Source of the DNA: Escherichia phage EP335
Length of the DNA stretch: 64,000 nucleotides
Strand: one strand, 5' to 3'
Sequence record: MG748548
In this document: positions 1 to 64,000 of the stretch, one piece after another
How positions within the stretch are numbered: the stretch's first letter is position 1
Layout: each line of letters opens with the position of its first letter
Translations under genes and position numbers: made by a program
Notes under the pieces: generated by a model
The model's database searches: none
Told to the model about the DNA's origin: nothing
What the model saw: the letters and a program-made list of their open reading frames with translations, nothing else

Positions 1-141
1 ATGAAATGTAAACATGATTACTATCTTCTTCGTAAAGCTTACGGGGATGAAAGAATACACGGGCTATACCTATCAACATGGAAATGTAAGGATTGTGGTA
101 AGCTACGGTTTAGTGAATGGATAGACAGACCGGGATGATAG
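1..141 (+). CDS. small Cys/His-rich (zinc-ribbon-like) protein, 46 aa; may be 5'-truncated by window edge
   Basis: ATG at 1, in-frame stop TGA at 139-141; CxH...CxxC pattern (MKCKH...WKCKDCG); below ORF-track size cutoff, translated by eye. Confidence 0.25.
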
Positions 142-250
142 TGCCTTAACGTGACATGGCCTTTACATGAGGTCCCCTTTATATCAGCGTACACGGGTTG
201 TCAATGATGACTACGCCTTTACGGGGTGGCCTTAATATGAGCGCCCCTTT

Positions 251-538
251 ATGTCTTCCCTTATTCAGAGGAGAATTAATATGGATTTTATCTTAGACTT
301 TTTATCAGAGGTGATTCCTCGGTTTCGCACTGAAAGATGTGCATTCACATTTGAAGATATGGGTGACGGGGAGTTAATCCTCACCTGTATTGGTCGCTTG
401 GTAGACCTAGATGATGACGAAGACTTCGATGCCACAATGGACGTAAGCGCCTTGGGTTGGCTTTACATGAGAGCTTTCCTGTCATTCAAAACAAACACAT
501 TTACTGATTATAGAAAAGAGGACACTGATAATGAATAA
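251..538 (+). CDS. hypothetical protein
   Basis: ORF track 95 aa; stop overlaps next start (ATGA-type junction at 531-538). Confidence 0.4.
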   Translation: MSSLIQRRINMDFILDFLSEVIPRFRTERCAFTFEDMGDGELILTCIGRLVDLDDDEDFDATMDVSALGWLYMRAFLSFKTNTFTDYRKEDTDNE

Positions 539-1049
539 CACAACAATCATCGCAGCACAGGCTATGGACTTAAACAACTACAACTCTGCTCTGTGTGGCT
601 CAGGCACTGCAACTAAACTGGTTAACGGAGAAGTTGTTACGGTGAATGGTCTTTACTCTCCGGATATTTATAGTGGCTCTATCCTCAAGCCAGAACACAA
701 GAATCCTTCTACACTGGAAGTTATTCAGTATGAATCTACCAAGCACAACAACTTGCCGGAACATGCACGACAGATGATCGAATGGATTGAAGAAGCAGAA
801 TATGAAATGCTGTACAACTATATGAACTCAAAAGATGAGTGGACTCGATTGGTAAGTGTTAATGAAGATGGTACAGAAAAGATTACGTGGATTCATAAAG
901 ACGAAGTGGTTAACGACGTGGTAGAAGATTACGAAAAATTTTTGGTCGGAGGGTTGGCTGAAGTTGAGAAGGGGTATGCAGTTCCTGTAGAATATGAAGG
1001 TGAACTTGTTGCTCTGAAGAAGATGTTTAACCTAAGCATCGATTGCTAA
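531..1049 (+). CDS. hypothetical protein
   Basis: ORF track 172 aa; followed by terminator hairpin. Confidence 0.5.
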   Translation: MNNTTIIAAQAMDLNNYNSALCGSGTATKLVNGEVVTVNGLYSPDIYSGSILKPEHKNPSTLEVIQYESTKHNNLPEHARQMIEWIEEAEYEMLYNYMNSKDEWTRLVSVNEDGTEKITWIHKDEVVNDVVEDYEKFLVGGLAEVEKGYAVPVEYEGELVALKKMFNLSIDC

Positions 1050-1057
1050 TTTGGTGT

Positions 1058-1086
1058 GCCTCTCGTAGTGGGAGGCTTTTTGTTAT
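1058..1086 (+). terminator. rho-independent terminator candidate
   Basis: stem gcctctc / gggaggc with 5-nt loop followed by tttttgtta. Confidence 0.45.
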
Positions 1087-1112
1087 AGTGGTAATGTAAG
1101 AAGGAGAGAAAC

Positions 1113-1583
1113 ATGTTTGGTGAAAAAGGAGAACTCACGCCTCTACAGGTAGCTGAGGTTACAGGAAGATTACCCGGAGTAACGGAAGAACTTGAATCCA
1201 AGGGTATGAACCCAAGCAATGGGAAGTTTCAAAAAGGAAATAAGTTTGGTAGACCAAAAGGTAGTAGAGGTAAACTTACTCAGCTTATGTTAGACCGAGT
1301 AGCTTCTAGTCATTTGTCTCCTGATGAAGTGTTAATTCAAATTTACGAAGACCCTAATATTCCGCCTGATCTTAGATTCAAGGCTGCATCAAAAGTCGCA
1401 GATCTAGTTTATCCTAAGGCAGCTTCTGTTGAAATTAAGATGGAGGATGAGAATGCAATTAATGAGGAAACGTTGAATGCACAAATCAAGGACTTCTTGA
1501 CCGGAGCTTTAGGTATTGATGTTATGCCTCCAGAAGACTCTGAGGACGCTGAAAAGGAGGAGGAAGCGGACGAGAGTAAATAA
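1113..1583 (+). CDS. terminase small subunit (putative)
   Basis: RBS aaggagag upstream; basic motif KGNKFGRPKGSRGK; acidic C-terminus; position immediately upstream of large terminase. Confidence 0.5.
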   Translation: MFGEKGELTPLQVAEVTGRLPGVTEELESKGMNPSNGKFQKGNKFGRPKGSRGKLTQLMLDRVASSHLSPDEVLIQIYEDPNIPPDLRFKAASKVADLVYPKAASVEIKMEDENAINEETLNAQIKDFLTGALGIDVMPPEDSEDAEKEEEADESK

Positions 1584-1651
1584 AGGAAACGGGGAGCTGT
1601 CGAAGATTCTTTTACAGTGTACCTCAGTATAGAGGGGAGGGTTCTTTTCGC

Positions 1652-1673
1652 GAGGGATCTCTCCCTTTTTTTA
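1652..1673 (+). terminator. hairpin plus T-run (attenuator/terminator-like) between terS and terL
   Basis: agggatctctccct stem-loop followed by ttttttt; lies in 5' part of track ORF 1617..3230, probably non-coding. Confidence 0.3.
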
Positions 1674-1688
1674 ATTTTTGGAGGAAGT

Positions 1689-3230
1689 ATGTCATTAGAT
1701 AAAGAAATATATGAAGCTCTCACTGGAGATAAACTAACAGTAGAGGAAAAGAAGCGTCTGTTAGGAATATTAAAAGAGCGAGATACATGGAGAAAGTATA
1801 ATAAGATTCTAGCTTTCAAAGCATACGACTTTCAGAAGAAGTTTTATGAGGCAGGACTGAAGCATCGCTTTAGGTTCCTGTGTGCTGCTAACCGTGTTGG
1901 TAAATCTTACAGCGAGGCATACGAGTTTGCTTGTCATGTCACAGGTCGCTACCCAACTTGGTGGACTGGATATAAATTTAAAAGACCTATCCTTGCATGG
2001 GCAGTCGGGATTACAGGGGATTCCACAAGAAAGGTTTTGCAAAAGGAATTGTTTGGCACACCTATTGGAAAAGATACAGATCTTATTGGTACAGGTGTGA
2101 TTCCTCGTGATGCTATTGTCATAGACACAATAGAACGAGATGGTAACAAGCTTCAGATCGTACAAATCAAACATCAAAACGAAAGGGGAGAGTTTGACGG
2201 CCTGAGCACATTAGAATTCCGTTCAACCCAACAGGGTGAACATACATTGATGGGTGCTACAGTTGATTATATTTGGCTGGACGAAGAAGATCCTTATGAA
2301 AGTATGGCAATCTTCTCTCAGTGTGTAACACGTACACTCACAACTAAAGGTTTAGTAACGATTACAGCTACACCAGAGAACGGTTTAACAGAGCTGGTGG
2401 ATAAGTTTATGAAAGGTGAAGGTGATGCAGATACAGGTTCTCTGTATTTCCAGAATGCTTCTTGGTGGGATGCACATGTTGACTTAGGTGGTCACATCTC
2501 AGACAAGGATATAAAAGACATGACCGAAGGTATTCCTGCTTGGCAGCTAGAGATGCGCTCCAAAGGTATGCCTCTGTTGGGTTCAGGTTTGATTTATGAT
2601 GTATCTGATGACTCAGTTAAGTGTGAACCATTCGATATCCCTGATACATGGAAACGTGTGTGTGCGGTTGATATCGGTATTGATCACCCTACTGCTGCTG
2701 TTTGGTCGGCTTACGATGCTAACACTGATACTATTTACATCTATGACTGCTATAGAGAAGGTGGTTACACTCCAGCTTACCATGCTCCGGCTATTAATGG
2801 TCGAGGACAGTGGATTCCGGTGGTGTTACCTCACGATGCTGACAATCTTGAGAAAGGTAGTGGTTCTTCAGTGGCCCAATTCTATAGGAATGCAGGGGTT
2901 AACGTACAATCTGAGACCTTCTACAACAAGATTGGAATGGATGGTAAAAAGAACTTCTTTGTAGAGCCGGGAATTACAGATATTCGTGAACGTATGATGT
3001 CAGGTCGATTCAAGATCTTTAATACTGCTTCCTGTGCTAAACTCTTTGAAGAAAAAGCACGATACCACCGTAAGGTCGGTAGGATTGTTAAAGAACATGA
3101 CGACTTGATGGATGCGATGCGCTATTCTGCTTGCTCCGTAACACATAGAGGTCGTAGTAAACACGATGCTAGCTACGGAAGTTCGTCGCTTTATCAAGAA
3201 AATATTAACAGATGGAATTCGAGTTACTAA
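1689..3230 (+). CDS. terminase large subunit
   Basis: internal ATG at 1689 preceded by ggagga; Walker A-like AANRVGKS, Walker B-like IWLDEEDP, C-terminal RNase-H-like nuclease region (AVDIGIDHP). Confidence 0.8.
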   Translation: MSLDKEIYEALTGDKLTVEEKKRLLGILKERDTWRKYNKILAFKAYDFQKKFYEAGLKHRFRFLCAANRVGKSYSEAYEFACHVTGRYPTWWTGYKFKRPILAWAVGITGDSTRKVLQKELFGTPIGKDTDLIGTGVIPRDAIVIDTIERDGNKLQIVQIKHQNERGEFDGLSTLEFRSTQQGEHTLMGATVDYIWLDEEDPYESMAIFSQCVTRTLTTKGLVTITATPENGLTELVDKFMKGEGDADTGSLYFQNASWWDAHVDLGGHISDKDIKDMTEGIPAWQLEMRSKGMPLLGSGLIYDVSDDSVKCEPFDIPDTWKRVCAVDIGIDHPTAAVWSAYDANTDTIYIYDCYREGGYTPAYHAPAINGRGQWIPVVLPHDADNLEKGSGSSVAQFYRNAGVNVQSETFYNKIGMDGKKNFFVEPGITDIRERMMSGRFKIFNTASCAKLFEEKARYHRKVGRIVKEHDDLMDAMRYSACSVTHRGRSKHDASYGSSSLYQENINRWNSSY

Positions 3231-3341
3231 TTGTGCAGGGGCGCTAGATTCGTAAGTTAACTAGGCGTGTACAAATCGAAGGGGAGGCTAAGGTCTCCCT
3301 TTAGTAATTCCTTCCCAGCTATCAACCGAGGGAGAGATTAG

Positions 3342-5585
3342 ATGGCTAAGAAGAATTTTAGTGAAGATGTATTGGATGAACTGCGCGTTGACCTTCAACG
3401 TCGATTCAACTACGCTCAAGGCTACGTAGATATCGCTGTAAAAGGCTATGCTCGTGAGGCTTGGGAATATTTTTATGGGAACCTTCCTGCTCCAGTTACA
3501 GCTGGCAGTTCTAGTTGGGTCGATCGTACAGTATGGGAATCAGTAAACGGTACACTCCAAGATATCATCAACGTATTCTGTTCAGGTGATGAAGCAGTGA
3601 CATTTGTAGCGGACAACCAAGCAGATAGTGATGCAGCTGACGTAGCAACTAAGCTCGTTAACCAAATCCTGTTGCGTGATAATCCGGGATACAATGTTAT
3701 TTCCTCAGCGGCACAAGAGTGTCTTGTCACTCGTAACTCTTTTATCAAATACTATTGGGATGAACAAACCTCCACTCAGACAGAAGAGGCAGAGGGCGTA
3801 CCTCCAGAAGCACTTGCTGCATATGTGCAGGGATTAGAGGCTGGCGGTCTTGAAGAGTTAGAAGTCTTTACCACTGATAATGATGACGGTACAGTGGACG
3901 TCAAGGTTAACTACAAACAAACAGTAAAACGTGTGAAGGTTGAGTATGTTCCTTCCGAACAAATCTTTGTAGATGAACATGCAACCAGTTTTGCTGATGC
4001 ACAATATTTCTGTCATCGTGTACGTCGCTCTAAAGAAGATCTCGTAGCTATGGGTTTCCCTAAAGATGAGATTGAAGCTTTTAACGATTGGACTGATACG
4101 ATGGACACTACCCAATCAACCGTTGCTTGGTCACGTACCGACTGGCGTCAGGATATAGACTCAGATATCGGTGTAGACACTGATGATATCGCTTCTATGG
4201 TTTGGGTTTATGAACACTACATCCGTACTGGTGTACTGGATAAGAATAAAGAATCAAAACTCTATCAGGTTATCCAAGCAGGTGAGCATATTCTCAGTTG
4301 TGAAGAAGTAACCAGTATTCCGTTCGTAACTTTCTGCCCGTACCCAATTCCGGGTTCATTCTATGGTCAGTCTGTCTATGACATTACGAAAGATATTCAA
4401 GATTTACGTACCGCACTAGTTCGTGGTTATATTGATAACGTAAACAATGCTAACTATGGTCGTTATAAAGCGATTGTAGGGGCGTATGACCGTCGTTCTT
4501 TGCTAGACAACCGTCCGGGTGGCGTTGTTGAAATGGAGCGTCAGGATGCGATTGATTTGTTCCCATACCACAATCTACCTCAGGGTATCGAGGGTCTGTT
4601 GGGAATGTCTGAAGAATTGAAAGAAACTCGTACAGGTGTCACTAAGCTCGGAATGGGTATTAACCCTGATGTGTTTAAGAATGACAACGCCTATGCTACT
4701 GTAGGCTTGATGATGAATGCAGCTCAGAACCGTCTCCGTATGGTGTGTCGTAACATTGCACACAATGGCATGGTTGAGTTAATGCGTGGAATCTACAACC
4801 TTATCAGAGAAAATGGTGAAACTCCTTTACAGGTTCAAACACCTCGTGGAATGGTTCAGGTAGATCCGAAACAGTTACCACCTCGTCATAATTTACAAGT
4901 TGTTGTAGCTATCTCTCCTAATGAGAAAGCAGAACGTGCACAGAAACTGATTAGTCTGAAACAGCTGATTTCTGCTGACCGACAGTTAGCACCTCTCTTT
5001 ACTCTGGAGCAAGATCGTTACATGACTGCACAGATCTTTGAGTTGATGGGAATTAAGGATACTCATAAATACTTAATGCCTCTTGAACAGTATCAGCCAC
5101 CGCAGCCATCTCCAATGGAAATTCTCCAGCTGGAAATGACTAAAGCTCAGGTTGAGAACGTACAGGCTTCTTCTCAGAAGATGATTGCTGATGCATTCGA
5201 CCAGCGTGAACGTACTACATTCGAACAGCAGAAAGCTGCCGATGAGTTCAGTCTGAAGCAGGAAGAGTTGCAGTTCAAGCAAGAAAATGCAGCAGATGTA
5301 ATGACCTTAGAGAATCGTAAGGAAGACAATAGTGCTACTCTGGAACAAGCTAAACACAAACTGTCTCTTCTTCAGCAGCAGGTTCGTCAGTATGAATCCG
5401 TACTGAAAGAACTACAGATGGTTATGGACCATCAGGTTGACCAAGAGAAGATTGTTGCTCAAGCACAGGTTCAGGATAAGACTTTGGAACTCCAAAAGAA
5501 AGAGTCAAATGTAACTAAGAAAGACCAACAGAAGACTCTAAAAGATTCTAGGATTCCTAACAGACGTCTTGGTAGTAAAAAATAA
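3342..5585 (+). CDS. portal protein (putative)
   Basis: 747 aa ORF immediately after terminase; gggagag RBS; Q-rich coiled-coil C-terminus; synteny terminase-portal-scaffold-capsid. Confidence 0.6.
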   Translation: MAKKNFSEDVLDELRVDLQRRFNYAQGYVDIAVKGYAREAWEYFYGNLPAPVTAGSSSWVDRTVWESVNGTLQDIINVFCSGDEAVTFVADNQADSDAADVATKLVNQILLRDNPGYNVISSAAQECLVTRNSFIKYYWDEQTSTQTEEAEGVPPEALAAYVQGLEAGGLEELEVFTTDNDDGTVDVKVNYKQTVKRVKVEYVPSEQIFVDEHATSFADAQYFCHRVRRSKEDLVAMGFPKDEIEAFNDWTDTMDTTQSTVAWSRTDWRQDIDSDIGVDTDDIASMVWVYEHYIRTGVLDKNKESKLYQVIQAGEHILSCEEVTSIPFVTFCPYPIPGSFYGQSVYDITKDIQDLRTALVRGYIDNVNNANYGRYKAIVGAYDRRSLLDNRPGGVVEMERQDAIDLFPYHNLPQGIEGLLGMSEELKETRTGVTKLGMGINPDVFKNDNAYATVGLMMNAAQNRLRMVCRNIAHNGMVELMRGIYNLIRENGETPLQVQTPRGMVQVDPKQLPPRHNLQVVVAISPNEKAERAQKLISLKQLISADRQLAPLFTLEQDRYMTAQIFELMGIKDTHKYLMPLEQYQPPQPSPMEILQLEMTKAQVENVQASSQKMIADAFDQRERTTFEQQKAADEFSLKQEELQFKQENAADVMTLENRKEDNSATLEQAKHKLSLLQQQVRQYESVLKELQMVMDHQVDQEKIVAQAQVQDKTLELQKKESNVTKKDQQKTLKDSRIPNRRLGSKK

Positions 5586-5594
5586 GGACACTGA

Positions 5595-5831
5595 ATGAAT
5601 ACACAACATCAATTCAATAAAGAGCATGCCGCCAGTTTGGCGGCTCTCAATCTTACAGGCAGTCTTGACGCAGCATTAGAGGCATTGAAAGAGAAACTCA
5701 TGAAAGAGATCGTATCAACCGAGCCTCATGAGAACAAGAAACGCGAAGATTGTTATCAAAAGTATAAAATGGTGGGTAGCTTAAAAGAGGTCATAAAAGC
5801 TGCTATCAATAGTGCAGGAGATGTTTCATAA
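5595..5831 (+). CDS. hypothetical protein
   Basis: ORF track 78 aa between portal and scaffold. Confidence 0.4.
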   Translation: MNTQHQFNKEHAASLAALNLTGSLDAALEALKEKLMKEIVSTEPHENKKREDCYQKYKMVGSLKEVIKAAINSAGDVS

Positions 5832-6913
5832 TGCCACAAGATAATTATATTGACCCGAACGATTTTAAATCTTTCCTCCAACTGGATGACCTGAAAGGTT
5901 CCTTCAAAGAAGAACTTGGTCGATTAGAATCTGAACAAGAGCCAGAAGTGGACATTGACGAAGACTTCCCTGAATCTCAGGCTGATGACTTCGACATTGA
6001 CACCGACCTTCTCGGCAAAGGCGATACGCTAGCGTTCGAAGATGAAGATGGATGGGAAGATGAAGAAGGAACGGAAGACGAAGCAGATGAGACTGATGAT
6101 GTTGTCGAGGATGACGAATCAGATGAGTCCAGTGATGCTGAACACGAAGAAACAGCTGACGAGGACGTAGACTACGAAGACGGCGACGTCTATGATGTTG
6201 ACTACGAAACCGTTATCACTCTTCCGGACGGTCGTGAAATGACAATCGAAGAATTGTCTAACGGCTACTTAACTGGTTCAGCAATGACCGAACGAGAAGA
6301 AACTCTCCAACGTCATGTTGAAGCTTTTGAAGAACGTGTTACAGGTTTGACGGATGTATTAGATTTGGCGTCTCTGGAAGCAGACCGTGTGATTGAAGAT
6401 TACAACGGCTTTGATTGGGACAAGCTCGCACAAGAAGATCCTCAGGCTTATGTAGAAAACAAACGTTTCTTAGAAAAATATGTAGCTCGTCGTCAGCAGC
6501 TGGAAGCAGCTCAGGCTAAGGCTAAACAGGAAGCGCAAGCTAAAGAAGAAGCTGTATTCCGCTCTAAGAGTGCTGAATGTGTTGCTATTCTGAAGCGTGA
6601 GATTCCTAATTGGGATGAGAATCTGTATCAGGGACTGATGCAATATGCAATTGATCTCGGTGCTACAGAGGAAGAAGTATTGCGGGAGAATCGTCCGTCT
6701 ATCTTCTTGGCTTTACATAAAGCATACCAATTTGATAAAGGTAAGCAACAGGTAATGGCTAAGATTAAGCGTCCGGGTGCTCCACGAAAAGTCGTGAAGT
6801 CTGATGCTTCTAAAGCTCGTACTTCCGGTAAGCCAGACAACGCTAAGGTTGCCAAGGCATTTGCAGAGGGTCGTATTCGTCATGAAGATGCATTTAAGTA
6901 TCTCGTAGATTAA
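5831..6913 (+). CDS. scaffolding protein (putative)
   Basis: highly acidic D/E-rich, coiled-coil A/K/Q-rich region; position directly upstream of major capsid gene. Confidence 0.5.
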   Translation: MPQDNYIDPNDFKSFLQLDDLKGSFKEELGRLESEQEPEVDIDEDFPESQADDFDIDTDLLGKGDTLAFEDEDGWEDEEGTEDEADETDDVVEDDESDESSDAEHEETADEDVDYEDGDVYDVDYETVITLPDGREMTIEELSNGYLTGSAMTEREETLQRHVEAFEERVTGLTDVLDLASLEADRVIEDYNGFDWDKLAQEDPQAYVENKRFLEKYVARRQQLEAAQAKAKQEAQAKEEAVFRSKSAECVAILKREIPNWDENLYQGLMQYAIDLGATEEEVLRENRPSIFLALHKAYQFDKGKQQVMAKIKRPGAPRKVVKSDASKARTSGKPDNAKVAKAFAEGRIRHEDAFKYLVD

Positions 6914-6954
6914 TCGACAAATTTATTTTTTAATAGTATAGGAGCTAACATAAC

Positions 6955-8028
6955 ATGGCAAATCCAACTTTATTTGTATCTTACGACCAGAACGGTAAAA
7001 AACTTTCCTTCGCTAACTGGATTTCTGTTCTGTCCCCGCAAGACACTCCGTTTGTGTCTATGACTGGTAAAGAGTCTATTAATCAGACTATTTTCAGCTG
7101 GCAGACCGACGCACTGGCAGCAGTTGATGCATCTAACGCACACATCGAAGGCTCTCGTGCTGATGATGGCGAAATGCAGCCGACTGTAATTAAATCGAAC
7201 GTTACTCAGATCCTGCGTAAAGTTGTTCGTGTATCCGATACCGCTAACACCACCGCTAACTACGGTCGTGGTCGTGAACTGATGTATCAGCTGGAGAAGA
7301 AAGGTAAAGAGATCAAGCGTGACCTCGAAAAAATCCTTCTGTCCGGTCAGGCTCGTACCGACGTGCTGGCTGACCAGTACCTGACTAACTCTGCAACTGA
7401 TCCTGATCTGGTTGGTAAGAATGACACCAATGCAGCTCGTAAGACTGGTGCTTTCCAGTTCCTGTGTGCTCACGGTGGTCTGACTGGTGCTTCTGGTTCT
7501 CAGGTTGTTGATAAAACTAAGAACGGTCCTGCTGACCCGGATACTGGTGCAGTAACTGTTAAAGTTGCACAGAATGCTTCTAACCCGACCACTAACGTTG
7601 GTTTTGATGAAGCTGATATCTTTGATATGACTCTGCAACTGTACACTGCTGGTTCTGAAGCTGATATTATCATGATCAACCCTGCTCATGCTAAGATCTT
7701 TGCTGCTCTTCAGGAAAACTCTGTTGGTTCTCGTCAGCGTATCTTTGAGAACACCAAGCAGTTCATCTATGAAGTTAACAGCATTACTGACCCGCTGGGC
7801 CAGAGCTACAAAATCATCGTTAACCGTTGGATGCCTACTGATGCAGTATACTTCTTCCGTAGTGCTGACTGGACTCAGATGGTCCTGCGTGCTCCGAAGC
7901 GTACTGAACTGGCTAAAGATGGTTCTTACGAGAAGTGGATGATTGAAATGGAAGTTGGTCTGCGTCACCGCAACCCTTATGCTTCCGGCGTTCTGTTCAC
8001 TGCTGCGGGAAAGGTAGTGGCGGCGTAA
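6955..8028 (+). CDS. major capsid protein
   Basis: 357 aa; aggag RBS; position after scaffold; long spurious antisense ORF across it suggests strongly biased codon usage; slippery site at its 3' end. Confidence 0.7.
   Translation: MANPTLFVSYDQNGKKLSFANWISVLSPQDTPFVSMTGKESINQTIFSWQTDALAAVDASNAHIEGSRADDGEMQPTVIKSNVTQILRKVVRVSDTANTTANYGRGRELMYQLEKKGKEIKRDLEKILLSGQARTDVLADQYLTNSATDPDLVGKNDTNAARKTGAFQFLCAHGGLTGASGSQVVDKTKNGPADPDTGAVTVKVAQNASNPTTNVGFDEADIFDMTLQLYTAGSEADIIMINPAHAKIFAALQENSVGSRQRIFENTKQFIYEVNSITDPLGQSYKIIVNRWMPTDAVYFFRSADWTQMVLRAPKRTELAKDGSYEKWMIEMEVGLRHRNPYASGVLFTAAGKVVAA
8007..8013 (+). other. candidate -1 programmed ribosomal frameshift slippery heptamer G_GGA_AAG
   Basis: GGGAAAG in X_XXY_YYZ register within last codons of capsid gene (..A-G-K-V-V-A-A-stop); -1 frame is open from 7947 through 9131. 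Confidence 0.5.
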
Positions 8029-9131
8029 CAGTAGATACCGTAACTGTTAGTCCTTCGTCGGTTGCAAGCCTTCCGACGGGGGCTACTCAGCAGTTTACAG
8101 CTACAGCAGAAATGAGTGACAGCTCCACAAGCACAACCGGATTTAATTGGTCCGTTGAGGGCGGTGGGGCTATTTCTGTTTCTGGGCTATATACTGCACC
8201 GAGTGCGTCGCAAGAAACCCCAGCAACTATTACGGCTACTAAAGGTGGTAAGGCAGGTACTGCTACAGTTCAGTCTGTTTTTGAACCTGCTACTATTGAA
8301 GCCAAAGCCAACATCACTGGTAAAGTAGGTGGAAGCACTACAGCCTTTACTACAATGTTTACAGCAACTAATTCTTCGGCAGAAGATTATTCTTTTGTTG
8401 TATCTCCAACATCAGCAGGAACTGTCAGTGCCGCAGGAGTTTTAACTTTAAGTAATGATGCAACTGGCACAGTTACTGTTAAAGCAACTCATAAAACTCA
8501 GTCAGGTGTTGAAGCCACTGTAACCTTTACGGGTGTTGTTGCTAAAGCTGCTATTACTGGAAAAACAGTCACAGGTAAAGTTGGTGGTGATGTGATTCCT
8601 TTCACGGACATGTTCACTAGTAACAAACCAGCATCAGAATTCAACTACGTGTTGACTCCGACTGGTGATGTAGGTGAAATTGACACTACTACAGGTGCAC
8701 TGACTCTCTTAGATGACCCTACAGACGAACTTATTAGTGTTAAAGCTACTCATAAAACTCAAACTTCTGTAACAGCAACCACTACAATCACAGCTACTCC
8801 GAAACTTACGGGCCTTGTTGCTTCTACTGTTTCTAATACTGTGGTCGTAGGTGCTACAGATAACCCTCTTGCTACAGACTCTATCACAATCACTGACTCC
8901 GCTCAACCGGGTGTAGTTCGTTTTGATGGTGTACCTCAGGGTTCAGTAGTTGGTGCTCTATCTTATGACACAGAAGGTACTGATGTAGGTTTGATGGAAG
9001 TTGATTTAACAGGTCAGGTGTTGACAATCACTTTATCAGCTCCGATTACCAGTGAAGATACTAAAATCTCAATCAGAACTAACCCAGCCTCCACAATATT
9101 CCGTACTTATGTTGTCAAGTCTGGTGCATAA
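8013..9131 (+). CDS. Ig-like (Big_2) domain extension, probably expressed as capsid-Ig fusion by -1 frameshift; independent start at ATG 8112 not excluded
   Basis: frame open upstream of ATG 8112 and already encodes Big_2-like sequence VTVSPSSVASLPTGATQQFTATA before the ATG; no clear SD before 8112; T/S/V-rich Ig-like repeats. Confidence 0.55.
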   Translation, partial: GSGGVTVDTVTVSPSSVASLPTGATQQFTATAEMSDSSTSTTGFNWSVEGGGAISVSGLYTAPSASQETPATITATKGGKAGTATVQSVFEPATIEAKANITGKVGGSTTAFTTMFTATNSSAEDYSFVVSPTSAGTVSAAGVLTLSNDATGTVTVKATHKTQSGVEATVTFTGVVAKAAITGKTVTGKVGGDVIPFTDMFTSNKPASEFNYVLTPTGDVGEIDTTTGALTLLDDPTDELISVKATHKTQTSVTATTTITATPKLTGLVASTVSNTVVVGATDNPLATDSITITDSAQPGVVRFDGVPQGSVVGALSYDTEGTDVGLMEVDLTGQVLTITLSAPITSEDTKISIRTNPASTIFRTYVVKSGA

Positions 9132-9136
9132 ACCTA

Positions 9137-9165
9137 AGCTGCCTTCGGGCGGCTTTTCTTGTTTT
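9137..9165 (+). terminator. rho-independent terminator (UUCG tetraloop hairpin)
   Basis: agctgcc-ttcg-ggcggct followed by tttcttgtttt. Confidence 0.6.
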
Positions 9166-9185
9166 AAGACCTATACATGACCAAG

Positions 9186-9197
9186 TGTAATGTATAT
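9186..9197 (+). promoter_or_regulatory. promoter-like motif GTGTAATGTATA
   Basis: conserved TAATGTATA-type motif about 35-40 nt upstream of ATG 9230; recurs at 26307, 35797 (+) and 35724, 46340 (-). Confidence 0.35.
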
Positions 9198-9229
9198 TCT
9201 TTGTCTACATACAACTAGGAGGACAATCT

Positions 9230-9976
9230 ATGGCGATGCCAGACGTTCAGTACCCAATTAATACCTACGGATGGCTTAAGAAGGCTGTGTCCCTCTGGGC
9301 TGACCGTGATGACCCTGAATTTGTTAATCAGATTCCGAACTTTATTAACTTTGCAGAAAAGGAAATCTATCGTAATTTACGTATTCCTCCTCTGGAAAAA
9401 GAAGTCTATTTAGATATTAAAGATGGTGTGGCTTTTATCCCACCAGATTACTTAGAAGCTCAGTGGATGATGAGATCTAAAGATGGTTTAATCTTCCGTG
9501 TAACCTCTCTTGAAGAAGTTGATTGGCTTAAGCGTAATAACTCAGTCAACCCCACTAATTGGAATCAAGGAGAAGTTGTCTTTGCTCGTTTGGGTAGTCG
9601 GTTTATCTTCTATCCTGCAATTGAAGCAGATACTCCAGTTTACCCTGATGATGGCAGCCCTGAGATTCCAGCAGAGAATGCGGTCATTCTTAGCTATTAT
9701 GCTGACCCACCAGAGTTCTGGGAAGATTCAGACACAAGCGCTATTCTTACTATAGCCCCAGAGCTTCTACTGTATTTTGCTTTACGTCATGCTTCCTTGT
9801 TTGTTCAGGATGACAATGCAGTTCAGAAGTGGTCTGCTTTAGGTAAAGCCATTCTTGATGAAGTTGTTGAGCAGAGTAAGAAAGCAGAATACTCAGGTTC
9901 ACCTTTAGTTATTCCTAACACGATTAGCCGTCTACATAGCTCTCGTGAAGTATATGGGATTCGTCGTTTTAGATAA
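9230..9976 (+). CDS. virion structural protein (putative head-tail/tail component)
   Basis: ORF track 248 aa; ggagg RBS; position between capsid and tail fibre genes. Confidence 0.45.
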   Translation: MAMPDVQYPINTYGWLKKAVSLWADRDDPEFVNQIPNFINFAEKEIYRNLRIPPLEKEVYLDIKDGVAFIPPDYLEAQWMMRSKDGLIFRVTSLEEVDWLKRNNSVNPTNWNQGEVVFARLGSRFIFYPAIEADTPVYPDDGSPEIPAENAVILSYYADPPEFWEDSDTSAILTIAPELLLYFALRHASLFVQDDNAVQKWSALGKAILDEVVEQSKKAEYSGSPLVIPNTISRLHSSREVYGIRRFR

Positions 9977-9985
9977 GGAGAGAAT

Positions 9986-12766
9986 ATGATCGTTTATAAT
10001 AACCAAGCACCTTCGGCTGTTAACAACGTTGGTCAGTTTGGTGCAACAGAAGGCTCTATCGGAGCCTATAAACAAGCTGCTGAATACGCAGCTGACTCTA
10101 AGTATTGGGCACTTTTAGCTGAGTCTAAATTTGGTACAGTTGATGACTTGATTGCTCAGGTTGAAATTCTGTACAAACAAGGTGTTCTATTAAAAGAAGA
10201 TATTGAAGACTTAAAACAAGACTTCATTGCACAAGATGCTCGTTTGATGAATCTCATTGCTCAAACTAACGCAGCCGTAGCTGATGCAAATAATGCAGTT
10301 GCTCTGATTAATCAGAAGCTTGTAGAAGTTCAACGCCAGCTGGATATTCTGTTGGGCATGACAGTCACCGTTACAACCCTCCCCCCAGGTTCTGAGGCCA
10401 CTGGTTCATTTAACAGCCAGACCGGTGAAATCAAACTTGGTATTCCTGAAGGTGAGAAAGGTGCAGATGGTTCTGTTACTGACCTATCTACTGCCCCTAC
10501 CGGTACACCAGAGCTGGGGGATATTGGTTTCTATGTAGACAAAGATGATAACACTGTTCATAAAACCTCTCTTGAAGCTATTGCAAACCTGATCCCATCT
10601 GTTCGCTCTGTTTCTATTAACGGCGGCCCTGCGCTTGATGGTGAAGTTGCTCTTACAATCAACAAAGAGACAGTAGGTCTTGGGAACGTTTTGAACGTGG
10701 CTCAATATAGTCGCCAAGAGATTAACGATAAGTTTGATAAAACAACTAAAACATACCAATCGAAAGCTGAAGCTGATGCAGATGCTCAATTTCGACAAGT
10801 GGGAGAGAAGGTTTTGGTGTGGGATTCAACTAAATATGAATTTTATACTGTTGCAGCTAATAAGACACTCACTCCAGTTAAAACGGAAGGCCGTATCCTG
10901 ACTGTTAACTCTCGTGCTCCTGATTCAACAGGTAATATTGATATCACAATTCCAACAGGAAACCCATCTTTGTATTTAGGTGAGATGGTGATGTTCCCTT
11001 ATGACCCAGCTAAAACTGTTTCATATCCGGGAGTTCTTCCTGCGGACGGTCGTCTTGTTCCGAAAGCAAACGCAGCAGACCTTGGACCCTCTTTAGTCAG
11101 TGGTCAATTGCCTGTAGTTTCTGAAACAGAGTGGCAAGCTGGTGCTCGTCAATATTTCTCTTGGGGTAAACTTGCTGATGGTATTAATGATGCAGATTCA
11201 ACCAACTTCATCAACATCCGTCTTCCTGATTGGACAGGTGGTGAGGCTATTCGCTCCCCTGACTCTGATAAAGATACTAACTACAAAGGTCGTGTTTTGT
11301 CTCAGGTTCCTTATATTGTTACGGTTAACGGTAAAGCTCCTGATGACACTAATGGGAATGTAGTTCTAACAGCAGCTAATGTTGGGGCAGCGTCTTCAGG
11401 TGCTAACTCTGATATCACGTCTCTCAATGGACTGACTACTCCTCTCTCTGTTGCCCAAGGCGGTACAGGTGTTACTGACATAGGATCTTTGCGTAGAGCG
11501 GCGTTGGTTCAGGGGGTTCTGTGTAATGATCAGGCTGGCCCTCAATCTTATAACAGCTATAGATCTCCTAACGGGGAGTATGCTTTCAAAGTGGATAACT
11601 CGGGGCTTGTTGCTTCTATTAATGCAGGGACGGAAGAAGTTGTACCTTTTGCTATAGAATCAGGTGGTACGGGAGCAACCACATTAAATGATGCTCGAAT
11701 TAGTTTAAATTTGGAGAGATTTTTACAGCCTAGCAATGAAACCATAGTTATGGCTCCTAGTAAATCTTCATATTTAACAATTTCAGACACCTCTTGGGGG
11801 GCTTATAGTTCTTCTGACTCATCATGGAGAGCTTTAGGGATAGGACAAGGTGGTACAGGAGCGACCTCTGAGGCTGCTGCTCGTGTCAATCTGAAGGTGG
11901 ATAAGCTTGTTCAAAGTTCAACAGACACAAAACTTCTGGATGGTTCAGGAGAACACACCTTCTTTATTACAGATGCAGATTGGGGGTATTTCAATAACTC
12001 CGATTCTTCTCGAATAGCTTTGCCGGTAATAAGTGGTGGTACAGGAGGGAAGACTCCAGCCGAAGGTTCTGAAAAACTAGGAGCTATGCACTATCAGTAT
12101 GGTCAATCGACTTTTTATGGTAGCGAAGATTTGCCAACAGGTATTGGCTTCTACAGTCAAGACGTTTCCCCGTTCCCCGGGGGTAATGGAGCACCCTACT
12201 CCTATGCAGAGATTATGACCATCTCTGAAGGAGGTCGTGGTGGGAATTGGTCTCAGATTGGTTTCTCTACCATCACCAAGCAAGCTCCTCGGTATCGTCA
12301 AAGAACTAATGACCCAGCTTTGATCACTAACTGGAGAGACTTCTTGGTCAGAGACTTAAACACAACTGTGGATGTTAACGGTTTTGTTAAAATAGCATCC
12401 CCTATTGTCAAGCTTAAACCAGACGGCTCCTCTGAAGTTAATGATCAAGCACAAGGCGTAATCACAGAAAGATTAGATGTTGGTGTTTATAAGATCTCTG
12501 GAGTTCTAGGTTTTAACTCCGACCCTTCTTGGGGTGGTAATGGGGGTGGATTCTCTATTCCTCAAAACTCTAATGGACTTCCTTTACTGTGGGTGGATTA
12601 TGAAGTGGATGAGATTGGTGATATAACCCTTAAGACTTACCACAGAGTTCACAGTGGGGTTCCTTCTTTTGCTAGTAATGAAAAAGAAGGGGTTGTTGAT
12701 GGAGAACCTGTTGACATTCCAGAGGGCCGTTGGGTAGATCTTCGTGTAGAGATGCCAACCGAGTAA
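9986..12766 (+). CDS. tail fibre protein with phage tail-fibre repeats
   Basis: 926 aa; repeated GGTG(A/V)T...AR.NL motifs (QGGTGVTD, SGGTGATTLNDARISLNL, QGGTGATSEAAARVNLK, SGGTGGKT); N-terminal coiled coil. Confidence 0.6.
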   Translation: MIVYNNQAPSAVNNVGQFGATEGSIGAYKQAAEYAADSKYWALLAESKFGTVDDLIAQVEILYKQGVLLKEDIEDLKQDFIAQDARLMNLIAQTNAAVADANNAVALINQKLVEVQRQLDILLGMTVTVTTLPPGSEATGSFNSQTGEIKLGIPEGEKGADGSVTDLSTAPTGTPELGDIGFYVDKDDNTVHKTSLEAIANLIPSVRSVSINGGPALDGEVALTINKETVGLGNVLNVAQYSRQEINDKFDKTTKTYQSKAEADADAQFRQVGEKVLVWDSTKYEFYTVAANKTLTPVKTEGRILTVNSRAPDSTGNIDITIPTGNPSLYLGEMVMFPYDPAKTVSYPGVLPADGRLVPKANAADLGPSLVSGQLPVVSETEWQAGARQYFSWGKLADGINDADSTNFINIRLPDWTGGEAIRSPDSDKDTNYKGRVLSQVPYIVTVNGKAPDDTNGNVVLTAANVGAASSGANSDITSLNGLTTPLSVAQGGTGVTDIGSLRRAALVQGVLCNDQAGPQSYNSYRSPNGEYAFKVDNSGLVASINAGTEEVVPFAIESGGTGATTLNDARISLNLERFLQPSNETIVMAPSKSSYLTISDTSWGAYSSSDSSWRALGIGQGGTGATSEAAARVNLKVDKLVQSSTDTKLLDGSGEHTFFITDADWGYFNNSDSSRIALPVISGGTGGKTPAEGSEKLGAMHYQYGQSTFYGSEDLPTGIGFYSQDVSPFPGGNGAPYSYAEIMTISEGGRGGNWSQIGFSTITKQAPRYRQRTNDPALITNWRDFLVRDLNTTVDVNGFVKIASPIVKLKPDGSSEVNDQAQGVITERLDVGVYKISGVLGFNSDPSWGGNGGGFSIPQNSNGLPLLWVDYEVDEIGDITLKTYHRVHSGVPSFASNEKEGVVDGEPVDIPEGRWVDLRVEMPTE

Positions 12767-12806
12767 ATAATATATGCTCCCTTCGGGGAGCTTTAAGGAG
12801 ATTTTA

Positions 12807-14996
12807 ATGTCTAGAGAATTAATGCCCAAATCTGGCATAATGATGCCTCATGTTGTTATTAACCGAGATGCTGCGGTGGTGGGTGTCTCAACTGTTGATG
12901 GTGTTGCTGGTGCGGTTAATCTGACTGATAAATATTTACAGAAAACAGATGCAGCTTCTACTTATTTAACTAGAGCCGAAGGTGCTACTAAAACTTTTGT
13001 AACAGATGCAATTGGACCTATCATGTCTGGTGCACTGTTTAAAGATGACCCTGTTGTTGCAAATGATGTAGCTTTCCGTTCAGGTGGAGCTAATGGTGTA
13101 GAATCTGTGGATATGATTAAAGTCACTCCAGAGAATACTATCAAACTTGGTAGTTATGCATCTTCTGTTCAGGGAGTAGAGATTCACTCAGCTGGTCGTC
13201 TTCAGGTTGTTGATCAGAATGACAGTGGTGTAGAAACTAAATACCCTGTTTATTCTAAACGGTATCGTCCTGAGATTGAAGATTTACCTTTTGCTGCAAT
13301 TGGGTCTTATGTTAAGGATTCTAAAGGTCGTACTATTGGTGTTACTCGTACTGGTATCAACTCTGATATCAAACAGCTTACACAGAAAGTCACATTTACT
13401 CAGCCTGTAACTGTAGCAGATGGTGTTGGGGACTACGATGCTGTAACAATGAGGCAGCTGCGTAATAGTGGTGGTGGCTCTGGTGGTCCTACCATGAGTG
13501 GTATTTCTAACTTTGGTATTGGTGATTTTCACCTACGTGACAGTCGTGCTTTCATCCCCGCTTTTGAGGTAGTCTCTGACGGGCAGCTTTTGAATCGCGC
13601 TGACTACCCTGATTTATGGGCTTATGCTCAACTCTTAACTCCAATCAGTGACGCTGCTTGGTTGGCGGATGCACAGCAGAGAGGTAAATACTCTACTGGT
13701 GATGGTACAACCACTTTCAGGGTTCCGGATAGAAACGGCGTACAAGCAGGATCTCTTAAAGAACTGTTTGCCCGTGGTGACGGTGGTAATTCTTCTAATA
13801 ACGGTATGATGTATGATGCAGCTCTTCCTAATATCGTGGGCTATACCGCACATACTCTGCTAACAGCGTCTAGCTCTCAAGGACAGGTGGCAACTGATGG
13901 AGCTTTCACTTCAACCACATCAACCCAAGGTGTATGGCCTGTTAGTGGGGGGGGTGGTCTTTATACTAACATTCGTTTTGATGCTAATCAATCTGATCCT
14001 ACCTATGGTAGATATGGAATTACATCAAACGTAATACCTCGTAACTTTATAGGTGTTTGGACTATTCGTGCGCATGGTGGTTTTACTGCTGCTAATACTT
14101 CTTGGTCTGTTATTGATAGTGACTCGACAGAGCCTGCATCCGGAACAGTTGTTAGGGGCGGTAGTGTCAAATCTGAATACAAGATTGGTACAAGCCCAAA
14201 ATATCAAGCATATCTTCAGGCATATGGGAAAATTGGTGGGTTAGCAATTGACCGAGGTGCAGTTCTATCAAACGGGGTACAGGAGTGGTTCTTTAATCAA
14301 GATGGGACTTTGTATTTCCCAGACGCAGAGACGCAAATTGGTACATTAAGGTCTGATGGCGCGTTACATATTAGCGCATACGTCAGGCCAAAGGATGTCG
14401 TTGTAAATCCATTAAACTCTGTTGGGGTTGCAGCTTCAGAAAGAAACGCCGTCAGAATGATCAACTACGCAAATGTACCAGAAGGGGGTTATATTAACTC
14501 AGTTGGTGGCGACTGGTATGATGGGAATTGGATGCTCGGCGGAGTCAGAAGTGGCACAACAGCATTGGACCGTGCGCAACTTAACATTTTGAATGGCATT
14601 GGCAGCAGCGCCTCGTATATATTTGGCTCTGATGGTATAGCAAGATGTCAAGAATGGAGAAGTACATCTGATGAACGGATTAAAAGCAATATTGAGCGTA
14701 TCAGTGATCCACTCTCCAAGATGAAAAACATCAAGGGGGTTACGTGGGTTCTGGAAACCAACGGCTCGGTAGGGTACGGATTCATCGCACAGGACGTAGA
14801 GAAGGATTTTCCTGAAGCTGTATCAGAAATAAAGGCTTCACCAGTCACTCTGCGAGACGGGTCTGTGTTGGACAATGTAAAGTCAGTTAACACCTCGGGA
14901 GTTGCTGCTGCGTTGCACCATGAAGCTATTCTTGAACTTATGAAGCAGGTTGAAGATCTTAAGAAAGAGGTGTCAGAGCTTAAGTCTAGTAAGTAA
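12807..14996 (+). CDS. tail fibre/tailspike with C-terminal intramolecular chaperone (peptidase S74-like) domain
   Basis: internal ATG 12807 with aaggag RBS; C-terminus SDERIKSNIE...GYGFIAQDVEK plus terminal coiled coil matches autoproteolytic chaperone domains of endosialidase/L-shaped fibres. Confidence 0.7.
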   Translation: MSRELMPKSGIMMPHVVINRDAAVVGVSTVDGVAGAVNLTDKYLQKTDAASTYLTRAEGATKTFVTDAIGPIMSGALFKDDPVVANDVAFRSGGANGVESVDMIKVTPENTIKLGSYASSVQGVEIHSAGRLQVVDQNDSGVETKYPVYSKRYRPEIEDLPFAAIGSYVKDSKGRTIGVTRTGINSDIKQLTQKVTFTQPVTVADGVGDYDAVTMRQLRNSGGGSGGPTMSGISNFGIGDFHLRDSRAFIPAFEVVSDGQLLNRADYPDLWAYAQLLTPISDAAWLADAQQRGKYSTGDGTTTFRVPDRNGVQAGSLKELFARGDGGNSSNNGMMYDAALPNIVGYTAHTLLTASSSQGQVATDGAFTSTTSTQGVWPVSGGGGLYTNIRFDANQSDPTYGRYGITSNVIPRNFIGVWTIRAHGGFTAANTSWSVIDSDSTEPASGTVVRGGSVKSEYKIGTSPKYQAYLQAYGKIGGLAIDRGAVLSNGVQEWFFNQDGTLYFPDAETQIGTLRSDGALHISAYVRPKDVVVNPLNSVGVAASERNAVRMINYANVPEGGYINSVGGDWYDGNWMLGGVRSGTTALDRAQLNILNGIGSSASYIFGSDGIARCQEWRSTSDERIKSNIERISDPLSKMKNIKGVTWVLETNGSVGYGFIAQDVEKDFPEAVSEIKASPVTLRDGSVLDNVKSVNTSGVAAALHHEAILELMKQVEDLKKEVSELKSSK

Positions 14997-15090
14997 TCTA
15001 GTAGCCCCTTCGGGGGCTTTAGTAGTAAGTATGTTCAAGAAGTAATGAAACTACTATATCACAAAAGGAATACACATAGGAGATACGAAG

Positions 15091-15309
15091 ATGAAAATGA
15101 TGAAACAAATCAGTTATGGGTTAGCTTGTGTTGCTACCGGTTTTGCTGTGTCAGTGGCTGTTCCTGTTAACGCAGTGCATCCTCTGGTAACACACCCTGC
15201 ACCAATTGAGAAGTTAAGTGCATCTTGTAAGCAGCGTACAATTCAGAATAATCTTGTGGTTATTTGTCCAGACTCTGATTCTAGTGCTCTGAGAAACATG
15301 CTTCAGTAA
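15091..15309 (+). CDS. small secreted or membrane-anchored protein (possible lysis accessory/holin-like)
   Basis: 72 aa; N-terminal hydrophobic segment ISYGLACVATGFAVSVAVPVNA with AxA-like cleavage site; immediately upstream of lysozyme; ggag RBS. Confidence 0.45.
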   Translation: MKMMKQISYGLACVATGFAVSVAVPVNAVHPLVTHPAPIEKLSASCKQRTIQNNLVVICPDSDSSALRNMLQ

Positions 15310-15340
15310 TTTAGGGCTAACTGGGAAGGGAGGTGAAAAA

Positions 15341-15832
15341 ATGGATAATGTCGCATTGCCACCGATACAGCTGAGCTTAAGCCCAGACGGGATGGAATTC
15401 ATCATGAAGCATGAAGGTATGAGAACTCGTGCTTACCAAGATTCCGCAGGTATCTGGACGATATGTGTTGGGGCTACGCGCGATATGAATGGGTATCCAG
15501 TTAGACAGGGATTAACGTATTCTATAGAGGATTGTCTAGCTCTGCTAGATAGAGACACACAAGACTCTGTTCGTGCCACTCAGAAAAATATTAGGGTTCC
15601 TTTGTTAACCCACGAGTTTGATGCTCTCACCTCTTTCAACTTCAACGTTGGTGGTGGGGCTTTATCAACTTCTAAACTTAGGAAAGTTATTAACGGAGAT
15701 GTAAAGGGTGATGTTTATTCTGAGTTCCTCCGTTGGGATAAAATTACAGTTAAAGGTAAGAAGATTAGCAGTCCGGGATTGAAGAATCGTAGAACTGCTG
15801 AAGCTGACCTTTACACTGAAGGTAAATACTAA
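15341..15832 (+). CDS. lysozyme (glycoside hydrolase family 24, T4-lysozyme-like)
   Basis: catalytic motif HEG(x7)D(x5)WTI(C/G)VG in MKHEGMRTRAYQDSAGIWTICVG. Confidence 0.8.
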   Translation: MDNVALPPIQLSLSPDGMEFIMKHEGMRTRAYQDSAGIWTICVGATRDMNGYPVRQGLTYSIEDCLALLDRDTQDSVRATQKNIRVPLLTHEFDALTSFNFNVGGGALSTSKLRKVINGDVKGDVYSEFLRWDKITVKGKKISSPGLKNRRTAEADLYTEGKY

Positions 15833-15843
15833 AAGGAGTTGTC

Positions 15844-16647
15844 ATGGCAGTAGAAACTAATGCTAACACAATTAATGACCTCAACCCCCTGTACCCTCGT
15901 GACAGGGATTATCTTTACGAAGGGGCGGCTCAGATTCGCCTCGTTAAACAAGTATTGCAGAACACTTTTCCAAACGTAACAGAACCAGTTCAATTGGACT
16001 CAGACTCTCTCAATATTCTGGCTAGCAAAGTTACTTTTACTGGTGACTCTATGGATGTTGGTGGGTTGATGATCAAGAATGCAACTCCGGGTACAGGTGA
16101 TAGAGATGTTGTCACTAAAGGCCAGATGGAAGCTTTCATGCAGAACTGGATGGCTAACAAAGTATTCAGGATTGGTTCTTACTATATCACTGAAGAAGAT
16201 ATTAACCCCGGTGATAGTTCTTCTCTTGGTTTTGGCTCTTGGGCTAAAGTGACTGGTGTTATTATGGGTTCTGGTGTAGTAAACCCTGACGGTTCTGTTC
16301 CTAATGCTCAGCGTGTTGAATTCCAAGCAGGTGGTACAGGTGGTCGTGTGTTTAACACTATCCGTGCTGATAACCTACCTCTTGTAACTATCAATGGCTC
16401 AAGCTTCTCTGTATCTAGTAACACTCACGGTCACAACATGGTGTTTGGTCGTGGTGACGCAAGTGGTCATAACAGCTCCCCTAACTGGTATAGTCCGGGT
16501 GGTGGTTATAGTCAGAGAACTGAAAATGATACACACTCTCACACAATCTCTGGTTCTGTATCTTTTGGTCGTGATGATGTTTCTCGTCAGCCAATTAATA
16601 CTTTACCACCTTTCCGATCTGCACACATCTGGAGACGTATTAGCTAA
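15844..16647 (+). CDS. tail-associated structural protein (putative)
   Basis: ORF track 267 aa; aaggag RBS; in tail gene block. Confidence 0.45.
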   Translation: MAVETNANTINDLNPLYPRDRDYLYEGAAQIRLVKQVLQNTFPNVTEPVQLDSDSLNILASKVTFTGDSMDVGGLMIKNATPGTGDRDVVTKGQMEAFMQNWMANKVFRIGSYYITEEDINPGDSSSLGFGSWAKVTGVIMGSGVVNPDGSVPNAQRVEFQAGGTGGRVFNTIRADNLPLVTINGSSFSVSSNTHGHNMVFGRGDASGHNSSPNWYSPGGGYSQRTENDTHSHTISGSVSFGRDDVSRQPINTLPPFRSAHIWRRIS

Positions 16648-16656
16648 GGAGGAATT

Positions 16657-19600
16657 ATGGCGTTATACCCTATAAAATCACTTGGGGCTGTCGGTGTTAT
16701 CGCTGATCAGGCACCAACTGATTTAGCACCTAACGCTTTCACCAACGCTATGAACGCTCGGTTTGTTGAGCAGAGAGTTTTTAAGACGGGGGGCAATGCC
16801 CCTCTTTCTTACGTGGAAGAAGACAAAGATCTGACTCCACTCTCTTTTGTCTCCATGCCTTTCGATTATTATAGCGCAGGAAATAGCTTCCTTGTAGTAG
16901 GTACAGATAAGAAGTTATATAAACTGACAGATGAAAGCTTAACTGATATCAGTCGTAAAGTTGCTACGGTAACTAAGAAAGCTTCTGCTATCATAAAGAT
17001 TTATCCAGTGGTCTCAAGGATTGTTCCTAAAGAGAGTACTATCACAATGAACTTTAACCAGACAAAAGAGTTAGAAGTTCAGGTTTTTCCAGAGGATGCT
17101 AATAATGCTAATCTGACTTGGGAAGTAAGTAACCCTTCTTATGCCAGTATTGCAGTAAATCCTACAGATTCTAAAAAAGCCACCCTCACTACATTATCTA
17201 CAGAAGGAACACTGTCCATTACTGTTTCCATTGAAGATGAATCTGTGACAGCTCAAATCTCCGTTAACATTGTTGATGGGGATACGGGTATCTTCTTGAG
17301 TCAAGACACAATCACAATTCGAAGAGGTGGTACAACAACTCTTACTGCTATCTCAGGTAAGACTCCTATCACTTGGATTAGTAGCAATGGTGGTGCTTTG
17401 TCTGTGACACCCAATGCCAATACACTAACTGCTGTTCTCAATGCCATGGGAGAAGGAACTTTTACTGTTACAGCTGATAATGGCTCTAAGTCTGCTACCT
17501 GTACAGTTAATGTGATACCTCAGATTGATTCTATTTCTCTGAGTCAGACAGATGTTCAGATGGATAGAGGGACTCAGTATGTTCTAACTGCAACAGTCAA
17601 CCCTGCTGATGCTCCTAATAAAGCAATCACTTGGACTTCTTCCAATCCTAATATTGCTACAGTATCAGGGACAAGCACAGAGGCTACAATTACTGGACTT
17701 CTGGCTGGGTTTACAGAGATTACAGCAGTAACAGAGGAAGGTAGTCGTTCAGCTGTTTGTACTGTTCGTGTCAACCTAGCAGGTAGAATGCTAAATACCA
17801 GAAGCCTAGCGATGGCTGCTAGTGCACCTCTAGTGGAAGAGTTCAAAGAGGAAGAAGAACCAGTTGTGCAGAATGAAGAAGTTGTTTACTTCATGTCTGA
17901 CTCTATGGGAATTGATACCTCTGGCATGGCTGAAGGCAATAACTTCTTTGACTACTCTAACGTATTTGATATGGAAGGTTTTGCTCGTGCTGCGGAGAAC
18001 TCAAGAGCTGCTCCTCTGACAAATGTGACACTAGATATTGTTGAAGCTTCTCTAGATGTAGGTGAAGAAATTGTCATAACTGCTACAGCAGCTCCAGAAG
18101 GGGATTACTCCTATCAGTGGGTTGTTGACAAGAGTGGTTATGTTTCTACTACCTCAACAACTGGAAGATCTTTGAAACTTACAGCTGTTCGTAAAGGCGA
18201 GATTAAAGTTACATGTACGGCGAGTCAGATGACTCAAAGAGACTACGATGCTTTTGATGATTACCCTTGGTATCATGCAGTAATCTCTAACTGTGCAGTA
18301 GCGACAACTCACTATGAAACTCCTCAGGTTAAAGAATTCGAATCTGAATACTTTACAGACCTTCCGGGCTGGGGTGAACAAACAATTGTTGATGGTGATG
18401 GGAACCCTTCTGTTCGTAAGTTTAACTGGAAGTGCGAAAGGGTTAGAGCTTTTAACAACAGATTGTTTGCTCTGAATATGAGGGAATCTAATGCCTCTGG
18501 TGTTACCACTCACTATCCTTTACGTCTTCGCTGGTCTAACTTTGCGAACGAGAACAAGGCTCCTACTTTGTGGGATGATTATGCTTACGATCGACTGACA
18601 ACTTCTGATCTTTCAGCGAACATTGTTGGGCAGACTGAAGCTCTTGAGAATGGTTATGCAGGGTATATTGATCTGGCTGACTCTAACGGTAGTTTGATTG
18701 ATGTTCTCCCTTTGAAAGATTACTTATTTGTTTACACCGAGTTTGAAACCTACATCGGTTCTCCTACTAACAACACATACCAGCCTCTGATGTTTAAGAA
18801 GCTGTTTAACGATTCAGGTATTCTTGCTCCTGAGTGTGTGGTTGAAGTAGAGGGTGGTCACTTTGTTGTAACACAGAACGATGTGATTCTTCATAACGGT
18901 GCATCTAAGAAATCTATTGCATCTAACCGTGTCAAGAACATGCTTATTAATGAAGTGTGTTTGGTAAACCCTCTAGCTACTAGAGTTCACTTGCACCAAG
19001 ATAAGAAAGAAGTTTGGGTCATGTATGTTGGGCCGGGAGAGCCGAAAGAAAGTTTTGCTTGTACGAAGGCTGCGGTCTGGAATTACGAGTTTGATACTTG
19101 GTCTTTCCGTACTATCCCGTATGCTCAATGTATTGGTCTTGTTGATCCTCCTGTTCTCGAAAGAGGTCCAGTGTGGACTGACTTCCAAACTATCACTTGG
19201 GACGACCCTGCTATTGATAAACTGGTGTGGAGAAAGGATGCAACTAACTTCCGTCAGAGAATTACTATCGTAGGCTCTTTCTTAAGGGGTTTCTATCAAG
19301 TAGATGTTGGTGCTTTGGATTATTTCTATGACAGAGCGAATGACAAAATAATAGAGCGCCCTCTGGAAATGAGGTTAGAGAGAACAGGGATTGATTTTGA
19401 TAACGTCACTAACGAATGGAATCAAAAACACATCAACCGGTTCAGACCTCAGACTACAGGTTCTGGTACGTATATCTTTGAAGCTGGAGGTAGTCAATTC
19501 TCTAACGAGTATGGTCACAACCACACAACTAAGAGTTATACGATTGGAGTTGATAGGCACGTAGCTGTGAGACTGAACCATCCATACCTATTCTATAATG

Positions 19601-19677
19601 TTATAGATAATGATGTTAACAGTAACGCAGCCATAAATGGGCTGACAATAGAGTTTAATGTTGGCGGTCGAAGATAA
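16657..19677 (+). CDS. large structural protein with Big_2 Ig-like domains
   Basis: 1006 aa; aaggagg RBS; repeated Big_2-like segments (ITWISSNGG, ITWTSSNPNIATVSG..ATITGLLAGFTEITAVT). Confidence 0.55.
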   Translation: MALYPIKSLGAVGVIADQAPTDLAPNAFTNAMNARFVEQRVFKTGGNAPLSYVEEDKDLTPLSFVSMPFDYYSAGNSFLVVGTDKKLYKLTDESLTDISRKVATVTKKASAIIKIYPVVSRIVPKESTITMNFNQTKELEVQVFPEDANNANLTWEVSNPSYASIAVNPTDSKKATLTTLSTEGTLSITVSIEDESVTAQISVNIVDGDTGIFLSQDTITIRRGGTTTLTAISGKTPITWISSNGGALSVTPNANTLTAVLNAMGEGTFTVTADNGSKSATCTVNVIPQIDSISLSQTDVQMDRGTQYVLTATVNPADAPNKAITWTSSNPNIATVSGTSTEATITGLLAGFTEITAVTEEGSRSAVCTVRVNLAGRMLNTRSLAMAASAPLVEEFKEEEEPVVQNEEVVYFMSDSMGIDTSGMAEGNNFFDYSNVFDMEGFARAAENSRAAPLTNVTLDIVEASLDVGEEIVITATAAPEGDYSYQWVVDKSGYVSTTSTTGRSLKLTAVRKGEIKVTCTASQMTQRDYDAFDDYPWYHAVISNCAVATTHYETPQVKEFESEYFTDLPGWGEQTIVDGDGNPSVRKFNWKCERVRAFNNRLFALNMRESNASGVTTHYPLRLRWSNFANENKAPTLWDDYAYDRLTTSDLSANIVGQTEALENGYAGYIDLADSNGSLIDVLPLKDYLFVYTEFETYIGSPTNNTYQPLMFKKLFNDSGILAPECVVEVEGGHFVVTQNDVILHNGASKKSIASNRVKNMLINEVCLVNPLATRVHLHQDKKEVWVMYVGPGEPKESFACTKAAVWNYEFDTWSFRTIPYAQCIGLVDPPVLERGPVWTDFQTITWDDPAIDKLVWRKDATNFRQRITIVGSFLRGFYQVDVGALDYFYDRANDKIIERPLEMRLERTGIDFDNVTNEWNQKHINRFRPQTTGSGTYIFEAGGSQFSNEYGHNHTTKSYTIGVDRHVAVRLNHPYLFYNVIDNDVNSNAAINGLTIEFNVGGRR

Positions 19678-19682
19678 CAACT

Positions 19683-19711
19683 AAGGGGCTTCGGCCCCTT
19701 TTCTTGTTTTT
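19683..19711 (+). terminator. rho-independent terminator (UUCG tetraloop hairpin)
   Basis: aaggggc-ttcg-gcccctt followed by ttcttgttttt. Confidence 0.55.
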
Positions 19712-19728
19712 AAACTTTGGAGGTACTT

Positions 19729-20739
19729 ATGGGTGCTGGAGGTTTTCGTAAGAATACTGGACGTAACAACACCACACTTCCCTACAACGTTGGGTTTCTC
19801 AACAGGGTAGAGGATACAGAAACGTATAACACTGCTGTCTATGATGAATTACAGAAAGTCAGTACAGCGACTAACCAAATGTTCCAAGCAATCGACGAGA
19901 TTCATGATGAGATTGATGTTCGTATCAAAGCTCTTAACGCAATGAATCTCCAGTTCGATGAGCTTGAGAATCGAATTACTACAGAGATTGAAACAGCTAT
20001 TGCAGACATTCAAACTCAAATGGGCAATCTATCTACGGATGATATTTGGGATAACTCAACGAATCCTCCTACTAAATTGAACGGTACGGTAGCTGGTATT
20101 AAAACTAGCATTGAAGGTAATGATTTAAAGATTCAAACTGTTCAAGGCATTGTGAATGAGCAAGGACAAGAGATTGCTTTAGTTCAAACAGAACTTACAA
20201 CTCAAGGTCAGAAGATTGTGGATGTTGATGGAAGGGTTACAACTGTACAGAACTCTCTTTCTCAATATATGAAGCTTACCGAATATGAAGCTACTTGGGG
20301 TGTGAACTCAAGTGTTAACGGTCGGTATGCAGGAGTTAAGTTAACTAACAACGGAACGAACAGTGCTTTCCAAGTAACTGCTCAGAAGTTTATTGTCGGT
20401 GATGGTAGCTCTGGTAACACCCCTTTCGTCTTTGAGAATGGTAGGGCTAGAATGGAGTTCGCTGATATAAAGAATGTCAACATCACAACTGCCATGATTG
20501 CTAATGCTCGTATCCAGTTTGCTCAGATTGATAATGTATGGATTCAAGATGGTCAGATTGCTAACCTAACAGCTAACAAGATTACTGCTGGTAGTATGTC
20601 CGGCTCTAACTGGAGACTTACAGTAGGTGGGGATTTTGTAATGGGCGGAACAGGTGGGGCACAGCTTTGGATGAATGGAAACAGAATTGATTTCTATGAT
20701 GGGAGTGGTGCTTTGAGAATTAGAATAGGGAGTTGGTGA
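19729..20739 (+). CDS. virion structural protein (putative tail/fibre-associated)
   Basis: ATG 19729 with ggagg RBS (track start 19717 is TTG); coiled-coil N-terminus. Confidence 0.45.
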   Translation: MGAGGFRKNTGRNNTTLPYNVGFLNRVEDTETYNTAVYDELQKVSTATNQMFQAIDEIHDEIDVRIKALNAMNLQFDELENRITTEIETAIADIQTQMGNLSTDDIWDNSTNPPTKLNGTVAGIKTSIEGNDLKIQTVQGIVNEQGQEIALVQTELTTQGQKIVDVDGRVTTVQNSLSQYMKLTEYEATWGVNSSVNGRYAGVKLTNNGTNSAFQVTAQKFIVGDGSSGNTPFVFENGRARMEFADIKNVNITTAMIANARIQFAQIDNVWIQDGQIANLTANKITAGSMSGSNWRLTVGGDFVMGGTGGAQLWMNGNRIDFYDGSGALRIRIGSW

Positions 20740-20740
20740 T

Positions 20741-21772
20741 ATGGCATATGGAATTTGGGCACAACCTGTAGGGCCGGGGCCAGCTGCCCCTGCTCCTCTC
20801 TTTATAGATAGCGGGAGTACTTTCCCTCAGATAAAGAATACCATAAGTGGTAGTTTCAACTTTAACGGCGGTGGGAGATCTTTCCCTATTAGTGGGTGGG
20901 ATGGTTCAGGTCAGATTGTTATTGTCCCAACAGGATCTCTTTGTTGGCAATGGGAAGTCCCACCTAACCTAGTACCAGATGTTTATTGTGTAAACAATAT
21001 CTACGTAGAGAACACCACATCATTTCGTGTCAACCTTAACCAGAACCCCGGAAGCAACCCTCTTTTCGATTGTGGTTTTAACGTTTACCAAATCTGGCCC
21101 AGAGCTGATAGGAACTACGGTATAACCTTTTCTAACACAGCGGATTACTTCTCTATCTCTGATGCTGGAGTTGTTGGTCAGTGTGTTTGGGCTTGGCAAG
21201 GAACAATAAACAATGCTTTACAAATTCCAGATATCGGTGGATTCTACATGCCTAACGCTGTGGTTTTTGCTAACTGGTCTGATGGTGGTTTAGGTCTATC
21301 TTACACTTCTGGTGACAGGGTTATACGTGTTTATCAAAACCGTCCATATATTAATGGAAACACTAACGAAGGTGGTTCTGTCTTTGCTAGGGTTGCTGTG
21401 TTTTGTAATGGTGCTGGAGTTCCTGAGCACAATGGTGGTTTGAATATTTACTCACCGGGAACTGCACAGTGTGTATTCTCGACAAATAGGACACCTTTTA
21501 CCATCGACAATTTTATAGGCTCTGGTGGGGGTAACACTGGAATGGCTTACCCTATGATACCTCTTTCCTCTGGTATTGGGGCTATAAAGGGTCAAGGAAG
21601 TGGTTGGAGATATCAGCAGATGAGATCTCATACAATGTCCGGTTCTAGTGTAGGAACGGGTTATGGGAGATATCTTTTCCAGTGGGATCAGAATTATGAT
21701 TTAGGGTCTGATACTGTGGTCAATTTATCTATACCTGTAATTAATGCAGCTAAAGTTTTTGCTGGTTTATAA
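20741..21772 (+). CDS. virion structural protein (putative)
   Basis: ORF track 343 aa; start overlaps upstream stop. Confidence 0.45.
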   Translation: MAYGIWAQPVGPGPAAPAPLFIDSGSTFPQIKNTISGSFNFNGGGRSFPISGWDGSGQIVIVPTGSLCWQWEVPPNLVPDVYCVNNIYVENTTSFRVNLNQNPGSNPLFDCGFNVYQIWPRADRNYGITFSNTADYFSISDAGVVGQCVWAWQGTINNALQIPDIGGFYMPNAVVFANWSDGGLGLSYTSGDRVIRVYQNRPYINGNTNEGGSVFARVAVFCNGAGVPEHNGGLNIYSPGTAQCVFSTNRTPFTIDNFIGSGGGNTGMAYPMIPLSSGIGAIKGQGSGWRYQQMRSHTMSGSSVGTGYGRYLFQWDQNYDLGSDTVVNLSIPVINAAKVFAGL

Positions 21773-21784
21773 CAAGGAGAGATT

Positions 21785-22579
21785 ATGGATAGGATTTTAG
21801 GAGTTTCAGAACTAGACCCACTGGTTCAACAAGCTGCTAAGAAGTATGGTATTCCTGCTGCTCTTGTTCATGCGGTCATTCAGAGGGAATCTAGTGGTAA
21901 GCCCTCTGCCGCTTCAGGAACAGGGCCAGTAGGGCTAATGCAGATTAGTAAAAGTTTGGCTAAAGATTATGGTTACAAACTAGAAGACCGTCTAGACCCA
22001 GCTAAGAATATTGACATGGGTGCTAGATATATCAAGGACAACTTAAAAGCATTTAATGGTGATGTAAGAAAGGCAATGGTAGGTTATTCAGAAGGGACTG
22101 GTGGTGCTAAGCAAATGTTTGCTGGTAAGAAAGGGTTCACCCCTCAAGCACTAGACTCCATGAACAACAAACACTTCCTCCCTTTCTTCAACCCTAATGA
22201 TGCAGCAAGACAGACAGCAAACCCTGTAGGAGCTTTACAGGAGGCTCAAGTTGTAGATCAATACAATCCATCAACACTAACTCGTGAGGGTGCTGCAAAC
22301 GCTCCTACACAGGCTGAGGTGATGGCTAGTAAGACAGGCGCTCTTGGTGGGAAACCTGCCGAGTTCTACGCTGAAGAAGTACAAGGTCAAGATCAACAAA
22401 GACCTCAGAACTTTGGGAATGCTGCACTTGCTGCTGCTGCAATGTTGGCTGGTAAAGTTCCTAACTCACAGACTGTTCAAAGAGCACATGCACCTACTGG
22501 AGCTTCCTCTAATTACAGTTCTCAAACTCAAGCGGTGCTCAGACGTTTAGCAAGCATCGGTACAGACATTTACAGGTAA
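21785..22579 (+). CDS. lytic transglycosylase (SLT domain) virion protein
   Basis: SLT motif AVIQRESSGKPSAASGTGPVGLMQIS; aaggagag RBS. Confidence 0.7.
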   Translation: MDRILGVSELDPLVQQAAKKYGIPAALVHAVIQRESSGKPSAASGTGPVGLMQISKSLAKDYGYKLEDRLDPAKNIDMGARYIKDNLKAFNGDVRKAMVGYSEGTGGAKQMFAGKKGFTPQALDSMNNKHFLPFFNPNDAARQTANPVGALQEAQVVDQYNPSTLTREGAANAPTQAEVMASKTGALGGKPAEFYAEEVQGQDQQRPQNFGNAALAAAAMLAGKVPNSQTVQRAHAPTGASSNYSSQTQAVLRRLASIGTDIYR

Positions 22580-22588
22580 GGAGGTTCT

Positions 22589-23635
22589 ATGTCTCTCTTC
22601 GGTTCTTCGGCTAAATCTAAAGTTACAGTATCGCCTTCTTCTCAAGTGGATGCTCTGTTACGTCAGATTGTTTCCAACGCTCAAGGAATGAATAAAGGTC
22701 AATTTGTTGGTCGTGAAATGGCAGGATTCAATCAGAATCAAAGTGCTGCTCTCTCAGGTTTGGCTAACTCTGATGTACAGAAACAATTGGCTGCTCTTTA
22801 TACGCCTCGTACTCAGCAAGGCTTAGACCAGATGAATACTCTGGCCCAGCGATATCAGAGTATGGCAAACGGTGGTGGTGTTACTGGTCAAGCTGTTAAT
22901 GATTATAGCAAATCCCTGAATAACTCGGCTCTTGCACAAGCCACAGGTAAAGCAGCTTCTAATGTATCTCTTGGCAATGGCTCTGATTCTGGTTCACTCC
23001 GTCGTGCTAGTGCTCAAGGTGCTGCTCTGGCTAGTGCAAACACTAACCTCTCTCGTAGTATAGATGGTAAGAACATGGGGATTAATAACCTCCAGAACAA
23101 TGAAGCTTTCCAACGTGGTATCCTAGGTGCTCAGACAGGTCTGGCTGGTCAGAATCTTAACTTGGGTGCACAAGGTGTTCAGGCTACTCAGCAAGCCATT
23201 CAGAATCAGCTCTTGGCTGGTAATCTGCAACAGCAGCAAGATCAGACTCAGGCTAACCTTAATTGGGAGAATGCTATTGGTAATCAACAGTTCGGTTGGA
23301 ATCAACTCAACAACCAGCTTAATGTACTTAACTCAGTAAGTCCTATGGCTGGGTACACAATCAAGAATGCACAACCCGGTGTTAGTCAAGGGCAGCAACT
23401 GCTTGGTGCAGGTATGACTGGACTAGGTATTGCAGGTCGCTTAGGTGCTTTCACTCCTAATGCTCAGACTCAGAATGCTTGGAACTCTTACAACGCTTCT
23501 GGTGGACAATCCGGTATGGCTGGTCCTATGATTGGTGGGTCTAACCTTTCTAATCAACAGAGTCAAAACAACTGGCTATCTACCGCAGGTAATAATATTT
23601 TAGGTGGTGTTCTTGGAGCATTCGGGGCTAACTAA
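22589..23635 (+). CDS. Q/N-rich virion protein with Gly-rich hydrophobic C-terminus (putative internal/ejection protein)
   Basis: 348 aa; aaggagg RBS; paralog of next gene (shared N-terminal M.LFG...GFN.NQ..AL). Confidence 0.5.
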   Translation: MSLFGSSAKSKVTVSPSSQVDALLRQIVSNAQGMNKGQFVGREMAGFNQNQSAALSGLANSDVQKQLAALYTPRTQQGLDQMNTLAQRYQSMANGGGVTGQAVNDYSKSLNNSALAQATGKAASNVSLGNGSDSGSLRRASAQGAALASANTNLSRSIDGKNMGINNLQNNEAFQRGILGAQTGLAGQNLNLGAQGVQATQQAIQNQLLAGNLQQQQDQTQANLNWENAIGNQQFGWNQLNNQLNVLNSVSPMAGYTIKNAQPGVSQGQQLLGAGMTGLGIAGRLGAFTPNAQTQNAWNSYNASGGQSGMAGPMIGGSNLSNQQSQNNWLSTAGNNILGGVLGAFGAN

Positions 23636-23647
23636 GGAGAAAACTTT

Positions 23648-24616
23648 ATGGCTTTATTCGGTGGTGGGGGTGGTTCTACTACCTCCAAAATGACAAGACC
23701 TGACTATATTCAGAGTTACATTGATCAATTAGTTAATCAAGTAAACAACACAAGTTCAGGCGATTATGTTTATCGAGAGAATGTAGGGTTTAATAATAAC
23801 CAGAACCAAGCTCTTAACGATCTTGCTCAATCTGGTGCCCTAGGTGCTCTCTCTTCTCAATATATGGATGCAGCTGGTCAAGGGTTAGGTTATATGGATA
23901 ATGCCTACCAAGGCTTTAATAACCTCTCCGGACAGGGGCCTATCTCAGCAGAACAGATTGGTGCTCTTGCTGGTGAACTCTACGACGATTCTGCTGTACA
24001 AGCAGCTATTACTGCTAACAACGAACAAACTCAACAGAGTCTGGCACGTAATGCTCTTCCTCAACTGGCTCAGCAATATGCTGGTCAACAAGGTTCTGGT
24101 GCTCGTATGGCTAAATCTTTTGCTCAGGGTGATGCTCTGAATCAGATGCAGAATACAGCAACCAACATTACTAACAGTGCTTATGACTCTGCTTTAGGAC
24201 AAGCTCAGAACATCCTCTCTGGAAACAGACAGAACCAAGCAGCTGCTCTTAGTGGACTCTCTAACATTGGTGGTAACTTGGCAGGCCTTGGTCAGCAAGG
24301 TGCTCAGTTGTCACAACAGCAATTAACTAATCAATGGGGTGCTGGTTTGCAGCAACAGCAACAGCAACAAGCCGGTTTGGATAATGCTTATCAGAATGCT
24401 CAGAACGCAGCTAATTGGGGATGGCAAGATATTAATAATCAACTAGGTGCAGCAGGCGTCCTTAATGGTGCTCTCGGAACGACTACAACTACTAAAACAA
24501 CTGGTGGCGGCGGTGGTTTCCTTGGTGGGGCAGCAAGTGGTGCAGCAGCTGGTTCAGCGTTTGGACCTTGGGGTGCATTAGCTGGTGGTGTTATTGGTGG
24601 CTTATCCTCTACCTAA
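23648..24616 (+). CDS. Q/N-rich virion protein paralog with glycine-zipper-like C-terminus
   Basis: 322 aa; aaggag RBS; C-terminus GGGGGFLGGAASGAAAGSAFGPWGALAGGVIGG. Confidence 0.5.
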   Translation: MALFGGGGGSTTSKMTRPDYIQSYIDQLVNQVNNTSSGDYVYRENVGFNNNQNQALNDLAQSGALGALSSQYMDAAGQGLGYMDNAYQGFNNLSGQGPISAEQIGALAGELYDDSAVQAAITANNEQTQQSLARNALPQLAQQYAGQQGSGARMAKSFAQGDALNQMQNTATNITNSAYDSALGQAQNILSGNRQNQAAALSGLSNIGGNLAGLGQQGAQLSQQQLTNQWGAGLQQQQQQQAGLDNAYQNAQNAANWGWQDINNQLGAAGVLNGALGTTTTTKTTGGGGGFLGGAASGAAAGSAFGPWGALAGGVIGGLSST

Positions 24617-24630
24617 CTAGGAGATTAATT

Positions 24631-26295
24631 ATGCAACAAACTTCATATGCGTACCTCCGTAGTCGAGACCCACGCAATCAGATTTATGGTGTAAGTCAGG
24701 GAGGGGCACAAGCCTCTCCTTATGTTCCTCGTCCTGCTTACCCACAAGCAGATATGTCTGTTTATACCCGTCCTAATATGGCTCCTGCTGGATTAGCTGG
24801 ATTGGTTTCTCAGGCTAATGAAGATCAAGAAGCAATGCTTGGTCCAAACAAACAAGTTGTTCAGGGTGCTAATATCCAACCTGATATTCCTAACGAAACT
24901 CCTGTAGCAGCCTCTCAGTCAGCTTCTCCGTTTGCTAACGATGAAAGCATGGTTGCTGCTGGCCTTTCTCCAGAAACTGCTTCTCAAGAGTTCTCAGACC
25001 CTCTACCGGTAAGTGTTCCTCCTAAACCGTTGGAACCTACTGATACAGAGTTTACTCAAGACCAAGTTAAACAGGCACAACAGGTTATGTCAACCCTTTC
25101 TTCCGGCTTACCTGAAGCTGAAGGTATGGCAGGTGCTTCTCGTAGCGCTGATCAAGAACGTGTTAACAAGGATTTAATGGAAGTGGCTAAGGCTAAGAAC
25201 CCGATGGAAGAGTGGGGTAAGTTACAGAAACAACCTTTCTATCAGAACTCTAGCTTCTATACAGGTTTGATGGGTGTAGGTCTTTCTATTATGTCAGGTA
25301 AGTCTCCTATTGAAGCTTTCCAGATTGGTTCTGGTATGGCTGCACAGGATGAGACTAAGAACCAACTTGAAGCTAACCGCGAATCTCTTATTGAACAGGG
25401 TTACTCTCCAGACTCAGTTGCTGCTGCAATTGCTACTGGTGACCCTTCTGCTCTGAAGATGCGTCAGATTAGTCCTCAAGAGAAACTTGCTTTGTCTGCT
25501 ATCGAAGATGAGAGAGCTAACCGTGAATGGGACAGACGCCAACAGGTTAGTGAGCAGTCTATGAGTCGTAGGATGGATGCAACTCGCCAAGCTGCTGAAC
25601 AACGTGCACAAGAACAGTTTGCTCGTCAGAAAGAGTTGATTGGGTATCGTGATCAAGTGAAAGCTGATCGTGCTGAACAAGCTGCTAAGAGTTTTAATTT
25701 TAACCCGAAAGAAGTTCGTCTTGCTCAGAACACAGCTGAAGGTACAGTTGCTAAGCAGTGGGCAGAGAAAGGTGGTCTGTTTAACCAGTCCCATAAAGAC
25801 TTGGACTTGGCAGATCAGGCAGTTAAAGATAAAGACTACCAGACAGCTCGTTCTGCTTACATGCAGGCTATCATGAACTCCGCAAGGGCTGAAATCGGTG
25901 CTACTCGTTCTCTGACTGAAGAAGACTTACGTCACTTTGCAGAAGACCCCTCAATCTTTGTTAAGGTTGGTAATACTTGGTCTCTGAAAGGTGGGTATCG
26001 TCCTACTGATGCTGCTCTTGCTTATGCTCGTAAGCAGGCAACCGTTGGTGCTACTTCAGCAATGAAGGGTGTTAAGGATGCTAAGAAAGCAACCATTGAA
26101 GCTTACGTTGGTTCTGGTATGGATAAGAAACGTGCTACTGCACTTGTTAACCGTGCGATACCTTCTGGTGGTTTCTATGACCCGTTAGGTACTTTTGAAT
26201 CACAGGCTGAGGAAGAGGTTGGTGGTGCTGCTACTAATCCACGCCTGAATGGTGCTCTTTCAGCTTCTGAAGATACTAGCTGGTTCACTCAATAA
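24631..26295 (+). CDS. virion protein (putative internal protein)
   Basis: ATG 24631 preceded by taggag; track ORF begins further upstream in overlap with previous gene. Confidence 0.45.
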   Translation: MQQTSYAYLRSRDPRNQIYGVSQGGAQASPYVPRPAYPQADMSVYTRPNMAPAGLAGLVSQANEDQEAMLGPNKQVVQGANIQPDIPNETPVAASQSASPFANDESMVAAGLSPETASQEFSDPLPVSVPPKPLEPTDTEFTQDQVKQAQQVMSTLSSGLPEAEGMAGASRSADQERVNKDLMEVAKAKNPMEEWGKLQKQPFYQNSSFYTGLMGVGLSIMSGKSPIEAFQIGSGMAAQDETKNQLEANRESLIEQGYSPDSVAAAIATGDPSALKMRQISPQEKLALSAIEDERANREWDRRQQVSEQSMSRRMDATRQAAEQRAQEQFARQKELIGYRDQVKADRAEQAAKSFNFNPKEVRLAQNTAEGTVAKQWAEKGGLFNQSHKDLDLADQAVKDKDYQTARSAYMQAIMNSARAEIGATRSLTEEDLRHFAEDPSIFVKVGNTWSLKGGYRPTDAALAYARKQATVGATSAMKGVKDAKKATIEAYVGSGMDKKRATALVNRAIPSGGFYDPLGTFESQAEEEVGGAATNPRLNGALSASEDTSWFTQ

Positions 26296-26302
26296 GACCT
26301 AA

Positions 26303-26318
26303 GTCCTGCCTTCTATAA
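26303..26318 (+). promoter_or_regulatory. promoter-like motif CTATAATGTATATAGG
   Basis: TATAAT hexamer inside TAATGTATATA motif about 45 nt upstream of ATG 26361. Confidence 0.35.
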
Positions 26319-26360
26319 TGTATATAGGGGGTAGGACATTTTTATTTATAAGGAGACGTT

Positions 26361-29300
26361 ATGGCTAACATTAAATCTTGGGAAGAAGCATCGAAAAGCC
26401 CCAAGTATATGAACGCAACTCCTGAGCAACAAGCTCAGTTGAGAGAGCAATACAAAGCGGCAGGTGGTACAATCCCTGAAGATAAGCCAGTACAACCACA
26501 ACAAGAAGAGCGTGGCTTAGTTGGTGAGTTCGCTCAGGGCGTATCTAATGCTATCGAATCTGGTGGAGCTAATATTGCAGCTAGTACCGCTCGTGGTTTA
26601 GGTGGTCTGGTTGAAATGGGTGAGAACGTTCTCGGTTCCCAAACAAGTTATGGTAAAAGAATTCAAGATAACGCAAAACAAGTATTAGAAAAGCGTATGG
26701 CTGGTATCGAGGATGGCTTTGGTAAGACTGCTGGGCAGTATGCTGGAGTGGCTGCTGATATTGGTTTGACGGTTGCTAACCCAGCTTTGGCTGCTGGTGT
26801 TATTGCGGGACGTGAAGCAGGTCGAGCTTATGCAGACCAGACCCCAGAAGAGGGAGAAGACAAGTCAGTGTTAGATGCTGCTCTTGTTGGTGGTGCTAAC
26901 TTTGCAGCTCAGAAGATTCTTCCGGGTTTTACAGGAACAGCTGAATCTACTTTAGGTCGTATTGGTCAGAGTGCTGCTTCTAACGCCGTGGCTGGCGCTA
27001 AGGGTGGTGCTCTCGTAGGTGCTGCTGAAGCTCAGAATAAGTATGGTGATGACACTACACTTGCCAATGTACTAGAAGGTGCAATTGATGAAGGTGTTGC
27101 TGGTGCTGCTTATGGTGGAGCTATCGGTGGTGTTCATGGTGCAATTAGTCGCCCTAGTCCTCAAGTGTTTGATAAGACTCCTGAGAATGTTAAGACTGAT
27201 ATCTCCGCTGAAGATGAAGCAATTCGTAGTGCGAAGAATGCTGATGAACTCCGTGAAGCTTACTCTCAAGCCGATACTGCTAACACAGCTTCCGCTCTTA
27301 ACCTGCTAGACCAGAACGATTTCCGTATTACAGATGCTGTGGCTATGGATTCTCCTGCTGCCCAACGTATCCTTAATACTGACCAGACTCGTGCTGAGAA
27401 AGCTGCTTCCTCTCTTACAGAGCGTTCTAATATTCCGGGTCTTAATCCTCTTGTTTCTCCAAGTAAGGTCAAGGGTAAAGCTTTTGCGGATAACGAACAT
27501 AACCAGAAGCAAGCCGTAGCAATGAAAGATGCAATGGCTGACTACACTAAAGACAACACCAAGGCTCTTAATGATGTTCTTGATAACCTAGACCGAGAGT
27601 TGAACGACCTTCGTGTTCGTGGTGACTTTACTGGTAGTGCTATTGACATTAAGAATCAGACTCGTAACGATCGTGATTTCATTGATGCTTACAAGAACTT
27701 CTATACTGAAGCAAACAGATTCAAAGCTCGTGATGGCGAAGACTTTAATAACTTTGTAGAGAAAGCTACTGAACTACAGAAACTTGCTGACAATGTTTCT
27801 CCAGAGATGAAGCAAGCTATTGGCGGTTTGAAGAAACTCAAAGGTATGCCTGAAGGTTTCAACCCTATCCAAGATGCCTTTACTCTGAACAACACAGCTA
27901 AACTAATGAGTAATCAAGACCGTGGTTGGACGACACTGACAGATGATGGTTTCCGTGAAGCCTCTTCTCCAAGCTTTGTTATGAACACCCTAGGTGCTGC
28001 TAAGTATGCTCTGAACCGCTTCTCTTCAGAGAGGGCTAGATCTCAACGTGCTCGACAGCAGGACTCAAACAGTGAAGCAATTCGCTCTTTGGCTCGTGGT
28101 GATTTAGAGGTTGCTCGTGCTCGAAGAGCAGCAGCAAAAGCACGCGAAGAAATGGAAGCCGAACCGGTTGTTGATGACGTCCAATTTAAGACGCAAGCTG
28201 ATGACCAAAATCAGGCTGGTTCTGAACCTTCTTCTCCAGCTACTGTGACGGAAGATTTCTCTCCTTCTCCAGCTCCTTTAACTGCTCGTGATTTGGTTGC
28301 TCAAAGACGTGCCATCCGACAGGCGGAACAACGCCGTGCAGAGGAAGAAGCGCAAGCTGCTCAGAATGCTCCAGTTGAACCAGAAGCTCCAGCAGAAACT
28401 TTACCTACGCGTAACCCTCTTGAGGAACGTAGAGTGCAAGAAGCTGAGATGGAACAACAGCGTGCAGCAGAAGAGGCTGCTAAAGCTCCTGAGACGCCCG
28501 TAGAAGAGTCTACAGCTAAAGCTGAGCCATTACCTGCTCGTGCTCCTAAAGCTCCTAAGGAAGCTGCTCCTGAGGTTAAACCGGCTACTGGTGTAGAACG
28601 TCTTGCTGCTATGTCAACAGCTGCTCGTCAGGCTACTAAAAACCGTGCTGAACGTTTTGCTCGTTCTCTGTATACTGCTGGTGCTAAAGCTAAAGCTACT
28701 GCGGAAAACTTCTTGGCTTACAAAGGGGACCCGAAAGAGTTAATGCGTCGTATCCGTCAGGAAGACCAAGCGAACAATGCTGCTCGTCATGAAGAGATGG
28801 CTCGCAACCAATTAACTTCTCAGCAAGGTATTGCAGCTGCTAAGTCTAACCGAGTTCGTTCTGCATTCTCCGATTGGGTTAAAGAACGTGGACTACCTTC
28901 TGAAATCGCCTCTAAAGCCCTGCGTGCTGAAGAACGTGGATTGGATGGTAACGTGTCAAGTCTAGACTCTCTGAAGCGTAGAGCTGAGCGTATGTATCAG
29001 AAAGAACGTGATGATGAGTTTGATAGAATGTATCGTGAAGCTCTGGAAGAAAACAAAGCTTTCGATAAGAACGATGCACCTAAGCTGAAAGACCAGAAGG
29101 CTGAGTTCCAGTCAGAGATTGATTCTCTGCTTGAGAGCGAACCTCTTCGTCCTGCTCAGAAAGATGCAATGCGTAAGATGATGAGTGATTTTGTTGATGG
29201 GAAGTTTAAAGCGGCTGAGAAAGCTGGAAGGGAAGAAGCTTTAGAGGTTGGTCAAATGAAGGATTTGTGGGATGGGTTTATTAATACCTACAATCGTGAA

Positions 29301-30782
29301 GTTGGCATGTTCAATAAAGCTAACAAGAACTCTCAGTATGAAGCAGCAGCTAAACATCTACAGGCTCGTGAAGAACGTCTTACCTCTTTACGTAACAGAG
29401 CAGAAGCTCGTGCTCAAGCGAAAGCTACAGCAGAAGCTGAACGTCAGTCACTCGAAGCGATTGCTGGTCAGAAGACTGAGATAGAGAAGATGTTTGATGA
29501 GTTACCTAAACCTGTCCGCGAGGCTCAGGAAAGTCGTACTCTGAAACAGCTTGCAGCTCACCATGATAAGAACTCCCCTGTTCCTCCAGAACGTTTCCGT
29601 AGTATTATCGAACGTATCCATAACGCAGAGTCAGACTACCTTGATCGTAAGCGTCGTCTCACTGATGCAGAGGAAGATGCTCGTGAAGCTAAGTGGAACA
29701 AGATGTATGAACAAGCAGAGGAGATGAACCGTAAGTTCGATATAGATGCTCGTGTATCCCGTGATAAGAGCCTCAAAGAAGCTCAGGAGCGACAGAATGA
29801 TCTCATGGCAGTACAACGCCAACGTGATGACATTCATAGCCGTCTGGTGCGTTCTATCGAAGATAAGGGCATCCCTAAAGCTGATGCTGAAGCATTTGCT
29901 GGTTCTTATATGGATAACCGTTATGCTCTTCTTGAAAAACCTATGACCCCTACCGAACACCAGAATGCTCGTGCACGTATTGAGTCCGATGTAGAGAAGT
30001 TTGCTAAGAAGTATGAAAGCTTGTCTCCTATTGAGAAAGACGTGGTTAAGATTACTGGTGATGTGGAAGGTAAACTGGATGGGTTGGATGCTGAGACTGT
30101 GAAGGCAGTTGAGGAAGCTAGGAAGGTTGACTCTGATATTAAGAAACTTCAGGACGAAGAGTTGGAAATGGAGAAAATCCGTTCAGCTTTACCTGATGAT
30201 GAAAAGTCTCAGGCAAATTCCGACATTCTGGAAAGCATCAAAAAGCAAGAAGATGAGTTTGCAGGGAAGGTTGAGAAGGCATTCTTGGAAGGCAAGGACT
30301 TGAAGGAACTGGCTAGTGTTGCAGAGGTTCTGGATAGGGTTCATGGTGCTGACAAGGCTGGGAACAACCGTAGATTTGTTCGTGCTCTACAGACTGCTGC
30401 TGACAACAAGAAGAAGTATGGGGATAATCCGGTAGCTTGGTTTAGTGCTGATGATTACTCTGCTATTGCTAAACTTGGTGCTGCATCAGCGGGCGGTAAC
30501 AAATCGAGAGCGTTGGAGAAGATCTTTGGTTCTACAGCAGATCAAGCTAAGGCTAAGCTTTTGGGGAGAGATGATGTAGCGAAGATGAGACGTGTGATTG
30601 AAGCGAATCCTGAAGTCAAGATTCCTTCTTACAAGACTACTACTCGTCAAGAGTATTTACAGTTCTTGGAGAAGTATAATGATGAGGGAGTGTTGAAAGT
30701 CAAACGTGGTTCTCTGTCTGACAAATTAGAAAGGAATAAGCGTCAAGCTAAACTCCGTGTTAGAGTTCGCTCGAAAGAGTAA
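26361..30782 (+). CDS. large virion protein (putative internal/DNA-ejection protein), 1473 aa
   Basis: aaggag RBS; long A/E/K/R-rich coiled-coil content; last gene of structural block. Confidence 0.5.
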   Translation: MANIKSWEEASKSPKYMNATPEQQAQLREQYKAAGGTIPEDKPVQPQQEERGLVGEFAQGVSNAIESGGANIAASTARGLGGLVEMGENVLGSQTSYGKRIQDNAKQVLEKRMAGIEDGFGKTAGQYAGVAADIGLTVANPALAAGVIAGREAGRAYADQTPEEGEDKSVLDAALVGGANFAAQKILPGFTGTAESTLGRIGQSAASNAVAGAKGGALVGAAEAQNKYGDDTTLANVLEGAIDEGVAGAAYGGAIGGVHGAISRPSPQVFDKTPENVKTDISAEDEAIRSAKNADELREAYSQADTANTASALNLLDQNDFRITDAVAMDSPAAQRILNTDQTRAEKAASSLTERSNIPGLNPLVSPSKVKGKAFADNEHNQKQAVAMKDAMADYTKDNTKALNDVLDNLDRELNDLRVRGDFTGSAIDIKNQTRNDRDFIDAYKNFYTEANRFKARDGEDFNNFVEKATELQKLADNVSPEMKQAIGGLKKLKGMPEGFNPIQDAFTLNNTAKLMSNQDRGWTTLTDDGFREASSPSFVMNTLGAAKYALNRFSSERARSQRARQQDSNSEAIRSLARGDLEVARARRAAAKAREEMEAEPVVDDVQFKTQADDQNQAGSEPSSPATVTEDFSPSPAPLTARDLVAQRRAIRQAEQRRAEEEAQAAQNAPVEPEAPAETLPTRNPLEERRVQEAEMEQQRAAEEAAKAPETPVEESTAKAEPLPARAPKAPKEAAPEVKPATGVERLAAMSTAARQATKNRAERFARSLYTAGAKAKATAENFLAYKGDPKELMRRIRQEDQANNAARHEEMARNQLTSQQGIAAAKSNRVRSAFSDWVKERGLPSEIASKALRAEERGLDGNVSSLDSLKRRAERMYQKERDDEFDRMYREALEENKAFDKNDAPKLKDQKAEFQSEIDSLLESEPLRPAQKDAMRKMMSDFVDGKFKAAEKAGREEALEVGQMKDLWDGFINTYNREVGMFNKANKNSQYEAAAKHLQAREERLTSLRNRAEARAQAKATAEAERQSLEAIAGQKTEIEKMFDELPKPVREAQESRTLKQLAAHHDKNSPVPPERFRSIIERIHNAESDYLDRKRRLTDAEEDAREAKWNKMYEQAEEMNRKFDIDARVSRDKSLKEAQERQNDLMAVQRQRDDIHSRLVRSIEDKGIPKADAEAFAGSYMDNRYALLEKPMTPTEHQNARARIESDVEKFAKKYESLSPIEKDVVKITGDVEGKLDGLDAETVKAVEEARKVDSDIKKLQDEELEMEKIRSALPDDEKSQANSDILESIKKQEDEFAGKVEKAFLEGKDLKELASVAEVLDRVHGADKAGNNRRFVRALQTAADNKKKYGDNPVAWFSADDYSAIAKLGAASAGGNKSRALEKIFGSTADQAKAKLLGRDDVAKMRRVIEANPEVKIPSYKTTTRQEYLQFLEKYNDEGVLKVKRGSLSDKLERNKRQAKLRVRVRSKE

Positions 30783-30790
30783 ACAAGAAA

Positions 30791-30825
30791 AGCCCCAACC
30801 GAAAGGAAGGGGCTTTATTTTTATC
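30791..30825. terminator. bidirectional rho-independent terminator at convergence of + and - transcription units
   Basis: agcccc...ggggct stem flanked by T-runs on both strands (tttatttttat on +, tttcttgttt on -). Confidence 0.6.
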
Positions 30826-30885
30826 TAAATTTTAGAAACCATCAAATTCGTCATACATCCCAATTTTCTTCATTCATACAACCTC

Positions 30886-31140
30886 CTAGATTAAGTCGTA
30901 ATATTGAATAATATCTTTCAGAGCAAAGTCACGAATCTGATCTTTCTCTGTATCATAGGCTGTCATAATCCAGCAAGGATTCCCGTCATTGTGATAAACG
31001 GAAACACCAACTGAAGTTCGGATAGGAATAACGGCGCGGTCTGCAACCTCACCTCTCCAATTACGATAGCGAAAGCGAAGAATTTGTTTCGTAGAGACTG
31101 GAGCATCAGTTGTTTCCTTTTTTAAATTGTTTTCTAGCAT
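30886..31140 (-). CDS. hypothetical protein
   Basis: track ORF 30886..31254 overlaps HNH gene by 149 nt; internal ATG 31140 gives 84 aa with smaller overlap. Confidence 0.3.
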   Translation of the reverse strand: MLENNLKKETTDAPVSTKQILRFRYRNWRGEVADRAVIPIRTSVGVSVYHNDGNPCWIMTAYDTEKDQIRDFALKDIIQYYDLI

Positions 31141-31507
31141 TATTTTCTTCTTGAGTTTTAGTCTTGTGACAAGGTTCTTTACAAAGCACTTGGAATCCGT
31201 GTTTCTCAACAAGTGCTCTCTGAATAATTTCATCCCAAGTAGCTTCATGGTCAATAGGGACCAGAGGTTCTATATGGTCAATAGCCATTTCTTTAACAGG
31301 GTGATCGTTGCCACACATAGCACATTGATAGTGCATTGCCAGCTTCCCTGTCTTGGGGTTTATCTTGCGTTCTGTTTGAGCATCTTTAAGAGCATCGAAC
31401 ATAGGCTTCCACTTCCTAGTCAGAGAACGAATCCCTGACTTGATGAAGGAATTGTATCGAGCTTCTGTCCAAGTGCCACTACAGCGAGTCTTCTCAACCT
31501 TCGCCAT
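31106..31507 (-). CDS. HNH endonuclease
   Basis: Cys/His motif HYQCAMCGNDHPVKEMAIDHIEP...H typical of HNH nucleases. Confidence 0.65.
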   Translation of the reverse strand: MAKVEKTRCSGTWTEARYNSFIKSGIRSLTRKWKPMFDALKDAQTERKINPKTGKLAMHYQCAMCGNDHPVKEMAIDHIEPLVPIDHEATWDEIIQRALVEKHGFQVLCKEPCHKTKTQEENNARKQFKKGNN

Positions 31508-31688
31508 AACCTACATCCATATCATCCTCCTGCCAGACTCGTTTGTTAACACGGTGACTAACCTTGTCAGCTTTAGGGATACGACCAGTACGTTGATCAA
31601 ACAGTTGGTGTTTAATCTTCTGATCTTTACGAGTTTCACGGTTAGGTGAAGTTTCATCATAAGTACGGTAGTTGAATTTATTACCCAT
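31494..31688 (-). CDS. small basic protein
   Basis: internal ATG 31688 with aagga RBS; K/R-rich 64 aa. Confidence 0.3.
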   Translation of the reverse strand: MGNKFNYRTYDETSPNRETRKDQKIKHQLFDQRTGRIPKADKVSHRVNKRVWQEDDMDVGYGEG

Positions 31689-32520
31689 TATCAATATCCT
31701 TATTCCAAATTTTATCAAGCCATGACCACTCGAAGAGGTCTTCTGGTGTTTGACCTACGAATAGGAGACGAGCATTCTCAAGCATCTTCTCTTCCCATTC
31801 TGTATCAAACTTCTTATAATATTCCATTCGCACTATATGATAAAGAGTCCACTTATCACTTACACCTTGTAAAAGGTTGATAGCGGCTTTCTTTCCAACC
31901 CCTTGACGACGGAGTTGTAACTTACCTCCCCACATAACTTCCTCACGTTCGCCACAACCGGGAATGTTATCTGTTCCATCACCAATGAGCATTTGATAAA
32001 AGAAGTTTTGCCAAGCAACCTCATCTGATACATAGTGAGGAGGAACCTCTTTCTGCCTTTCTCCACATGCCCACCGATAATGCCAACCGGGAGTTATCAG
32101 TAAATCTTTGTCTCGTGTACAGATGATGGTGTTCTTGTCAGTTCGCTGCCTTTCTGCTAATGCGTCATCAGCCTCTCTTCCGTAAACATCTATATACTCA
32201 TAATTGTTTTTAATGTAATCACCAACGTTCTGCCAGTGGAAAGGTCTTTCTCCCGGAGGTCGGTTGGCTTTGTATCCTTGCTGCTTTGCTACATCAAAAC
32301 GGAAGTTACCGCCTTCACTGAAATAGAAGACTGTCTTTCGACAGCCAGCGCGAGCAATGATTGTATCAAGTTTGTTTTGAAGTCGTTCAATTAGAAATCC
32401 ATAATCTACTGGTGTACGTCCTGTATCTAGGAAAGGATGCTCCTGAGTCAGAGCACCCACTTCGTATCGGAGAACATCAGCATCCACTAAAGCTACTTCA
32501 GGATACTTAACGTCTTCCAT
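31681..32520 (-). CDS. 5'-3' exonuclease / flap endonuclease (FEN-like)
   Basis: motifs VDADVLRY, YKANR, GREADDALA, DKDLLI, LIGDGTDNIPG. Confidence 0.8.
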   Translation of the reverse strand: MEDVKYPEVALVDADVLRYEVGALTQEHPFLDTGRTPVDYGFLIERLQNKLDTIIARAGCRKTVFYFSEGGNFRFDVAKQQGYKANRPPGERPFHWQNVGDYIKNNYEYIDVYGREADDALAERQRTDKNTIICTRDKDLLITPGWHYRWACGERQKEVPPHYVSDEVAWQNFFYQMLIGDGTDNIPGCGEREEVMWGGKLQLRRQGVGKKAAINLLQGVSDKWTLYHIVRMEYYKKFDTEWEEKMLENARLLFVGQTPEDLFEWSWLDKIWNKDIDNG

Positions 32521-32521
32521 A

Positions 32522-33113
32522 TTACTCCCCTAAAAGTTTACGAACTTCTTTCTTGAATGTTTCATACTCTTCAGGGTATTCAAACCCACACTCTAGCATT
32601 GCGTAGTGAACAACCTTAAGCAAGTCTTGAACCTTGTTCTTATCTTTGTGACGATAAGCATACTTAATCATGTTGCATTGCTGGAAATTGAGCTGAGGGT
32701 TATTTGCATAGAACATACTTAATCATGTTGCATTGCTGGAAATTGAGCTGAGGGTTATTTGCATAGAACTCAATAGGTTGAATTTTCTTAGAGTCAGGGT
32801 CGTAGTGAGCACCACCAACCATAACATCTAGTGCTGGACTTCTTTTGCTGGTTTGTTCAGTTGTATTCTTAAAACTGACCACAGGAACAGAAGAGTAAAC
32901 TATATACTCTTCCCCTACTGGTGGTTTTACTCTTAGTCCACGCATGGCATATTCAATCTTTATGTCAGCGGAACCTGAAGCGACCTCTTCAATAGATTTT
33001 CGATAGCTGTCAATAACTGCTCTTAGCATAGAGATTGTTTTGGTCATATCTTTTACTTTCTCATTCAGTACAACAATCTCTGATTCTTTGAAATCGAACA
33101 AATTCATTTCCAC
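32522..33113 (-). pseudogene. DUF3310-like phage protein split into two ORFs by a frameshifting 55-bp tandem duplication
   Basis: ORFs 32700..33113 and 32522..32716 both encode FYANNPQLNFQQCNMIKY across the two repeat copies; joined reading gives ~178 aa with motif AHY...IQPIEF...NMIKY.YR...DLLK..HY. Confidence 0.5.
32659..32768. repeat. perfect tandem direct repeat, 2 x 55 bp
   Basis: 32659-32713 and 32714-32768 identical (catacttaatcatgttgcattgctggaaattgagctgagggttatttgcatagaa). Confidence 0.85.
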
Positions 33114-33496
33114 TCTCCAATGATTTCCATATCAAATTTATCTCCTTTCTTCGTAAGGAGTATTGCCGGTTTATCTTTACTTTTCATGTACTCAAACATA
33201 TGCAGAGAGCCTCTTGACTCTCCATCCCAGAAGACTATCGCTGAGTCAGCATACTCTCCCATGTCTACGTTTCGAAGGATACCAGCTTTCTTTCCTAAGG
33301 TTGTCCAAGAAGGGATAAACCTTTTAATACCAAGGCCGTTATGCTTAGCAATAACCTCTCCATGAGAGTCTGGCCCTTTTGCTCCCCCTGATACAACTTC
33401 AGTGAAGAGCTTAGGTATCTCTTTCGGGAGTAAATCCCACATCTGAATAAAAGAAGGCCAGTCAATAGACCGGCTTCCTGCTATAATCACTTTCAT
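33104..33496 (-). CDS. Rossmann-fold SLOG/LOG-like protein (putative nucleotide-binding)
   Basis: MKVIIAGSR..., VVSGGAKGPD..., FWDGESRGS pattern resembles SLOG/LOG-type folds; assignment from motif memory only. Confidence 0.35.
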   Translation of the reverse strand: MKVIIAGSRSIDWPSFIQMWDLLPKEIPKLFTEVVSGGAKGPDSHGEVIAKHNGLGIKRFIPSWTTLGKKAGILRNVDMGEYADSAIVFWDGESRGSLHMFEYMKSKDKPAILLTKKGDKFDMEIIGEWK

Positions 33497-33497
33497 A

Positions 33498-34139
33498 TTA
33501 AGACCCTTGGAATTCTTCCTTGTCGAAGTGCTTCTCTACCACATACTCATACAGATCTTTATACTCTGCATAACGCCGATAGAAAGTCCCGTGTGAGATG
33601 CCTAGCTCTTTCTGAATAGAATCATGAGGGATACCTAAGAAGAGCATTGAGAACATGCTTGCGAGCTTCTGTGTGTCCATTGTATCACTCAAATCTTGGA
33701 AGAAGTAGAAGATACGAGATTCCATGAAAGGGTCCCCAACTGAATCATGCTTATTAACTGCATATTCCAGAGGACCTTCTGAGTAAATGTCAGGGTTGTT
33801 AAACATATCTGCTTCTGGAATAGCATAGATACGTCGATCACCAACTGTCTGTCGATTAGAACGGATAGACCAGATGATATTCTTCACACGATAGGTCATG
33901 TGCTCAATCTCTACTTCACCTTCCAGTAGAAGCTCTTCTTGCTTGGAATAGATAAAACGCCAAACATTAAGCAACACCTCTTGAGCTACATCCTCTGCTT
34001 CATGATAGTCACGAATGTCATACATAAAGAATTTGTGAACCACTTTCCAGTTCACCTTATAGAACTCATCGAAGGTTGGGAAGTATTTGATTGGAATACC
34101 GTGAATACGATATCGAGTAGGTGTTGTTTTCTTAGCCAC
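33498..34139 (-). CDS. phage-encoded sigma factor (sigma-70/ECF-like)
   Basis: region-2-like [15 protein letters not shown] and region-4 HTH-like [16 protein letters not shown]. Confidence 0.6.
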
Positions 34140-34169
34140 AAGTTATCCTTAACTTTGTTGGTTTTAAAT

Positions 34170-34376
34170 TTATACGCTGATCAAGTAAATAGCTGTTTCT
34201 GGGTTTGGTGTGTGTTGTTGTGGTGTTCCGGGGATACGAATCCACTCATCGTTTTCTGGTTCGTAATACAACCAAGCATCTGTGAATTTGAAAGTTCTTC
34301 CAAACACTTTATTATCATGTTCCCAAATTACGTGAACATTCCTAGTATCAGGTAATACTGTTTGCGCTCTAATCAT
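34170..34376 (-). CDS. hypothetical protein
   Basis: ORF track 68 aa. Confidence 0.4.
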   Translation of the reverse strand: MIRAQTVLPDTRNVHVIWEHDNKVFGRTFKFTDAWLYYEPENDEWIRIPGTPQQHTPNPETAIYLISV

Positions 34377-34633
34377 TGGATACCTCTTTCTTTTAGAGCC
34401 TCTATTAACCCGTTGTGGTTAGCAGCACACTCTGTATATTGGTCTTGATACCACTCTAGTGTCGTTGATAGTGCAACACCTTGTGGGCCTTCTAGCATCG
34501 GTAAATCTACCCTACACTCAGCTTTTAGGTTTGCTGGTAAGGGCATTAATTGCCTGCTGTTGTCGCTCATTGAACAGCTTGACGTACTTATCACTAGCGC
34601 AAACATTATAAAAAACTGGCTTAGTCTTTTCAT
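34373..34633 (-). CDS. o-spanin candidate (Rz1-like lipoprotein), overlapping i-spanin gene in another frame
   Basis: signal peptide ending ...ALVISTSSC (Cys20), Pro-rich mature part; 5' end embedded in 3' end of upstream gene. Confidence 0.45.
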   Translation of the reverse strand: MKRLSQFFIMFALVISTSSCSMSDNSRQLMPLPANLKAECRVDLPMLEGPQGVALSTTLEWYQDQYTECAANHNGLIEALKERGIQ

Positions 34634-34868
34634 AGTGCATCTCTTTGTAAACTGTCTCAGTGTTCTTCTTCCAATCTGATAGACCGTTGAGAACTCTCAT
34701 AGCAACCTCATCAGCTGCTTTGTTTCTCTCTATCTCTAATTCTTGCTGATGTTTCTCTTTGTCCAGATTATTACTATCTGTTTGATATTCGTTAAACTTC
34801 ATACCACCAAAGAACACAAGAGCTGAAAAGACGATGAACCCTAAGTTATCACTTAACGTGTTTTGCAT
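34518..34868 (-). CDS. i-spanin candidate (Rz-like)
   Basis: ATG 34868 with ggaga RBS; N-terminal TM segment LGFIVFSALVFFGG then charged coiled-coil periplasmic domain. Confidence 0.5.
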   Translation of the reverse strand: MQNTLSDNLGFIVFSALVFFGGMKFNEYQTDSNNLDKEKHQQELEIERNKAADEVAMRVLNGLSDWKKNTETVYKEMHYEKTKPVFYNVCASDKYVKLFNERQQQAINALTSKPKS

Positions 34869-34880
34869 ATTATCTCCAAC

Positions 34881-34903
34881 GAAAAAAGCCACCCGAAGGT
34901 GGC
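34881..34903 (-). terminator. rho-independent terminator (UUCG tetraloop) on minus strand
   Basis: minus-strand gccacc-ttcg-ggtggc followed by ttttttc, immediately downstream of gene ending 34927. Confidence 0.45.
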
Positions 34904-34926
34904 TAAACTATTACAAGGAGAGATAC

Positions 34927-35667
34927 TTAGAATGGAGATTCGTCTTCTTCAAAAGTAGACTCAGGCTCACGATCGATAGTAGGGATAGAAGCAACCGGCT
35001 CTTTCTGCTCGTTCTCAGAAGCCTTAGTGACTTCACGACCAGCGAGAGGAATGTTCTTAGCGTCATTAGCTTGGGTAAGCAGGTTACGCTGGAATGGGAA
35101 GATTACCTGATAAGCAGCTACGTTATCATCTGTTTCAGCATACGGTTCGAAGAAGACCAGAGGACTGCGAGCAGCAGCAACAGCTTCACGATACTTGGTA
35201 GGAATCGGAGTAATCTGTTTGATAGAGTTCTTAACTTCACCAGCTTTGTTGGTGTAAGAGTTGATTAGAACGTTTACAGGCTGACCTAACAGCATTTCTT
35301 TAAACCAAGCCAAATCACCTTTCAGTGCTTGGATGCTAGGGTCAACCATCTTAATTAGGTTGAGAATACCAGAGTTCTTAGCTCGTGGGTTTACATCGAA
35401 GCTCTTAAACTGACATGCAGGGCGCGGGTCAAGAGCATTGCCTTCAGAGTCCTTACCGGTTGCATCAACACCAATCAGCTCAAACGCCAAGTCCATACGG
35501 AAAGCTGGGTTCTTAGGAGTAACTGCTTTAGTCTTAGGGTCAACCCAAGGGTCACGATTGTGAACACCAAGACCAACAACACGAACGATACGAGCTTCGT
35601 ACTCACCATCAGGGATTACGTCGTAGTTGGATTTACGGGAAACGGACATAGTTGGGATAGAAGACAT
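34927..35667 (-). CDS. single-stranded DNA-binding protein (putative)
   Basis: 246 aa with acidic C-terminal tail ending EEDESPF, characteristic of SSB C-termini; located in replication block. Confidence 0.45.
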   Translation of the reverse strand: MSSIPTMSVSRKSNYDVIPDGEYEARIVRVVGLGVHNRDPWVDPKTKAVTPKNPAFRMDLAFELIGVDATGKDSEGNALDPRPACQFKSFDVNPRAKNSGILNLIKMVDPSIQALKGDLAWFKEMLLGQPVNVLINSYTNKAGEVKNSIKQITPIPTKYREAVAAARSPLVFFEPYAETDDNVAAYQVIFPFQRNLLTQANDAKNIPLAGREVTKASENEQKEPVASIPTIDREPESTFEEDESPF

Positions 35668-35721
35668 ATTTTAATTTCCTTATTTAATTTAAGATTGTTG
35701 CTCACTTTGAGCGGTTATGTA

Positions 35722-35736
35722 TAGTATACATTACAC
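35722..35736 (-). promoter_or_regulatory. promoter-like motif GTGTAATGTATAC (minus orientation)
   Basis: reverse complement of 35722-35736; in 415-bp AT-rich intergenic region upstream of minus-strand gene starting 35667. Confidence 0.3.
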
Positions 35737-35981
35737 CTATACCGATAAGGGTGCTATATAGTATAAGCAGTAGTGGTAGTAGATATTGACTACTAGTAAT
35801 GTATATATTGTATAGATGATAATTCTATTGCAGGCTTGTATATTGGGCAATTCTCAGAATCCCTTGCAAGTACCGAAGGGCAGGAGACACCTGCGAGATA
35901 AAAATAGAGAATTAAGGAATCCTTGATTTAGGTTGTAGGGACTCCTAGGGACTTTGATTCTCTATTTAAAAGAAATATTAA

Positions 35982-36089
35982 TTACTTACTACCTAAATAG
36001 TTAACTAACTTACTTAAAACCTTTTCAATAAGAATTGCTAAAAGGATAATTCCTAAGAAAGCTAATAAGAGAAAGGCATAAGTTACCAT
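35982..36089 (-). CDS. unannotated 35-aa single-TM peptide
   Basis: MVTYAFLLLAFLGIILLAILIEKVLSKLVNYLGSK; ATG 36089 overlaps stop of upstream ORF; ggaatgatgga upstream. Confidence 0.3.
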   Translation of the reverse strand: MVTYAFLLLAFLGIILLAILIEKVLSKLVNYLGSK

Positions 36090-36334
36090 TCCATCATTCC
36101 TTTTAATCTAGATTCTTCTACTATTCGCTGATAGAGTAAGTTAGACTCAGCTTGATCTTTTAACATTTTACTGTATTGATCTCTGAGACTATCTTTATAA
36201 ACAACAGGTGGTTTAAATAGTGATGATACTTTGTTCTTTTCTTCTTTCATCAAAAGTCTTCCTAATCTCTTGCAGAGATACAGCTTTAAAGTTGATTTGT
36301 TCCATCGAGGTACAGAAGTATCTCCAATCATCAA
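36083..36334 (-). CDS. hypothetical protein (true start probably internal)
   Basis: track ORF overlaps 3' end of phosphoesterase gene by 120 nt in another frame. Confidence 0.25.
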   Translation of the reverse strand: MMIGDTSVPRWNKSTLKLYLCKRLGRLLMKEEKNKVSSLFKPPVVYKDSLRDQYSKMLKDQAESNLLYQRIVEESRLKGMMEW

Positions 36335-36719
36335 TCACATGATTGTGAGTATGAGCATAGATGTTGAACTTCCCTCTCATTTCATCAGCGTGAATGGGAA
36401 TGTGAGTCACCCAAAACTCTTTGTACTTGAAGTCACCTGATACAGTTCTGAACACTTTCATAATCTGTGGTAACAAATCCAGTCTGTCATGATTCCCTAA
36501 GACAAGATGCTTCTCGCCTTTAATCTCATAGATGATATCCAGTGCATATGGTTCAAACACCCAATCACCAGTGAAGAAAGTCTTATCTCGTTTAGTCACA
36601 TGGTCAAACGCTGAAAGAACTGCTTTATCGTGCTCTTCAATACTACCAAACTGTTTACGAAACTTGCAGATATTACGATGACCTAAGTGACCATCTCCTG
36701 CGAAATATACTTCAGCCAT
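36213..36719 (-). CDS. calcineurin-like metallophosphoesterase (Ser/Thr phosphatase-like)
   Basis: motifs GDGHLG, TGDWV, LGNHD, HTHNH. Confidence 0.7.
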   Translation of the reverse strand: MAEVYFAGDGHLGHRNICKFRKQFGSIEEHDKAVLSAFDHVTKRDKTFFTGDWVFEPYALDIIYEIKGEKHLVLGNHDRLDLLPQIMKVFRTVSGDFKYKEFWVTHIPIHADEMRGKFNIYAHTHNHVIDDWRYFCTSMEQINFKAVSLQEIRKTFDERRKEQSIITI

Positions 36720-36728
36720 AAAGACCTC

Positions 36729-36929
36729 TTAGATTGTGCAACCATCACACACGAAATCCCCACTCAGGGATTCTTGTAATAAACGACTTTGTTCATCAGA
36801 GACTAACTGATTAACAACTTTCTGTAACTCTAACAGTTGATCAAAATCTATATATCCCCCTTCCTCAAGAACGTTAGTTTCAATCCCCCATAAAGGTGAT
36901 GGCATGTTTCTGCTTGCATTAAAAATCAT
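36729..36929 (-). CDS. hypothetical protein
   Basis: track ORF starts at TTG 36950; internal ATG 36929 has aaggaaa RBS. Confidence 0.35.
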   Translation of the reverse strand: MIFNASRNMPSPLWGIETNVLEEGGYIDFDQLLELQKVVNQLVSDEQSRLLQESLSGDFVCDGCTI

Positions 36930-36940
36930 CGTATGTTTCC

Positions 36941-37084
36941 TTATGTCCAAGATTTAGCTTTTACTTCAACGTAGGTTTTAACTTCACCTTTCAGAACCTC
37001 TTGAGAAGCGATAGCGCTTTCTTCAGAGTGGTGTACAACAGTAATTACTTTCTTCCCAATCTTATAAGTATGAACCCAAATCAT
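36941..37084 (-). CDS. unannotated small ORF, 47 aa
   Basis: ATG 37084 overlaps TGA of upstream gene (ATGA); translated by eye MIWVHTYKIGKKVITVVHHSEE... Confidence 0.3.
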   Translation of the reverse strand: MIWVHTYKIGKKVITVVHHSEESAIASQEVLKGEVKTYVEVKAKSWT

Positions 37085-37287
37085 TTAACTTCCTCAATAT
37101 CAACTAGTTCAAAACTTCCTATTTCTTCAAGCTGGATAATCTCTTTAACCTTCTCAACAGCTTTAATAGGGTTTTCTTCTTCTACAACTTTACACCCTGA
37201 CACTTCGAGACTGCCTGTTCCACGAAGGTATAGATTTAACTTATAGATCACTTTGTAATATTTCATCGTATTCCCAATTTCTTTCAT
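37081..37287 (-). CDS. hypothetical protein
   Basis: ORF track 68 aa. Confidence 0.35.
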   Translation of the reverse strand: MKEIGNTMKYYKVIYKLNLYLRGTGSLEVSGCKVVEEENPIKAVEKVKEIIQLEEIGSFELVDIEEVK

Positions 37288-37420
37288 AATATCCAGAGTT
37301 GTAGTTTAGGGCGCATTTCTCAGCCTCTTCTATGTCATCTGTGTTTAGGATATTAACCCAACCACCAACTTCATCAAAACCCTCTTCTTCTTCATTAAAC
37401 CATACGCTGTATTTCTTCAT
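37241..37420 (-). CDS. small acidic protein
   Basis: ATG 37420 (track start 37441 is TTG); D/E-rich MKKYSVWFNEEEEGFDE... Confidence 0.35.
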   Translation of the reverse strand: MKKYSVWFNEEEEGFDEVGGWVNILNTDDIEEAEKCALNYNSGYYERNWEYDEILQSDL

Positions 37421-37596
37421 CTTGATAAGACTCTTCCCCAATCCTTGATGTAACAGCGACCATCAACCCACTTGGTCTCTGATTTAAACTCTTGAGAGAT
37501 TCTTGTTTCACAGTCTTCTTTACTGTAATCACCAAGCATCTCCATCACACAAATAAACAGAGCTATACCAATGGCCCACAGAATTAATTTCTTCAT
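37417..37596 (-). CDS. unannotated small membrane protein, 59 aa
   Basis: MKKLILWAIGIALFICVMEM... N-terminal TM; ATGA overlaps at both ends (37593-37596 and 37417-37420). Confidence 0.35.
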   Translation of the reverse strand: MKKLILWAIGIALFICVMEMLGDYSKEDCETRISQEFKSETKWVDGRCYIKDWGRVLSR

Positions 37597-37985
37597 CGAA
37601 TCACCAAAGGCTCATCAGAATACACAGGAGCTGCTATTTCTACAGGAGGTGCTGCTCTGAGGTCATTAAGTCTTACACCTTTTAGCATTCCATCTAGATG
37701 GTCCATTTTAGGAATTCCAACAGGGAAGTCGTCAATCCAAATATCTACAAAGAAACCAAGCTGACGACACACATCATCCTTCTGTACGCCGTTACAAAAG
37801 ATAATAGGAATCTGCAAGCACTCTGCATCAATCTTAATGTCGTGGTTGTCGTACCCATTAGGCTCTGCAAAGCGATAAGTTACGAATCGTACATCATAAC
37901 CCTTCGACTGCATTAATGCTACCACAGAACGCCACAACTCTTTATCAGAGGTGTAGGTATCATCGTAATCTAAACCAATGTTCAT
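37593..37985 (-). CDS. HAD-like phosphatase/nucleotidase (putative)
   Basis: N-terminal DxDxT-like motif IGLDYDDTYT and later DIWIDD. Confidence 0.35.
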   Translation of the reverse strand: MNIGLDYDDTYTSDKELWRSVVALMQSKGYDVRFVTYRFAEPNGYDNHDIKIDAECLQIPIIFCNGVQKDDVCRQLGFFVDIWIDDFPVGIPKMDHLDGMLKGVRLNDLRAAPPVEIAAPVYSDEPLVIR

Positions 37986-37997
37986 ATCTAATCCTTA

Positions 37998-38026
37998 GAC
38001 AAGAAAAGCCGCCCGAAGGCAGCTTT
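37998..38026 (-). terminator. rho-independent terminator (UUCG tetraloop); 27-nt copy of terminator at 9137
   Basis: minus-strand aagctgccttcgggcggcttttcttgt identical to plus-strand 9136-9162. Confidence 0.5.
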
Positions 38027-38031
38027 TTAGT

Positions 38032-38229
38032 TTATGCTTCTTGTTCTTCTGGCTCTTCAGCATTCAGCTGTTCCAGCCGATCATTCTCAATACTCAGATC
38101 GATAACTACACCAGTAAGCTCTACTACAGCCTGACGCAGTGCATCTTTACCCATCGAGTTAACTTGGGTCAGGAAGAATGCTTTACCTTCTTCGGTGGAT
38201 AGGGTTTCTTTAAGTTCAATAGGGGTCAT
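38032..38229 (-). CDS. small acidic protein
   Basis: ORF track 65 aa, E-rich C-terminus. Confidence 0.4.
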   Translation of the reverse strand: MTPIELKETLSTEEGKAFFLTQVNSMGKDALRQAVVELTGVVIDLSIENDRLEQLNAEEPEEQEA

Positions 38230-38576
38230 TTATTATCTCTCATAAATTCGGGTTACTGTACCACCCGCAGCTTCTACTTGAGCTACGAATGAATCACGCT
38301 CTTCGTCTGTATAAACCAGCTCATTCAGGAACGTCCCTTCAGAGTCTTGGTACAGGATGTTCCACTTAGGCAGGGGCTTACGAATCAAGTCCATCATTCT
38401 TTATCCTCCCGTTCTTTCCACAGTTGGGCTAGTTCTAAATAATACTCAGCTTCTTCAGTGCGTCCTTGTTCTTTACAGACACTGTACTGACGGAAGCACC
38501 AATCTGAAGGTTGCTCTTCCACTTCCTTGTCTCCTTGAGAAGTAATCAATAAGACTACTTCATTTGTTTTTCCAAT

Positions 38577-38768
38577 TCACTCTGCCATTTGAGGAATCTC
38601 TAGATGCTTTATAGAGAAACTTTTATTTGGGAAAGTCTTTATTAGCCAAGCTGCTTCTTGGATAGCTTTGTTTTCTTTCTCGTAAATACAAAGCCTAGCA
38701 TCCAAGGAAACAATTCTCCCGGTTTCACTGACGACTACCCATGTTTTATATGTGTAAGTAGGTGTCAT
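38577..38768 (-). CDS. hypothetical protein
   Basis: ORF track 63 aa. Confidence 0.4.
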   Translation of the reverse strand: MTPTYTYKTWVVVSETGRIVSLDARLCIYEKENKAIQEAAWLIKTFPNKSFSIKHLEIPQMAE

Positions 38769-39140
38769 TTATTTCTCCAACACTGAGATACTGTACCAAT
38801 TGTGTAAGGTTTTTCTAACCCAAGCAATGCGTTTAGGGTTTTTGTGATGAGAGCCTGTGTAACGTTCTCTGTGGTATGTGTCACAACCGAAAGGGTATAC
38901 CGGGTCCTCAAACCCTTCGTGTTCAAACATATACGTCAGGTCATTAAAGTCTATATGTTTTGTGAAGAAGTAATAGCTTTTATAACAACGGTAGTTGAAA
39001 CACAAACCGTGCTCAGGACTGAACCATTTTGGGTATTCGTCTGTCTGAGAGATGTTATAATACTGGAGGAGGAAATCCTCCATCCCCCTTTCTTTGGCAA
39101 TACATCTTAGTGTTCGGTACATAATGTTACTCTGCTTCAT
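38769..39140 (-). CDS. hypothetical Cys/aromatic-rich protein
   Basis: ORF track 123 aa. Confidence 0.45.
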   Translation of the reverse strand: MKQSNIMYRTLRCIAKERGMEDFLLQYYNISQTDEYPKWFSPEHGLCFNYRCYKSYYFFTKHIDFNDLTYMFEHEGFEDPVYPFGCDTYHRERYTGSHHKNPKRIAWVRKTLHNWYSISVLEK

Positions 39141-39149
39141 TGTGAATTC

Positions 39150-40997
39150 TCAGTGTGTGTGATTCCAGTTTAATCCAATCTGACAATCAGATGCCAGAGG
39201 GCATTCCATCTTGAGATACTCACCAGCTTTCTTAACACAAAGCTCTGTAAGTTCTTTTAGTTTTTGTGCATCATTACGGTGAACAGAGAACTGCCCTTCA
39301 TCGTGCATGTCAATAACCTTCGCACAACGAACACTATCACGCTCAATCCACTTGTTAAGGAAAAGCATGGCATACTTCATAACAATCGCACCAGCACTCT
39401 GTAAGAGTGTATTCAGTGCTTTATGAACCATAACCTTACCTGTTGCGTCACGTCTCATTGTAATACGACGACCATCAACACCCAAGATATAACCTTGAGC
39501 TGCTTTCTCTGTCATACGCTCAATAAGAATTGCAATACAAGGATTCTCTGCCAAGAAACGTGTTCTCATTACTGAACCTTCTTCAGAGCCTCCACCAACA
39601 ATAGAACCAAGCTTAGCATCACCTGCTCCGTAGTTGAACGCATAGATAAACGTCTTAGCGTTGTCACGAGTAGGAAGACCAGCAAGTCTCTGGTTGTGGG
39701 AGTGGATATCACCTTCTAATAGAATGTCACGATACATAACAGCAGAAGCTAAACCACGTTCAGCTAATGCTTTCTTACCAGCGTTACCTTCTGCAATTGC
39801 TTCAGCAAGCATGTCTCTACACTCTTTAATGAGGTAGTGAGCAAGCATACGAAGTTCTAATCCAGAACCATCATAACCTAGGAAGAGTTCTCTACCAGCT
39901 GGTACATAATACTTATACAGCCCTACTGGTTTGTCTTTCTTTCCGGGTTTTCCACGTTCGTAGATAACGTTTGTATTTTTTCGTAAGTAACACCCATCAG
40001 GGATATTGTTGGTAATGATGAAAGGATAGTTATGACTATCATCTGTGGAGTAGTTAGATTGAAATAAACTCCTACACTCGTGACCAAACAGACCGCGAGA
40101 AGGAATATTAACAACAATGCGATGTTTAAAACGAAATGTCGGAGTAGCGCAGCTATTAGCTTCCGCTGAGAGTTTACCATCTGGACGTTCCTTATCAATC
40201 AGTCCATTAATCAAGCCTAGTCTGTGAGCCGCTACAACACGTCTCTTAAGCAGACTTCCCACTTTACCTAGATCACCCTCAAGACCTTCTTCAAGAGTCT
40301 CTTCGAGGTTTGTAGGAGCTGTGGGCCACTTGTTCGAAGTAGCTAATGCTCTCTTAATTTCATCAAAGGTTACAGGTTTCTTCCTGTTAGGGTTTAAACC
40401 TAAACCAAAGACATAAGCCTTCATGTAGTTGACAGTTTTGTGACGAAAGTGCTTATCCAAGAACTTCTTGATATCAGCATCAACCATCTGAGCTGTCTGT
40501 CGCTCTTTCTCATTGCCACGCATCCAAGAGTTGTACCATTCTTGATACGTTCCACACTTACGCATGGCTCGCTTAATCTCAAATGTGTTCCAAGGCTTCT
40601 TAGATGTATTAAATTCTGGAGGAAGAAAACCTTCATCCATCAGTGCTTCTTTAACTCGTGCATCCTTTGATGGGTCAAAGTCAACATACTCAACACAAGT
40701 AAAAGCTCCACCAATATCTTCTCTCTTTAACCCCACTCTGTCGCAATATAATTGAGGCCACTTCTGAAGAGCACCAGTCTTCTTAAAGGGTTTCATGTAA
40801 GTAGAACCATCAACCCTCATCTTAGGTAACAGAGGAATCAGCTCTCTGTCGATGTTAACGATAATCTCTCTGAGAAGGTGAACATACCACCGTGCATTCC
40901 TCCGATTAAAGTTGACACCACTCTTCGCTTGCTTTGAAATTATATCAGCGACAGTCATCTCCGTTAAGAACGGAAGTACATCAGGGTTCTCCATCAC
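39150..40997 (-). CDS. DNA polymerase, family A, polymerase domain only
   Basis: motif A DGSGLELRMLAHY, motif B RDNAKTFIYAFNYGAGDAKLG, motif C VIDMHDEGQF; no 3'-5' exonuclease motifs in N-terminus. Confidence 0.85.
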   Translation of the reverse strand: MMENPDVLPFLTEMTVADIISKQAKSGVNFNRRNARWYVHLLREIIVNIDRELIPLLPKMRVDGSTYMKPFKKTGALQKWPQLYCDRVGLKREDIGGAFTCVEYVDFDPSKDARVKEALMDEGFLPPEFNTSKKPWNTFEIKRAMRKCGTYQEWYNSWMRGNEKERQTAQMVDADIKKFLDKHFRHKTVNYMKAYVFGLGLNPNRKKPVTFDEIKRALATSNKWPTAPTNLEETLEEGLEGDLGKVGSLLKRRVVAAHRLGLINGLIDKERPDGKLSAEANSCATPTFRFKHRIVVNIPSRGLFGHECRSLFQSNYSTDDSHNYPFIITNNIPDGCYLRKNTNVIYERGKPGKKDKPVGLYKYYVPAGRELFLGYDGSGLELRMLAHYLIKECRDMLAEAIAEGNAGKKALAERGLASAVMYRDILLEGDIHSHNQRLAGLPTRDNAKTFIYAFNYGAGDAKLGSIVGGGSEEGSVMRTRFLAENPCIAILIERMTEKAAQGYILGVDGRRITMRRDATGKVMVHKALNTLLQSAGAIVMKYAMLFLNKWIERDSVRCAKVIDMHDEGQFSVHRNDAQKLKELTELCVKKAGEYLKMECPLASDCQIGLNWNHTH

Positions 40998-41009
40998 CCT
41001 CTCCTTTTA

Positions 41010-41387
41010 TTATCGGTATAGTAAATCTGTAAACGCTTGGTTGTCTGCTATTACGTCCAAAGCCTCATCCGTGCTAGGAACTTCAGTTTCTTCCACTTGG
41101 TACGCAACCTCACGTACACGGAAAGCTCTTGCAGGAACCCTAAAGCCAGCATGTCTCTCCATAACATCTTTCTGAACCTGTGCAAGCTTCATACCCCACA
41201 CTTCTTCATAAAGCTCTGGATGTTTATTACTAATAACTACATACTGACGATGTACGGACTTCGACTCTCTGACCTTAGCTAATAACTCATTAAACAAGTC
41301 TAACTCTTCTTCAGAGAGCGCATCTACAACGTCTTCCCACTTCTCTACACAGAAGCGGTGGGCATGTCTGATAGGAAGTGACATCAT
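41010..41387 (-). CDS. hypothetical protein
   Basis: ORF track 125 aa. Confidence 0.45.
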   Translation of the reverse strand: MMSLPIRHAHRFCVEKWEDVVDALSEEELDLFNELLAKVRESKSVHRQYVVISNKHPELYEEVWGMKLAQVQKDVMERHAGFRVPARAFRVREVAYQVEETEVPSTDEALDVIADNQAFTDLLYR

Positions 41388-41642
41388 TTACCCCTTAGGA
41401 AAAGGAAGAAGATTCTCTACTGCAACACGATAAACCTTTTCTACGTTTTTGTTTTTATAGGAGATGAACTTGCCATCAGCACCACGAAGGATTACATTAG
41501 TGCGAGCAGTCTTCGGGTTCTGGGAAATCTGACCAGCAATGATAGATGCATTAAGTGCGTTCTCAGCGTAGTTAGTAAACTTCCACTTAACAAGTTTATT
41601 GGCAATTGAATCGATAATGGTTACAGTTTTTACGATAGACAT
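41388..41642 (-). CDS. hypothetical protein
   Basis: ORF track 84 aa. Confidence 0.45.
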   Translation of the reverse strand: MSIVKTVTIIDSIANKLVKWKFTNYAENALNASIIAGQISQNPKTARTNVILRGADGKFISYKNKNVEKVYRVAVENLLPFPKG

Positions 41643-41711
41643 AATTTCTTACCTAAGAAGTTTAATTTGGTTTATATAAAAGAAAAGGCCACCCAAACGG
41701 GTAGCCTCTGA

Positions 41712-42026
41712 TTAACTAGAGCTTAAAGCTCCTTTGCGACCGCCAGCTGATTTTCCAGCGCGATCTCCACTTTTGCCGCCAGCTGAACGATTTCCGCTGA
41801 CTGTCTCAACACGTAAATTGCTTGACGCATTAGAGCCTCCTGATTTAATGGCTCGTTTGTGTCCGACATCTTTACCTTTGAGTGCAGATTTTCCAACGCG
41901 TTTTTCAACGATGCGACGTGCACGGTGGCGCTGAGCATCTCCGCTCTTACTTCCAATTCCCGTTTCACCTCTTGCGATGGCTGTACGTCTTTCTTGTGCA
42001 TAATCTCTTTTAGCCTTATCAGTCAT
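41712..42026 (-). CDS. small basic low-complexity protein (G/K/R/S-rich)
   Basis: aaggag RBS 7 nt upstream of ATG 42026 supports this frame over overlapping ORF 41723..42001. Confidence 0.5.
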   Translation of the reverse strand: MTDKAKRDYAQERRTAIARGETGIGSKSGDAQRHRARRIVEKRVGKSALKGKDVGHKRAIKSGGSNASSNLRVETVSGNRSAGGKSGDRAGKSAGGRKGALSSS

Positions 42027-42084
42027 TTACAACTCCTTAATATATCAGTGTACACTAAGGAGTATACATTATGAGAGGGTAGCT

Positions 42085-42825
42085 TTAGTTGCCATCCTTC
42101 TCCATAGCTTTAACGATTGCTTTACAGAAACCAGAACGAACAATATCATCCGAGTCACCATCAACAATATCAGCGAACTCATACAGATCGTGCTCGTCAA
42201 TGAACTCGGTAGCCCAAGTAAGACCACTCTCTCGACCTTTCATATCGTGCTGGTTAGTGTCACCCATGCAGAACAGCTGGGATGTTTCACCCAAGCGAGT
42301 CATAATAGAGAATGCTTCATCTTTGGTTGTATTCTGGAACTCATCCACAATAACAATGGCATCATTGAAAGAGCGACCACGGAGATATTCCAGAGGTACG
42401 AACTCAATATTACCGTTACCAAGCTGGCATTCATAGAAACCTTTACCATACCGCTGAGTGATTACATCAACAATAGGCATTAGGTACGGTTCGAACTTAT
42501 CACGAAGCCCACCCGGAAGTAGTCCAAGAGAGTTACCCATGCCAACAGAAGGTCGGCTAATGATAATCTTTTGAATCTTACCGCTCTTCAGTGCATCAAT
42601 GACAGTAGAGGTGATGACGAACGTCTTACCACAGCCCGCAGGAGCGTCTGTGAACACCACTTGTTTAGTCTTGATAGCATTGAGCAGCTCAGATTGAAAC
42701 TGATTCTGAGGGACCACTGGCTTCGCTAAAACAACCTCTTCATATTCACGCTTACCCTTCTTGGTGACTAAGGCTTCACGACGTAAATCTTTACGAGACT
42801 CTCTACGGGACTGTCTACGGCTCAT
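42085..42825 (-). CDS. phoH: PhoH-like ATPase
   Basis: P-loop DAPAGCGKTF, motifs YLRGRSFNDAIVIVDEFQN and GDTNQHD. Confidence 0.8.
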   Translation of the reverse strand: MSRRQSRRESRKDLRREALVTKKGKREYEEVVLAKPVVPQNQFQSELLNAIKTKQVVFTDAPAGCGKTFVITSTVIDALKSGKIQKIIISRPSVGMGNSLGLLPGGLRDKFEPYLMPIVDVITQRYGKGFYECQLGNGNIEFVPLEYLRGRSFNDAIVIVDEFQNTTKDEAFSIMTRLGETSQLFCMGDTNQHDMKGRESGLTWATEFIDEHDLYEFADIVDGDSDDIVRSGFCKAIVKAMEKDGN

Positions 42826-43007
42826 TTGCGCTCTCCTAGCTCTTCGTAATTAAATACAGAGGTTCGACAATCTTTACATGTTGTTGTATAGACCCGAACA
42901 TTAATGAACTTCTTGTTCTTCCCTTTGGTGGGTGAGCCTTTAGCAAGCTCACTAATAACCTTAGAACTCAGGTTTAGGTTTGTGCCCTCGCATTTAGAGC
43001 ACTTCAC
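42822..43007 (-). CDS. small zinc-ribbon protein
   Basis: CSKCEG...CKDC pattern, 61 aa. Confidence 0.4.
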   Translation of the reverse strand: MKCSKCEGTNLNLSSKVISELAKGSPTKGKNKKFINVRVYTTTCKDCRTSVFNYEELGERK

Positions 43008-43170
43008 TCAGGCTCACCAACAGTAACTTCCCATACAACTTGAGAGATGATATTGTTGATCTGTTTGATTTGCTCGTGAGTCAGTTGCATGCCTTTCATT
43101 TTCCGAGAGGCATTACTTCGTGCTCTTCGCTGACGGTAGAAGTTATTCTTCTTAACAGAGTGTAAGCTAC

Positions 43171-43416
43171 TCATTTCACAAGCTCCACTTCTTCAATGCT
43201 GTACCCTTCATAATCCCACTCATCTCCCCAATAACTCTCCTTACCTTCGAGAAGTGATTCAATAACTCGCTCACGGTGTTTATCTGGAATAGGAAGACTT
43301 TCTAAATCCTTGCGTTCAGGGGGTGATAGAAAAACTTTGACAGCATAGGAGTAATCAGAACTCCCTTCCATCTCTCCTGCAAGTTTTGTTAAGACGAAAC
43401 ATTTAGATGCAGTCAT
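43171..43416 (-). CDS. hypothetical protein
   Basis: ORF track 81 aa. Confidence 0.4.
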   Translation of the reverse strand: MTASKCFVLTKLAGEMEGSSDYSYAVKVFLSPPERKDLESLPIPDKHRERVIESLLEGKESYWGDEWDYEGYSIEEVELVK

Positions 43417-43634
43417 TTCACAACCTTAAACTTAAATGTTGTTGGGTGGTAGTAGTGTAACCTGTTTATTGTATGCTTAGTCTCATGATACAGGATACAA
43501 GAGTGGCACATTGAATGGTGCAAACAGGTTACTGGATTACGTTTGAAATTGGCAATAAGCTTCCGCTTGTTACAGAAGCTACATGTTTTGTGTAAGTCCA
43601 TTAACTCTCCAGAGTTTTCCTTAGAGCTGACCAA
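43413..43634 (-). CDS. small Cys/His-rich protein
   Basis: ORF track 73 aa (CSFC...CLHHSMCHSC). Confidence 0.35.
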   Translation of the reverse strand: MVSSKENSGELMDLHKTCSFCNKRKLIANFKRNPVTCLHHSMCHSCILYHETKHTINRLHYYHPTTFKFKVVK

Positions 43635-44257
43635 GAAATTGGGTAGAGTTTAGCCATCTCTTCATCTAATGACTGAGCAAACAGTCGAACTTCATACTGA
43701 GCATGGGATGATAGTCGTTGACGACACAATTCAAACCAGCCATACAAACTACCAGTCCATACCCACTCAGTAATCATCCCCTGAGGAAGAACAAAGCGAG
43801 CTTGCTCTGGTGCAACAAATTCAATTAATTTGTCATAGGCTGCCAGTGAAGCCTCATACGCATTATTGATTAGCATTAATGCTTCGGCTCGTTCTCCGTT
43901 GACAAGCTGTGTCCCTGAACCTGCATGGAGGTCCGAAGGTCTCGCAAAAATCTCTTTAGGGATGAAGACTTCAACTGCTCCATCTTTATACCGCCGGGAC
44001 ATTTCGTTCCACGAGAATCCAACCTGATGTTTTTGTAGTTGACGAGCTATTGCAATTGGAGCTTTACATCGAAAAGATACTTGAGGGTGTCTGAACGGAG
44101 TACAGTGTTTCTCTCTGGCAAGAAAGTTGATTAATCGAGTATCACGATCATTCAAATCACCCTCTCGCACAACACCGAAAGAAACTCTTGCAGCATTAAC
44201 AACTGTTTTATCACTACCCATAGCTTCAATCAATGTTGCCTTCAATTGTTCATTCAT
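43601..44257 (-). CDS. thyX: flavin-dependent thymidylate synthase ThyX-like
   Basis: ThyX-type signature region ARQLQKHQVGFSWNEMSRRY (SxxxxSxRY present; canonical RHR replaced by KHQ) and C-terminal ARFVLPQG...GWFELCRQRL..HAQYEVR. Confidence 0.65.
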   Translation of the reverse strand: MNEQLKATLIEAMGSDKTVVNAARVSFGVVREGDLNDRDTRLINFLAREKHCTPFRHPQVSFRCKAPIAIARQLQKHQVGFSWNEMSRRYKDGAVEVFIPKEIFARPSDLHAGSGTQLVNGERAEALMLINNAYEASLAAYDKLIEFVAPEQARFVLPQGMITEWVWTGSLYGWFELCRQRLSSHAQYEVRLFAQSLDEEMAKLYPISWSALRKTLES

Positions 44258-44732
44258 ACTTCAACTTCTCCTTGTTATAAGCAATCTCTGCTTCCTCTGG
44301 AGTGTGGAAAGTTCCCAAATGTTTAGTCTTTCCGCCAACTCCGATGATAGCTCTGAATTTTGTACCACTCGCCGTCTCTCTGATATAGACACCCATTGGG
44401 AGCTTTCCAGCTTTTCCGGCTCTGTTATATTGTTTCCTGTTATGACAGTTTGTAGATGGGTCAACATCTCTTAGGTTTTTAAGAGAGTCATCCAGTTTAA
44501 TCTGGTTGATATGATCAATCTCAAACTCAGGCATCTTTCCATAAGAGAAAAACCAAGCTAAACGACAAGCTCTGTAAGATTTTCCTTCGTAATAAATATA
44601 CCTGTAACCTAGTGTAGAGATACACCCAGCAATATTCCCAGCCACCCGTCTACCTTTGGTATTCTTCCACCGAAAGATTCCAGTTTCAGGGTCATAAGAC
44701 AGGTCTTCTTTTATCTTGTCAGTTAATATCAA
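44250..44732 (-). CDS. HNH homing endonuclease with AP2-type DNA-binding domain
   Basis: HNH motif EIDHINQIKLDDSLKNLR...NCHN and AP2-like GVYIRETASGTKFRAIIGVGGKTKHLGTFHTPEEAEIAY. Confidence 0.7.
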   Translation of the reverse strand: MILTDKIKEDLSYDPETGIFRWKNTKGRRVAGNIAGCISTLGYRYIYYEGKSYRACRLAWFFSYGKMPEFEIDHINQIKLDDSLKNLRDVDPSTNCHNRKQYNRAGKAGKLPMGVYIRETASGTKFRAIIGVGGKTKHLGTFHTPEEAEIAYNKEKLKYE

Positions 44733-44994
44733 AAGCTGTTACCAAGAAAGATTTCAGGTTTGCTTCAGTCTGCATACCAGATAAGCTATAATGTGCACCG
44801 CTGTTACGGTTAGGTACGATGAAAGCAGGAATACTTCGTACACCGTATTCGATAGCTCGATCACGACCATTGCCTTCGAGGATGTTAACCTCTTCAACTT
44901 CTAGGTTAAGCTCTTCAGCTAATTTGTTGAGGGTAGGGGCCATTGCTTTGCAAGGAGCACACTGATTACTATAAAACTTAATAACTTTATTCAT
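44719..44994 (-). CDS. thioredoxin-like protein
   Basis: CxxC active site in FYSNQCAPCKAMAPTLNKLAEE. Confidence 0.6.
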   Translation of the reverse strand: MNKVIKFYSNQCAPCKAMAPTLNKLAEELNLEVEEVNILEGNGRDRAIEYGVRSIPAFIVPNRNSGAHYSLSGMQTEANLKSFLVTAFDIN

Positions 44995-45167
44995 TCACTC
45001 TTCCCATTTACAAACAGCTCAAGATGTCGCTTGGTAGTGGGGACTACGATATAGTCCTTGTAGCCATGAGACTTAGCAAGCTCTTCTGCTATCTTTTTGG
45101 TAGCACCTAATGCTACTACACATCGGCACACGATGATTGTGTGCGCTTTGTATTCATCTTTGTTCAT
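44991..45167 (-). CDS. unannotated small ORF, 58 aa
   Basis: translated by eye (MNKDEYKAHTIIVCRCVVALGATKK...); stop TGA overlaps ATG of thioredoxin gene (ATGA). Confidence 0.35.
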   Translation of the reverse strand: MNKDEYKAHTIIVCRCVVALGATKKIAEELAKSHGYKDYIVVPTTKRHLELFVNGKSE

Positions 45168-45174
45168 AAAAACC

Positions 45175-45360
45175 TTAAGCAGTGATCAGGTGGAGGATAA
45201 ACGGGATGACTACAGAGATGATAACCCAAGCAACAGATGCGATTTGAATTTCAGCTTTCTTGTCAGGAGTTTCTTCAATAAGTTTCTTGCTACCATAATA
45301 AACACCTCCGCCAATGAGAAGTGCCCAAATACTCCAAATGATTGCTGATAACATATTCAA
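45175..45360 (-). CDS. small membrane protein with two TM segments (holin-like candidate)
   Basis: 61 aa; hydrophobic segments AIIWSIWALLIGGGVYY and VAWVIISVVIPFILHLI. Confidence 0.45.
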   Translation of the reverse strand: MNMLSAIIWSIWALLIGGGVYYGSKKLIEETPDKKAEIQIASVAWVIISVVIPFILHLITA

Positions 45361-45412
45361 TTCCTTATAAATAAGTTCGCCCTACCTCGGATTAGGAGAC
45401 AGGGCGGAGGTT

Positions 45413-46000
45413 TTAGTATGAGACGTCACTAGAGTGTGACATGTTACTTTTAACGAAGTAGCAATACTTGCCTAACCCTTCGTTGATTTCTTGGAGCATG
45501 CTCTGGTCAACTGGATACTCGCTCAAACATCCATCGAACTCATCCATTTTGTCAATCATGCACATTAAAGACATGCACATATCAGAGAGCATACCATCCA
45601 TATCTAGGTCTGCATTTCCTTCAGAGAACCAAGAGTGTGATAGGTAGTTAGAAGCAGTTGCATCCACCTTAATACAGTGGAAACGCATACGTTCAGCTAT
45701 CCGATCACCTGTCTCACGAGCATAATCTTCAAGCTCATCAAACATTCCATGAACACCCTGAAATCCTGCACCAGATACGTTCCAGTGATAATTCTTAGCT
45801 TTGATATGCAAGAGTTCTAAATTAGCTTGAATACCGCATAGAATGTGTTCTAGGCTGTTTCCACTAATCATCCCTTGCATACGCTCTAAACGGGAGATAG
45901 AAGAGTCTGTTTCACGTAATACATCACGGAAAGAAGTCTCTTTTGTTAGAGTTGGTAGGTCGAAAACATTGTGATTAGGCATTAGGATTCTCTCCATCAA
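45413..46000 (-). CDS. dps: Dps/ferritin-like protein
   Basis: Dps signature LHIKAKNYHWNVSGAGFQGVHGMFDELEDYARETGDRIAERM. Confidence 0.7.
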   Translation of the reverse strand: MMERILMPNHNVFDLPTLTKETSFRDVLRETDSSISRLERMQGMISGNSLEHILCGIQANLELLHIKAKNYHWNVSGAGFQGVHGMFDELEDYARETGDRIAERMRFHCIKVDATASNYLSHSWFSEGNADLDMDGMLSDMCMSLMCMIDKMDEFDGCLSEYPVDQSMLQEINEGLGKYCYFVKSNMSHSSDVSY

Positions 46001-46304
46001 GTTCTACTGAGTTCGCAACATTGCGTGTAATGTTATCCATTACCTGTTGGGTGATAACGATGCAGTTCTGTGGGTCAACCGACTTAGAACGTCCCATCTC
46101 AGGGTCATACACTTTAACGCGCTTTGCTGTAGAACCAGTTACCTGTAACACCTTGAGAAGATAACCCTGATTCCCGATAGACCATGCAACAACATCACGA
46201 TTCTTGATGAATCGACCAAGCATATCACGATGATAGAACTGCTGCATAACCTTTGATTTATTAATCTCTTCGGCTGGCGGAGCCACTTTACTCAAATCTA
46301 ACAT
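45975..46304 (-). CDS. hypothetical protein
   Basis: ORF track 109 aa; overlaps Dps start. Confidence 0.35.
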   Translation of the reverse strand: MLDLSKVAPPAEEINKSKVMQQFYHRDMLGRFIKNRDVVAWSIGNQGYLLKVLQVTGSTAKRVKVYDPEMGRSKSVDPQNCIVITQQVMDNITRNVANSVELDGENPNA

Positions 46305-46335
46305 TTCACTCTCTCCTGTTCAATACAATATTCTT

Positions 46336-46350
46336 ATACTGTATATACAT
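46336..46350 (-). promoter_or_regulatory. promoter-like motif AATGTATATACAG (minus orientation)
   Basis: reverse complement of 46336-46350; about 35-45 nt upstream of minus-strand gene start 46304. Confidence 0.3.
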
Positions 46351-46376
46351 TTGAGAGTGATCATATCTACTACCAA

Positions 46377-46583
46377 CTAGTAGAAAACTGCTTTGGATAT
46401 AAAAGAGCCAGTATTAGGGTCCTCATGCCATCGATGCATAGTGACTTTTGAGATAACCTTGCAAGCTTTCAAGTTTTTCTTGGTGAGACGAGCTTCTTCT
46501 CTGGTGTTGAATAACTTGATGGTATCTTTACCCACACGCTCTTCTACTCTCCACACTATTCGTATAGCCCACATCTTTTTCAT
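46377..46583 (-). CDS. small protein, paralog family A (member 3)
   Basis: 68 aa; shares MKK.W.V.I...TRE.AR..KKNLK...Y pattern with two upstream neighbours. Confidence 0.45.
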   Translation of the reverse strand: MKKMWAIRIVWRVEERVGKDTIKLFNTREEARLTKKNLKACKVISKVTMHRWHEDPNTGSFISKAVFY

Positions 46584-46798
46584 TAGTAATGTACCTTTCC
46601 GCTGATATAAATACGGCCTGAGGTATACTCATAGCCCTTGAGGATTTTGACAGAGGAAACACTATTCATCCCACTGAGAGATTTCTTAAGATTACGTGAA
46701 CCCTCTCGTGTTTTCTGATAGGTCATGGTTGTATTACCATTATCCCACTCTATCTTAACTATCCAAATTCTTTTCATAAGACCTGCTCTCTTTACCAT
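46583..46798 (-). CDS. small protein, paralog family A (member 2)
   Basis: 71 aa (internal start MKRIW possible); ATGA overlap with neighbour. Confidence 0.45.
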   Translation of the reverse strand: MVKRAGLMKRIWIVKIEWDNGNTTMTYQKTREGSRNLKKSLSGMNSVSSVKILKGYEYTSGRIYISGKVHY

Positions 46799-46995
46799 TA
46801 GTAGTACACCTTGCTATTGGCGAAAAAAGCACCTTCGCTATTCACAATAGCTTTTCCTAATGTAACCTTGTTAAGTCTAAAAGTAGACTTGTATTGATTT
46901 TTGACCCTACGTGCGTGATCTCGAGTCTTAACAAAATCTACAGCTACCAAGTCTCCAGTCATGTTATCATGTACACGAACAATCCACTTTTTCAT
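46798..46995 (-). CDS. small protein, paralog family A (member 1)
   Basis: 65 aa MKKWIVRV...; ATGA overlap with neighbour. Confidence 0.45.
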   Translation of the reverse strand: MKKWIVRVHDNMTGDLVAVDFVKTRDHARRVKNQYKSTFRLNKVTLGKAIVNSEGAFFANSKVYY

Positions 46996-47529
46996 TTACA
47001 CACCCTTAGAAGCAACAACACCTTCGCTACCATTGTAGCGACCTTTAACTGCATAGGAATGCTCACCAGCATGTGAATGCTCAAACATCACCATCTGACC
47101 GACACGCATACCAGCACGAACCCGTAAGCTGTGGTGCTTGGTTACGTTATGGAACTCAAATGTCAGCTTGCTATTGTTAAACCCAGCGTCTGCCCAACCA
47201 GCGTGCAAGTGGTTCAAGCCACAACGAGCCATTGAAGATCGTAGAACAAACAAGCTGGAGATGTTATCTGGGAGGTTGAACTCTTCCATTGAGTGAGCCA
47301 AGAAGAATTGTCCCGGAGTGATGATAATGCCATCTTCAGGGATTTTTACTTCTTTCCACTTGAGGTTTTCTTTCGCATCAATGTCAACAATCCCATCAGC
47401 CTGTTCTTCAATAAGGATAGTATCACCAACACGGATATCCACACTAGCAGCGTTAACATACTTATGCTCCGCATCCAGAAAACCGTTGTCGATAACGTCG
47501 TGTAATTCCATGCTTCCTAATAAACTCAT
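46996..47529 (-). CDS. dcd: dCTP deaminase / dUTPase-superfamily protein
   Basis: motif SSMARCGLNHLHAGWADAGFNNSKLTFEFHN...GMRVGQMVMF. Confidence 0.7.
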   Translation of the reverse strand: MSLLGSMELHDVIDNGFLDAEHKYVNAASVDIRVGDTILIEEQADGIVDIDAKENLKWKEVKIPEDGIIITPGQFFLAHSMEEFNLPDNISSLFVLRSSMARCGLNHLHAGWADAGFNNSKLTFEFHNVTKHHSLRVRAGMRVGQMVMFEHSHAGEHSYAVKGRYNGSEGVVASKGV

Positions 47530-47543
47530 TCTTATTCCTTATG

Positions 47544-48824
47544 TTAATCTGCGATACTGTCGCTTTCGTCCATCCAGACTGGACTGTTAACCTGTCCTAG
47601 ACGACGAGCTGATGTTTCGTTAATAGAGTTAACCCCTGCTGTGCGAGGGTTTGTGTACCACGGTCGAGCTATGGTGCCCTCTCGAATCACTTGGTTCGTT
47701 TCGACATGCCATCTGTTTGATACCGTGTTGGCTCCGAAGTTACCACCCGCCCCACCACTAACAGGTACAGCTTGAGCTGGTTGGTTTACTCGGTTAGTTC
47801 CTGCCCCAAAGGCTGCTGCAAATTCAGACACACGTGCATCAAATGAAGAACGAACACGCTGAGTAGGTGATATATCATTTCGTGTATCTACTGCACGAGG
47901 CATAGCCCAAGTATCATCTGTTGAGATATCAGGGGTAGGCTCTTGCTCTAGAGGTTGAAGATTAGCTGTCCATTGACTATTCAGTATACGATAGAAATCT
48001 GCACCATAACCACTTCGGATAACATCCTCTCTGACACCAAAGAAGCGACTGATATCCCCACCGATTCGGGCTAGTTTGTCATTGTATGCAGGTATGATTA
48101 TTCCACCCTCTGTCACTAAATCAGAGACACGACTTGTTGTAAGTGGTGAAGTGATCCAACAATAATAATCAGTAATGTGACCATCGTATCCGAAGAATGC
48201 AATCTCTGCATCAGGCCATTTCTTGTGGACATATGCCACTTCACGGTTAGAACAAACAGGGATTGCACCTGTTTCAGTCATTGCATAGAAGCCGTCAGAA
48301 GAGAACCAAAGTGAATCTAGTGCTAAGAATCCACGACACACGCTCGGGAAAGTAGCAGCCAGCGCCCCAAGTGAGGTAGGTTCATTGAACATTAACTGAA
48401 TCTTTGCACCCTGATAATTAATCTCTAGGATATCTACAAAATTCAAAGAAGACCCAGGGGCATATTGATTATTACTTCGTCCAATATCCTGCTCAATGAG
48501 AAGAGATCTTGTTTCAACACCATGAGCCTCTGCCCACTCTTTGAAATCTTCAAGGAACAAGCGAGCCTTAGCTCGCCACATCGACCGATCAATTACAGAC
48601 TGTCTCGGCAATCCACCCTCTGTAGTGATGAGAAAGATATCAATGTCGTGAGGTTCACGCGTCTGAAAGATTGCATCCCTAACAGCACCACCTGCAATGA
48701 TAGGGTACACACCATCAGGGATTAAACGGTTTGCAATCAACTCGTTAATTAACGTAAGACCAGACACAAGCTGCGGACTATCATCAATCCGTCGACGAAT
48801 TAGTGCATTAGGGATATTATACAT
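47544..48824 (-). CDS. Pol-beta superfamily nucleotidyltransferase with CCA-adding-enzyme-like head motif and G/N/A-rich C-terminal region
   Basis: IIAGGAVRDAIFQTREPHDIDIF (GGxVRD ... DxD); C-terminal ~120 aa low complexity. Confidence 0.55.
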   Translation of the reverse strand: MYNIPNALIRRRIDDSPQLVSGLTLINELIANRLIPDGVYPIIAGGAVRDAIFQTREPHDIDIFLITTEGGLPRQSVIDRSMWRAKARLFLEDFKEWAEAHGVETRSLLIEQDIGRSNNQYAPGSSLNFVDILEINYQGAKIQLMFNEPTSLGALAATFPSVCRGFLALDSLWFSSDGFYAMTETGAIPVCSNREVAYVHKKWPDAEIAFFGYDGHITDYYCWITSPLTTSRVSDLVTEGGIIIPAYNDKLARIGGDISRFFGVREDVIRSGYGADFYRILNSQWTANLQPLEQEPTPDISTDDTWAMPRAVDTRNDISPTQRVRSSFDARVSEFAAAFGAGTNRVNQPAQAVPVSGGAGGNFGANTVSNRWHVETNQVIREGTIARPWYTNPRTAGVNSINETSARRLGQVNSPVWMDESDSIAD

Positions 48825-49373
48825 TTACATTTTCCAATATAAAGATGGGGGGTCATTTGGGTCAAAGTTTGCAATATGACAAAGATATTTATAAACCTTA
48901 ACCGTTAAGTTTACGTCCTGTTCACAATAAGTAAACATGTCCTCTGTAAAGGCATCCCATGCTTCTTCCTGTTCACCGTAATCGCCCTTAAGCTCTTCTA
49001 AGAACTCACCCCATTGCTTTAAGCCATGACCTCTTGGGCCATGTCTAGGGTCGCCTTTCGGATACTCAGGACTGTCACCAATACGGTCAGGTTTAAGATA
49101 CCGACTCAGACATAAAGTGTCTAGGACGTTGAATTTGTATTTGATTAATTTCGGATATACTTTCTTCAGAGCTGGAAGGTCGAAGTCAATAATATTATGA
49201 CCTACAACAATATCAGCCTCTGTAAGTTTCTTGATACCCTCTTCAATCTGGTGAGGACGAAATCCCCACCGTTCACCAGTTGCTATATCGAAGATAAAGA
49301 TACACCATACGTTTGTGATATTGTCGTACAGTGCATCACTCTCAATATCAAATGCGTAGACTTTCTTTACCAC
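48825..49373 (-). CDS. stand-alone 3'-5' exonuclease (DnaQ-like DEDDy)
   Basis: Exo I FDIESD, Exo [11 protein letters not shown], Exo III YCEQDV; sits directly after primase-helicase as in T7 gene 4 / gene 5 order. Confidence 0.75.
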
Positions 49374-51157
49374 GGGCTTTTCTCTCCATCTTGAGCAAGA
49401 AGTGATGCTGCATCCTCTCCATTTGTCAGCGAGAATGGATTTTCTTCATCAATTTCATGATCTTCACGCTCAAGCAACCGTCCCGTCTCTCCTACATACT
49501 TCGTATAGCACACCCCTGTTTGTCCATAGTTACGCTCTTTGAGGAGTCGTATAATGGATAGGTTCTTAGCCAGACCATCTGCTTGTTTGTCACGTTCAAA
49601 ACCGATGATACATTGACACCAACGCATAAGAGAACGAGAACCAGTAAACTGTACCTCTCGAACCTGACCACCTTCTTCATGAGGTGCACCACCTGCCGGA
49701 GCATTAAGATGAGATAGCACGAATGCTGTGAAGTTTAATTCTTGACACATACCAGCAAGCTCTGAAGCAATCTTACTGATTTCAGTGTTAATCTCTGAAG
49801 GTGTTAAATGGGATACCAGAGCGGTAATGTTATCAAGGATGATAAACTTACACTGGTTTTCAACAACCCAGAAACGGATACACTGTTTAATGTCGGCCCA
49901 TTCATTCTGACCAAAGTTATCATAGAGGAAGAATTTATCTGCATATCGAAGAGCTTCGTTACGCAATGTATCTTCATCATACTCAACATCAGGTCTGTGG
50001 AAAGGAATAGATGCTGACTTACCTGCAATATTCTTAACGGACATTCCGACCTTCTCTTCCAAGAAGAATCCACCACCATTAAAACCATGCTCAAGACAAA
50101 GCCAAGCAACCAGTTCATGTGCAATCAATGTTTTACCAGAGCCTACACCTCCACCAATTGCTACCATCTCTCCCCAACGAATACCGTAGGTCATCTCATT
50201 AAGAGTCTTCCACGGATATGGGATACCCCACTCTGCTTTCTTCAGAGCATCATCTAAGCAATCAAAAACAGTTACAGCACCAGCTGGGGATTCCCGCTTC
50301 GCTGAATATTTAAGAATGTTAAACAACTCCTGACCACGACCAGAGAGGAGCATATCATTCGCATCTTTAAGCTCTTTCTCAACACCGTTGTACTGGAAAG
50401 AACCTTTAGGAATACGAGCAAACTTCACATGGGGGAACAGAGCACGCCCTTTGGTAAGAGCAATCTCACCAGCATCATCGTTGTCCATACAGAGAACAAC
50501 CTCTTCAAAACCATTCAAGAACTCACGGTTGCGAGATAAAACGGAAGAGATTGACCCTGCACCGAAGGGTAAAGAGACGCACGCTGGTTTAATATTTGTT
50601 GCATTTGTAAAAGCTGTAAGAACATGGAAACCAGACATGCAAGACAAAGGGTCTTCAAAGATGAAGAGCTTCTTATTGTACACATCTCCACGTTTAGCCT
50701 GTGCCATACCAAACAAATCAGCTTCTTTCACACTACCGATGTAATAAAACTTTTTACTATCAAGTAGTTTAACCTCATAACCAACAATGTTTCCATCACG
50801 TTCACGAGGGAAGAAGTAACTGTCTGGTGTCTGACCATCAGTTTGACTGAGACCGATACGACATTCAAAACGCTCTGATACAGCTTTAGGGATTAATCGA
50901 CGAGTGAGTTCTCCTTGAGGTAACTCCAAGCAATCATCCAAGACTTCTCGAAGTTCTTCAGGGGACAGCTCTTTCTTTTCGTTTGGTGTAGGTGTCGTGC
51001 CTTTCTCAAAGACTTCGTAATTACCACACCGGTTACAACTACCCCACTCTTCACCGGATTCCTCATTACGGAAGAGAATCATGTGATTGTGGGTTTTATC
51101 ACGACCATGAGAGATGCACTCTTTACAGCCTGTATCTCCCAAAATGATCTTTGACAT
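49367..51157 (-). CDS. DNA primase-helicase (T7 gp4-like)
   Basis: N-terminal zinc ribbon CKEC...[22 protein letters not shown], Walker [10 protein letters not shown], Walker B FIILDN. Confidence 0.85.
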
Positions 51158-51194
51158 GCTCTATCCTCCTTGGATTCTCCTTGAGCAAACTACC

Positions 51195-51404
51195 TTACTT
51201 ATAAAAACTTCGAATCATGTCCCAGATTTCTTCCTGCTGGACCCTAAAGAAAGCTAAACGTGTCGATGTACGTTCAATAAATTCTTCACTATGCTTTTCT
51301 CTATCTAGCATACTGACAAGCTTTTCATATTTATTGATCTTCCATCGCATTTTTAAATAGTCTGATTCCAGTGTCCTTAACCTCTGACACTCAATCAAAC
51401 CCAT
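51195..51404 (-). CDS. hypothetical protein
   Basis: ORF track 69 aa. Confidence 0.4.
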   Translation of the reverse strand: MGLIECQRLRTLESDYLKMRWKINKYEKLVSMLDREKHSEEFIERTSTRLAFFRVQQEEIWDMIRSFYK

Positions 51405-51823
51405 TAGTTATCCTCTGACAGATAAAGAGACCAGTCACCAGATTCAACCAGCTCATCCTGCTCTTCATCGATGTGATAAATCCAAGCAGTGATAGTTTCA
51501 CCACTATCCATTACAACTTCGATAGGAGTACGCTTATAGAAAGTGTGTGGGTTGTCATTACCGCGATGCCCTTCCAGCATATCATAAGCACCCTCAACAC
51601 CATCCATATCCGTCTTAAATACTTCAACACGAACAGGTTTACCGTTGCTGTTGTGTTCCAGAGAAACACTTGGGAAGTATGAACCACCGTAGCGGTACAA
51701 GTTGTAGTTTTCTTTAGTGAAGCCTTCACCAATTGATTCAGCACCTGCACGAGCATTCACTCGGAAGTTGGCCTGACCAGTGCGAAGAGAACCGTAAGTT
51801 GCTACATAAATTACTTCTGACAT
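51404..51823 (-). CDS. gamma-glutamyl cyclotransferase-like (AIG2/GGCT family) protein
   Basis: N-terminal YVATYGSLRTG motif typical of AIG2/GGCT fold. Confidence 0.5.
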   Translation of the reverse strand: MSEVIYVATYGSLRTGQANFRVNARAGAESIGEGFTKENYNLYRYGGSYFPSVSLEHNSNGKPVRVEVFKTDMDGVEGAYDMLEGHRGNDNPHTFYKRTPIEVVMDSGETITAWIYHIDEEQDELVESGDWSLYLSEDN

Positions 51824-51824
51824 T

Positions 51825-52034
51825 TTAAATACCTTTCCAATCGTTCATGATTTTTTCAATATAAGCACACTGTTGATCAGTGGCACCTGTTACAAATATT
51901 TCACACCCTAACTGTTCACAGAAAGGATTGAGTATTAAGATTTGAGATTTACCATATGAGTGATGCTCTCTGTAAATAACACAACCAGCATCCCAAACTG
52001 AATCTAATGCCTTACTTAACCTTTTGTGTTTCAT
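51825..52034 (-). CDS. hypothetical protein
   Basis: ORF track 69 aa. Confidence 0.35.
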   Translation of the reverse strand: MKHKRLSKALDSVWDAGCVIYREHHSYGKSQILILNPFCEQLGCEIFVTGATDQQCAYIEKIMNDWKGI

Positions 52035-52090
52035 ACAGTCTCCAGTTAATCCGAACTAGCCTCCTCTTTCGAAGAAGCTAGAGCAGATTG

Positions 52091-52273
52091 CTATGCTGTG
52101 AAGTTTTTGATTACACCGCAAATAACATCTGTTTCAAACGTACCCACCAGAACATCGTCTCGGTAGAAATTAATCGCTTTACCATCTCGGTTAAAGTGAT
52201 CTGCTTCAATGAGCATAGATTGTACCTGACCATCTGGGGTGGAGGTTCGAAAGATGACGTTATACTGACTCAT
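52091..52273 (-). CDS. hypothetical protein
   Basis: ORF track 60 aa. Confidence 0.3.
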   Translation of the reverse strand: MSQYNVIFRTSTPDGQVQSMLIEADHFNRDGKAINFYRDDVLVGTFETDVICGVIKNFTA

Positions 52274-52512
52274 AAAGAAGTTACTCCCTTATCTTCTTGA
52301 GCGATAGAGATGATACGACTCACACACTGCATTGAGTACTCATCACCACGCTTTAGGAACGTTACGATAGCAGAGAATTGATTACCAATCATCCGCTCAT
52401 TTGTAATACCGAACTCTTTGCAGAGTTCTTTCAGTTTGCTACGAGAACCAATAATCAGAGGTTCTTTTTCTTCAGTCATTCCACGACTAATCAAATCTTC
52501 AATAGACAACAT
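52270..52512 (-). CDS. hypothetical protein
   Basis: ORF track 80 aa. Confidence 0.35.
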   Translation of the reverse strand: MLSIEDLISRGMTEEKEPLIIGSRSKLKELCKEFGITNERMIGNQFSAIVTFLKRGDEYSMQCVSRIISIAQEDKGVTSL

Positions 52513-52535
52513 AATTCCATTCCTTGGGGGTTTAA

Positions 52536-53753
52536 TTAAAAGTTTACTGCTTCACCATCAACGGTAGTTACTGATGCAAGACGACGAACACGGCCAATCT
52601 GTTCACGACTGATTGGAGTATTCCAACCAGAGCGATAGAAGTTGCGACCACAGAAGAACACAACAACATTAGAAGCAATCCGTCCGTAGTTACGATCAGG
52701 GTGATTGATGTTAGCAAGATAATAACCACGGGTCAAGTTTGCATTTTCGTTGATATGCCGAGCATTTGGTGCAGTTGTTTCAGCTTGCATCATTTCAGGA
52801 ACATCTTCTACGATAGGCTCAACCGTAGGTTCATCACCAGCTAAAGCAAAGTTCTCATCAGCAGCCTCTTCTGCATCATCTTCCAGCTCCACAGTTTCCT
52901 GAATAACTGGCAGAGGGTATGCTACACGATACTCAGGGTTTTGACCACGGAGAGATTCAACATACTGCAAGAAGTTGTGCTGGTAAGTTTCCAGAGTTGT
53001 ACCAGTCAGGCCCGGAGCGGTATTAACTTCTAACACCCACGCTTCCTCACCTTTACTGATAAGATCAACAGCACCAAAGTTAAGACCGAGTGCTTGTACT
53101 GCTTTGTGCGCTTGAATTAGAACCTGATCAGGTGGTGAATCATTAAAAGAGTTGGAATAAACCCAACCAGTGTGGTGATTACGAACATCTTCACGATAGT
53201 CAGGGTTATCACGATACCCATTACGACGAATCTTCTTCTGGACGTAAGTAATAACACCTTCAAAAACATGCACACGCCATTCACGACGTGGACCAGTGAT
53301 TGCTTTTGTATACAGAGGAGCCTCAGCAACACCCTCACGAGGAAGACGAACAGTGATGCCTTCACCAGAGTGACCATTAAGTACACCACGTTCGTAAACA
53401 ATACTGTTTTGGTTCCAGTTAAGTGCTTCATCTCGGTTAGTGGTATACTCAACAGTCTTGACTTCCGCAAGACGCATGGCATTGAAAGCTGCAACCTTGT
53501 TAGCCGCACGATTCAATGCTGCTACGTTGTTCAGAACCGTTGCACCTTCGAAGAAGGATTCTTGATAACGACGGTTTCCATAGTTGATAATCACGTCACC
53601 AGAACGAGCACGGAATCGGCTGGTTCCATCAGACAGAAGAGCCATTGCGTTGGCATTGATTCGGTTGTCACGGAGATGTTGATTCAAGCTGGATACCAGA
53701 GCATTAACAGAATCAGAAGGGCCATAAGGGAGAACACGGATACGAGTAGTCAT
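52536..53753 (-). CDS. ATP-grasp family ligase with ~130-aa C-terminal extension
   Basis: ATP-grasp hallmark WVLEVNTAPGLTG near residue 260; acidic linker then extra C-terminal domain. Confidence 0.55.
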   Translation of the reverse strand: MTTRIRVLPYGPSDSVNALVSSLNQHLRDNRINANAMALLSDGTSRFRARSGDVIINYGNRRYQESFFEGATVLNNVAALNRAANKVAAFNAMRLAEVKTVEYTTNRDEALNWNQNSIVYERGVLNGHSGEGITVRLPREGVAEAPLYTKAITGPRREWRVHVFEGVITYVQKKIRRNGYRDNPDYREDVRNHHTGWVYSNSFNDSPPDQVLIQAHKAVQALGLNFGAVDLISKGEEAWVLEVNTAPGLTGTTLETYQHNFLQYVESLRGQNPEYRVAYPLPVIQETVELEDDAEEAADENFALAGDEPTVEPIVEDVPEMMQAETTAPNARHINENANLTRGYYLANINHPDRNYGRIASNVVVFFCGRNFYRSGWNTPISREQIGRVRRLASVTTVDGEAVNF

Positions 53754-53755
53754 TT

Positions 53756-53989
53756 TTAGATACCTTTAAGTTTAAGAATTTCGTTGCGAGTACGTTGGAT
53801 ACGTTCTTCAAGAGTATGATAATCAAAGATGCACATCTCTTCTGCTTCATCAGAAGGTGCATCCATTAAACCCATAGCAATCGGATACACCTTTCGCTGT
53901 TCCGTTGTCATGTCCTGTAGCCGGAGTCGTTGATACTCCAGCAGGGTAATTTTCGGCTTGTTAGTTTCCTTGCTTGACATGAGGCTCAA
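53756..53989 (-). CDS. hypothetical protein
   Basis: ORF track 77 aa. Confidence 0.35.
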   Translation of the reverse strand: MSLMSSKETNKPKITLLEYQRLRLQDMTTEQRKVYPIAMGLMDAPSDEAEEMCIFDYHTLEERIQRTRNEILKLKGI

Positions 53990-54194
53990 CCTTGATACCT
54001 TTCAGTTTCACATAGTCAGCCAGCACGTTGTTAATAACTGTTGGGAAAGGAATCTCAACAGGTGCATTAACTAACCCACCAATACCCTCTTGCATCCACT
54101 TCTGGATTGCACGAAGGTTATCACATCCTGTGCTTGTCATTGGAATACGGCGAGTGGTTACAACGTTATCCAACATCATCTTACGAATTTCCAT
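53961..54194 (-). CDS. hypothetical protein
   Basis: ORF track 77 aa. Confidence 0.35.
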   Translation of the reverse strand: MEIRKMMLDNVVTTRRIPMTSTGCDNLRAIQKWMQEGIGGLVNAPVEIPFPTVINNVLADYVKLKGIKVEPHVKQGN

Positions 54195-54204
54195 AATACA
54201 CCTC

Positions 54205-56223
54205 TTAATTATGACCTTTACAGTGCACTGAATCGCACACCACTTGATTGGTATTGTTTAGTGTGCAGAGTTCTGCATCACGCCACGGAATCTTTTTAAA
54301 ACAGACTGCACAAAACCCAAGAGTAGACCAGAGGGCTTTTGTGAAGGTTGCTGATCGGTTTCCATCGAAGGACGCAACTGTTCTGGTAATTGAGACTTTT
54401 GACTCACGAAAGGTTTCCGCTGCTGGAGCGGGTTCCTCCTTTGGGGTAGTCACTGCAATAGCATAAACACCACCCCAACGCTTCTCAATGTAAGCACCGA
54501 ACACATCTTCCAGAGTGATTTCACTCTTACGTTTGGTTGAGGATTCCATGACAATCATGTTGTCCAGAATCTTTTGATCAACACGAAGAGCTACTTCAGG
54601 ACGTCGAGCACTTGTTGTATCAACATACTTGGTCCAAACATAACCCTCTTTCAGAGTGACTTGAGTTGCTTGCTTCTTTGCTTTATTAGCACAGATTTTA
54701 CAAACATCGTCACCACGAAGTTTACTGAACTCTTCATCAAATTCAAAGTCAGACTTCACTTCGCCGCACACTGAACAAACGCCGATAGGAATCTCATCCT
54801 CTTCAACGTCTTCCACTTGCTTCTGGATAGAATCAAAACAAGCTTTATGCCAATATGCTTGGTATGCGAAGATCGCACTTGGTGCTTCTTTCCAGTCAAT
54901 GTGCTTATCACATCCACCACAATCACCGTGGGAATGGGCTTCCCAGAACTTACGAGTGATAGTCACCCCATTCTTGCTGACAAAACTATCCTCTGCATCA
55001 AAAGGGATATCATCATCGAAATCAGCTGTAGTGCTTTCCGGCTCCTTTTTCGACAAGTCAAAGAAGTGACCAGAGATCAACACCAAACGAATCATGCTAT
55101 TAACTTCAGAGATACAGCCAACCGTACCACGGTAAACCATATGCTTGTTCTTAAGAGCAGCTTCGTAATCAGTTTGCAGGATGTTATGAACATCACCCTC
55201 AATATACTCTTGAGCTTTGTCATCATAAATATAACCAACCATCTTACCGCGATCGGTATCTTTATAACAAACAAACTCGTGAGGAATAATATCAACCTGC
55301 ATATCACGACGGACATCAACACCTTTGTCAGAGGCGATCTTGTTTTGTTTCAAGATTGCTTCACGACGACGTACATCACCTGCGGTTACGCCGGGCTTTC
55401 TTTGCTCGTCGCTGTTCCCGTTTACGTAACTTTTTGTCACGCTTGAGTGATTGTTGCTGTAGCTGTTCGAGTAATAACTTCCCCAACGCGTTGCTACCGT
55501 AAAAACCGGGAGTTCATGTACGACCTCCTCTACCAAAGTCATCTTGTTGTCAGAAACATCAAAGATGTACTCTGTACCGACTTTACACTCAAAGTGCTCA
55601 TCAATTCGGTTCTTGTGGCTCTTAGAACGCTGAAGAATCCACATTAGCATCGCTTCTTCTGAAGCACCAAACCATGAAGTTCCCAGACGGGCCAGATGGA
55701 AAGGACGTTCATCGTTACGAATGATGTGAAGACGGTTATCACTTGCATCATGCCAGATTAGAGTGAATGCACCATCCAACTTCTGAATAGTCTCTGCTGC
55801 ACCAATCTTGTTAATAGAGTGGCAGATGTTCTCACTATCAACCTCAAAAGCCTTACTGTCAGGCAGAAGGTCTTGATCAACTAAGGTTCCGTTATGAACC
55901 AGAGTAATATTTCCGTGAGAGAATGGGTGAGCGTTACGTGAGTTAATAGCGCCTTTCGTAGCATGTCGGCTGTGACCAACAATCCATGAAGGAGGCACTG
56001 TGTAATTAGTAAGGCCAGTTGTCAGCTCGGTGTACTCTTTCTGTAACATGAAAGCATAGGAAGGCAGTGCTTCTTTGTAAGAGAACACAGATCTTTCGCT
56101 TTTACGCTGACCGAAAATACCAGTTGAGTGTTGACCACGAAATACACCAGCATAAAGAAGCTGGTTGTAAATATCTAAGTCATAACTTGAGAGGCTTCCA
56201 CCTGCTAATACGATACCACAAAT
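54205..56223 (-). CDS. class-II (Ntn) glutamine amidotransferase domain protein with Cys-rich C-terminal domain; probable non-canonical ATT start
   Basis: in-frame upstream sequence K-I-CGIVLAGG...HSRHATKG...NAHPF...VHNG; Cys codon 56218-56220 preceded by ATT with aggtgga 7 nt upstream; track start is GTG 56088. Confidence 0.6.
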   Translation of the reverse strand: MCGIVLAGGSLSSYDLDIYNQLLYAGVFRGQHSTGIFGQRKSERSVFSYKEALPSYAFMLQKEYTELTTGLTNYTVPPSWIVGHSRHATKGAINSRNAHPFSHGNITLVHNGTLVDQDLLPDSKAFEVDSENICHSINKIGAAETIQKLDGAFTLIWHDASDNRLHIIRNDERPFHLARLGTSWFGASEEAMLMWILQRSKSHKNRIDEHFECKVGTEYIFDVSDNKMTLVEEVVHELPVFTVATRWGSYYSNSYSNNHSSVTKSYVNGNSDEQRKPGVTAGDVRRREAILKQNKIASDKGVDVRRDMQVDIIPHEFVCYKDTDRGKMVGYIYDDKAQEYIEGDVHNILQTDYEAALKNKHMVYRGTVGCISEVNSMIRLVLISGHFFDLSKKEPESTTADFDDDIPFDAEDSFVSKNGVTITRKFWEAHSHGDCGGCDKHIDWKEAPSAIFAYQAYWHKACFDSIQKQVEDVEEDEIPIGVCSVCGEVKSDFEFDEEFSKLRGDDVCKICANKAKKQATQVTLKEGYVWTKYVDTTSARRPEVALRVDQKILDNMIVMESSTKRKSEITLEDVFGAYIEKRWGGVYAIAVTTPKEEPAPAAETFRESKVSITRTVASFDGNRSATFTKALWSTLGFCAVCFKKIPWRDAELCTLNNTNQVVCDSVHCKGHN

Positions 56224-56297
56224 TTTCTAATCCACCTGAAGGGTAAACCCTTTCATCTAATTAACCTTTAGTTGTGCCCCTTTCGAGGCACCCATTG

Positions 56298-57398
56298 TTA
56301 CAGCAGTCGTTCTAACTGAATTTCCAAGTGATCTGGAATATATTCAGTGACGTTGTTATCGGAGACGCCAGATTCACGCATCATGTTGAGCATGCTACGA
56401 ATCTGTCCTTCTGTTGCTTCACGAGTTTCACTAATCTCTGTTTCATACAGAGCCATGATCTCGTTATGAACATCTTGAGCATTACCACGGACATATCCGA
56501 GGAAGCCATAGAAGTCAGACATATCACGAAGGGATACAACTACCGACCCACTATTATCAAGAGTTTGTAAACGAATACGCCCAACCTGACGGACAGAACG
56601 ATTACGACAGAACAGGATATCACGAGCCAGACGATAACCACTATCAAGATCTTCGTGTCTTGGGGTGTAGTCTAGAGGTAGGTGAGGGAGCATAGGGTCA
56701 AAACGAACCCTGTTAAGCATCTCAACAAACTCTTCATTGTCCATCTCTGCATTTTCAACTGCTAATTTCTTAAGAACCAAGAAGCGGTTTACCAGATTTA
56801 ACAGCTGACCTTTCTTCCACTTAGGCTCTGAGATACGGAACTCAACAGAACCGAACTGAGCCAGAGGAAGTAGGTTAAGTGATGTGTACTTATCCCAACG
56901 ATCAACAATGTGTCGGAAGAAGTTCTCACCTTCGTAGTTAAATGCTTCAGAAGCATTCATTACTTGAGCCTGCACTACCGCAAAAGCAGGACAGAAATTA
57001 CTACGGTAACGGTGATAACCAGAGCACTTAAACATCAATGCTTCATAGAAAGTCCACCCAAGGATAACTTTCTTAACGATATTGCTATCAGCATCTCGCA
57101 TATCCATATGAACGTGAGTGGAACAGCGCCAAGTCCCTTCTGCTTCGGACTCCATCACTGCCTCACTCAGATTGTTGATAGCGTCAAACAGTTCTACACC
57201 ATTGTAAGGGCGAGAACAGACCATTTCACATCCGTTGCGAAGCGAGCCATCCTCTGTACATTCCCACATATCTGCTTCGATATGATCGTCACCTTCAAGC
57301 TCCAGCTCAATACCAATACCGCATTGGAATGCGATACTCGGATGTGCTTCACTCAGACGATTACTACGGTATCCAAAAGCTTGCGCTACAGTTGTCAT
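56298..57398 (-). CDS. amidoligase-like (glutamine-synthetase-fold COOH-NH2 ligase) candidate
   Basis: N-terminal G.E.E strand motif FQCGIGIELELEG and His/Glu-rich core; assignment tentative. Confidence 0.4.
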   Translation of the reverse strand: MTTVAQAFGYRSNRLSEAHPSIAFQCGIGIELELEGDDHIEADMWECTEDGSLRNGCEMVCSRPYNGVELFDAINNLSEAVMESEAEGTWRCSTHVHMDMRDADSNIVKKVILGWTFYEALMFKCSGYHRYRSNFCPAFAVVQAQVMNASEAFNYEGENFFRHIVDRWDKYTSLNLLPLAQFGSVEFRISEPKWKKGQLLNLVNRFLVLKKLAVENAEMDNEEFVEMLNRVRFDPMLPHLPLDYTPRHEDLDSGYRLARDILFCRNRSVRQVGRIRLQTLDNSGSVVVSLRDMSDFYGFLGYVRGNAQDVHNEIMALYETEISETREATEGQIRSMLNMMRESGVSDNNVTEYIPDHLEIQLERLL

Positions 57399-58009
57399 AA
57401 CGACTCCACTAACTCCACAGTGTATTGGTTAAAATCACTTTGAATATGCTTGAACACATCAAGCAGTTGTACGGTCTGACGACCACGGCTGTCATGTCCA
57501 GCACCGAGAAGCACGCGACCAACGTGTGCTCCTTTATAATAAACAAGACCATCGGAAGGGTTGATGAAGATAAAGCGAGTCAACAAACCTTCAAAAGATG
57601 GATTAAACAGGTTATAAACCATCTCACCGGAGATGTTACGACCAAGAGAAGTTACGCCACGGAGTTTGTTACCCATCAACCCCTTAGCTCGCTGACGAAC
57701 TGGATTGATATGGGTCCAACTTACCATGTTACGACCATGTTGAAGATAACCAACATCAGGGGATTCCAGAATCAGGTTAGGGTTGAACACTCCAATCTGA
57801 ACTGTTGTACGGTTAAACCCTGAGTCTGTTTTAACCCAACGCTCTGCTTCGAACATCAAAGCCATCTCTGCTTCGTGAGAGAAGTCATCACGAGAGAACT
57901 CGCCTTGTTGGAATACGTTCATAACAAACAATGGGATGTTTAAGTTCCCACGTCTTTCAGCAATCCATGTCCCACAATAGTAATGAGAGAAGTCAGTTAC
58001 TAAGCTCAC
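57395..58009 (-). CDS. hypothetical protein in amidoligase cluster
   Basis: ORF track 204 aa, GTG start; 4-nt overlap with upstream gene. Confidence 0.45.
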   Translation of the reverse strand: MSLVTDFSHYYCGTWIAERRGNLNIPLFVMNVFQQGEFSRDDFSHEAEMALMFEAERWVKTDSGFNRTTVQIGVFNPNLILESPDVGYLQHGRNMVSWTHINPVRQRAKGLMGNKLRGVTSLGRNISGEMVYNLFNPSFEGLLTRFIFINPSDGLVYYKGAHVGRVLLGAGHDSRGRQTVQLLDVFKHIQSDFNQYTVELVESL

Positions 58010-58018
58010 GATAACCCC

Positions 58019-58906
58019 TTACGCTACCTGTAAACGTTTCAAGAACACATCTGCTTCACGAACATCGTTGGTGTTGATGATCTGGTGCAGCTTTTCAATC
58101 GGAAGGCGAGAGTGGAGGCCCATCAAGAACTCCATGTCGCTGTTTTGTACAACCTTGTCAACTTGATCATACACAAATTGACGATCTTCTTTCTTGCCAA
58201 TCCAGAAGTTTGACAGAGAGCGATACTCAATGCCATAAGGTTTGTAACGGATTGCGGATGCTTTACCGTATAGCTCTTTACGACGAGCATCACCGTCCAT
58301 CAGAACAGCAGGCAATGACAGGAAGTAATCACACAGAACGCCCAGCATCATCTGAACCTTCTTATTCACATCCAGAGAGCCAGTGACACCGATATGCACA
58401 TGACCGCCTGCTGTACGCAAGCCCTTGTTCTCTGAAGTTGGGGAAGCATTCTTTTGACCAGTGAATGCGTTGAAGTCTGGAGTACAACCAAACACGAAAG
58501 CGGACGGATGGAATGATTCCAATTCTTCTTTAGAGAAGATATGAGAACTTACACCCAGAGCCGCTTCCATGTCCTGTTTCTTCAGAACTTCGTTGGTAAG
58601 ATCAATACCACGCTGAACGTTGTCATTAAACGCTTCAAAACCTTGTTGTGGGTTGATATCAAATTCAGCAAGAACGTTGTCTTCTTGGAGACGAACATCC
58701 TTAGCCAGATCGATTTTATTTTCTTTAGAACAGCCCAGCTTTCCAGCAACAGAGGTGATGATGCCAGAAGAAGTACGAACAAACATTTCAGGGTCAGTGC
58801 CGATTAAAAAGATGCGCTTAGTCATTGTAGTATTCCACCAATTCTTTAAAGAGGGATGTGATTGTTTCTTTGTTGCTCTCTGTACTAGAGTCACAACGAC
58901 TTTCAA
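58019..58906 (-). CDS. hypothetical protein in amidoligase cluster (possible second ligase-like enzyme)
   Basis: ORF track 295 aa; internal start MTKRIFLIGTDPEMF plausible. Confidence 0.45.
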   Translation of the reverse strand: MKVVVTLVQRATKKQSHPSLKNWWNTTMTKRIFLIGTDPEMFVRTSSGIITSVAGKLGCSKENKIDLAKDVRLQEDNVLAEFDINPQQGFEAFNDNVQRGIDLTNEVLKKQDMEAALGVSSHIFSKEELESFHPSAFVFGCTPDFNAFTGQKNASPTSENKGLRTAGGHVHIGVTGSLDVNKKVQMMLGVLCDYFLSLPAVLMDGDARRKELYGKASAIRYKPYGIEYRSLSNFWIGKKEDRQFVYDQVDKVVQNSDMEFLMGLHSRLPIEKLHQIINTNDVREADVFLKRLQVA

Positions 58907-59747
58907 TACGTTCTAAGAAACCATTTACACTGATGTTAGAAATCTTTTCATCAAGAGATGAACGTTTCCAACCAGTGCTCATAGACCAAACTCTCAAAAA
59001 GGTACTCATTGAAGAGTACATCTCTGCGTTTTGGTTTCGACGACGAGCAATACGACGAAGGGCTGCACGGTCATGGTTTCGGATATACCCTGATGTGTTA
59101 TCACCTTCTCCAACTTTGTTTTGCAACCAAACATCGGTTGAAAACTCATCTGTATTGCAAATGATCGGAAGAAATGCAAATGCTGGTAAGTCGTGCGGTA
59201 AGTAGATAGATGTTGATTCATCAGTGGAATCATTAACTCTATCAAAGTTAAGCTCCCCAAAGAAATCCTTACTTACCCCAGCAAGAGCTAGAGCTAATCC
59301 AACACGACGACGGAATAGCCATTCTTCTCTATCATCAACTCCCTCTGAAAGAAAATCCATAGATTCATACTCGCAATCGAGATAACTACGGAAAGTCATT
59401 AGTCCTGTAAAAACTTTATCTGCTGCGTGTTCACGAAGATCAACCTCTACACTATTAGCAGAAGTGATTGTGAACATATCTTTGTACATAGAACAGGAGT
59501 TTAGTACATCAGCAGTATCCAACAAATGAGACTCAATCTCATCCATGTTGCAGTGAGGCCAGTAGTTAATCTTACCCATGTGTGCTGTGAAGTTATCTAA
59601 GCTGGTTCGATTACTCAGGCCATTAATATCACGAGTGCTGAAGTTGTGCATAGAGTTGTGGATACCGAAACAGACTCGGCTCGTAAAACTCTGCTCACCC
59701 ACCATATCACTAACTTCTACAGGAGCTAATGTTGTGGAAATTGCCAT
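58818..59747 (-). CDS. hypothetical protein in amidoligase cluster
   Basis: ORF track 309 aa. Confidence 0.45.
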   Translation of the reverse strand: MAISTTLAPVEVSDMVGEQSFTSRVCFGIHNSMHNFSTRDINGLSNRTSLDNFTAHMGKINYWPHCNMDEIESHLLDTADVLNSCSMYKDMFTITSANSVEVDLREHAADKVFTGLMTFRSYLDCEYESMDFLSEGVDDREEWLFRRRVGLALALAGVSKDFFGELNFDRVNDSTDESTSIYLPHDLPAFAFLPIICNTDEFSTDVWLQNKVGEGDNTSGYIRNHDRAALRRIARRRNQNAEMYSSMSTFLRVWSMSTGWKRSSLDEKISNISVNGFLERIESRCDSSTESNKETITSLFKELVEYYND

Positions 59748-59759
59748 TGTCTTTAACCT

Positions 59760-60953
59760 TTAATTTCCTAAGAAAAGTTTCGTGAGAATTGAATCCCACT
59801 CCGTACTAGGCAGTACATCAAAACTGCTATTATTTGACAGATTCGACTGTTGAAAGTGGCGAATCATTGTGTAAGTATTAACACGGTCATTGCCAAATCG
59901 AGTATACAACAACTCATTTCGAGTCTTGTCTGATAGGGAAATAGCTTTGGCAAAAGCTACAATCAGCATAGGCTCTTTGAGGGCACGATCTTGAAGGGCT
60001 TCCGGTTGAAGAATAGGTAAGAACATTGAGTTGTTTACATACAGCTCATGCTCTTCGTGTCCGGGAACGTCATACCAAACACTCGAATAGTCTTCATCAC
60101 GGAAATGTCCTTCACCAGCCATATATGACGGTTGACGCCACGCAGTCTGGCGAGGTTCTGCCATATTAGCTCCGATGCCCACTGTGTACAGTGTTACAGG
60201 GAACAGGCAGTTATCGTATTCATTACCAGTAAAGGCAACTCGTACTTCGCCAAACAGATTCTCTTTTGCGTTAATCAATCGAGAATAGGCAAGAGCTTGT
60301 AACGGAGACCAATCGTCCATAAAGAGCTTATCAAGGAAAGTCCACACATTTGCTTGCTCATCTTCTTGATAAAACAGACGATTAACCATAAGATAGAACA
60401 GGCAACGATCAGCAGGCACTGGTTCAGATACATCTTCTGTTACCACACCCATAAAACCTTTTTCATGCCAAACAAGACATGAAGGACGATCTTTATCCAT
60501 GAAAGCTTCAAGTGCTTCCATAACTGACTTGACAGTTACATCAGGTCGTTCACGATATTCAGCCCAAAGCTCAACTGCGTTCTTAGGCTTTTCATCCCCT
60601 ACATCAGCGTGATAGAAAGCATATTGGAAGGAGATGATGTTGTTGCTCCCATCCTTTCCACGCATAGGGATATGGGTTCCAGAGTTCCAGATAATACGAA
60701 TATCTTCCATTGACATTAAACTGCTTAGGAGTTCATCGCTGCCAGAGCTTTGCATCAAGCTATAGCTGCTATCCCAAACATGGACATACTGCGTCCAGCC
60801 TTCATTGGCTTCGTAGGTAATGGGGTCGTAATAATCACTATCTTCGTCACAATCATCACCACCGTGGTAGTTGCTGTGCTGAAGAAAGCCATAGCAAGGA
60901 GGCCAGACTGTTACTACATTGTCCTGCTTATCCTGCAATGTTACTGGAAACAT
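59760..60953 (-). CDS. hypothetical protein in amidoligase cluster
   Basis: ORF track 397 aa. Confidence 0.45.
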   Translation of the reverse strand: MFPVTLQDKQDNVVTVWPPCYGFLQHSNYHGGDDCDEDSDYYDPITYEANEGWTQYVHVWDSSYSLMQSSGSDELLSSLMSMEDIRIIWNSGTHIPMRGKDGSNNIISFQYAFYHADVGDEKPKNAVELWAEYRERPDVTVKSVMEALEAFMDKDRPSCLVWHEKGFMGVVTEDVSEPVPADRCLFYLMVNRLFYQEDEQANVWTFLDKLFMDDWSPLQALAYSRLINAKENLFGEVRVAFTGNEYDNCLFPVTLYTVGIGANMAEPRQTAWRQPSYMAGEGHFRDEDYSSVWYDVPGHEEHELYVNNSMFLPILQPEALQDRALKEPMLIVAFAKAISLSDKTRNELLYTRFGNDRVNTYTMIRHFQQSNLSNNSSFDVLPSTEWDSILTKLFLGN

Positions 60954-60964
60954 TTTGAAACCTC

Positions 60965-61327
60965 TTATTGTTGTTTGATCAACTCAACGGACTTACGGAT
61001 GTAAAGAATATCACGGAAGTTACGGTAGTTGTTCATGAATTGATGCTTCTGGAACTCCGCTTCAAGCAGAGATTCTTTGGCACTTTCATAACTCTTACGG
61101 GCAAGATACACAACCCGCTCTGGTAATACGTTTGCACGACGGATGATATACTTGTGAGCTTTCATATTGCTCTGCTCACGAGATATCTTACTTTTCGCTA
61201 CCGTAATGCCATTTGCAAGCCAAACAAGCTCTTGCTCAAGCTCTTCGTTGGACATTCCACCGAGGTTTGATGCAACCTTGTTCAGAGTTTCAATGTTAAC
61301 GTTGCCCTTGATGGGACGTGTATTCAT
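60965..61327 (-). CDS. hypothetical protein
   Basis: ORF track 120 aa; aggag RBS. Confidence 0.4.
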   Translation of the reverse strand: MNTRPIKGNVNIETLNKVASNLGGMSNEELEQELVWLANGITVAKSKISREQSNMKAHKYIIRRANVLPERVVYLARKSYESAKESLLEAEFQKHQFMNNYRNFRDILYIRKSVELIKQQ

Positions 61328-61330
61328 ACC

Positions 61331-61487
61331 TACTCCTGTTGTTTACACTCACCAATAACCCACTGATAAGAAGTGGATTGACCTGAAAAGAAACACTGAA
61401 TAAATCCAGACGTTCTCTGCGTTACCAGTGCTAGTGCACATATCACTACCGCTGCTGCTAGCAGTTTCATATCTAATTTAGACATAT
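61331..61487 (-). CDS. unannotated small secreted protein, 51 aa
   Basis: MSKLDMKLLAAAVVICALALVTQRTSG... signal-peptide-like N-terminus; gagaggaaa RBS. Confidence 0.35.
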
Positions 61488-61504
61488 TTCCTCTCTTTGA
61501 ATTT

Positions 61505-61529
61505 AAAAAAGGACTCTCCGAAAAGAGCC
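61505..61529 (-). terminator. rho-independent terminator candidate (UUCG loop)
   Basis: minus-strand ggctct-ttcg-gagagtc followed by tttttt. Confidence 0.4.
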
Positions 61530-61718
61530 AAGCTTTAAATACAAAAAGATATTACCCAATATCTGTGGATAACCTGCTCTTAAAATATCTATCCGACGGA
61601 TGTTCGAGGATTGTTCCTCTCCCTAGCATCGGCCCCATACGGGAAATATATTAAGATTAGGTTAGTTGAGTCAGAATGACTCACATAGCCCTCCGAAGGG
61701 AAGGCTATAAATGTCACT

Positions 61719-61961
61719 CTATTTATCCCCACCAAAGGCGAGGTAGGCATCTCTGATTTCAGTAACCTGTGAATCAGGTTTGAATGCAGACAAATGTCCT
61801 GTGTTCAGGTTAACTGCGTTGGCAGGGATGATGCAACCCTCTACTTTAGTATCAGGGATTTTCATGTAGTAACTTGAAAAGTGCTCTGCTGAGAAAACTT
61901 CTCCAACAGTGATATCACTAATCTTCGCTAGAACATCCTTAGCTGGTTGCCCTATTTTCAT
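61719..61961 (-). CDS. small protein, paralog family B
   Basis: 80 aa; ISDITVGEVF...YYMKI...AVNLNTG motif shared with neighbours. Confidence 0.45.
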   Translation of the reverse strand: MKIGQPAKDVLAKISDITVGEVFSAEHFSSYYMKIPDTKVEGCIIPANAVNLNTGHLSAFKPDSQVTEIRDAYLAFGGDK

Positions 61962-62194
61962 TACTCACCTTTCTTAGCACGGTCTTTGGCAGTTTTACCA
62001 GTGCGGATACGATGGGAAACGTTAACCAGAGTGCCACCTTCAATAATGGTAACGCTCTTGTTCTTGGCAATGTCAAACACAGACTTCTCTGTGCCACCCA
62101 AGCGAATCTGCTTAGGCTCGCTGAAGGTTTGAGTGGACTTGGATTGGATGTTGAACGGCTGACGGATTGCATCGATTGCGCTTACTTTACTCAT
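61961..62194 (-). CDS. small protein (weak family B resemblance)
   Basis: internal ATG 62194 with aggag RBS. Confidence 0.4.
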   Translation of the reverse strand: MSKVSAIDAIRQPFNIQSKSTQTFSEPKQIRLGGTEKSVFDIAKNKSVTIIEGGTLVNVSHRIRTGKTAKDRAKKGE

Positions 62195-62228
62195 AGGGGA
62201 ATAGCTCCTAAAAATCATGACTGCGCAG

Positions 62229-62240
62229 AGGGAATTCCCT
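62229..62240. promoter_or_regulatory. perfect 12-bp palindrome AGGGAATTCCCT (operator-like)
   Basis: between minus-strand terminator hairpin and RBS of gene starting 62194. Confidence 0.3.
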
Positions 62241-62244
62241 ACGC

Positions 62245-62268
62245 AAAAACGACGCTAAAAGAAGCGTC
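62245..62268 (-). terminator. rho-independent terminator candidate
   Basis: minus-strand gacgct-tctttt-agcgtc followed by gttttt. Confidence 0.45.
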
Positions 62269-62427
62269 ACAGTAGTTGAAAAGAGGTACAGAAACAGGGG
62301 TTATTTAGCTACCTTTTTCTGACCGTTTACGAACCAGATAATTGAACCGTCAGGCTGTCGTTGACCGAAGCCTTTCATGGTTAGCATGTCTTCCGAAAAC
62401 TCTTTAAAAGTAATCACTTACTTACCC

Positions 62428-62673
62428 TTACATTGGAGTTAATATAATCTCTGCTTTGGCATACTTAACACCGACTTCAAGATTGTCAGCAACAGGACGA
62501 GGTTTGCCTGTACCCAAATTAACTGCTCTGCGATATCCTCCGGATACAGTCATCATCAAATAGATGGTGCTGCTGTCATCTTCTTTTAAAGTGAAGATAT
62601 CAGCGGTTGACAGATCTTTAACAAAGAGTTTCTTTTCTTCTTCGTGACGAACCTTGATATGTATTGTGCTCAT
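62428..62673 (-). CDS. small protein, paralog family B
   Basis: 81 aa; VKDLSTADIF...IYLMMTV...AVNLGTG. Confidence 0.45.
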   Translation of the reverse strand: MSTIHIKVRHEEEKKLFVKDLSTADIFTLKEDDSSTIYLMMTVSGGYRRAVNLGTGKPRPVADNLEVGVKYAKAEIILTPM

Positions 62674-62675
62674 AC

Positions 62676-62927
62676 CTACTCCTGAACCACGGACATACGA
62701 ATCATTTCTACCGGAGTGTCACCCTTCATAACACCCAGCACGCCAGTCAGAAGGTTAACTGTAGTAATCCAGTCTTTTTCTACAGAGATTTTGCTGGATA
62801 CATTGGCAACACGCATATGATACTGAGGTGATGCTGAACCTCGCTGAATTACGAAAGGGTTTCCGGGGATGATAGTATCCAGTGGATAAGTGTTATCTTT
62901 AACCTTGGGGATAATTTTCATTAGCAA
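62676..62927 (-). CDS. small protein, paralog family B
   Basis: 83 aa; LDTIIPGNPF...YHMRV...TVNLLTG. Confidence 0.45.
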   Translation of the reverse strand: MLMKIIPKVKDNTYPLDTIIPGNPFVIQRGSASPQYHMRVANVSSKISVEKDWITTVNLLTGVLGVMKGDTPVEMIRMSVVQE

Positions 62928-63190
62928 CCACTCACTAAAAGTTCAGCTGATACAGGGACAACATGGCACGTAGAATCTGGTGCTGTTACCAATCCATCAC
63001 ACAGACGAAGGGCTAAGGTACGTCCACTTTTTACGGACACATTAGGAGTATTGTGAACAAAGCCTTTAACATAGAGGGTGTCGCTGTCTGGGTGCTTGAA
63101 CACCGCTCCATTTTCTAAGGACTCGAGTCGGACACGATCTGTTCTGTTGGTAATTTTCACATTAACCCTTAACAACCTTAGCTTCAACAT
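62921..63190 (-). CDS. small protein, paralog family B
   Basis: 89 aa; LESLENGAVF...LYVKGF. Confidence 0.45.
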   Translation of the reverse strand: MLKLRLLRVNVKITNRTDRVRLESLENGAVFKHPDSDTLYVKGFVHNTPNVSVKSGRTLALRLCDGLVTAPDSTCHVVPVSAELLVSGC

Positions 63191-63407
63191 TGACAGGATA
63201 AACCTTCATGCCATCAACAGGGGCACTCAGTTCGCCATTTTCCAGTTTAACACACACAATACGACCGAGAGGTGGCTCAATCCAAGACGTCTTATCTGTT
63301 GTACATACCATGTGAATAGGTCCACATGACTCTTTTCTGAAGGTGTCTCCGCTTTTTAACTCGGACAGCTTTACAGTTTTAGTAGGACTAACATCATTAA
63401 CTTTCAT
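63162..63407 (-). CDS. small protein, paralog family B
   Basis: internal ATG 63407; LSELKSGDTF... Confidence 0.4.
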   Translation of the reverse strand: MKVNDVSPTKTVKLSELKSGDTFRKESCGPIHMVCTTDKTSWIEPPLGRIVCVKLENGELSAPVDGMKVYPVNVEAKVVKG

Positions 63408-63408
63408 A

Positions 63409-63639
63409 TTATTTACCCTGAATAATAAGTTTAGACTCGAACATCTCAACAGTATTGGATTGAGGGACTGGATAGAAAATTTCTTTGGAGTTCTGAACAC
63501 CCATTGCAGAGTGGTCTCCTATTTTCATCCAGAACTTAGGGGCTATGCTGTCACCAGTAAAACGGAAAACATCTCCATTCTCTAAGTCAGAGAAGGTCTT
63601 GGAGGGTTCTTTGCTTTTTGGTACTTGCTCAAAGTTCAT
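63409..63639 (-). CDS. small protein, paralog family B
   Basis: 76 aa; FSDLENGDVF...FWMKI. Confidence 0.45.
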   Translation of the reverse strand: MNFEQVPKSKEPSKTFSDLENGDVFRFTGDSIAPKFWMKIGDHSAMGVQNSKEIFYPVPQSNTVEMFESKLIIQGK

Positions 63640-63647
63640 CTTGATTC

Positions 63648-63971
63648 CTATTTAAGTTTAAGGCTGATATTAAGGTGCATACACGCCCTGTTCTGTACAG
63701 CGGCATAACTTCTACCGAGCATGTCTGCCATTCTCTGAATAGGCATGAATCCAGCATTACGAATAACAAACTGATCTTCTTCTTCCGTCCACTTGACACG
63801 TAGAGTAGCTCTGGAAATTTTGAATTTAGTACAAGCTGTGTTAACAGCATTCTCTGTAACATTCATAATCAAAGCTATCTCAGGGATAGAGTATTCTTTG
63901 ATCAACCGTCTAAGATTCTCGATTTGCATCGGAGTCCATATGGTTCTTCTGGCTTTCATCTCACCACCCAT
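63648..63971 (-). CDS. DNA-binding protein with two Myb/SANT-like HTH repeats (putative early regulator)
   Basis: two W-containing repeats RRTIWTPMQIENLRRLI... and RVKWTEEEDQFVIRNAG... Confidence 0.45.
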   Translation of the reverse strand: MGGEMKARRTIWTPMQIENLRRLIKEYSIPEIALIMNVTENAVNTACTKFKISRATLRVKWTEEEDQFVIRNAGFMPIQRMADMLGRSYAAVQNRACMHLNISLKLK

Positions 63972-64000
63972 GTCTACTTTTAACTAGGATGCCATCAATT

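Follow-up and report, generated by a model that had tools for sequence, protein, structure and literature searches.

Phage phiEco32 serves as a model of host sigma factor replacement by a phage. Short phage antisense RNAs made by host sigma-70 polymerase include lambda OOP RNA (77 nt) and P22 sar RNA (about 69 nt), which overlap either the end of a coding sequence or a ribosome site; OOP also adjoins an origin. The T7 primary origin consists of the phi1.1A/B promoters and an AT-rich region, and T4 oriF and oriG pair a middle-mode promoter with a downstream unwinding element. Bidirectional intrinsic terminators are known from E. coli and from phages.

The gp36 promoter element is given in PMC8948821 as tAATGTAtA, located 6-8 nt upstream of the start, and PMC4331800 and PMC8948821 count six mapped gp36 promoters, including a copy upstream of gene 40. 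For P40, the phiEco32 mapping that these two papers cite (Pavlova et al. 2012) underlies a start at this distance that depends on gp36 and is stimulated by gp79. In gp36 promoters, AATG occupies positions -14 to -11, and in the P68 open-complex structure the gp36 C-terminal domain reads -37G and -34A (PMC12276001). The SU10 promoter list (Table S2) places the P40 sequence between CDS37 and CDS38 and also gives a P68 sequence.

We analyzed 64,000 nucleotides of a phiEco32-like (Kuravirus-type) coliphage, hereafter called the window. A sequence-only reading had singled out its largest intergenic gap as an AT-rich region with opposed promoter-like motifs and repeats that could be a divergent promoter hub or a replication origin. 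Every motif that it listed is present at its coordinates. Measured as the uncovered stretch between coding-strand open reading frames (ORFs) of at least 50 amino acids (aa) within the 64-kb window, the gap is indeed the largest (415 bp, 35668-36082; the next largest are 209 bp), although its truly non-coding part is only 314 bp (35668-35981), because a 35-aa ORF at its right end is a real, conserved gene. This ORF, described as hidden, is already annotated as phi32_41 and Bas89_0034. The gap is AT-rich as claimed (GC 31.8% versus 42.9% for the window) and unevenly so: the two promoter segments have 29% GC, the stretch to the right of the long hairpin described below has 24%, and the conserved core at 35812-35967 has 39.7%, close to the window average. 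We rejected a minus-strand 37-aa ORF, which is not conserved and spans the least conserved stretch of the gap. Scanning the window for tRNAs and tmRNAs yielded none. The features of the locus are collected in Table 1.

A local 551-bp region is matched by 97 Kuravirus/Suseptimavirus-type coliphages, and all 97 of these database relatives contain the candidate RNA module. Identity over a 164-nt core is 95-99% in 64 of the 97 records, compared with about 87% over the 551-bp region. Bas89 is identical over the local 551 bp only, with 87-98% identity and indels across the whole window. Insertions and gene replacements in the relatives fall exactly outside the stretch that runs from the -35 box of the rightward promoter to the end of the long hairpin; the 35-aa gene (gp41) lies outside the module and is missing from ECBP2, Paul, Bas86, Bas87 and EK010, some relatives that keep the module. 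The whole module is missing at gene 40 identities of 67% or less and in 7-11, GAP52, Proteus and Aeromonas phages. Searches with nhmmer found no homolog of it in L008, 7-11, GAP52, Proteus J3S or Aeromonas LAh_8, where the gap upstream of the gene 40 homolog is only 0-103 bp. Because neither 5,426 E. coli genomes nor the GTDB genomes contain a match to the module, we rejected a host or bacterial origin for it. Recombinational homogenization at the boundary of a module, and not selection on the RNA, could account for part of its high conservation.

Table 1. Observed and predicted features of the gap, in window coordinates
Feature	Position	Strand	Remarks
Predicted 5' UTR of gene 40 (SSB-like) mRNA	35668..35718	-	From sequence; start inferred
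P40 ortholog	35725..35756	-	TAATGTATA -10-type element 35733..35725; predicted start A35718
Spacer between divergent promoters	35735..35774	.	Least conserved part of the gap
Rightward gp36-type promoter	35775..35805	+	-35 box GGTAGTAGAT 35775-35784; N12 35785-35796; TAATGTATA 35797-35805
5'-terminal hairpin AUAGA-UGAUAAU-UCUAU	35812..35828	+	Starts at predicted +1; compensatory changes
Middle domain, variant A	35830..35877	+	Unrelated sequence (variants B, C, D) in other lineages
GC hairpin GCAGG-AGACA-CCUGC	35880..35894	+	-7.9 kcal/mol; compensatory change
A-rich linker GAGAUAA	35895-35901	+	Follows GC hairpin
Long terminal hairpin	35902..35967	+	Presumed RNA 3' end; -23.5 kcal/mol, z -2.8
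Intrinsic-terminator-like end of upstream operon (phosphoesterase ... gp41)	35897..35967	-	Hairpin plus U5 35904..35900
100-bp stretch with the highest AT content in the 64-kb window	35957..36056	.	21% GC; overlaps 3' half of gp41 ORF, directly downstream of the predicted RNA (+)
35-aa hydrophobic peptide gene, phi32_41 ortholog	35982-36089	-	PHROG 24970, E 4e-15

Promoters for the phage sigma factor

The window encodes a sigma factor (product of 33498-34139, minus strand) that is 83% identical to phiEco32 gp36. It keeps the promoter-reading residues E79, H80, Y83, R84, W90, S91, S94, N95, Y186 and R187, and the 17 protein letters compared, together with FYRR, are identical. Its gene lies 1.5 kb from the promoter pair. 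Exact copies of the nonamer TAATGTATA are enriched, with five in the 64-kb window against 0.58 expected and none of 100 shuffles reaching five; copies with one mismatch are not (19 versus 16.6). Matches to sigma-70 promoters in the window were at chance level (5 versus 3.2), and the sigma-70 promoter and terminator scan models neither the phage sigma factor nor AT-rich stems.

The minus-strand TAATGTATA is, judged by sequence and position, the ortholog of the mapped phiEco32 P40, serving the SSB-like gene 40. It lies 58 nt ahead of the ATG of gene 40, has the same sequence as P40 of phiEco32 and SU10, and is invariant across all relatives aligned; the -35 region is weak (AGCACC at about 35755-35750). 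We placed the leftward start from the AATG -14 to -11 rule (PMC12276001) and the 6-8 nt rule (PMC8948821). The predicted leader contains a hairpin at 35700-35712 (GCUCA-AAG-UGAGC; -5.6 kcal/mol, z -3.3) and a Shine-Dalgarno sequence, AAGGAAA (35675-35681), before the ATG at 35667-35665.

By its architecture and conservation, the plus-strand TAATGTATA is a complete gp36-type promoter, at which initiation is predicted. The -35 box places G-37 at 35775 and A-34 at 35778, the two bases read in the P68 complex. The composite GGTAGTANAT-N12-WAATGTATA occurs at only two sites in the window, where none is expected: the rightward promoter and the P68 ortholog at 46344-46374(-), which share the same -35 box and the same 12-nt spacing. 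Among 23 unique relatives, 2 of 19 positions vary in the boxes, compared with 16 of 18 in the spacer and discriminator (Fisher p = 1.7e-6), and the 12-nt spacer has at least nine different sequences. Of 23 close relatives, 22 retain the nonamer; one metagenomic relative has TAATATATA. Its AATG is retained in four more distant relatives (L031, L033, L035 and L036), and relatives at 70-81% gene 40 identity retain GGTAGT ... AATG with a spacer of N11. The divergent promoter hub proposed by the sequence-only reading is supported and can be specified: both of its promoters are of the phage-sigma type and stand back to back, with predicted starts at ~35718 (leftward) and ~35812 (rightward).

Two further candidates near the rightward promoter were rejected. 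The hexamer TTGACT, which the sequence-only reading had listed, is present at 35786-35791, but it sits in the variable spacer of the rightward promoter and is not conserved in relatives, so we rejected it as a -35 hexamer. A second TATTGTATA (35806-35814), considered as a tandem promoter, is not conserved. Both are probably incidental.

Since the flanking genes are all on the minus strand, the rightward promoter is antisense to them, an orientation that the sequence-only reading missed, together with the apparent structured non-coding RNA, and no gene, that follows it. Downstream of the other gp36-type promoters of the window, a ribosome site with its start codon comes within ~35 nt; the rightward promoter lacks this arrangement. 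It is absent from the six gp36 promoters (genes 6, 13, 26, 40, 58 and 68) in the promoter lists consulted, and the original phiEco32 papers (Savalia 2008; Pavlova 2012) could mention a second motif. Literature searches for Kuravirus transcriptomes or a phiEco32 small RNA found nothing.

Mean pairwise identity in the spacer between the two promoters is 0.64-0.69, compared with 0.91-1.00 in the RNA body. Part of a direct repeat, GGTTATGTATAGTATA/GGTGCTATATAGTATA, falls within it, and in some relatives it carries an insertion of ~150 bp with a small ORF.

The predicted plus-strand RNA and the shared hairpin

The rightward promoter appears to make a conserved, structured non-coding RNA of ~155 nt, predicted to extend from 35812 to about 35967; with variant B it would measure about 185 nt. 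Its 5'-terminal hairpin has unrelated stems in five lineages; besides that of the window, these are AGAGUUA/UAACUCU, ACAUC/GAUGU, UCUCU/AGAGG and ACAGU/ACUGU. Compensatory changes exchange UA with GC and interconvert CG, AU and UA, and GC alternates with GU (2 covarying pairs). The hairpin is weak in the window sequence (-1.7 kcal/mol), and in nine of nine sequences the minimum-free-energy hairpin begins at nucleotide 1.

The middle domain is exchanged as a whole between lineages. One helix of variant C contains two compensatory pairs (CG to GC and UA to CG) and invariant U·G and G·U pairs that are possible on the plus strand only. One change in the apical stem of the Paul middle domain gives, by our reading of the alignment, G·U on the minus strand and A·C on the plus strand, and this counts against a plus-strand RNA. 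In the GC hairpin, the loop has a base that is A or C, and the stem GCAGG/CCUGC becomes GCUGG/CCAGC in L033 (1 compensatory pair). Covariation is thus present in three helices: the 5' hairpin, the middle domain and the GC hairpin. Most helices are invariant and give no covariation signal, so tests of the whole structure rest on few pairs. The 5' hairpin, the middle domain and the terminal stem of 12 invariant bp all contain G·U pairs, which point to the plus strand as the RNA strand because they would be A·C mismatches on the minus strand. Consensus folding energies are -39.2 on the plus strand versus -29.5 on the minus strand for variant A, and -47.6 versus -39.5 for variant B.

The core of the terminal hairpin is an invariant 12-bp stem in which 35906-35917 pairs with 35952-35963, including two G·U pairs. 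Its inner helices contain the direct repeats reported by the sequence-only reading, TAGGGACT at 35936-35943 and 35946-35953, around CCTAGG (35944-35949). That these repeats lie inside a long hairpin, which appears to double as the terminator of the upstream operon, had been missed. Mean identity over 35940-35969 is 1.000 in 10 genomes, and the hairpin is near-invariant even at 70-81% gene 40 identity; being invariant, it is uninformative for covariation.

Could the plus strand instead encode a small protein? An ATG at +5 of the predicted transcript opens a 36-codon frame (35816-35926) in the window and in KBNP1711. In phiEco32, however, this ATG is replaced by CTG and the frame has an early stop; neither phiEco32 nor rybdy3 has a plus-strand ORF of 22 aa or more, and frames shift among the variants. 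The transcript has no ribosome-binding site and no conserved ORF. Comparison of the relatives therefore effectively refutes the 36-aa ORF, and we regard a coding function as extremely improbable. The predicted transcript is not annotated as an RNA in the records examined. No Rfam 15 family reached its gathering score in the window, and at E values up to 10 the only match in 35690-36010 was FIE3 (E 8.5), which we attribute to chance. As for targets among phage mRNAs, neither the duplex energies with 203 translation-start regions nor the longest stretches of complementarity in the window were better than those of shuffled RNA.

A different reading of the conserved block is that it consists only of the upstream operon's terminator and a recombination linker at a mosaic boundary, the plus-strand TAATGTATA being a silent by-product of AT-rich promoter DNA prone to palindromes. 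The edges of the block coincide exactly, on both sides, with changes in gene content, as expected of homologous linkers in mosaic phages; gp36 motifs often have inverted partial copies nearby (35715-35733, 9172-9196 and 46337-46352); and most helices are invariant. This reading nevertheless seems very unlikely to us. Both promoter boxes (-35 and -10) and the exact distance between them are preserved even as spacer and discriminator sequences drift, the same composite is otherwise found only at a bona fide promoter (the P68 ortholog), and covariation and plus-strand-specific G·U pairs are present. Moreover, a plain terminator needs no ~90 nt of extra conserved sequence downstream.

On the minus strand, the hairpin (-18.2 kcal/mol, z -3.5) is followed by UUUUUAUCU (UUUUUAU), a U-tract unchanged across the relatives apart from a single 1-nt deletion, and this arrangement sits just before P40. 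A scan for consensus terminators called none; it missed this one because the stem is AT-rich, with too few G-C pairs. From its sequence, we take the minus-strand element to be an atypical, AT-rich example of an intrinsic terminator. On the plus strand, the hairpin is followed by UUUAAAAG in the window and by UUAAAAUC, UUUUAAAAC or AAUUAAAAC in relatives. As this tail is a poor, non-conserved U-tract, the exact 3' end of the RNA is uncertain, and the plus-strand transcript may extend farther, running antisense to gp41 and to what lies past it.

Such a tail bears on the idea that the act of transcription alone matters, with head-on polymerases reinforcing the terminator as an insulator or a long antisense RNA silencing the upstream middle genes late. 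Read-through antisense to gp41 and the phosphoesterase operon is plausible given the poor plus-strand terminator, the rightward promoter faces an actively transcribed operon, and the minus-strand U5 is invariant. We nonetheless rate interference of this kind as improbable, since it leaves unexplained the compensatory changes in three plus-strand helices, the hairpin exactly at +1, the near-invariance of loops and linker over 70 nt, and the coincidence of the module boundary with the hairpin end.

Proposed function and comparison with known systems

On balance, we lean toward the gap being a transcription control node, made up of two back-to-back gp36-type promoters, one shared hairpin and a plus-strand non-coding RNA of about 155 nt. 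Minus-strand transcripts of the upstream middle operon would stop at the hairpin and U5 (35967..35897), and polymerase carrying the phage sigma factor would restart at the P40 ortholog (~35718) to transcribe the SSB-like gene 40 and downstream genes, including the sigma gene. The same holoenzyme would also start at the mirror-oriented promoter (~35812) and proceed rightward, opposing all neighboring genes. The resulting RNA would carry, in order, the 5' hairpin at +1, the exchangeable middle domain, the GC hairpin, the A-rich linker and the near-invariant terminal hairpin. We infer that it builds up during the middle phase and is a stable regulatory RNA, each end (5' and 3') shielded by its own hairpin. 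A protein or RNA partner may recognize the invariant linker together with the terminal hairpin, and the swappable middle domain may provide lineage-specific specificity. The RNA would of necessity be antisense to minus-strand read-through past the terminator into gene 40.

The origin suggested by the sequence-only reading can be stated more specifically: the module and the adjoining AT-rich tract would form a replication origin opened or primed by a sigma-dependent structured RNA. The rightward promoter would fire through the hairpin into an AT-rich unwinding region, the transcript would open the duplex or prime the leading strand, and the two TAGGGACT repeats would be a possible initiator site. 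At lengths of 60, 100 and 150 bp, the highest AT content in the window does begin immediately past the hairpin (35953-36110); at 150 bp the promoter pair ranks second. The AT-rich stretch has a conservation of 0.93-0.955 in genomes with gp41, and genomes lacking gp41 have a different AT-rich sequence at the same place. The locus also lies amid replication genes: the SSB-like gene 40 and, as annotated in the close relative Bas89, DNA polymerase and primase/helicase. The hairpin is kept in sequence and not in structure alone, which fits recognition by a protein.

Several observations argue against such an origin. We found no conserved iteron array or DnaA-type repeats, only two-copy repeats, of which one pair is conserved (TAGGGACT twice, in the hairpin); these two short repeats change together (AGGGACT to AGGACT), and their spacing is altered in some relatives. 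Conservation within the gap is lowest between the two promoters. The AT-rich tract begins ~155 nt from the predicted start, past a stable hairpin, whereas in the T7 and T4 origins the unwinding region directly follows the promoter. Part of the tract's AT-richness comes from the hydrophobic gp41 ORF, and the distant relatives named above lack the module. RNA-helix covariation and an end-protecting 5' hairpin suggest a stable RNA over a transient primer. GC skew, which the sequence-only reading had offered as a check for an origin, reveals only the switch in gene orientation near 31 kb. We consider the origin unlikely. If true, it would tie the start of replication to the early-to-middle transcription switch, and this phage subfamily would have its first defined origin, one whose firing depends on a phage sigma factor.

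The conserved RNA is a testable candidate for a phage regulatory RNA, or for an origin transcript, and its layout, an exchangeable domain beside a hairpin that does not vary, suggests modularity, with a specificity that changes from lineage to lineage. The module lies between cassettes that are swapped among therapeutic Kuravirus-type phages, and blind engineering or annotation of the gap could disturb expression of the SSB/sigma operon.

Like the T7 primary origin and T4 oriF and oriG, the locus has a phage-specific promoter directed toward an AT-rich stretch among replication genes. Unlike them, it has ~155 nt of structured sequence of normal GC content and a strong hairpin in between, and is oriented head-on to the genes. 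With the bidirectional intrinsic terminators it shares a hairpin between an A-tract and a T-tract, set between convergent units; here, however, the 66-nt hairpin is a long, branched, AT-rich one with loops of invariant sequence, and a good, conserved U-tract is found on the minus side only.

The predicted RNA resembles lambda OOP and P22 sar in having its own promoter within a unidirectional operon and opposing it, a hairpin end, and complementarity to a gene junction on the opposite strand. It differs in being about twice as long and dependent on a phage sigma factor, and in overlapping only an intergenic terminator region unless it reads through. Its exchangeable middle domain and invariant terminal hairpin go beyond what a cis-antisense RNA needs, and it has no sequence similarity to either.

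Compared with phiEco32 itself, the leftward promoter corresponds to P40 in both position and sequence, and the rightward promoter has the -35 box GGTAGTAGAT, the 12-nt distance and the -10-type element of P68. Unlike the listed phiEco32 promoters, however, the rightward promoter runs against the direction of the genes and, alone among those of its type in the window, leads to no ribosome site and gene. The known promoter set has been treated as six, all preceding protein genes; a seventh, antisense promoter with a P68-type -35 box would, if true, be a new output of the sigma switch.

Divergent promoters in the gap upstream of gene 40

A sequence-only reading had singled out the gap at 35668-36082 as the largest and an AT-rich non-coding region of the window, and we confirmed this observation: every motif it listed was found at its coordinates. 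The gap is the window's longest stretch without an open reading frame (ORF) of at least 50 amino acids, and its GC content is 31.8%, compared to 42.9% for the window. The truly non-coding part is shorter, however, at 314 bp (35668-35981), and the 35-amino-acid ORF described as hidden, though present, is an annotated, conserved and real small gene, the phi32_41 orthologue. The next-largest uncovered stretches are 209 bp each; these two (56089-56297 and 62219-62427, lacking coding-strand ORFs of at least 50 amino acids) probably hold early (sigma-70) promoter clusters like those of SU10.

In a database match, the 551 bp around the gap were 100% identical to Escherichia phage KarlSchell_Bas89 and 87-95% identical to 96 other phiEco32-like coliphage records (Kuravirus and Suseptimavirus; Gordonclarkvirinae). 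The window is not Bas89, as the two are 87-98% identical over the whole window, with indels. Examples, relative to the Bas89 record (PQ850613.1, our locus L026), lie at window 36734-36737, 37265-37416, 38769-39150 and 39626-39631. The corresponding part of that record has annotated HNH endonuclease genes and a DNA polymerase gene split by an endonuclease, and the differences are typical mobile-endonuclease mosaicism.

All genes around the gap are on the minus strand. They include a sigma factor gene downstream of gene 40, whose product is 83% identical to gp36, the phiEco32 sigma factor, with all residues reported as promoter-base contacts unchanged. According to open papers on phiEco32-like phages, gp36 steers host RNA polymerase to tAATGTAtA promoters, transcription starts 6-8 nt 3′ of this motif, and mapping located six promoters of this kind, ahead of genes 6, 13, 26, 40, 58, and 68 (PMC4331800, PMC8948821, PMC4281155). 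Exact copies of TAATGTATA occur five times in the window (0.58 expected; 0 of 100 shuffles reached five), and two of these fall in the gap.

The minus-strand motif at 35733..35725 has the sequence of the published phiEco32 and SU10 P40, the promoter serving gene 40, and is thus a known promoter. As AATG occupies positions -14 to -11 in the open-complex structure (PMC12276001), P40 transcription is predicted to start at A35718, giving the gene 40 mRNA a 51-nt leader that holds a small hairpin and a Shine-Dalgarno sequence. An inverted partial -10 copy adjoins three gp36-type promoters (35715-35733, 9172-9196, and 46337-46352); it could be a matter of chance, a site for a regulator, or a preference in the initial transcribed sequence. 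At P40 the copy makes a palindrome, ATGTATA-N-TATACAT, which keeps its arms among relatives, while its central base is C, T, A, or G.

On the plus strand, 35775-35805 reads GGTAGTAGAT-N12-TAATGTATA. This composite occurs at one other site in the window (0 expected by chance), 46344-46374 on the minus strand, which is the orthologue of P68 according to the SU10 promoter table. The cryo-EM open complex was solved on P68; in it G-37 and A-34 are read by the C-terminal domain of gp36, and mutation of these bases abolishes transcription (PMC12276001); their equivalents in the rightward promoter are G35775 and A35778. From the phage database, IMG/VR, and metagenomes we gathered 23 different versions of this locus for comparison. 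All 23 contain GGTAGTA(G/T)AT and a 12-nt spacer, and TAATGTATA is present in all but one, which has TAATATATA. Only 2 of 19 box positions vary, compared to 16 of 18 positions in the spacer and discriminator (Fisher p = 1.7e-6). The previously noted TTGACT hexamer, part of this variable spacer, is present but shows no conservation. The rightward motif is thus predicted to be a complete gp36-class promoter. The proposed divergent promoter hub is both supported and specified: its leftward arm is the known P40 and its rightward arm belongs to the same class. For this gap the SU10 table has no entry for a plus-strand promoter or for a terminator, and the rightward promoter is absent from the list of six. 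As far as the accessible literature goes, a scope that excludes the primary phiEco32 papers, this promoter and its predicted RNA are undescribed.

The -35 regions of TAATGTATA promoters fall into several classes (9188-9196+, 26316-26324+, 42063-42071-, 46344-46374-, 35725-35756-, and 35775-35805+). GGTAGT occupies -37 to -32 in the P68 orthologue, the rightward promoter, and P40 of insertion-bearing relatives; the -35 region is GGCAAC in the orthologue of P58, which serves gene 58, and AGCACC in the window's P40. The late-type promoters 9188+ and 26316+ share AAGACCTA at -37 to -30. These differences might distinguish middle from late promoters.

A predicted plus-strand RNA

Transcription from the rightward promoter is predicted to start at A35812. 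The window's other gp36-type promoters are followed within ~35 nt by a ribosome site and start codon, whereas none was found within this distance of the rightward promoter, nor did we find a downstream ORF of at least 22 amino acids common to the relatives. A 36-codon plus-strand frame was rejected as a gene: phiEco32 has CTG in place of its ATG and an early stop in the frame. At the nucleotide level, by contrast, conservation is unusually high: a 164-nt core is 95-99% identical in 64 of 97 records, compared to ~87% for the surrounding 551 bp, and a 10-genome alignment gave the profile of mean pairwise identity in the table. This stretch is unannotated in nearly all records.

Genes, predicted RNA elements and conservation around the gap
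Feature	Coordinates	Strand	Details
Sigma factor gene	33498-34139	-	downstream of gene 40
phi32_40 orthologue (gene 40, SSB-like)	34927-35667	-	
Gene 40 leader hairpin	35700-35712	-	-5.6 kcal/mol, z -3.3
5′ hairpin	35812-35828	+	begins at +1
Middle domain, variant A			window, phiEco32
Middle domain, variant B			ECBP2 and ES17 type
Middle domain, variant C			L031, L033, L035 (relatives' loci)
Middle domain, variant D			L036 (relative's locus)
GC hairpin, GCAGG-AGNCA-CCUGC	35880-35894	+	
Terminal hairpin, 66 nt	35902-35967	+	-23.5 kcal/mol, z -2.8
phi32_41 orthologue, 35 aa	35982-36089	-	
Phosphoesterase	36213-36719	-	PHROG 547
Between both promoters			identity 0.64-0.69
Gene 40 coding sequence			identity 0.73-0.96
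Conserved stretch	35851-36060		identity 0.91-1.00
Hairpin	35940-35969		identity 1.000

The predicted RNA opens with a hairpin. A comparison of 13 variant-A sequences shows covariation at two of its pairs (UA/GC; CG/AU/UA), and a further pair is GC in some and GU in others. More distant relatives, traced via gene 40 homologues, have unrelated 5′ stems (AGAGUUA/UAACUCU, ACAUC/GAUGU, UCUCU/AGAGG, and ACAGU/ACUGU), and the hairpin still begins at nucleotide 1; the minimum free energy hairpin had its start at this position in 9 of 9 sequences (shuffle fractions 0.01-0.17 each). The middle domain exists in at least four unrelated versions, and one helix of variant C shows compensatory change at two pairs (CG to GC, UA to CG) and also has U.G and G.U pairs that do not vary. 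A GC hairpin follows, with the stem GCUGG/CCAGC in L033, and an A-rich linker leads to the terminal hairpin. There the loops and the 12-bp core stem, two of whose pairs are G.U, are invariant even at 70-81% gene 40 identity, and the AGGGACT repeats and CCTAGG palindrome of the sequence-only reading lie in its upper part.

On the minus strand, the G.U pairs of the 5′ hairpin, middle domain, and terminal hairpin would become A.C mismatches, and consensus folds are stronger on the plus strand (-39.2 versus -29.5 for variant A; -47.6 versus -39.5 for variant B). Since an apical-stem change in the middle domain of the Paul variant favors the minus strand, the evidence for a plus-strand RNA is good but not unanimous.

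Module boundaries and the terminal hairpin

Where relatives differ by insertion or gene replacement, the changes lie exactly outside the span that runs from the rightward -35 box to the end of the terminal hairpin; a 45-codon ORF, for example, is inserted between the promoters, and gp41, the phi32_41 product, is present right of the hairpin in some relatives and absent in others. Because of this, promoter, predicted RNA, and hairpin behave as one module. The insertion, of ~150 bp, lies between the rightward -35 box and P40 in L006, L010-L014, and L025 (myPSH2311). It carries this basic ORF (MKFNHKYAATEKARAYVTARQSRVYKRQSPTNNSKETFVWTKPTTFR), broken by a stop in L006 and with a hairpin (CTACCTTCCGGTAG) after it, and supplies P40 with a canonically spaced GGTAGT -35 box.

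We found the module in 97 of 97 phage-database relatives and in metagenomic relatives down to ~70% gene 40 identity. It is absent at 67% identity or below (L008, L038-L041) and from 7-11, GAP52, and the Proteus and Aeromonas phages; in module-less relatives the gene 40 homologue is preceded by a gap of 0-213 bp. No match was found in Rfam, E. coli genomes, or GTDB genomes. Two independent metagenomic Logan contigs (L034 and L037; 23 kb and 29 kb) end inside the module, ~200 nt upstream of their gene 40 homologue; the assembly could have broken at the polymorphic middle domain, or the cause could be physical.

The hairpin also folds on the minus strand (-18.2 kcal/mol, z -3.5). Because it precedes an invariant U-run there (UUUUUAU), it is also the predicted terminator of the upstream minus-strand operon, just ahead of the P40 restart. 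The plus-strand tail, UUUAAAAG, varies among relatives, which makes it uncertain where the RNA ends: the hairpin may act as a weak terminator in both directions, the 3′ end may be produced by processing, or transcription may continue antisense to gp41. That the rightward motif is silent, lying within a terminator or recombination linker, is very improbable.

Possible functions of the locus

The end hairpins, covariation, and loop conservation argue that the product matters as RNA, and we lean toward a stable middle-phase regulatory RNA. Transcription-only interference we consider doubtful. The computations pointed to no partner, and complementarity of the predicted RNA to phage mRNAs was at chance level. 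A regulatory RNA would be recognized through its invariant linker and terminal hairpin, with the swappable middle domain as a specificity module; it would also base-pair with any transcript reading through on the minus strand.

A replication origin, also raised by the sequence-only reading, is unlikely, if somewhat less so than interference. The locus lies amid replication genes, and the window's most AT-rich 60-150 bp, strongly conserved, start directly after the hairpin. However, no iterons were found, ~155 nt separate the promoter from the AT-rich tract, more distant relatives lack the module, and GC skew was uninformative. The window's most AT-rich 100 bp (35957-36056; 21% GC) and second most AT-rich 150 bp (35680-35829) lie on either side of the conserved RNA body, whose GC content is normal.

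Proteins of the gene 40 family have an acidic C-terminal tail in which P-F is invariant (consensus DDDxPF; EEDESPF in the window protein). The partner-binding tip of bacterial SSB is DDDIPF, and this resemblance suggests that the SSB-like phage protein could compete for host proteins that interact with SSB. The predicted RNA, for its part, would belong with the known small or antisense RNAs that phages encode, here with a phage-sigma promoter.

Follow-up and report, generated by a model that had tools for sequence, protein, structure and literature searches.

Small genes with overlapping stop and start codons in the minus-strand module of a phiEco32-like phage

The small open reading frames (ORFs) at positions 36941-37596 of Escherichia phage EP335 (record MG748548) very probably belong to a dense minus-strand module of replication and nucleotide metabolism, in which they are real small genes and lie in one middle-class transcription unit, with a coupling in translation that is probably facultative. 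Positions are those of the window, the whole stretch of 64,000 nucleotides that was analysed, and the genes, motifs, and blocks given below are on its minus strand unless stated otherwise. The region holds four separately evolving small genes, which encode a transmembrane (TM) 59-aa, an acidic 59-aa, a 61-aa, and a 47-aa protein and follow a 130-aa gene; these five are referred to as the focal chain. Orthologues are already annotated in close relatives, and hence the arrangement is the ordinary compact gene layout of a phage and not a new discovery. The ORFs below 60 aa serve here as a calibration point, as they are not unannotated biology and have been called in phiEco32-like phages since 2008. 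The temporal class assumed for the focal chain is corrected, and two leads are obtained: the gene-precise turnover of cassettes at a stop/start overlap, and the occurrence of the 47-aa module fused to a domain of the dATP/dGTP pyrophosphohydrolase family. No conserved micro-protein was singled out as surprising.

By its sequence, the source is a phiEco32-like podophage of the Gordonclarkvirinae with KBNP1711 and Bas89 as its nearest kin. The window shows 94.7% identity to KBNP1711 and 95.7% to Bas89 by megablast, and about 90 further phiEco32-like records match it. In the small genes discussed here, Bas89, a phage that infects K-12 carrying a restored O16 antigen, reaches 96-100% identity. The curated minus-strand module comprises 74 genes with 73 junctions. 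Greedy tiling by the longest ORF was dropped, as plus-strand shadow ORFs displaced genuine small genes, and comparative evidence was used instead. The coding density is 95.3% and drops to 89.5% without the genes below 60 aa. Such genes make up 13 of the 74 in the module, and hence gene calling in this phage group has to work with a low size limit. Rfam and tRNA scans of the window returned zero matches.

The reading of the small ORFs as chance frames is effectively excluded for all except the 35-aa ORF (35982..36089), and the others are genuine protein-coding genes. Their dN/dS values (Nei-Gojobori, against seven relatives) range from 0.05 to 0.39, and those of the other same-strand frames are about 1 or higher. 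The dN/dS ratio fixes the frame and not the strand, since an antisense frame whose third positions are aligned scores about 0.1 as well; hence the strand was assigned from ORF intactness and context. In a check that a preliminary description of this DNA had suggested, the ORFs proved to be conserved in related phages, being intact and of constant length in each relative that carries them, and tblastn against the seven relatives gave 60-100% protein identity over the full length. Plus-strand shadow ORFs are broken by stops in relatives of about 80% identity. Likewise, the Shine-Dalgarno (SD) duplex has a mean free energy of -5.5 for the starts of genes and of -2.3 for internal ATGs (P=2e-23), and the value for small genes (-5.78) is comparable to that for large ones (-5.90).

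The focal chain is headed by the 130-aa gene (37593..37985; dN/dS 0.06), a homologue of phi32_47 and a core gene (phrog_4919), which has its own SD and lies 46 nt behind the preceding gene. Its protein had no match in Pfam and PDB sequence searches. The N-terminus carries an LDYDDT (DxDxT-like) motif, and a single phage record (H121) names the product ‘class B acid phosphatase’. The ATG of the TM 59-aa gene (37417..37596; phrog_14089, dN/dS 0.16) overlaps the TGA of the 130-aa gene as ATGA at 37593-37596. The encoded protein has a hydrophobic segment at residues 5-21 (mean Kyte-Doolittle 2.44) and, in its C-terminal part, two cysteines kept in six of six homologues. It is found in 67 phage records, every one of them phiEco32-like, and its gene is an accessory cassette that is absent from MN05. 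Small membrane proteins of the periplasmic or superinfection-exclusion type, for example T4 Spackle, were considered as a comparison; membership in the Pfam family T4_Spackle (PF25676) was rejected, as the match (E=0.078, 14 bits against a cut-off of 27) covers only the hydrophobic residues 1-37.

The acidic 59-aa gene (37241..37420; dN/dS 0.05), a homologue of phi32_45 (phrog_10314), follows with an ATGA overlap at 37417-37420. Its protein (pI 4.1, charge -12.5) occurs in 86 records, and in 82 of these its identity is at least 90%. The AF2 model (pLDDT 67) predicts a beta-hairpin and a helix, for which Foldseek against PDB found no fold match (best E 3.3). This gene, too, is an accessory cassette, which Bas89, Paul, and NJ01 lack. 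The 61-aa gene (37081..37266; MKYYKVIYK..., dN/dS 0.39, 24 records) overlaps the acidic gene atypically, by 26 nt and out of frame, which fits a cassette-insertion joint. Its matches are limited to KBNP1711/Bas89-type phages and it has no PHROG family. The start of this gene is GTG in Bas89, and the KBNP1711 annotation shortens it to 40 aa.

The 47-aa gene (36941..37084; dN/dS 0.08), a homologue of phi32_44 and a core gene, closes the chain with an ATGA overlap at 37081-37084 and is found in 152 records. It is present here in a short form, whereas KBNP1711 and MN05 have a form of 73-74 aa. The AF2 prediction is a beta-beta-alpha-beta fold (pLDDT 82). The same module is found elsewhere as the N-terminus of dATP/dGTP pyrophosphohydrolase (PF04447) proteins of other phages, with E values of 7e-21 to 5e-35 for the fusions in P0027, P0031, and P0033 and full-length matches in siphoviruses, for example Henu4_2. 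Because of this fusion, the best guess for the 47-aa module is a tie to nucleotide-pool functions; a more speculative and rather doubtful view would see in it a portable regulator, or a partner, of enzymes of the dATP/dGTP pyrophosphohydrolase type. No PF04447 domain turned up when the mid-sized unknown proteins encoded in this operon were searched with Pfam. Foldseek of the 47-aa model against PDB gave no significant match (best E 0.6); the non-significant ones include T7 Gp2 (4lk0_M, TM 0.51) and the RNAP epsilon subunit YkzG. An acidic 66-aa gene (36729..36929; phrog_11811, dN/dS 0.22) with its own SD and a C-terminal CDGC motif lies 11 nt behind the 47-aa gene. The idea that the focal small proteins are distant beta-beta-alpha paralogues, which their sequence patterns and the topologies of the two AF2 models had prompted, was discarded, since all-vs-all hhalign gave below 10% probability for every focal pair, and the same run clearly detected two other paralogue arrays.

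Several further small genes of the module show the same character. The 54-aa gene (38233..38397; dN/dS 0.21) is homologous to phi32_49 and to SU10 gp47, and the latter has been found by mass spectrometry (6.32 kDa, 70.9% coverage, 2 peptides). It is ATGA-overlapped with a 42-aa gene that starts with GTG (38394..38522; dN/dS 0.21). A basic 56-aa gene (43004..43174; phrog_35253, dN/dS 0.16) lies within four successive -4 overlaps, which in the order of transcription join 43413..43601, 43171..43416, 43004..43174, 42822..43007, and 42085..42825. The 58-aa gene (44991..45167; phrog_19504) is ATGA-overlapped with the thioredoxin gene (44719..44994), and its identity to the homologues in KBNP1711, MN05, and NJ01 is only 57-59%. 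The 51-aa gene (61330..61485; dN/dS 0.15) is a homologue of phi32_90 and a core gene; its protein has a signal-like N-terminus and a conserved cysteine pair, with 92-100% identity in seven relatives. It is the first gene after a conserved non-coding gap of 233 nt and hence is not coupled to the upstream gene.

The preliminary description had listed seven such ORFs, and direct translation reproduces four of them exactly: 36941..37084 (47 aa), 37417..37596 (59 aa), 44991..45167 (58 aa), and 35982..36089 (35 aa). The other three exist with coordinates that were wrong by 1-3 nt. The 51-aa ORF had been placed at 61331..61487, which is 157 nt and not a multiple of three; the ORF given as 38233..38400 was off at its end; and 43007..43174 had left off the stop codon. 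The TM or signal-like N-termini proposed for the 35-aa, 59-aa, and 51-aa ORFs find support in the sequence, and the proposed ATGA overlaps are real at 37593-37596, 37417-37420, 37081-37084, and 44991-44994. The junctions at 46583 and 46798 are also present, as TAATG (-1) overlaps.

Stop/start overlaps are numerous in the module: 13 of the 73 junctions are exactly -4 and six are exactly -1, an enrichment with binomial P of 6e-13 and 1e-4, respectively, against a crude null of uniform spacing over +/-40 nt. Within the focal chain, three junctions are -4 and the fourth is -26. As many as 43 of the 74 genes begin with ATGA or GTGA (A at +4), overlapped or not; hence the tetranucleotide alone is undiagnostic, and what counts is whether it coincides with the in-frame stop of the upstream gene. 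Compact genomes of prokaryotes and phages generally show overlaps of -4 and -1. The cistron geometry here is the same as in the stop/start-overlap coupling of bacterial and phage operons, enriched above other spacings, and the ATGA geometry would let a terminating ribosome reinitiate on the next cistron. Unlike established ATGA/TAATG coupling, however, the overlapped starts match independent starts in SD strength (-5.66 versus -5.92 for spaced starts, p=0.47) and in predicted unpaired probability (0.488 versus 0.482, p=0.8). The chaining by stop/start overlaps that the preliminary description called translational coupling is therefore present, while the coupling itself is a geometric inference, and these proxies hold no hint of dependence.

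The strongest alternative is strict coupling, in which the downstream cistrons of the ATGA chains are translated only by handed-over ribosomes so that their stoichiometry is fixed. This is possible but not favoured. It draws on the strong enrichment of both overlap types, on the finding that 13 of 20 TGA stops sit in -4/-1 overlaps, on the retention of the -4 geometry in eight of eight genomes despite differing cassettes, and on the weak SD of some overlapped starts (the TM 59-aa gene and the 61-aa gene at 42822..43007, both -2.8 kcal/mol). Overlapped starts are on average neither weaker nor less accessible than spaced ones, though, and strict coupling is hence not indicated; both kinds of start are more accessible than random positions, and such geometry, common in compact genomes, does not by itself imply dependence. 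Each small gene has its own SD and an accessible start, and hence the coupling is probably not obligatory but a facultative means of fine-tuning in a compact genome.

The overlaps of the focal chain are also the places at which its gene content changes. Sequence comparison finds whole-gene cassettes gained or lost exactly at the ATGA junctions, and in eight genomes the boundaries of the chain are all [A/G]TGA with any cassette content. Of the acidic and 61-aa cassettes, phiEco32 and SU10 carry the former alone, and Bas89, Paul, and NJ01 the latter type alone; the window resembles KBNP1711 in carrying both in tandem, with the atypical -26 joint. In MN05 the junction of the 130-aa and acidic genes is the product of a deletion of the TM gene between two ATGAAGAAAT repeats. 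The junction sequence ATGAA(G/A)A is the site of cassette gain and loss, and hence gene-precise indels always recreate a -4 junction. Mosaic exchange of cassettes at gene junctions is an established concept in tailed phages. The focal chain agrees with it in the presence or absence of whole genes, in breakpoints at gene boundaries, and in short shared joints (ATGAAGAAAT / ATGAAAT). It differs from the usual case in that the shared joint is the overlapping stop/start itself, so that the -4 overlap is regenerated. Recombination at the ATGAA(G/A)A junctions would account for the indels, and the shared joints may stem either from recombination mediated by microhomology or from selection that acted later.

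At the 3' end of the unit, the 35-aa hydrophobic ORF (35982..36089), a homologue of phi32_41 (phrog_24970), is the last ORF and overlaps its predecessor as ATGGTAA (-7). It is probably a gene, though the weakest of the set. A conserved non-coding block (35863..35947), which ranks in the top 1% or so of 60-nt windows for invariance among Kuravirus relatives, extends 3' from a long hairpin (stem arms 35967..35954 and 35915..35902) with a U-run. From its predicted structure, the hairpin and block after the 35-aa ORF could plausibly be a terminator or an element of the operon 3' end. The predicted terminator after 35982 has a z-score of -1.4, and a consensus terminator scan did not pick up the structure there.

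It is unlikely, but deserves consideration, that some of the listed ORFs are not genes and in particular that the 35-aa ORF is a chance frame inside a conserved regulatory or RNA element. The dN/dS of 0.87 carries no signature of purifying selection on the protein, and the variable sites by codon position (10/5/7) have no third-position bias. The 3' half of the ORF is near-invariant in nucleotides and runs into the conserved block, positions 35987-35998 pair with 35926-35937 as an inverted repeat, and Paul retains the downstream block without the ORF. Against this, an ORF of exactly 35 aa is intact in six of seven relatives with conserved MVTY... and ...LSKLVNYLGSK ends, and every substitution in its core leaves it hydrophobic. 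In a simulation, the probability of retaining an open frame together with TM-grade hydrophobicity was about 0.05 per lineage. An AAGGA SD lies 8 nt upstream, and the ORF has its own PHROG family.

Turning to expression, exact TAATGTATA motifs, the promoter consensus of the phiEco32 gp36 sigma factor, lie upstream of the homologues of phiEco32 genes 13, 26, 40, and 58, in agreement with experimentally mapped promoters; in phiEco32, promoters have been mapped upstream of genes 40, 58, and 68 (PMC8948821). The motif at 42063..42071, upstream of the phi32_58 homologue, is likely the middle promoter of the unit that holds the focal chain, and the one at 35725..35733, upstream of the phi32_40 homologue (34927..35667), would mark the start of the next middle transcription unit. 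The unit thus delimited probably runs from the motif at 42063-42071 to the conserved hairpin and U-run just before 35725-35733. The literature on phiEco32 and SU10 assigns DNA polymerase, nucleotide-metabolism genes, and the sigma factor to the middle class, which in SU10 covers CDS 25-68. The DNA polymerase and sigma-factor genes flank the focal chain, which, like the ORFs at 35982, 38233, 43004, and 44991, belongs to the middle cluster that lies downstream of the homologue of phi32_68. Carried over by homology and synteny from phiEco32 and SU10, its class would be middle, dependent on the gp36 holoenzyme. Only 46377-46995 (with the junctions 46583/46798) and 61330..61485 fall in the portion designated early in the SU10 paper; for genes 69-90 the SU10 paper has early, whereas Lavysh 2022 classes gp79 as middle. 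The SU10 paper also points to possible read-through of early transcription into the middle genes and to weak sigma70-like promoters among them, and hence some early expression of middle genes is possible.

The small genes are already known, being orthologues of annotated hypothetical proteins. They correspond to phi32_41-50 and phi32_90, SU10 gp38-49 and gp92, and Bas89_0034-0046 and 0088, with further orthologues in KBNP1711, Paul, MN05, and NJ01. The order, strand, and position between the phosphoesterase and DNA polymerase genes are the same in seven relatives, and the lengths (35, 47, 58/59, 54/55, 42, and 50/51 aa) as well as the ATGA junctions agree with the phiEco32-like orthologues. 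A published core-gene table includes phi32_42, 44, 47, 48, 49, 90, and 94. Every ORF that the preliminary description listed has a PHROG family (E 1e-15 to 1e-43).

Two views expressed there, that the micro-proteins are typical early host-interaction factors and that they are easily missed, find no support for the focal chain and its neighbours. Taken together they would make the ORFs early-expressed host-takeover proteins overlooked by annotation, which is quite improbable. Small phage proteins can act as takeover factors, and the module itself holds an 80-aa gene (52270..52512) whose product shares 72% identity with phiEco32 gp79, a proven regulator of RNA polymerase, and which is ATGA-linked to a 60-aa gene (52091..52273). 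The Gordonclarkvirinae are reportedly highly resistant to the tested defence systems and poorly studied, the read-through suggested for SU10 would supply early transcripts, and annotation of the smallest ORFs is uneven, as with the truncated 61-aa gene of KBNP1711. The focal chain nevertheless sits in the middle cluster with gp36-type motifs at its flanks. Pfam, NCBIfam, PADLOC, a PDB sequence search, and Foldseek against PDB gave no significant takeover or anti-defence match for the focal proteins, and the one functional association that emerged is with nucleotide metabolism. Both phiEco32 gp79 and T7 Gp2 are similar to the focal proteins in size, without significant similarity in sequence or fold. 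The orthologues are annotated in most relatives, for example as phi32_41, 44, 46, 49, 50, and 90 of phiEco32 and in SU10, Bas89, Paul, and KBNP1711, and the gaps are only sporadic (the 35-aa ORF in KBNP1711 and NJ01, the 51-aa ORF in MN05).

For the focal genes as middle-class members of a known module, function can be guessed from composition, one domain fusion, and medium-confidence models. The best guess for the TM 59-aa and 51-aa proteins is that they are disulfide proteins of the envelope or exposed to the periplasm, and that for the acidic 59-aa protein is a cytoplasmic binder under tight constraint. A more speculative and rather doubtful proposal is that the ATGA-swapped cassettes and the 47-aa and 51-aa micro-proteins are effectors (of anti-defence, superinfection exclusion, or nucleotide-pool control) that aid the reported broad defence resistance of the Gordonclarkvirinae. 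As this phage group is poorly studied and defence-resistant, functional screens could reasonably include the conserved micro-proteins.

The 168-aa metallophosphoesterase gene (36213..36719; dN/dS 0.08; Metallophos E=0.003, below the curated cut-off) is overlapped at its 3' end by a 55-aa gene (36083..36250; phi32_42 homologue, core gene, phrog_14248), by 38 nt and in the +1 frame. That the 55-aa ORF is instead the C-terminal part of the phosphoesterase, made by a programmed +1 frameshift, is very unlikely: its frame is open for 83 codons and the phosphatase of Paul is a single in-frame protein of 212 aa with a C-terminus homologous to it, but neither a slippery sequence nor a +1 shift site can be recognised in the overlap (GATGAAAGAAGAAAAGAACAAAG), the ORF starts at a conserved ATG of its own with an upstream AGGA motif and is a separately annotated core gene in phiEco32 and others, and by inspection the metal-binding motifs all lie inside the 168-aa part. 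The 55-aa gene is one of the genes below 60 aa that were absent from the preliminary description, together with 37241..37420, 38394..38522, a 59-aa gene with two TM segments (45175..45354), a 57-aa gene (34373..34546), and a 38-aa gene with a GTG start (62301..62417).

Megablast queries with 35900-39200 and 45400-49400 matched phiEco32-like podophages (Gordonclarkvirinae) of E. coli and Shigella, about 95 in all. KBNP1711 (94.7% for the first query, 89.9% for the second) and Bas89 (95.7%, 92.5%) came closest, with phiEco32, SU10, and other Kuraviruses at ~80% identity. The structural genes of the window lie on the plus strand up to ~30.8 kb, and only the minus strand is used from ~30.9 kb to the end. 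The chains of small overlapping minus-strand genes are correctly observed and non-random; this is how the phage family is normally organised, and the genes already have annotations.

Translation bore out the 47-aa (36941..37084), TM 59-aa (37417..37596), 58-aa (44991..45167), and 35-aa (35982..36089) ORFs as first described, along with the ATGA overlaps at 37593, 37417, 37081, and 44991 and the TAATG overlaps at 46583 and 46798. Three other ORFs exist with amended limits: the 51-aa ORF spans 61330..61485 (61331..61487 is no multiple of three), the 54-aa ORF ends at 38397 instead of 38400 (38233..38397), and the 56-aa ORF is 43004..43174 instead of 43007..43174.

For comparison, the homologous module (~38 kb) was taken from seven relatives (phiEco32, SU10, Bas89, KBNP1711, Paul, MN05, and NJ01), and Nei-Gojobori dN/dS was computed for each minus-strand ORF of at least 25 aa. 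The ratio cleanly separated the real frames from the remaining ones: 0.08 for the 47-aa ORF, 0.16 for the TM 59-aa ORF, 0.05 for the acidic 59-aa ORF (37241..37420), 0.39 for the 61-aa ORF (37081..37266), 0.21 for both the 54-aa and 42-aa (38394..38522) ORFs, 0.16 for the 56-aa ORF, and 0.15 for the 51-aa ORF, against about 1 or more for out-of-frame ORFs. An antisense frame whose third positions coincide with those of the sense frame also scores low, hence dN/dS settles the frame and not the strand. The strand is settled as minus by ORF intactness: the minus-strand small ORFs are intact and conserved in length in every relative carrying them, and in the relatives at ~80% identity stops break up the shadow ORFs of the plus strand (37001..37246, 37916..38134, 38357..38545, among others). 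Anti-SD complementarity is far stronger at gene starts than at internal ATGs (-5.5 vs -2.3 kcal/mol, P=2e-23) and is alike in small and large genes. The module is 95% coding, and 1,917 nt would be left unexplained without the genes below 60 aa.

The 35-aa ORF is the weakest case of the set. Its dN/dS is 0.87, its variable sites fall 10/5/7 by codon position, and the nucleotides of its 3' half are nearly invariant, running on into a conserved non-coding block. It is nevertheless probably a gene, as 6/7 relatives keep the 35 codons intact, with both termini conserved and the core always hydrophobic; in simulation, an open frame with a hydrophobic core was kept with P ~0.05 per lineage. Almost invariant non-coding islands were found across five ~80%-identity Kuraviruses at 35661-35734, 35863-35947, 45340-45421, 56198-56305, and 61501-61697 (invariant columns, 81% non-coding vs 73% coding). 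Their positions are those of promoter motifs, terminator-like hairpins, and the 233-nt gap that precedes the 51-aa gene; none matched Rfam.

The view that such ORFs are overlooked did not hold, as orthologues are annotated in all seven relatives (in phiEco32 as phi32_41, 42, 44-50, 90, and 94; likewise in SU10, Bas89, Paul, MN05, KBNP1711, and NJ01) with only sporadic omissions. The relatives' records of the same module carry 13-19 annotated genes below 60 aa, the smallest of 35-38 aa, and their -4 (ATGA) junctions number 10-14. Every ORF of the preliminary description has a PHROG family, of unknown function, and only the 61-aa gene and an 81-aa gene (43171..43416) are without one. The homologue of the 54-aa ORF, SU10 gp47 (6.32 kDa), was detected by proteomics with 70.9% coverage. 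The RefSeq product name 'RNA polymerase' is attached to the 42-aa homologues phi32_50 and SU10 gp048 (sequences L005, 9861-9989, and L007, 9478-9606). This name found no support in phrog_1312 (unknown function), NCBIfam (no match), or PADLOC (only a sub-threshold HmaB hit, E=0.0023).

Junction spacing was tabulated for 74 minus-strand genes with homology-supported starts, 13 of them below 60 aa and 42 below 100 aa. Spacings of -4 account for 13/73 junctions and -1 (TAATG) for 6/73, other overlaps for 14/73, gaps of 0 to 3 nt for 13/73, and larger ones for 27/73. The enrichment against a uniform null (-4, P=6e-13; -1, P=1e-4) is the familiar compact-operon signature, and 13 of the 20 genes with TGA stops are in -4 overlaps. 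SD strength is equal in overlapped and spaced genes (p=0.47), and so is the predicted unpaired probability from -15 to +8 (0.488 vs 0.482, p=0.8), with predicted accessibility above that of random positions for both. The overlap geometry would thus permit termination-reinitiation, and nothing suggests a requirement for it. In the minus-strand module (30886..63959), A follows the start codon at +4 (ATGA or GTGA) in 43/74 genes against 30% A overall, a strong second-codon bias independent of the overlaps.

The chain of the 130-aa (37593..37985), TM 59-aa, middle cassette, and 47-aa genes is found in all eight genomes, with the TM gene missing in MN05, and its middle content is variable. PhiEco32 and SU10 carry the acidic gene only, as does MN05, and Bas89 the 61-aa gene only; Paul and NJ01 have a gene related to the 61-aa one at 36% identity. 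The window and KBNP1711 hold both the acidic and 61-aa cassettes, at an atypical out-of-frame overlap joint (-26 nt in the window). Wherever the middle cassette is single, [A/G]TGA stands at each boundary. The MN05 junction of the 130-aa and acidic genes, cctttggtgattcgATGAAGAAATAC (8214-8217 of its module sequence L009), is the exact product of deleting the TM gene between the window's two 10-nt ATGAAGAAAT repeats at the acidic (37411-37420) and TM (37587-37596) gene starts. Likewise, the Bas89 junction of the TM and 61-aa genes, GTGAAATATTAC, is that of acidic-gene loss. Comparison of the sequences shows the ATGA stop/start overlap to be the exact point at which this chain gains and loses whole-gene cassettes. 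Among 50,697 phage records, the acidic protein matched 86 (82 at ≥90% identity), the TM protein 67, the 61-aa protein 24, and the 47-aa family 152, among them E. coli siphoviruses and phages of Klebsiella, Vibrio, and Citrobacter. The metagenomic protein P0024 (83 aa) joins an acidic-protein N-terminus to a phosphoesterase C-terminus; this chimera is a natural deletion recombinant that has lost the 47-aa and 66-aa genes, together with the 61-aa gene if there is one.

In phiEco32, promoters of the gp36 sigma factor (consensus tAATGTAtA) have been mapped upstream of late genes 6, 13, and 26 and middle genes 40, 58, and 68 (PMC8948821). In SU10, CDS 25-68 are middle and CDS 69-125 early, the class of genes 69-90 differs between sources, and read-through from early promoters is held possible. 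In the window, an exact TAATGTATA motif precedes each of the homologues of genes 13 and 26, and likewise those of gene 40 (motif at 35725-35733, minus strand) and gene 58 (motif at 42063-42071, minus strand); a copy with one mismatch precedes the gene-68 homologue. The position of the focal chain downstream of DNA polymerase, with the P58-like motif on one side and the P40-like motif on the other, would make it middle by homology, not early; the suggested early timing fits only the 51-aa ORF and the junctions at 46583 and 46798, which lie in the region classed as early in SU10. The intergenic region of the P40-like motif also holds an exact TAATGTATA copy on the opposite strand (35797-35805, plus strand). 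The two form a perfect inverted repeat of 10 nt with 61 nt between them; the plus-strand copy could act as an antisense or divergent promoter, or simply belong to a structure.

The focal small proteins matched no curated family or solved structure. The AF2 models (47-aa, beta-beta-alpha-beta, pLDDT 82; acidic, beta-hairpin and helix with a disordered tail, pLDDT 67) gave no significant Foldseek match. An exhaustive profile search placed the 47-aa module in 14 clusters, with full-length matches in siphoviruses such as Henu4_2. In P0027, P0031, and P0033, proteins of other phages, it is N-terminal to a dATP/dGTP pyrophosphohydrolase domain (PF04447/DUF550, 'EaA'; E down to 5e-35). This fusion is the sole functional association found, and it fits the adjoining nucleotide-metabolism genes better than a host-takeover role. 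The proposal of overlooked early host-interaction factors holds only in part: the genes are real and a few lie in the early region, but they are already annotated, the focal chain is middle by homology, and the one association is nucleotide-linked. In KBNP1711 and MN05 the 47-aa gene exists in a longer version of 73-74 aa whose C-terminal extension differs. The TM 59-aa and 51-aa proteins each have a hydrophobic segment at the N-terminus with a conserved Cys pair after it, a layout suggestive of exposure in the envelope or periplasm.

Several neighbouring genes deserve mention. The 130-aa protein at the chain head has an N-terminal LDYDDT (DxDxT-like) motif and is labelled 'class B acid phosphatase' in one phage record; with no match in Pfam or PDB sequence searches, it is a putative HAD-like phosphatase by label and motif. 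The 63-aa protein (38577..38768) clearly belongs to Pfam T4_Y13H (PF25744, E 2e-16) and therefore to a small protein family also present in T4. The 168-aa phosphoesterase (36213..36719) and the overlapping +1-frame 55-aa gene (36083..36250) correspond to one fused 212-aa phosphatase in Paul (6950-7588 of module sequence L008), which probably reflects gene fission/fusion, a frameshift product being less likely. The dNMP kinase gene is two overlapping ORFs (32522..32716 and 32700..33107); against the KBNP1711 protein of 176 aa they match residues 1-131 and 114-176. The split could be genuine, or it could stem from a frameshifting mutation or from an error in sequencing. The annotated Bas89/phiEco32 glutamine amidotransferase N-terminus falls on an ATT codon at 56223 (minus strand), and the protein from the longest conventional start, GTG 56088, is 45 aa shorter; the start could be non-canonical or the N-terminus truncated. 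An HNH endonuclease ORF specific to the window (44250..44732; 27-37% identity to other HNH genes of the group) sits between the thymidylate synthase and thioredoxin genes. The DNA polymerase gene (39150..40994) is unbroken, and the KBNP1711 and Bas89 copies are split by endonuclease insertion. Two tandem paralogue arrays were found: three basic (pI ~10.2) 65-71-aa proteins linked by TAATG overlaps (46377..46583, 46583..46798, and 46798..46995; hhalign probability 91-97%), and an ~80-aa family within 61719..63639 (61719..61961, 62428..62673, 62676..62921, 62921..63160, 63162..63407, and perhaps 63409..63639; several pairs scored probabilities of 55-95%).

Follow-up and report, generated by a model that had tools for sequence, protein, structure and literature searches.

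Separate genes for the exonuclease and polymerase parts of a T7-type DNA polymerase, about 8 kb from each other in a phiEco32-like Escherichia coli phage

The DNA analysed here (the window, a stretch of 64,000 nucleotides from Escherichia phage EP335, record MG748548) belongs to a phiEco32-like (Kuravirus-like) E. coli podophage whose nearest relatives are Bas89 and KBNP1711, and it encodes a T7-type DNA polymerase in two genes that lie about 8 kb apart, one for a small exonuclease and the other for a polymerase without an exonuclease domain. This separation is genuine, and both sequence and predicted fold support the central reading of the preliminary description, a T7-type family-A polymerase with its proofreading domain encoded as a separate gene. 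The split is also already known; it appears in annotations from 2008 onwards and is common to a group of related phages. In the phiEco32 GenBank entry of that year (EU330206), gp53 "lacks 5'-3' and 3'-5' exonuclease domains" and gp74 "contains 3'-5' exonuclease domain", and PHROGs entries name the separate exonuclease "DNA polymerase exonuclease subunit". Separate exonuclease and polymerase genes are described for the LUZ24 group (PMC3517423) and for all Kuravirus-like phages along with their relatives (PMC9965538). The published descriptions of the split date from 2012 and 2023, and no biochemical study of a split family-A enzyme of this kind was found in the searchable literature. The present analysis adds the exact break point, the conserved gene order across phage groups and a polymerase clade with a thumb insertion. 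Probably, an ancestral fused gene was broken long ago in its linker, and the free exonuclease now proofreads non-covalently for the exonuclease-less polymerase. The three genes concerned are the following:

49367..51157, minus strand: T7 gp4-like primase-helicase, 596 aa (PHROG 239, E 4e-174; Pfam DnaB_C and Toprim_2)
48825..49373, minus strand: predicted exonuclease of the T7 gp5 N-terminal-domain type (DEDDy), 182 aa (PF01612, PHROGs 38876 and 403, T7 gp5 alignment, AF2 model)
39150..40994, minus strand: predicted exonuclease-less family-A DNA polymerase, T7 gp5-like, 614 aa (PF00476, PHROG 17, AF2 model)

From its sequence, the 182-aa protein is predicted to be a T7 gp5-type 3'-5' proofreading exonuclease with a gene of its own. 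The complete Exo I (DxE), Exo II (NxxxD) and Exo III (YxxxD) motifs previously noticed in this ORF were all placed, in FDIESD (residues 8-13), HNIIDFD (59-65) and YCEQD (149-153). The ORF scored 30.1 bits against Pfam PF01612 (cut-off 23.6), matched PHROGs 38876 and 403, and aligned with residues 4-182 of T7 gp5. Residues D9, E11, H59, N60, D65, Y149 and D153 were invariant among relatives with 32-86% identity and, with all the catalytic DEDDy residues intact, the exonuclease looks functional. A PDB fold search carried out with the AF2 model (pLDDT 90.6) returned T7 gp5 for hits 1 to 27 (E 7e-12 to 5e-9), followed by stand-alone nucleases of the TREX1 and ExoI types with E-values of at least 2e-5. 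Most of the best cluster representatives matching the exonuclease (88 of 150) were at least 500 aa long and matched at their N-terminus. The exonuclease resembles polymerase-attached domains more than it does the free-standing nucleases DnaQ, RNase T and TREX.

Sequence and model also predict that the 614-aa protein is a family-A DNA polymerase of the T7 gp5 branch. It scored 84.1 bits against PF00476 over residues 362-612 (cut-off 34.3), and the family-A patterns of motif A (DxxxLExR), motif B (RxxxKxxxYxxxYG) and motif C (HDE) were located at D375...E380, at R443, K447, Y451 and Y455, and at H564, D565 and E566, respectively, with these residues invariant across 55 homologues. The top 27 Foldseek hits of its AF2 model (pLDDT 90.5) were T7 gp5 (best E 5.8e-26), and Bst, Klenow and Taq polymerases appeared at about 1e-16. 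Three regions carry clade-specific insertions: the thumb (about residues 133-242) and the stretches preceding and following motif A (about residues 312-370 and 390-418, respectively). An exonuclease HMM search of this ORF found no exonuclease domain, and in the PHROG 17 profile the polymerase covers positions 836-1233 while the small ORF covers the adjacent positions 670-825. The HMM search, the PHROG coverage and the alignment agree with the earlier observation that the polymerase ORF lacks exonuclease motifs, its N-terminus included. The ORF had been described as 39150..40997 with 615 aa; motifs A, B and C were confirmed, but the start is most likely the ATG at 40994 and not the GTG at 40997, with the ATG located 6-7 nt 3' of AAGGAG and giving 614 aa, the same length as phiEco32 gp53.

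The alignment to T7 gp5 that the preliminary description had proposed placed the break in the exonuclease/polymerase linker of gp5, near residues 190-210. Both halves are collinear with P0112, a fused relative of 611 aa: exonuclease residues 4-164 correspond to P0112 residues 2-148, and polymerase residues 12-132 and 243-614 to P0112 residues 164-281 and 302-611. The closest fused relative has a similar genomic setting, with a primase-helicase, one gene, the fused polymerase, a 5'-3' exonuclease, an endolysin and convergent genes. The exonuclease ends and the polymerase begins at the domain boundary, with zero extra residues at the junction. This absence, together with a Pfam search that found no intein or Hint domain, contradicts a rejoining of the halves by a split intein or by trans-splicing. 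The same applies to the idea that the 182-aa protein is an unrelated nuclease of the DnaQ, RNase T or TREX type, a caveat of the preliminary description. Its weak fold matches to TREX1 and ExoI are explained because DEDD nucleases all have one fold, and the T7 gp5 E-values were at least 4,000-fold better, with identities of 24-29% versus 10-14%. That either of these two accounts is correct is extremely improbable.

The C-terminus of the primase-helicase is acidic and ends in ...DGEKSPW, and its stop codon overlaps the GTG start of the exonuclease by 7 nt (GTGGTAA, 49367..49373), so that the exonuclease does follow the primase-helicase, as had been claimed. The distance between the halves, previously given as about 8 kb, was measured as 7,830 bp. 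The spacer genes had been estimated at about 15, a number that is too low when minus-strand ORFs of at least 50 aa are counted; the assignments made for seven of them were maintained:

40995..48824, minus strand: spacer of 7,830 bp with 20 ORFs (ORF list, Pfam, PHROGs)
47544..48824, minus strand: nucleotidyltransferase (Pfam/PHROGs)
46996..47529, minus strand: Dcd (Pfam/PHROGs)
45413..46000, minus strand: Dps-like protein (Pfam/PHROGs)
44719..44994, minus strand: thioredoxin with a CAPC motif (PHROG 22)
44250..44732, minus strand: HNH endonuclease (Pfam/PHROGs)
43601..44257, minus strand: ThyX (Pfam/PHROGs)
42085..42825, minus strand: PhoH (Pfam/PHROGs)

The other spacer genes are small ORFs. 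Crifsvirus A24 and Privateervirus 3H10_20 likewise have Dcd, thioredoxin and Dps between the two halves, and an HNH endonuclease between ThyX and thioredoxin was found only in the window.

Comparison with related phages, another of the checks proposed earlier, revealed the order primase-helicase, exonuclease, spacer and polymerase in all five genomes examined, with the following spacers:

phiEco32: 7,991 bp
Bas89: 8,198 bp
Crifsvirus A24: 7,720 bp
Privateervirus 3H10_20: 4,548 bp
Bruynoghevirus 1KM: 1,927 bp

The helicase stop and the exonuclease start overlap or almost touch in each of the five. Exonuclease and polymerase identities to the window were 86/88, 53/47, 42/48 and 36/45%, which shows a parallel divergence of the two halves. 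All of the top 120 polymerase relatives in the database (369-633 aa) were exonuclease-less. In a neighbour-joining tree, 58 exonuclease-less polymerases, a set taken from a similarity-ranked list, were separated from 72 fused or adjacent-split ones by an exact bipartition. This bipartition was recovered exactly in 61 of 100 bootstrap replicates and within one taxon in 92 of 100, which gives moderate support to a single origin of the exonuclease-less polymerases. The thumb segment has 122 aa in the window polymerase and 74-127 aa in the clade, versus 24-36 aa in the others; a helical thumb insertion of 50-95 aa is present in all 58 exonuclease-less polymerases and in none of the fused relatives examined. 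An insertion of about 50 aa, rich in beta structure and located before motif A, is found in most exonuclease-less polymerases and in no fused relative examined.

The same order is combined with spacers of different lengths (1.9, 4.5, 7.7 and about 8 kb) in groups at 36-53% identity, and this conserved arrangement (spacers of 1.9-8.2 kb) suggests that the split is old and that genes were gained gradually afterwards. The insertion of an accessory island into an ancestral polymerase gene, as the preliminary description had put it, can be retained only as such an old and gradual process. A single recent insertion, by which the fused gene was cut in the present phage or in its most recent ancestors, would fit the richness of the spacer in auxiliary and mobile genes and the HNH gene restricted to the window. 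It is contradicted by the presence of the same break and order in Bruynoghevirus, Privateervirus, Crifsvirus and Kuravirus, at 36-53% protein identity and with spacers of 1.9-8.2 kb, and by close polymerase relatives that are all exonuclease-less, and is very improbable. Another proposal concerns the origin only and leaves the present function the same: the fused gene would have been duplicated, with complementary loss of domains, instead of receiving an insertion in the linker. The exonuclease tail of Bruynoghevirus 1KM (...TWQELVEWRTVDWLKSE) and its polymerase N-terminus (MDWRKSLFVEHKVADII) both seem to contain the junction segment, and the conserved tryptophan of the junction has remained with the polymerase (in its N-terminus) in A24 and 3H10_20, and with the exonuclease (close to its C-terminus) in the window. 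The overlap is short, however (about 13 residues, called by eye in one genome), and PHROG and exonuclease HMM searches found no degenerate remnants of the lost domains, so that a duplication is considered unlikely.

Possible transcription signals were also located in the spacer. The middle and late promoters of phiEco32 have the motif tAATGTATAtA (PMC4281155), and P68 is named as a middle promoter (PMC12276001). The sites found are the following:

46344..46352, minus strand: one-mismatch match to the promoter motif of the phage sigma factor (gp36), AAATGTATA, upstream of the phiEco32 gene 68 homologue
42063..42071, minus strand: exact match to the gp36-dependent promoter motif, TAATGTATA, in the gap between PhoH and ORF 41712..42026
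45378..45406: second terminator-like hairpin (hairpin search)
41684..41709, minus strand: terminator-like hairpin with 11 pairs and a T-rich tail, in an intergenic gap

Exact matches to the gp36-dependent motif numbered 5 in the window versus 0.58 expected. One-mismatch matches were not enriched overall in the search, and the site at 46344..46352 is a weak candidate for the equivalent of P68, proposed because of its position upstream of the gene 68 homologue. The total of terminator-like sites did not exceed the shuffle expectation, which makes the hairpin evidence weak. With a promoter motif and two terminator-like hairpins between their genes, the two halves may have separate transcripts of unequal abundance.

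These signals, and the fact that the gene for the exonuclease is linked to that for the primase-helicase and not to that for the polymerase in every lineage examined, would suit an exonuclease that works apart from the polymerase in recombination, repair, host DNA breakdown or primer processing, maybe bound to the helicase, with a polymerase devoid of its own proofreader. The nearest relatives of the exonuclease by sequence and fold are, however, polymerase-attached gp5 domains; all five sequenced genomes examined pair it with an exonuclease-less polymerase, the two diverging in step; and the genomes carry another exonuclease for 5'-3' processing. An independent role thus appears rather unlikely. 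In the window, this other exonuclease is putatively the following:

31681..32520, minus strand: separately encoded exonuclease, 279 aa (PHROG 107)

It is likely the counterpart of the separately encoded 5'-3' exonuclease subunit of related phages (PMC9965538).

In the preferred explanation, an ancestral T7-type polymerase of about 600 aa, with exonuclease and polymerase in one chain, would have been broken anciently in the linker between these domains. The exonuclease half would have kept its place immediately after the primase-helicase gene, whose stop codon overlaps the exonuclease start, and the polymerase half would have come to lie 7.8 kb downstream as the gap was filled over time with Dcd, ThyX, thioredoxin, Dps, PhoH, the nucleotidyltransferase, small ORFs and mobile HNH endonucleases. 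The 182-aa proofreading subunit would bind the polymerase without a covalent link and edit its errors, restoring a gp5-like enzyme. Physical assembly and joint proofreading are what we infer, and of the two alternatives in the preliminary description, a two-subunit polymerase and an island insertion, the former is the likelier functional reading. A more speculative and quite doubtful extension is that the thumb and pre-motif-A insertions are where the free exonuclease, or the thioredoxin of the phage, docks non-covalently. The exonuclease might then be delivered through the helicase, given its translational coupling to the primase-helicase. Such a rebuilt replicase would be a multi-part holoenzyme, nearer to Pol III than to T7 gp5.

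Among known systems, phiEco32 (gp74/gp53) and the Kuravirus-like phages Bas89, KBNP1711, SU10 and YF01 match the window in the genes, their order, the break point and the content of the spacer; the phiEco32 exonuclease and polymerase are 86% and 88% identical, respectively, to those of the window. These relatives differ in carrying spacer HNH genes at different places. The spliced Bas89 polymerase is 99.3% identical to that of the window, but its gene contains a 781-nt endonuclease-bearing insert that breaks motif B and is absent from the window gene; the polymerase genes of KBNP1711 and vB_EcoM_PE006 are also annotated as interrupted. In the LUZ24 group (Bruynoghevirus), where the genes are called "DNA polymerase part I / part II", the exonuclease likewise follows the primase-helicase with the polymerase downstream, and the polymerase belongs to the same clade, with the same insertions in the thumb and before motif A. 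Its spacer, however, is 1.9 kb of small ORFs without Dcd, thioredoxin or Dps, and its polymerase has 545 aa and no post-motif-A insertion, with identities to the window of 36-45%.

T7 gp5 is the best sequence and fold match to both halves. Its motifs are the same, with a tyrosine at the Y526 position (Y451 in the window), and in both phages the placement is after a primase-helicase of the gp4 type whose C-terminal tail is acidic, but gp5 is a single 704-aa chain and the window has two. T7 gp5 uses the host's thioredoxin, whereas the window phage encodes its own; a processivity role has been proposed for the thioredoxin of Privateer phage (PMC7881722). The gene at 44719..44994 would provide a possible partner of this kind. 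The thioredoxin-binding-loop segment (anchors P57-F98) has 40 aa in the window, 38-46 aa in the clade, 35-48 aa in the nearest fused relatives and 63 aa in T7, and the long T7-type loop (about 71-76 aa in gp5) is not present in the window polymerase.

In the E. coli Pol III core, the polymerase (alpha) and the DEDD proofreader (epsilon/DnaQ) are separate polypeptides. The window resembles it in this principle; Pol III, however, belongs to family C, its arrangement has no common ancestry with the present one, and the window exonuclease is of the family-A type and not DnaQ. Adjacent-split family-A polymerases were also found in marine phage contigs, in 11 of 80 IMG/VR loci (e.g. L025, L047, L056, L061 and L063), with gaps of 0-0.8 kb. 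They lack the thumb insertion and are distant in the tree, and are therefore independent events; some of them may be introns or assembly frameshifts. Split polymerase genes have been reported as well in OM43 phages, with the break inside the polymerase domain.

Region 39150-49373 matched 120 phage records by megablast, the closest being Escherichia phages KarlSchell_Bas89 (94.2% identity, 85% covered) and KBNP1711 (91.9%), with phiEco32 and many Kuravirus-like phages next at about 82%; the window is therefore phiEco32-like and corresponds to a prolate-headed E. coli podophage of Gordonclarkvirinae type. The exonuclease, the polymerase and the neighbours of interest are all on the minus strand in a single long co-directional block, and a tRNA scan of the window found none. 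The main features are the following:

51404..51823, minus strand, ORF at the place corresponding to the gamma-glutamyl cyclotransferase gene of relatives
49367..51157, minus strand, primase-helicase
48825..49373, minus strand, proofreading-type exonuclease, 182 aa, with FDIESD, HNIIDFD and YCEQD in its translation
47544..48824, minus strand, nucleotidyltransferase, 426 aa, immediately after the exonuclease (PHROG 12715, E 6e-161)
39150..40994, minus strand, polymerase, 614 aa from the more likely start, ATG at 40994

The 426-aa nucleotidyltransferase had no match in a Pfam scan or a PDB sequence search; a shorter nucleotidyltransferase gene likewise lies directly behind the fused polymerase of Aeromonas phage 1233.

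The three exonuclease motifs read earlier in the 182-aa ORF have been confirmed, and Pfam recognised the ORF above cut-off as a polymerase-A 3'-5' exonuclease domain (PF01612); it also matched PHROG 38876 (E 1.5e-69) and PHROG 403 (E 3.3e-37), both titled 'DNA polymerase exonuclease subunit'. T7 gp5 residues 4-182 aligned with it in sequence comparison. D9, E11, D65, Y149 and D153, together with H59 and N60, are invariant in an alignment with five counterparts (phiEco32, Crifsvirus A24, Privateervirus 3H10_20, Bruynoghevirus 1KM and a fused Aeromonas phage polymerase), and the catalytic residues show little or no variation in 31 stand-alone-sized homologues. The 27 best PDB fold matches of the AlphaFold2 model (pLDDT 90.6) were all T7 gp5 (E 7e-12 to 5e-9, 24-29% identity), with TREX1 and ExoI-type stand-alone nucleases ranking after them (E at least 2e-5, 10-14% identity), which rules out the unrelated RNase-T/DnaQ-type nuclease that the preliminary description had named as a possible objection.

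The polymerase ORF (39150..40997, minus strand) matched PF00476 over residues 362-612 and PHROG 17 over 9-614, T7 gp5 being its best match both by sequence and by fold (pLDDT 90.5; E 5.8e-26). Motifs A, B and C, invariant across 55 homologues, bear out the initial assignment, as does the result of profile searches, in which no exonuclease domain was found in the polymerase, its N-terminus included. The ORF stood, but probably not its length of 615 aa: ATG at 40994 is a more likely start than 40997, because it is preceded by AAGGAG and gives the 614 aa of phiEco32 gp53. About 242 phage records contained a stretch matching 80% or more of the polymerase, so that about 240 sequenced phages have a full-length relative of it.

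The break point was located on the PHROG 17 profile, of which positions 670-825 fall to the 182-aa protein and 836-1233 to the polymerase, and on P0112, a fused 611-aa metagenomic relative with which both halves are collinear: residues 4-164 of the exonuclease correspond to P0112 2-148, and polymerase residues 12-132 and 243-614 to P0112 164-281 and 302-611. When both ORFs were aligned with T7 gp5, the check originally proposed, both halves matched, and the exonuclease end and the polymerase start fell within the linker of gp5, after the final helix of the exonuclease and before the helix starting ...DIEHRAAW (residue 216), with no residues lost and none gained. An exonuclease profile search found no remnant at the polymerase N-terminus. 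An intein at the break was ruled out, none being found in the Pfam scan.

In Bruynoghevirus 1KM (locus L003; exonuclease 6049..6558, polymerase 8486..10123), the C-terminal tail of the exonuclease, ...TWQELVEWRTVDWLKSE, resembles the polymerase N-terminus, MDWRKSLFVEHKVADII, as judged by eye in this one genome, so that the junction segment may be present in both genes; this hints at a split by duplication and complementary loss.

The gap between the two genes measures 7,830 bp, in agreement with the separation of about 8 kb first described; the nucleotidyltransferase, Dcd, Dps-like protein, thioredoxin (CAPC), HNH, ThyX and PhoH genes named at that time were all found in it, although it contains 20 ORFs and not about 15. 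Several phage groups have in common the gene order gamma-glutamyl cyclotransferase, primase-helicase, exonuclease, spacer and polymerase, and the spacers of the larger genomes have Dcd, thioredoxin and Dps as a common core.

Length of the spacer between the exonuclease and polymerase genes.
1KM, Bruynoghevirus: 1,927 bp, seven small ORFs
3H10_20, Privateervirus: 4,548 bp
A24, Crifsvirus: 7,720 bp
phiEco32, Kuravirus: 7,991 bp
Bas89, Kuravirus-like: 8,198 bp
Window, Kuravirus-like: 7,830 bp

The comparison with related phages suggested in the preliminary description found the genes split in the five phages compared and fused in Aeromonas phage 1233, where, unlike in the window, a 746-aa polymerase is immediately behind the primase-helicase. 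Exonuclease and polymerase identities to the window drop in parallel (86/88, 53/47, 42/48 and 36/45%). The gamma-glutamyl cyclotransferase gene is just upstream of the primase-helicase gene in Bas89, phiEco32, A24, 3H10_20 and 1KM, and several of them have amidoligase, glutamine amidotransferase or ATP-grasp genes beyond it on the upstream side; the neighbourhood from this gene to the split polymerase suggests an old common module.

An HNH endonuclease ORF (44250..44732, minus strand) between ThyX and thioredoxin was present only in the window when compared with Bas89 and phiEco32, in which ThyX adjoins thioredoxin with no HNH between; Bas89 has HNH genes elsewhere in the spacer. Given these differing positions, mobile endonucleases explain part of the variation in spacer length. 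The Bas89 polymerase gene (locus L001, 3001..5625), annotated as a joined CDS, is split by a 781-nt insert with an endonuclease ORF, located inside motif B between FNY and GAGD (window codon 454/455), and the polymerase genes of KBNP1711 and vB_EcoM_PE006 are likewise annotated as interrupted. Since the window gene is uninterrupted at codon 454/455, it is an empty homing site. As both the HNH genes and the polymerase insert vary between close relatives, the region is still in flux.

Of the 80 best exonuclease loci in IMG/VR, most have a single fused ORF (about 580-620 aa) and 11 have adjacent separate ORFs; one 97-kb contig, L009, has a gap of about 9.6 kb. In a cluster search of a 1.8-billion-protein library with the exonuclease, 88 of the best 150 representatives had at least 500 aa with an N-terminal match and 35 had at most 260 aa; the top 120 polymerase relatives all lacked an exonuclease. 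When the last 400 residues were used for a neighbour-joining tree, 58 exonuclease-less polymerases were set apart in an exact bipartition from 72 fused or adjacent-split ones (bootstrap 61/100 exact, 92/100 within one taxon). The nearest outgroup comprised fused polymerases of about 600 aa (P0108, P0112, P0115-P0118), the nearest fused relative having a comparable genome layout, and a marine adjacent-split group was distant. From the conserved order, the graded spacers, the identity series and the exonuclease-less grouping, we conclude that the window's lineage underwent one old fission, that fissions elsewhere were independent, and that the spacer then grew stepwise. The earlier idea of an accessory island inserted into an ancestral polymerase gene thus survives as gradual growth after an old fission; a recent island insertion is ruled out by the Bruynoghevirus, Privateervirus and Crifsvirus arrangements.

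The products probably form a two-polypeptide gp5-like replicase. The helicase stop overlaps or abuts the exonuclease start in 1KM, 3H10_20, A24, phiEco32, Bas89 and the window, and the exonuclease would be made together with the primase-helicase, bind the polymerase non-covalently and then proofread, an assembly inferred from homology, co-inheritance and intact catalytic residues. An exonuclease acting alone or via the helicase whose gene it adjoins appears rather unlikely. Literature searches on the biochemistry of split family-A phage polymerases and on proofreading by a detached exonuclease gave genome descriptions only. The primase-helicase C-terminus (49367..49420, minus strand) is an acidic tail with an aromatic final residue, which we take to resemble the C-terminal tail of T7 gp4; the latter binds gp5.

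The promoter motif of the phage sigma factor gp36, TAATGTATA (PMC4281155), has five exact occurrences in the window (0.58 expected by chance), each in a gap between ORFs of 100 aa or more:

9188..9196, plus strand, exact motif
26316..26324, plus strand, exact motif
35725..35733, minus strand, exact motif
35797..35805, plus strand, exact motif, forming a divergent pair (35725-35805) with the preceding one
42063..42071, minus strand, exact motif between PhoH and the next ORF, hence between exonuclease and polymerase

These sites are probably middle and late promoters. Enrichment was confined to the exact motif, the one-mismatch search giving none; one such copy (46344..46352, minus strand) is located upstream of the gene 68 homologue, and P68, the promoter of gene 68, has been characterised in phiEco32 as a middle promoter (PMC12276001). 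Two strong hairpins, each with a T-rich tail, are intergenic (45378..45406 and 41684..41709). Sigma-70 promoter and terminator scans gave counts not above those of shuffled sequence and are thus weak evidence for transcript boundaries. The motif copies and hairpins between the genes are suggestive only, and transcription of the polymerase may start at middle promoters located downstream of the exonuclease-helicase unit. In SU10 virion preparations, mass spectrometry found the polymerase, thioredoxin, Dps-like protein and PhoH, classed as 'middle gene products' (PMC4281155).

Segment lengths between conserved anchor residues (window numbering).
Thumb, P125-L248: exonuclease-less clade 74-127 aa (window 122); 64 fused 24-32; 8 adjacent-split 2-36; T7 31
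Before motif A, F311-D375: clade median 59 aa (window 63); fused/adjacent-split 11-19; T7 19
After motif A, Y387-D429: clade variable, 13-50 aa (window 41, LUZ24-like 13); fused/adjacent-split 13-16; T7 16
Thioredoxin-binding-loop equivalent, P57-F98: clade 38-46 aa (window 40); nearest fused 35-48; T7 63

The thumb insertion is a perfect clade marker within the sample, and its absence from adjacent-split polymerases indicates that splitting per se does not need it. A Pfam scan (E up to 10) of the thumb insertion (residues 126-245) and of the pre-motif-A insertion alone gave no family. Coupling of the phage thioredoxin with the polymerase as in T7 has been proposed (PMC7881722); with 40 aa at P57-F98 against 63 in T7, homology does not justify claiming a thioredoxin-binding loop of the T7 type.

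With their clean break in the linker, graded spacers and clade-specific thumb insertion, these phages offer a convenient natural system for studying the course of domain fission and operon growth in viral replication modules. They might also supply T7-type polymerases that are exonuclease-free by nature, together with an add-back proofreader. The exact break-point map, the spacer series, the exonuclease-less tree grouping and the clade-specific insertions are modest additions to a split that is real, already documented and widespread; being a documented trait of phiEco32-, Privateer- and LUZ24-like phages, its confirmation changes little. The 2008 GenBank record of phiEco32 describes gp53 as 'DNA polymerase-like protein; lacks 5'-3' and 3'-5' exonuclease domains' and gp74 as 'type I DNA polymerase; contains 3'-5' exonuclease domain', and the Bas89 record has a gene annotated 'DNA polymerase exonuclease subunit'. 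Polymerase and 3'-exonuclease were reported in 2012 as separate genes in all LUZ24-group phages, a comparable organisation having already been reported for phiEco32 (PMC3517423), and the same separation has been reported for all Kuravirus-like phages as well as for Salmonella phage 7-11, Proteus phage Privateer, Vibrio phage Vp_R1 and Aeromonas phage BUCT695 (PMC9965538).
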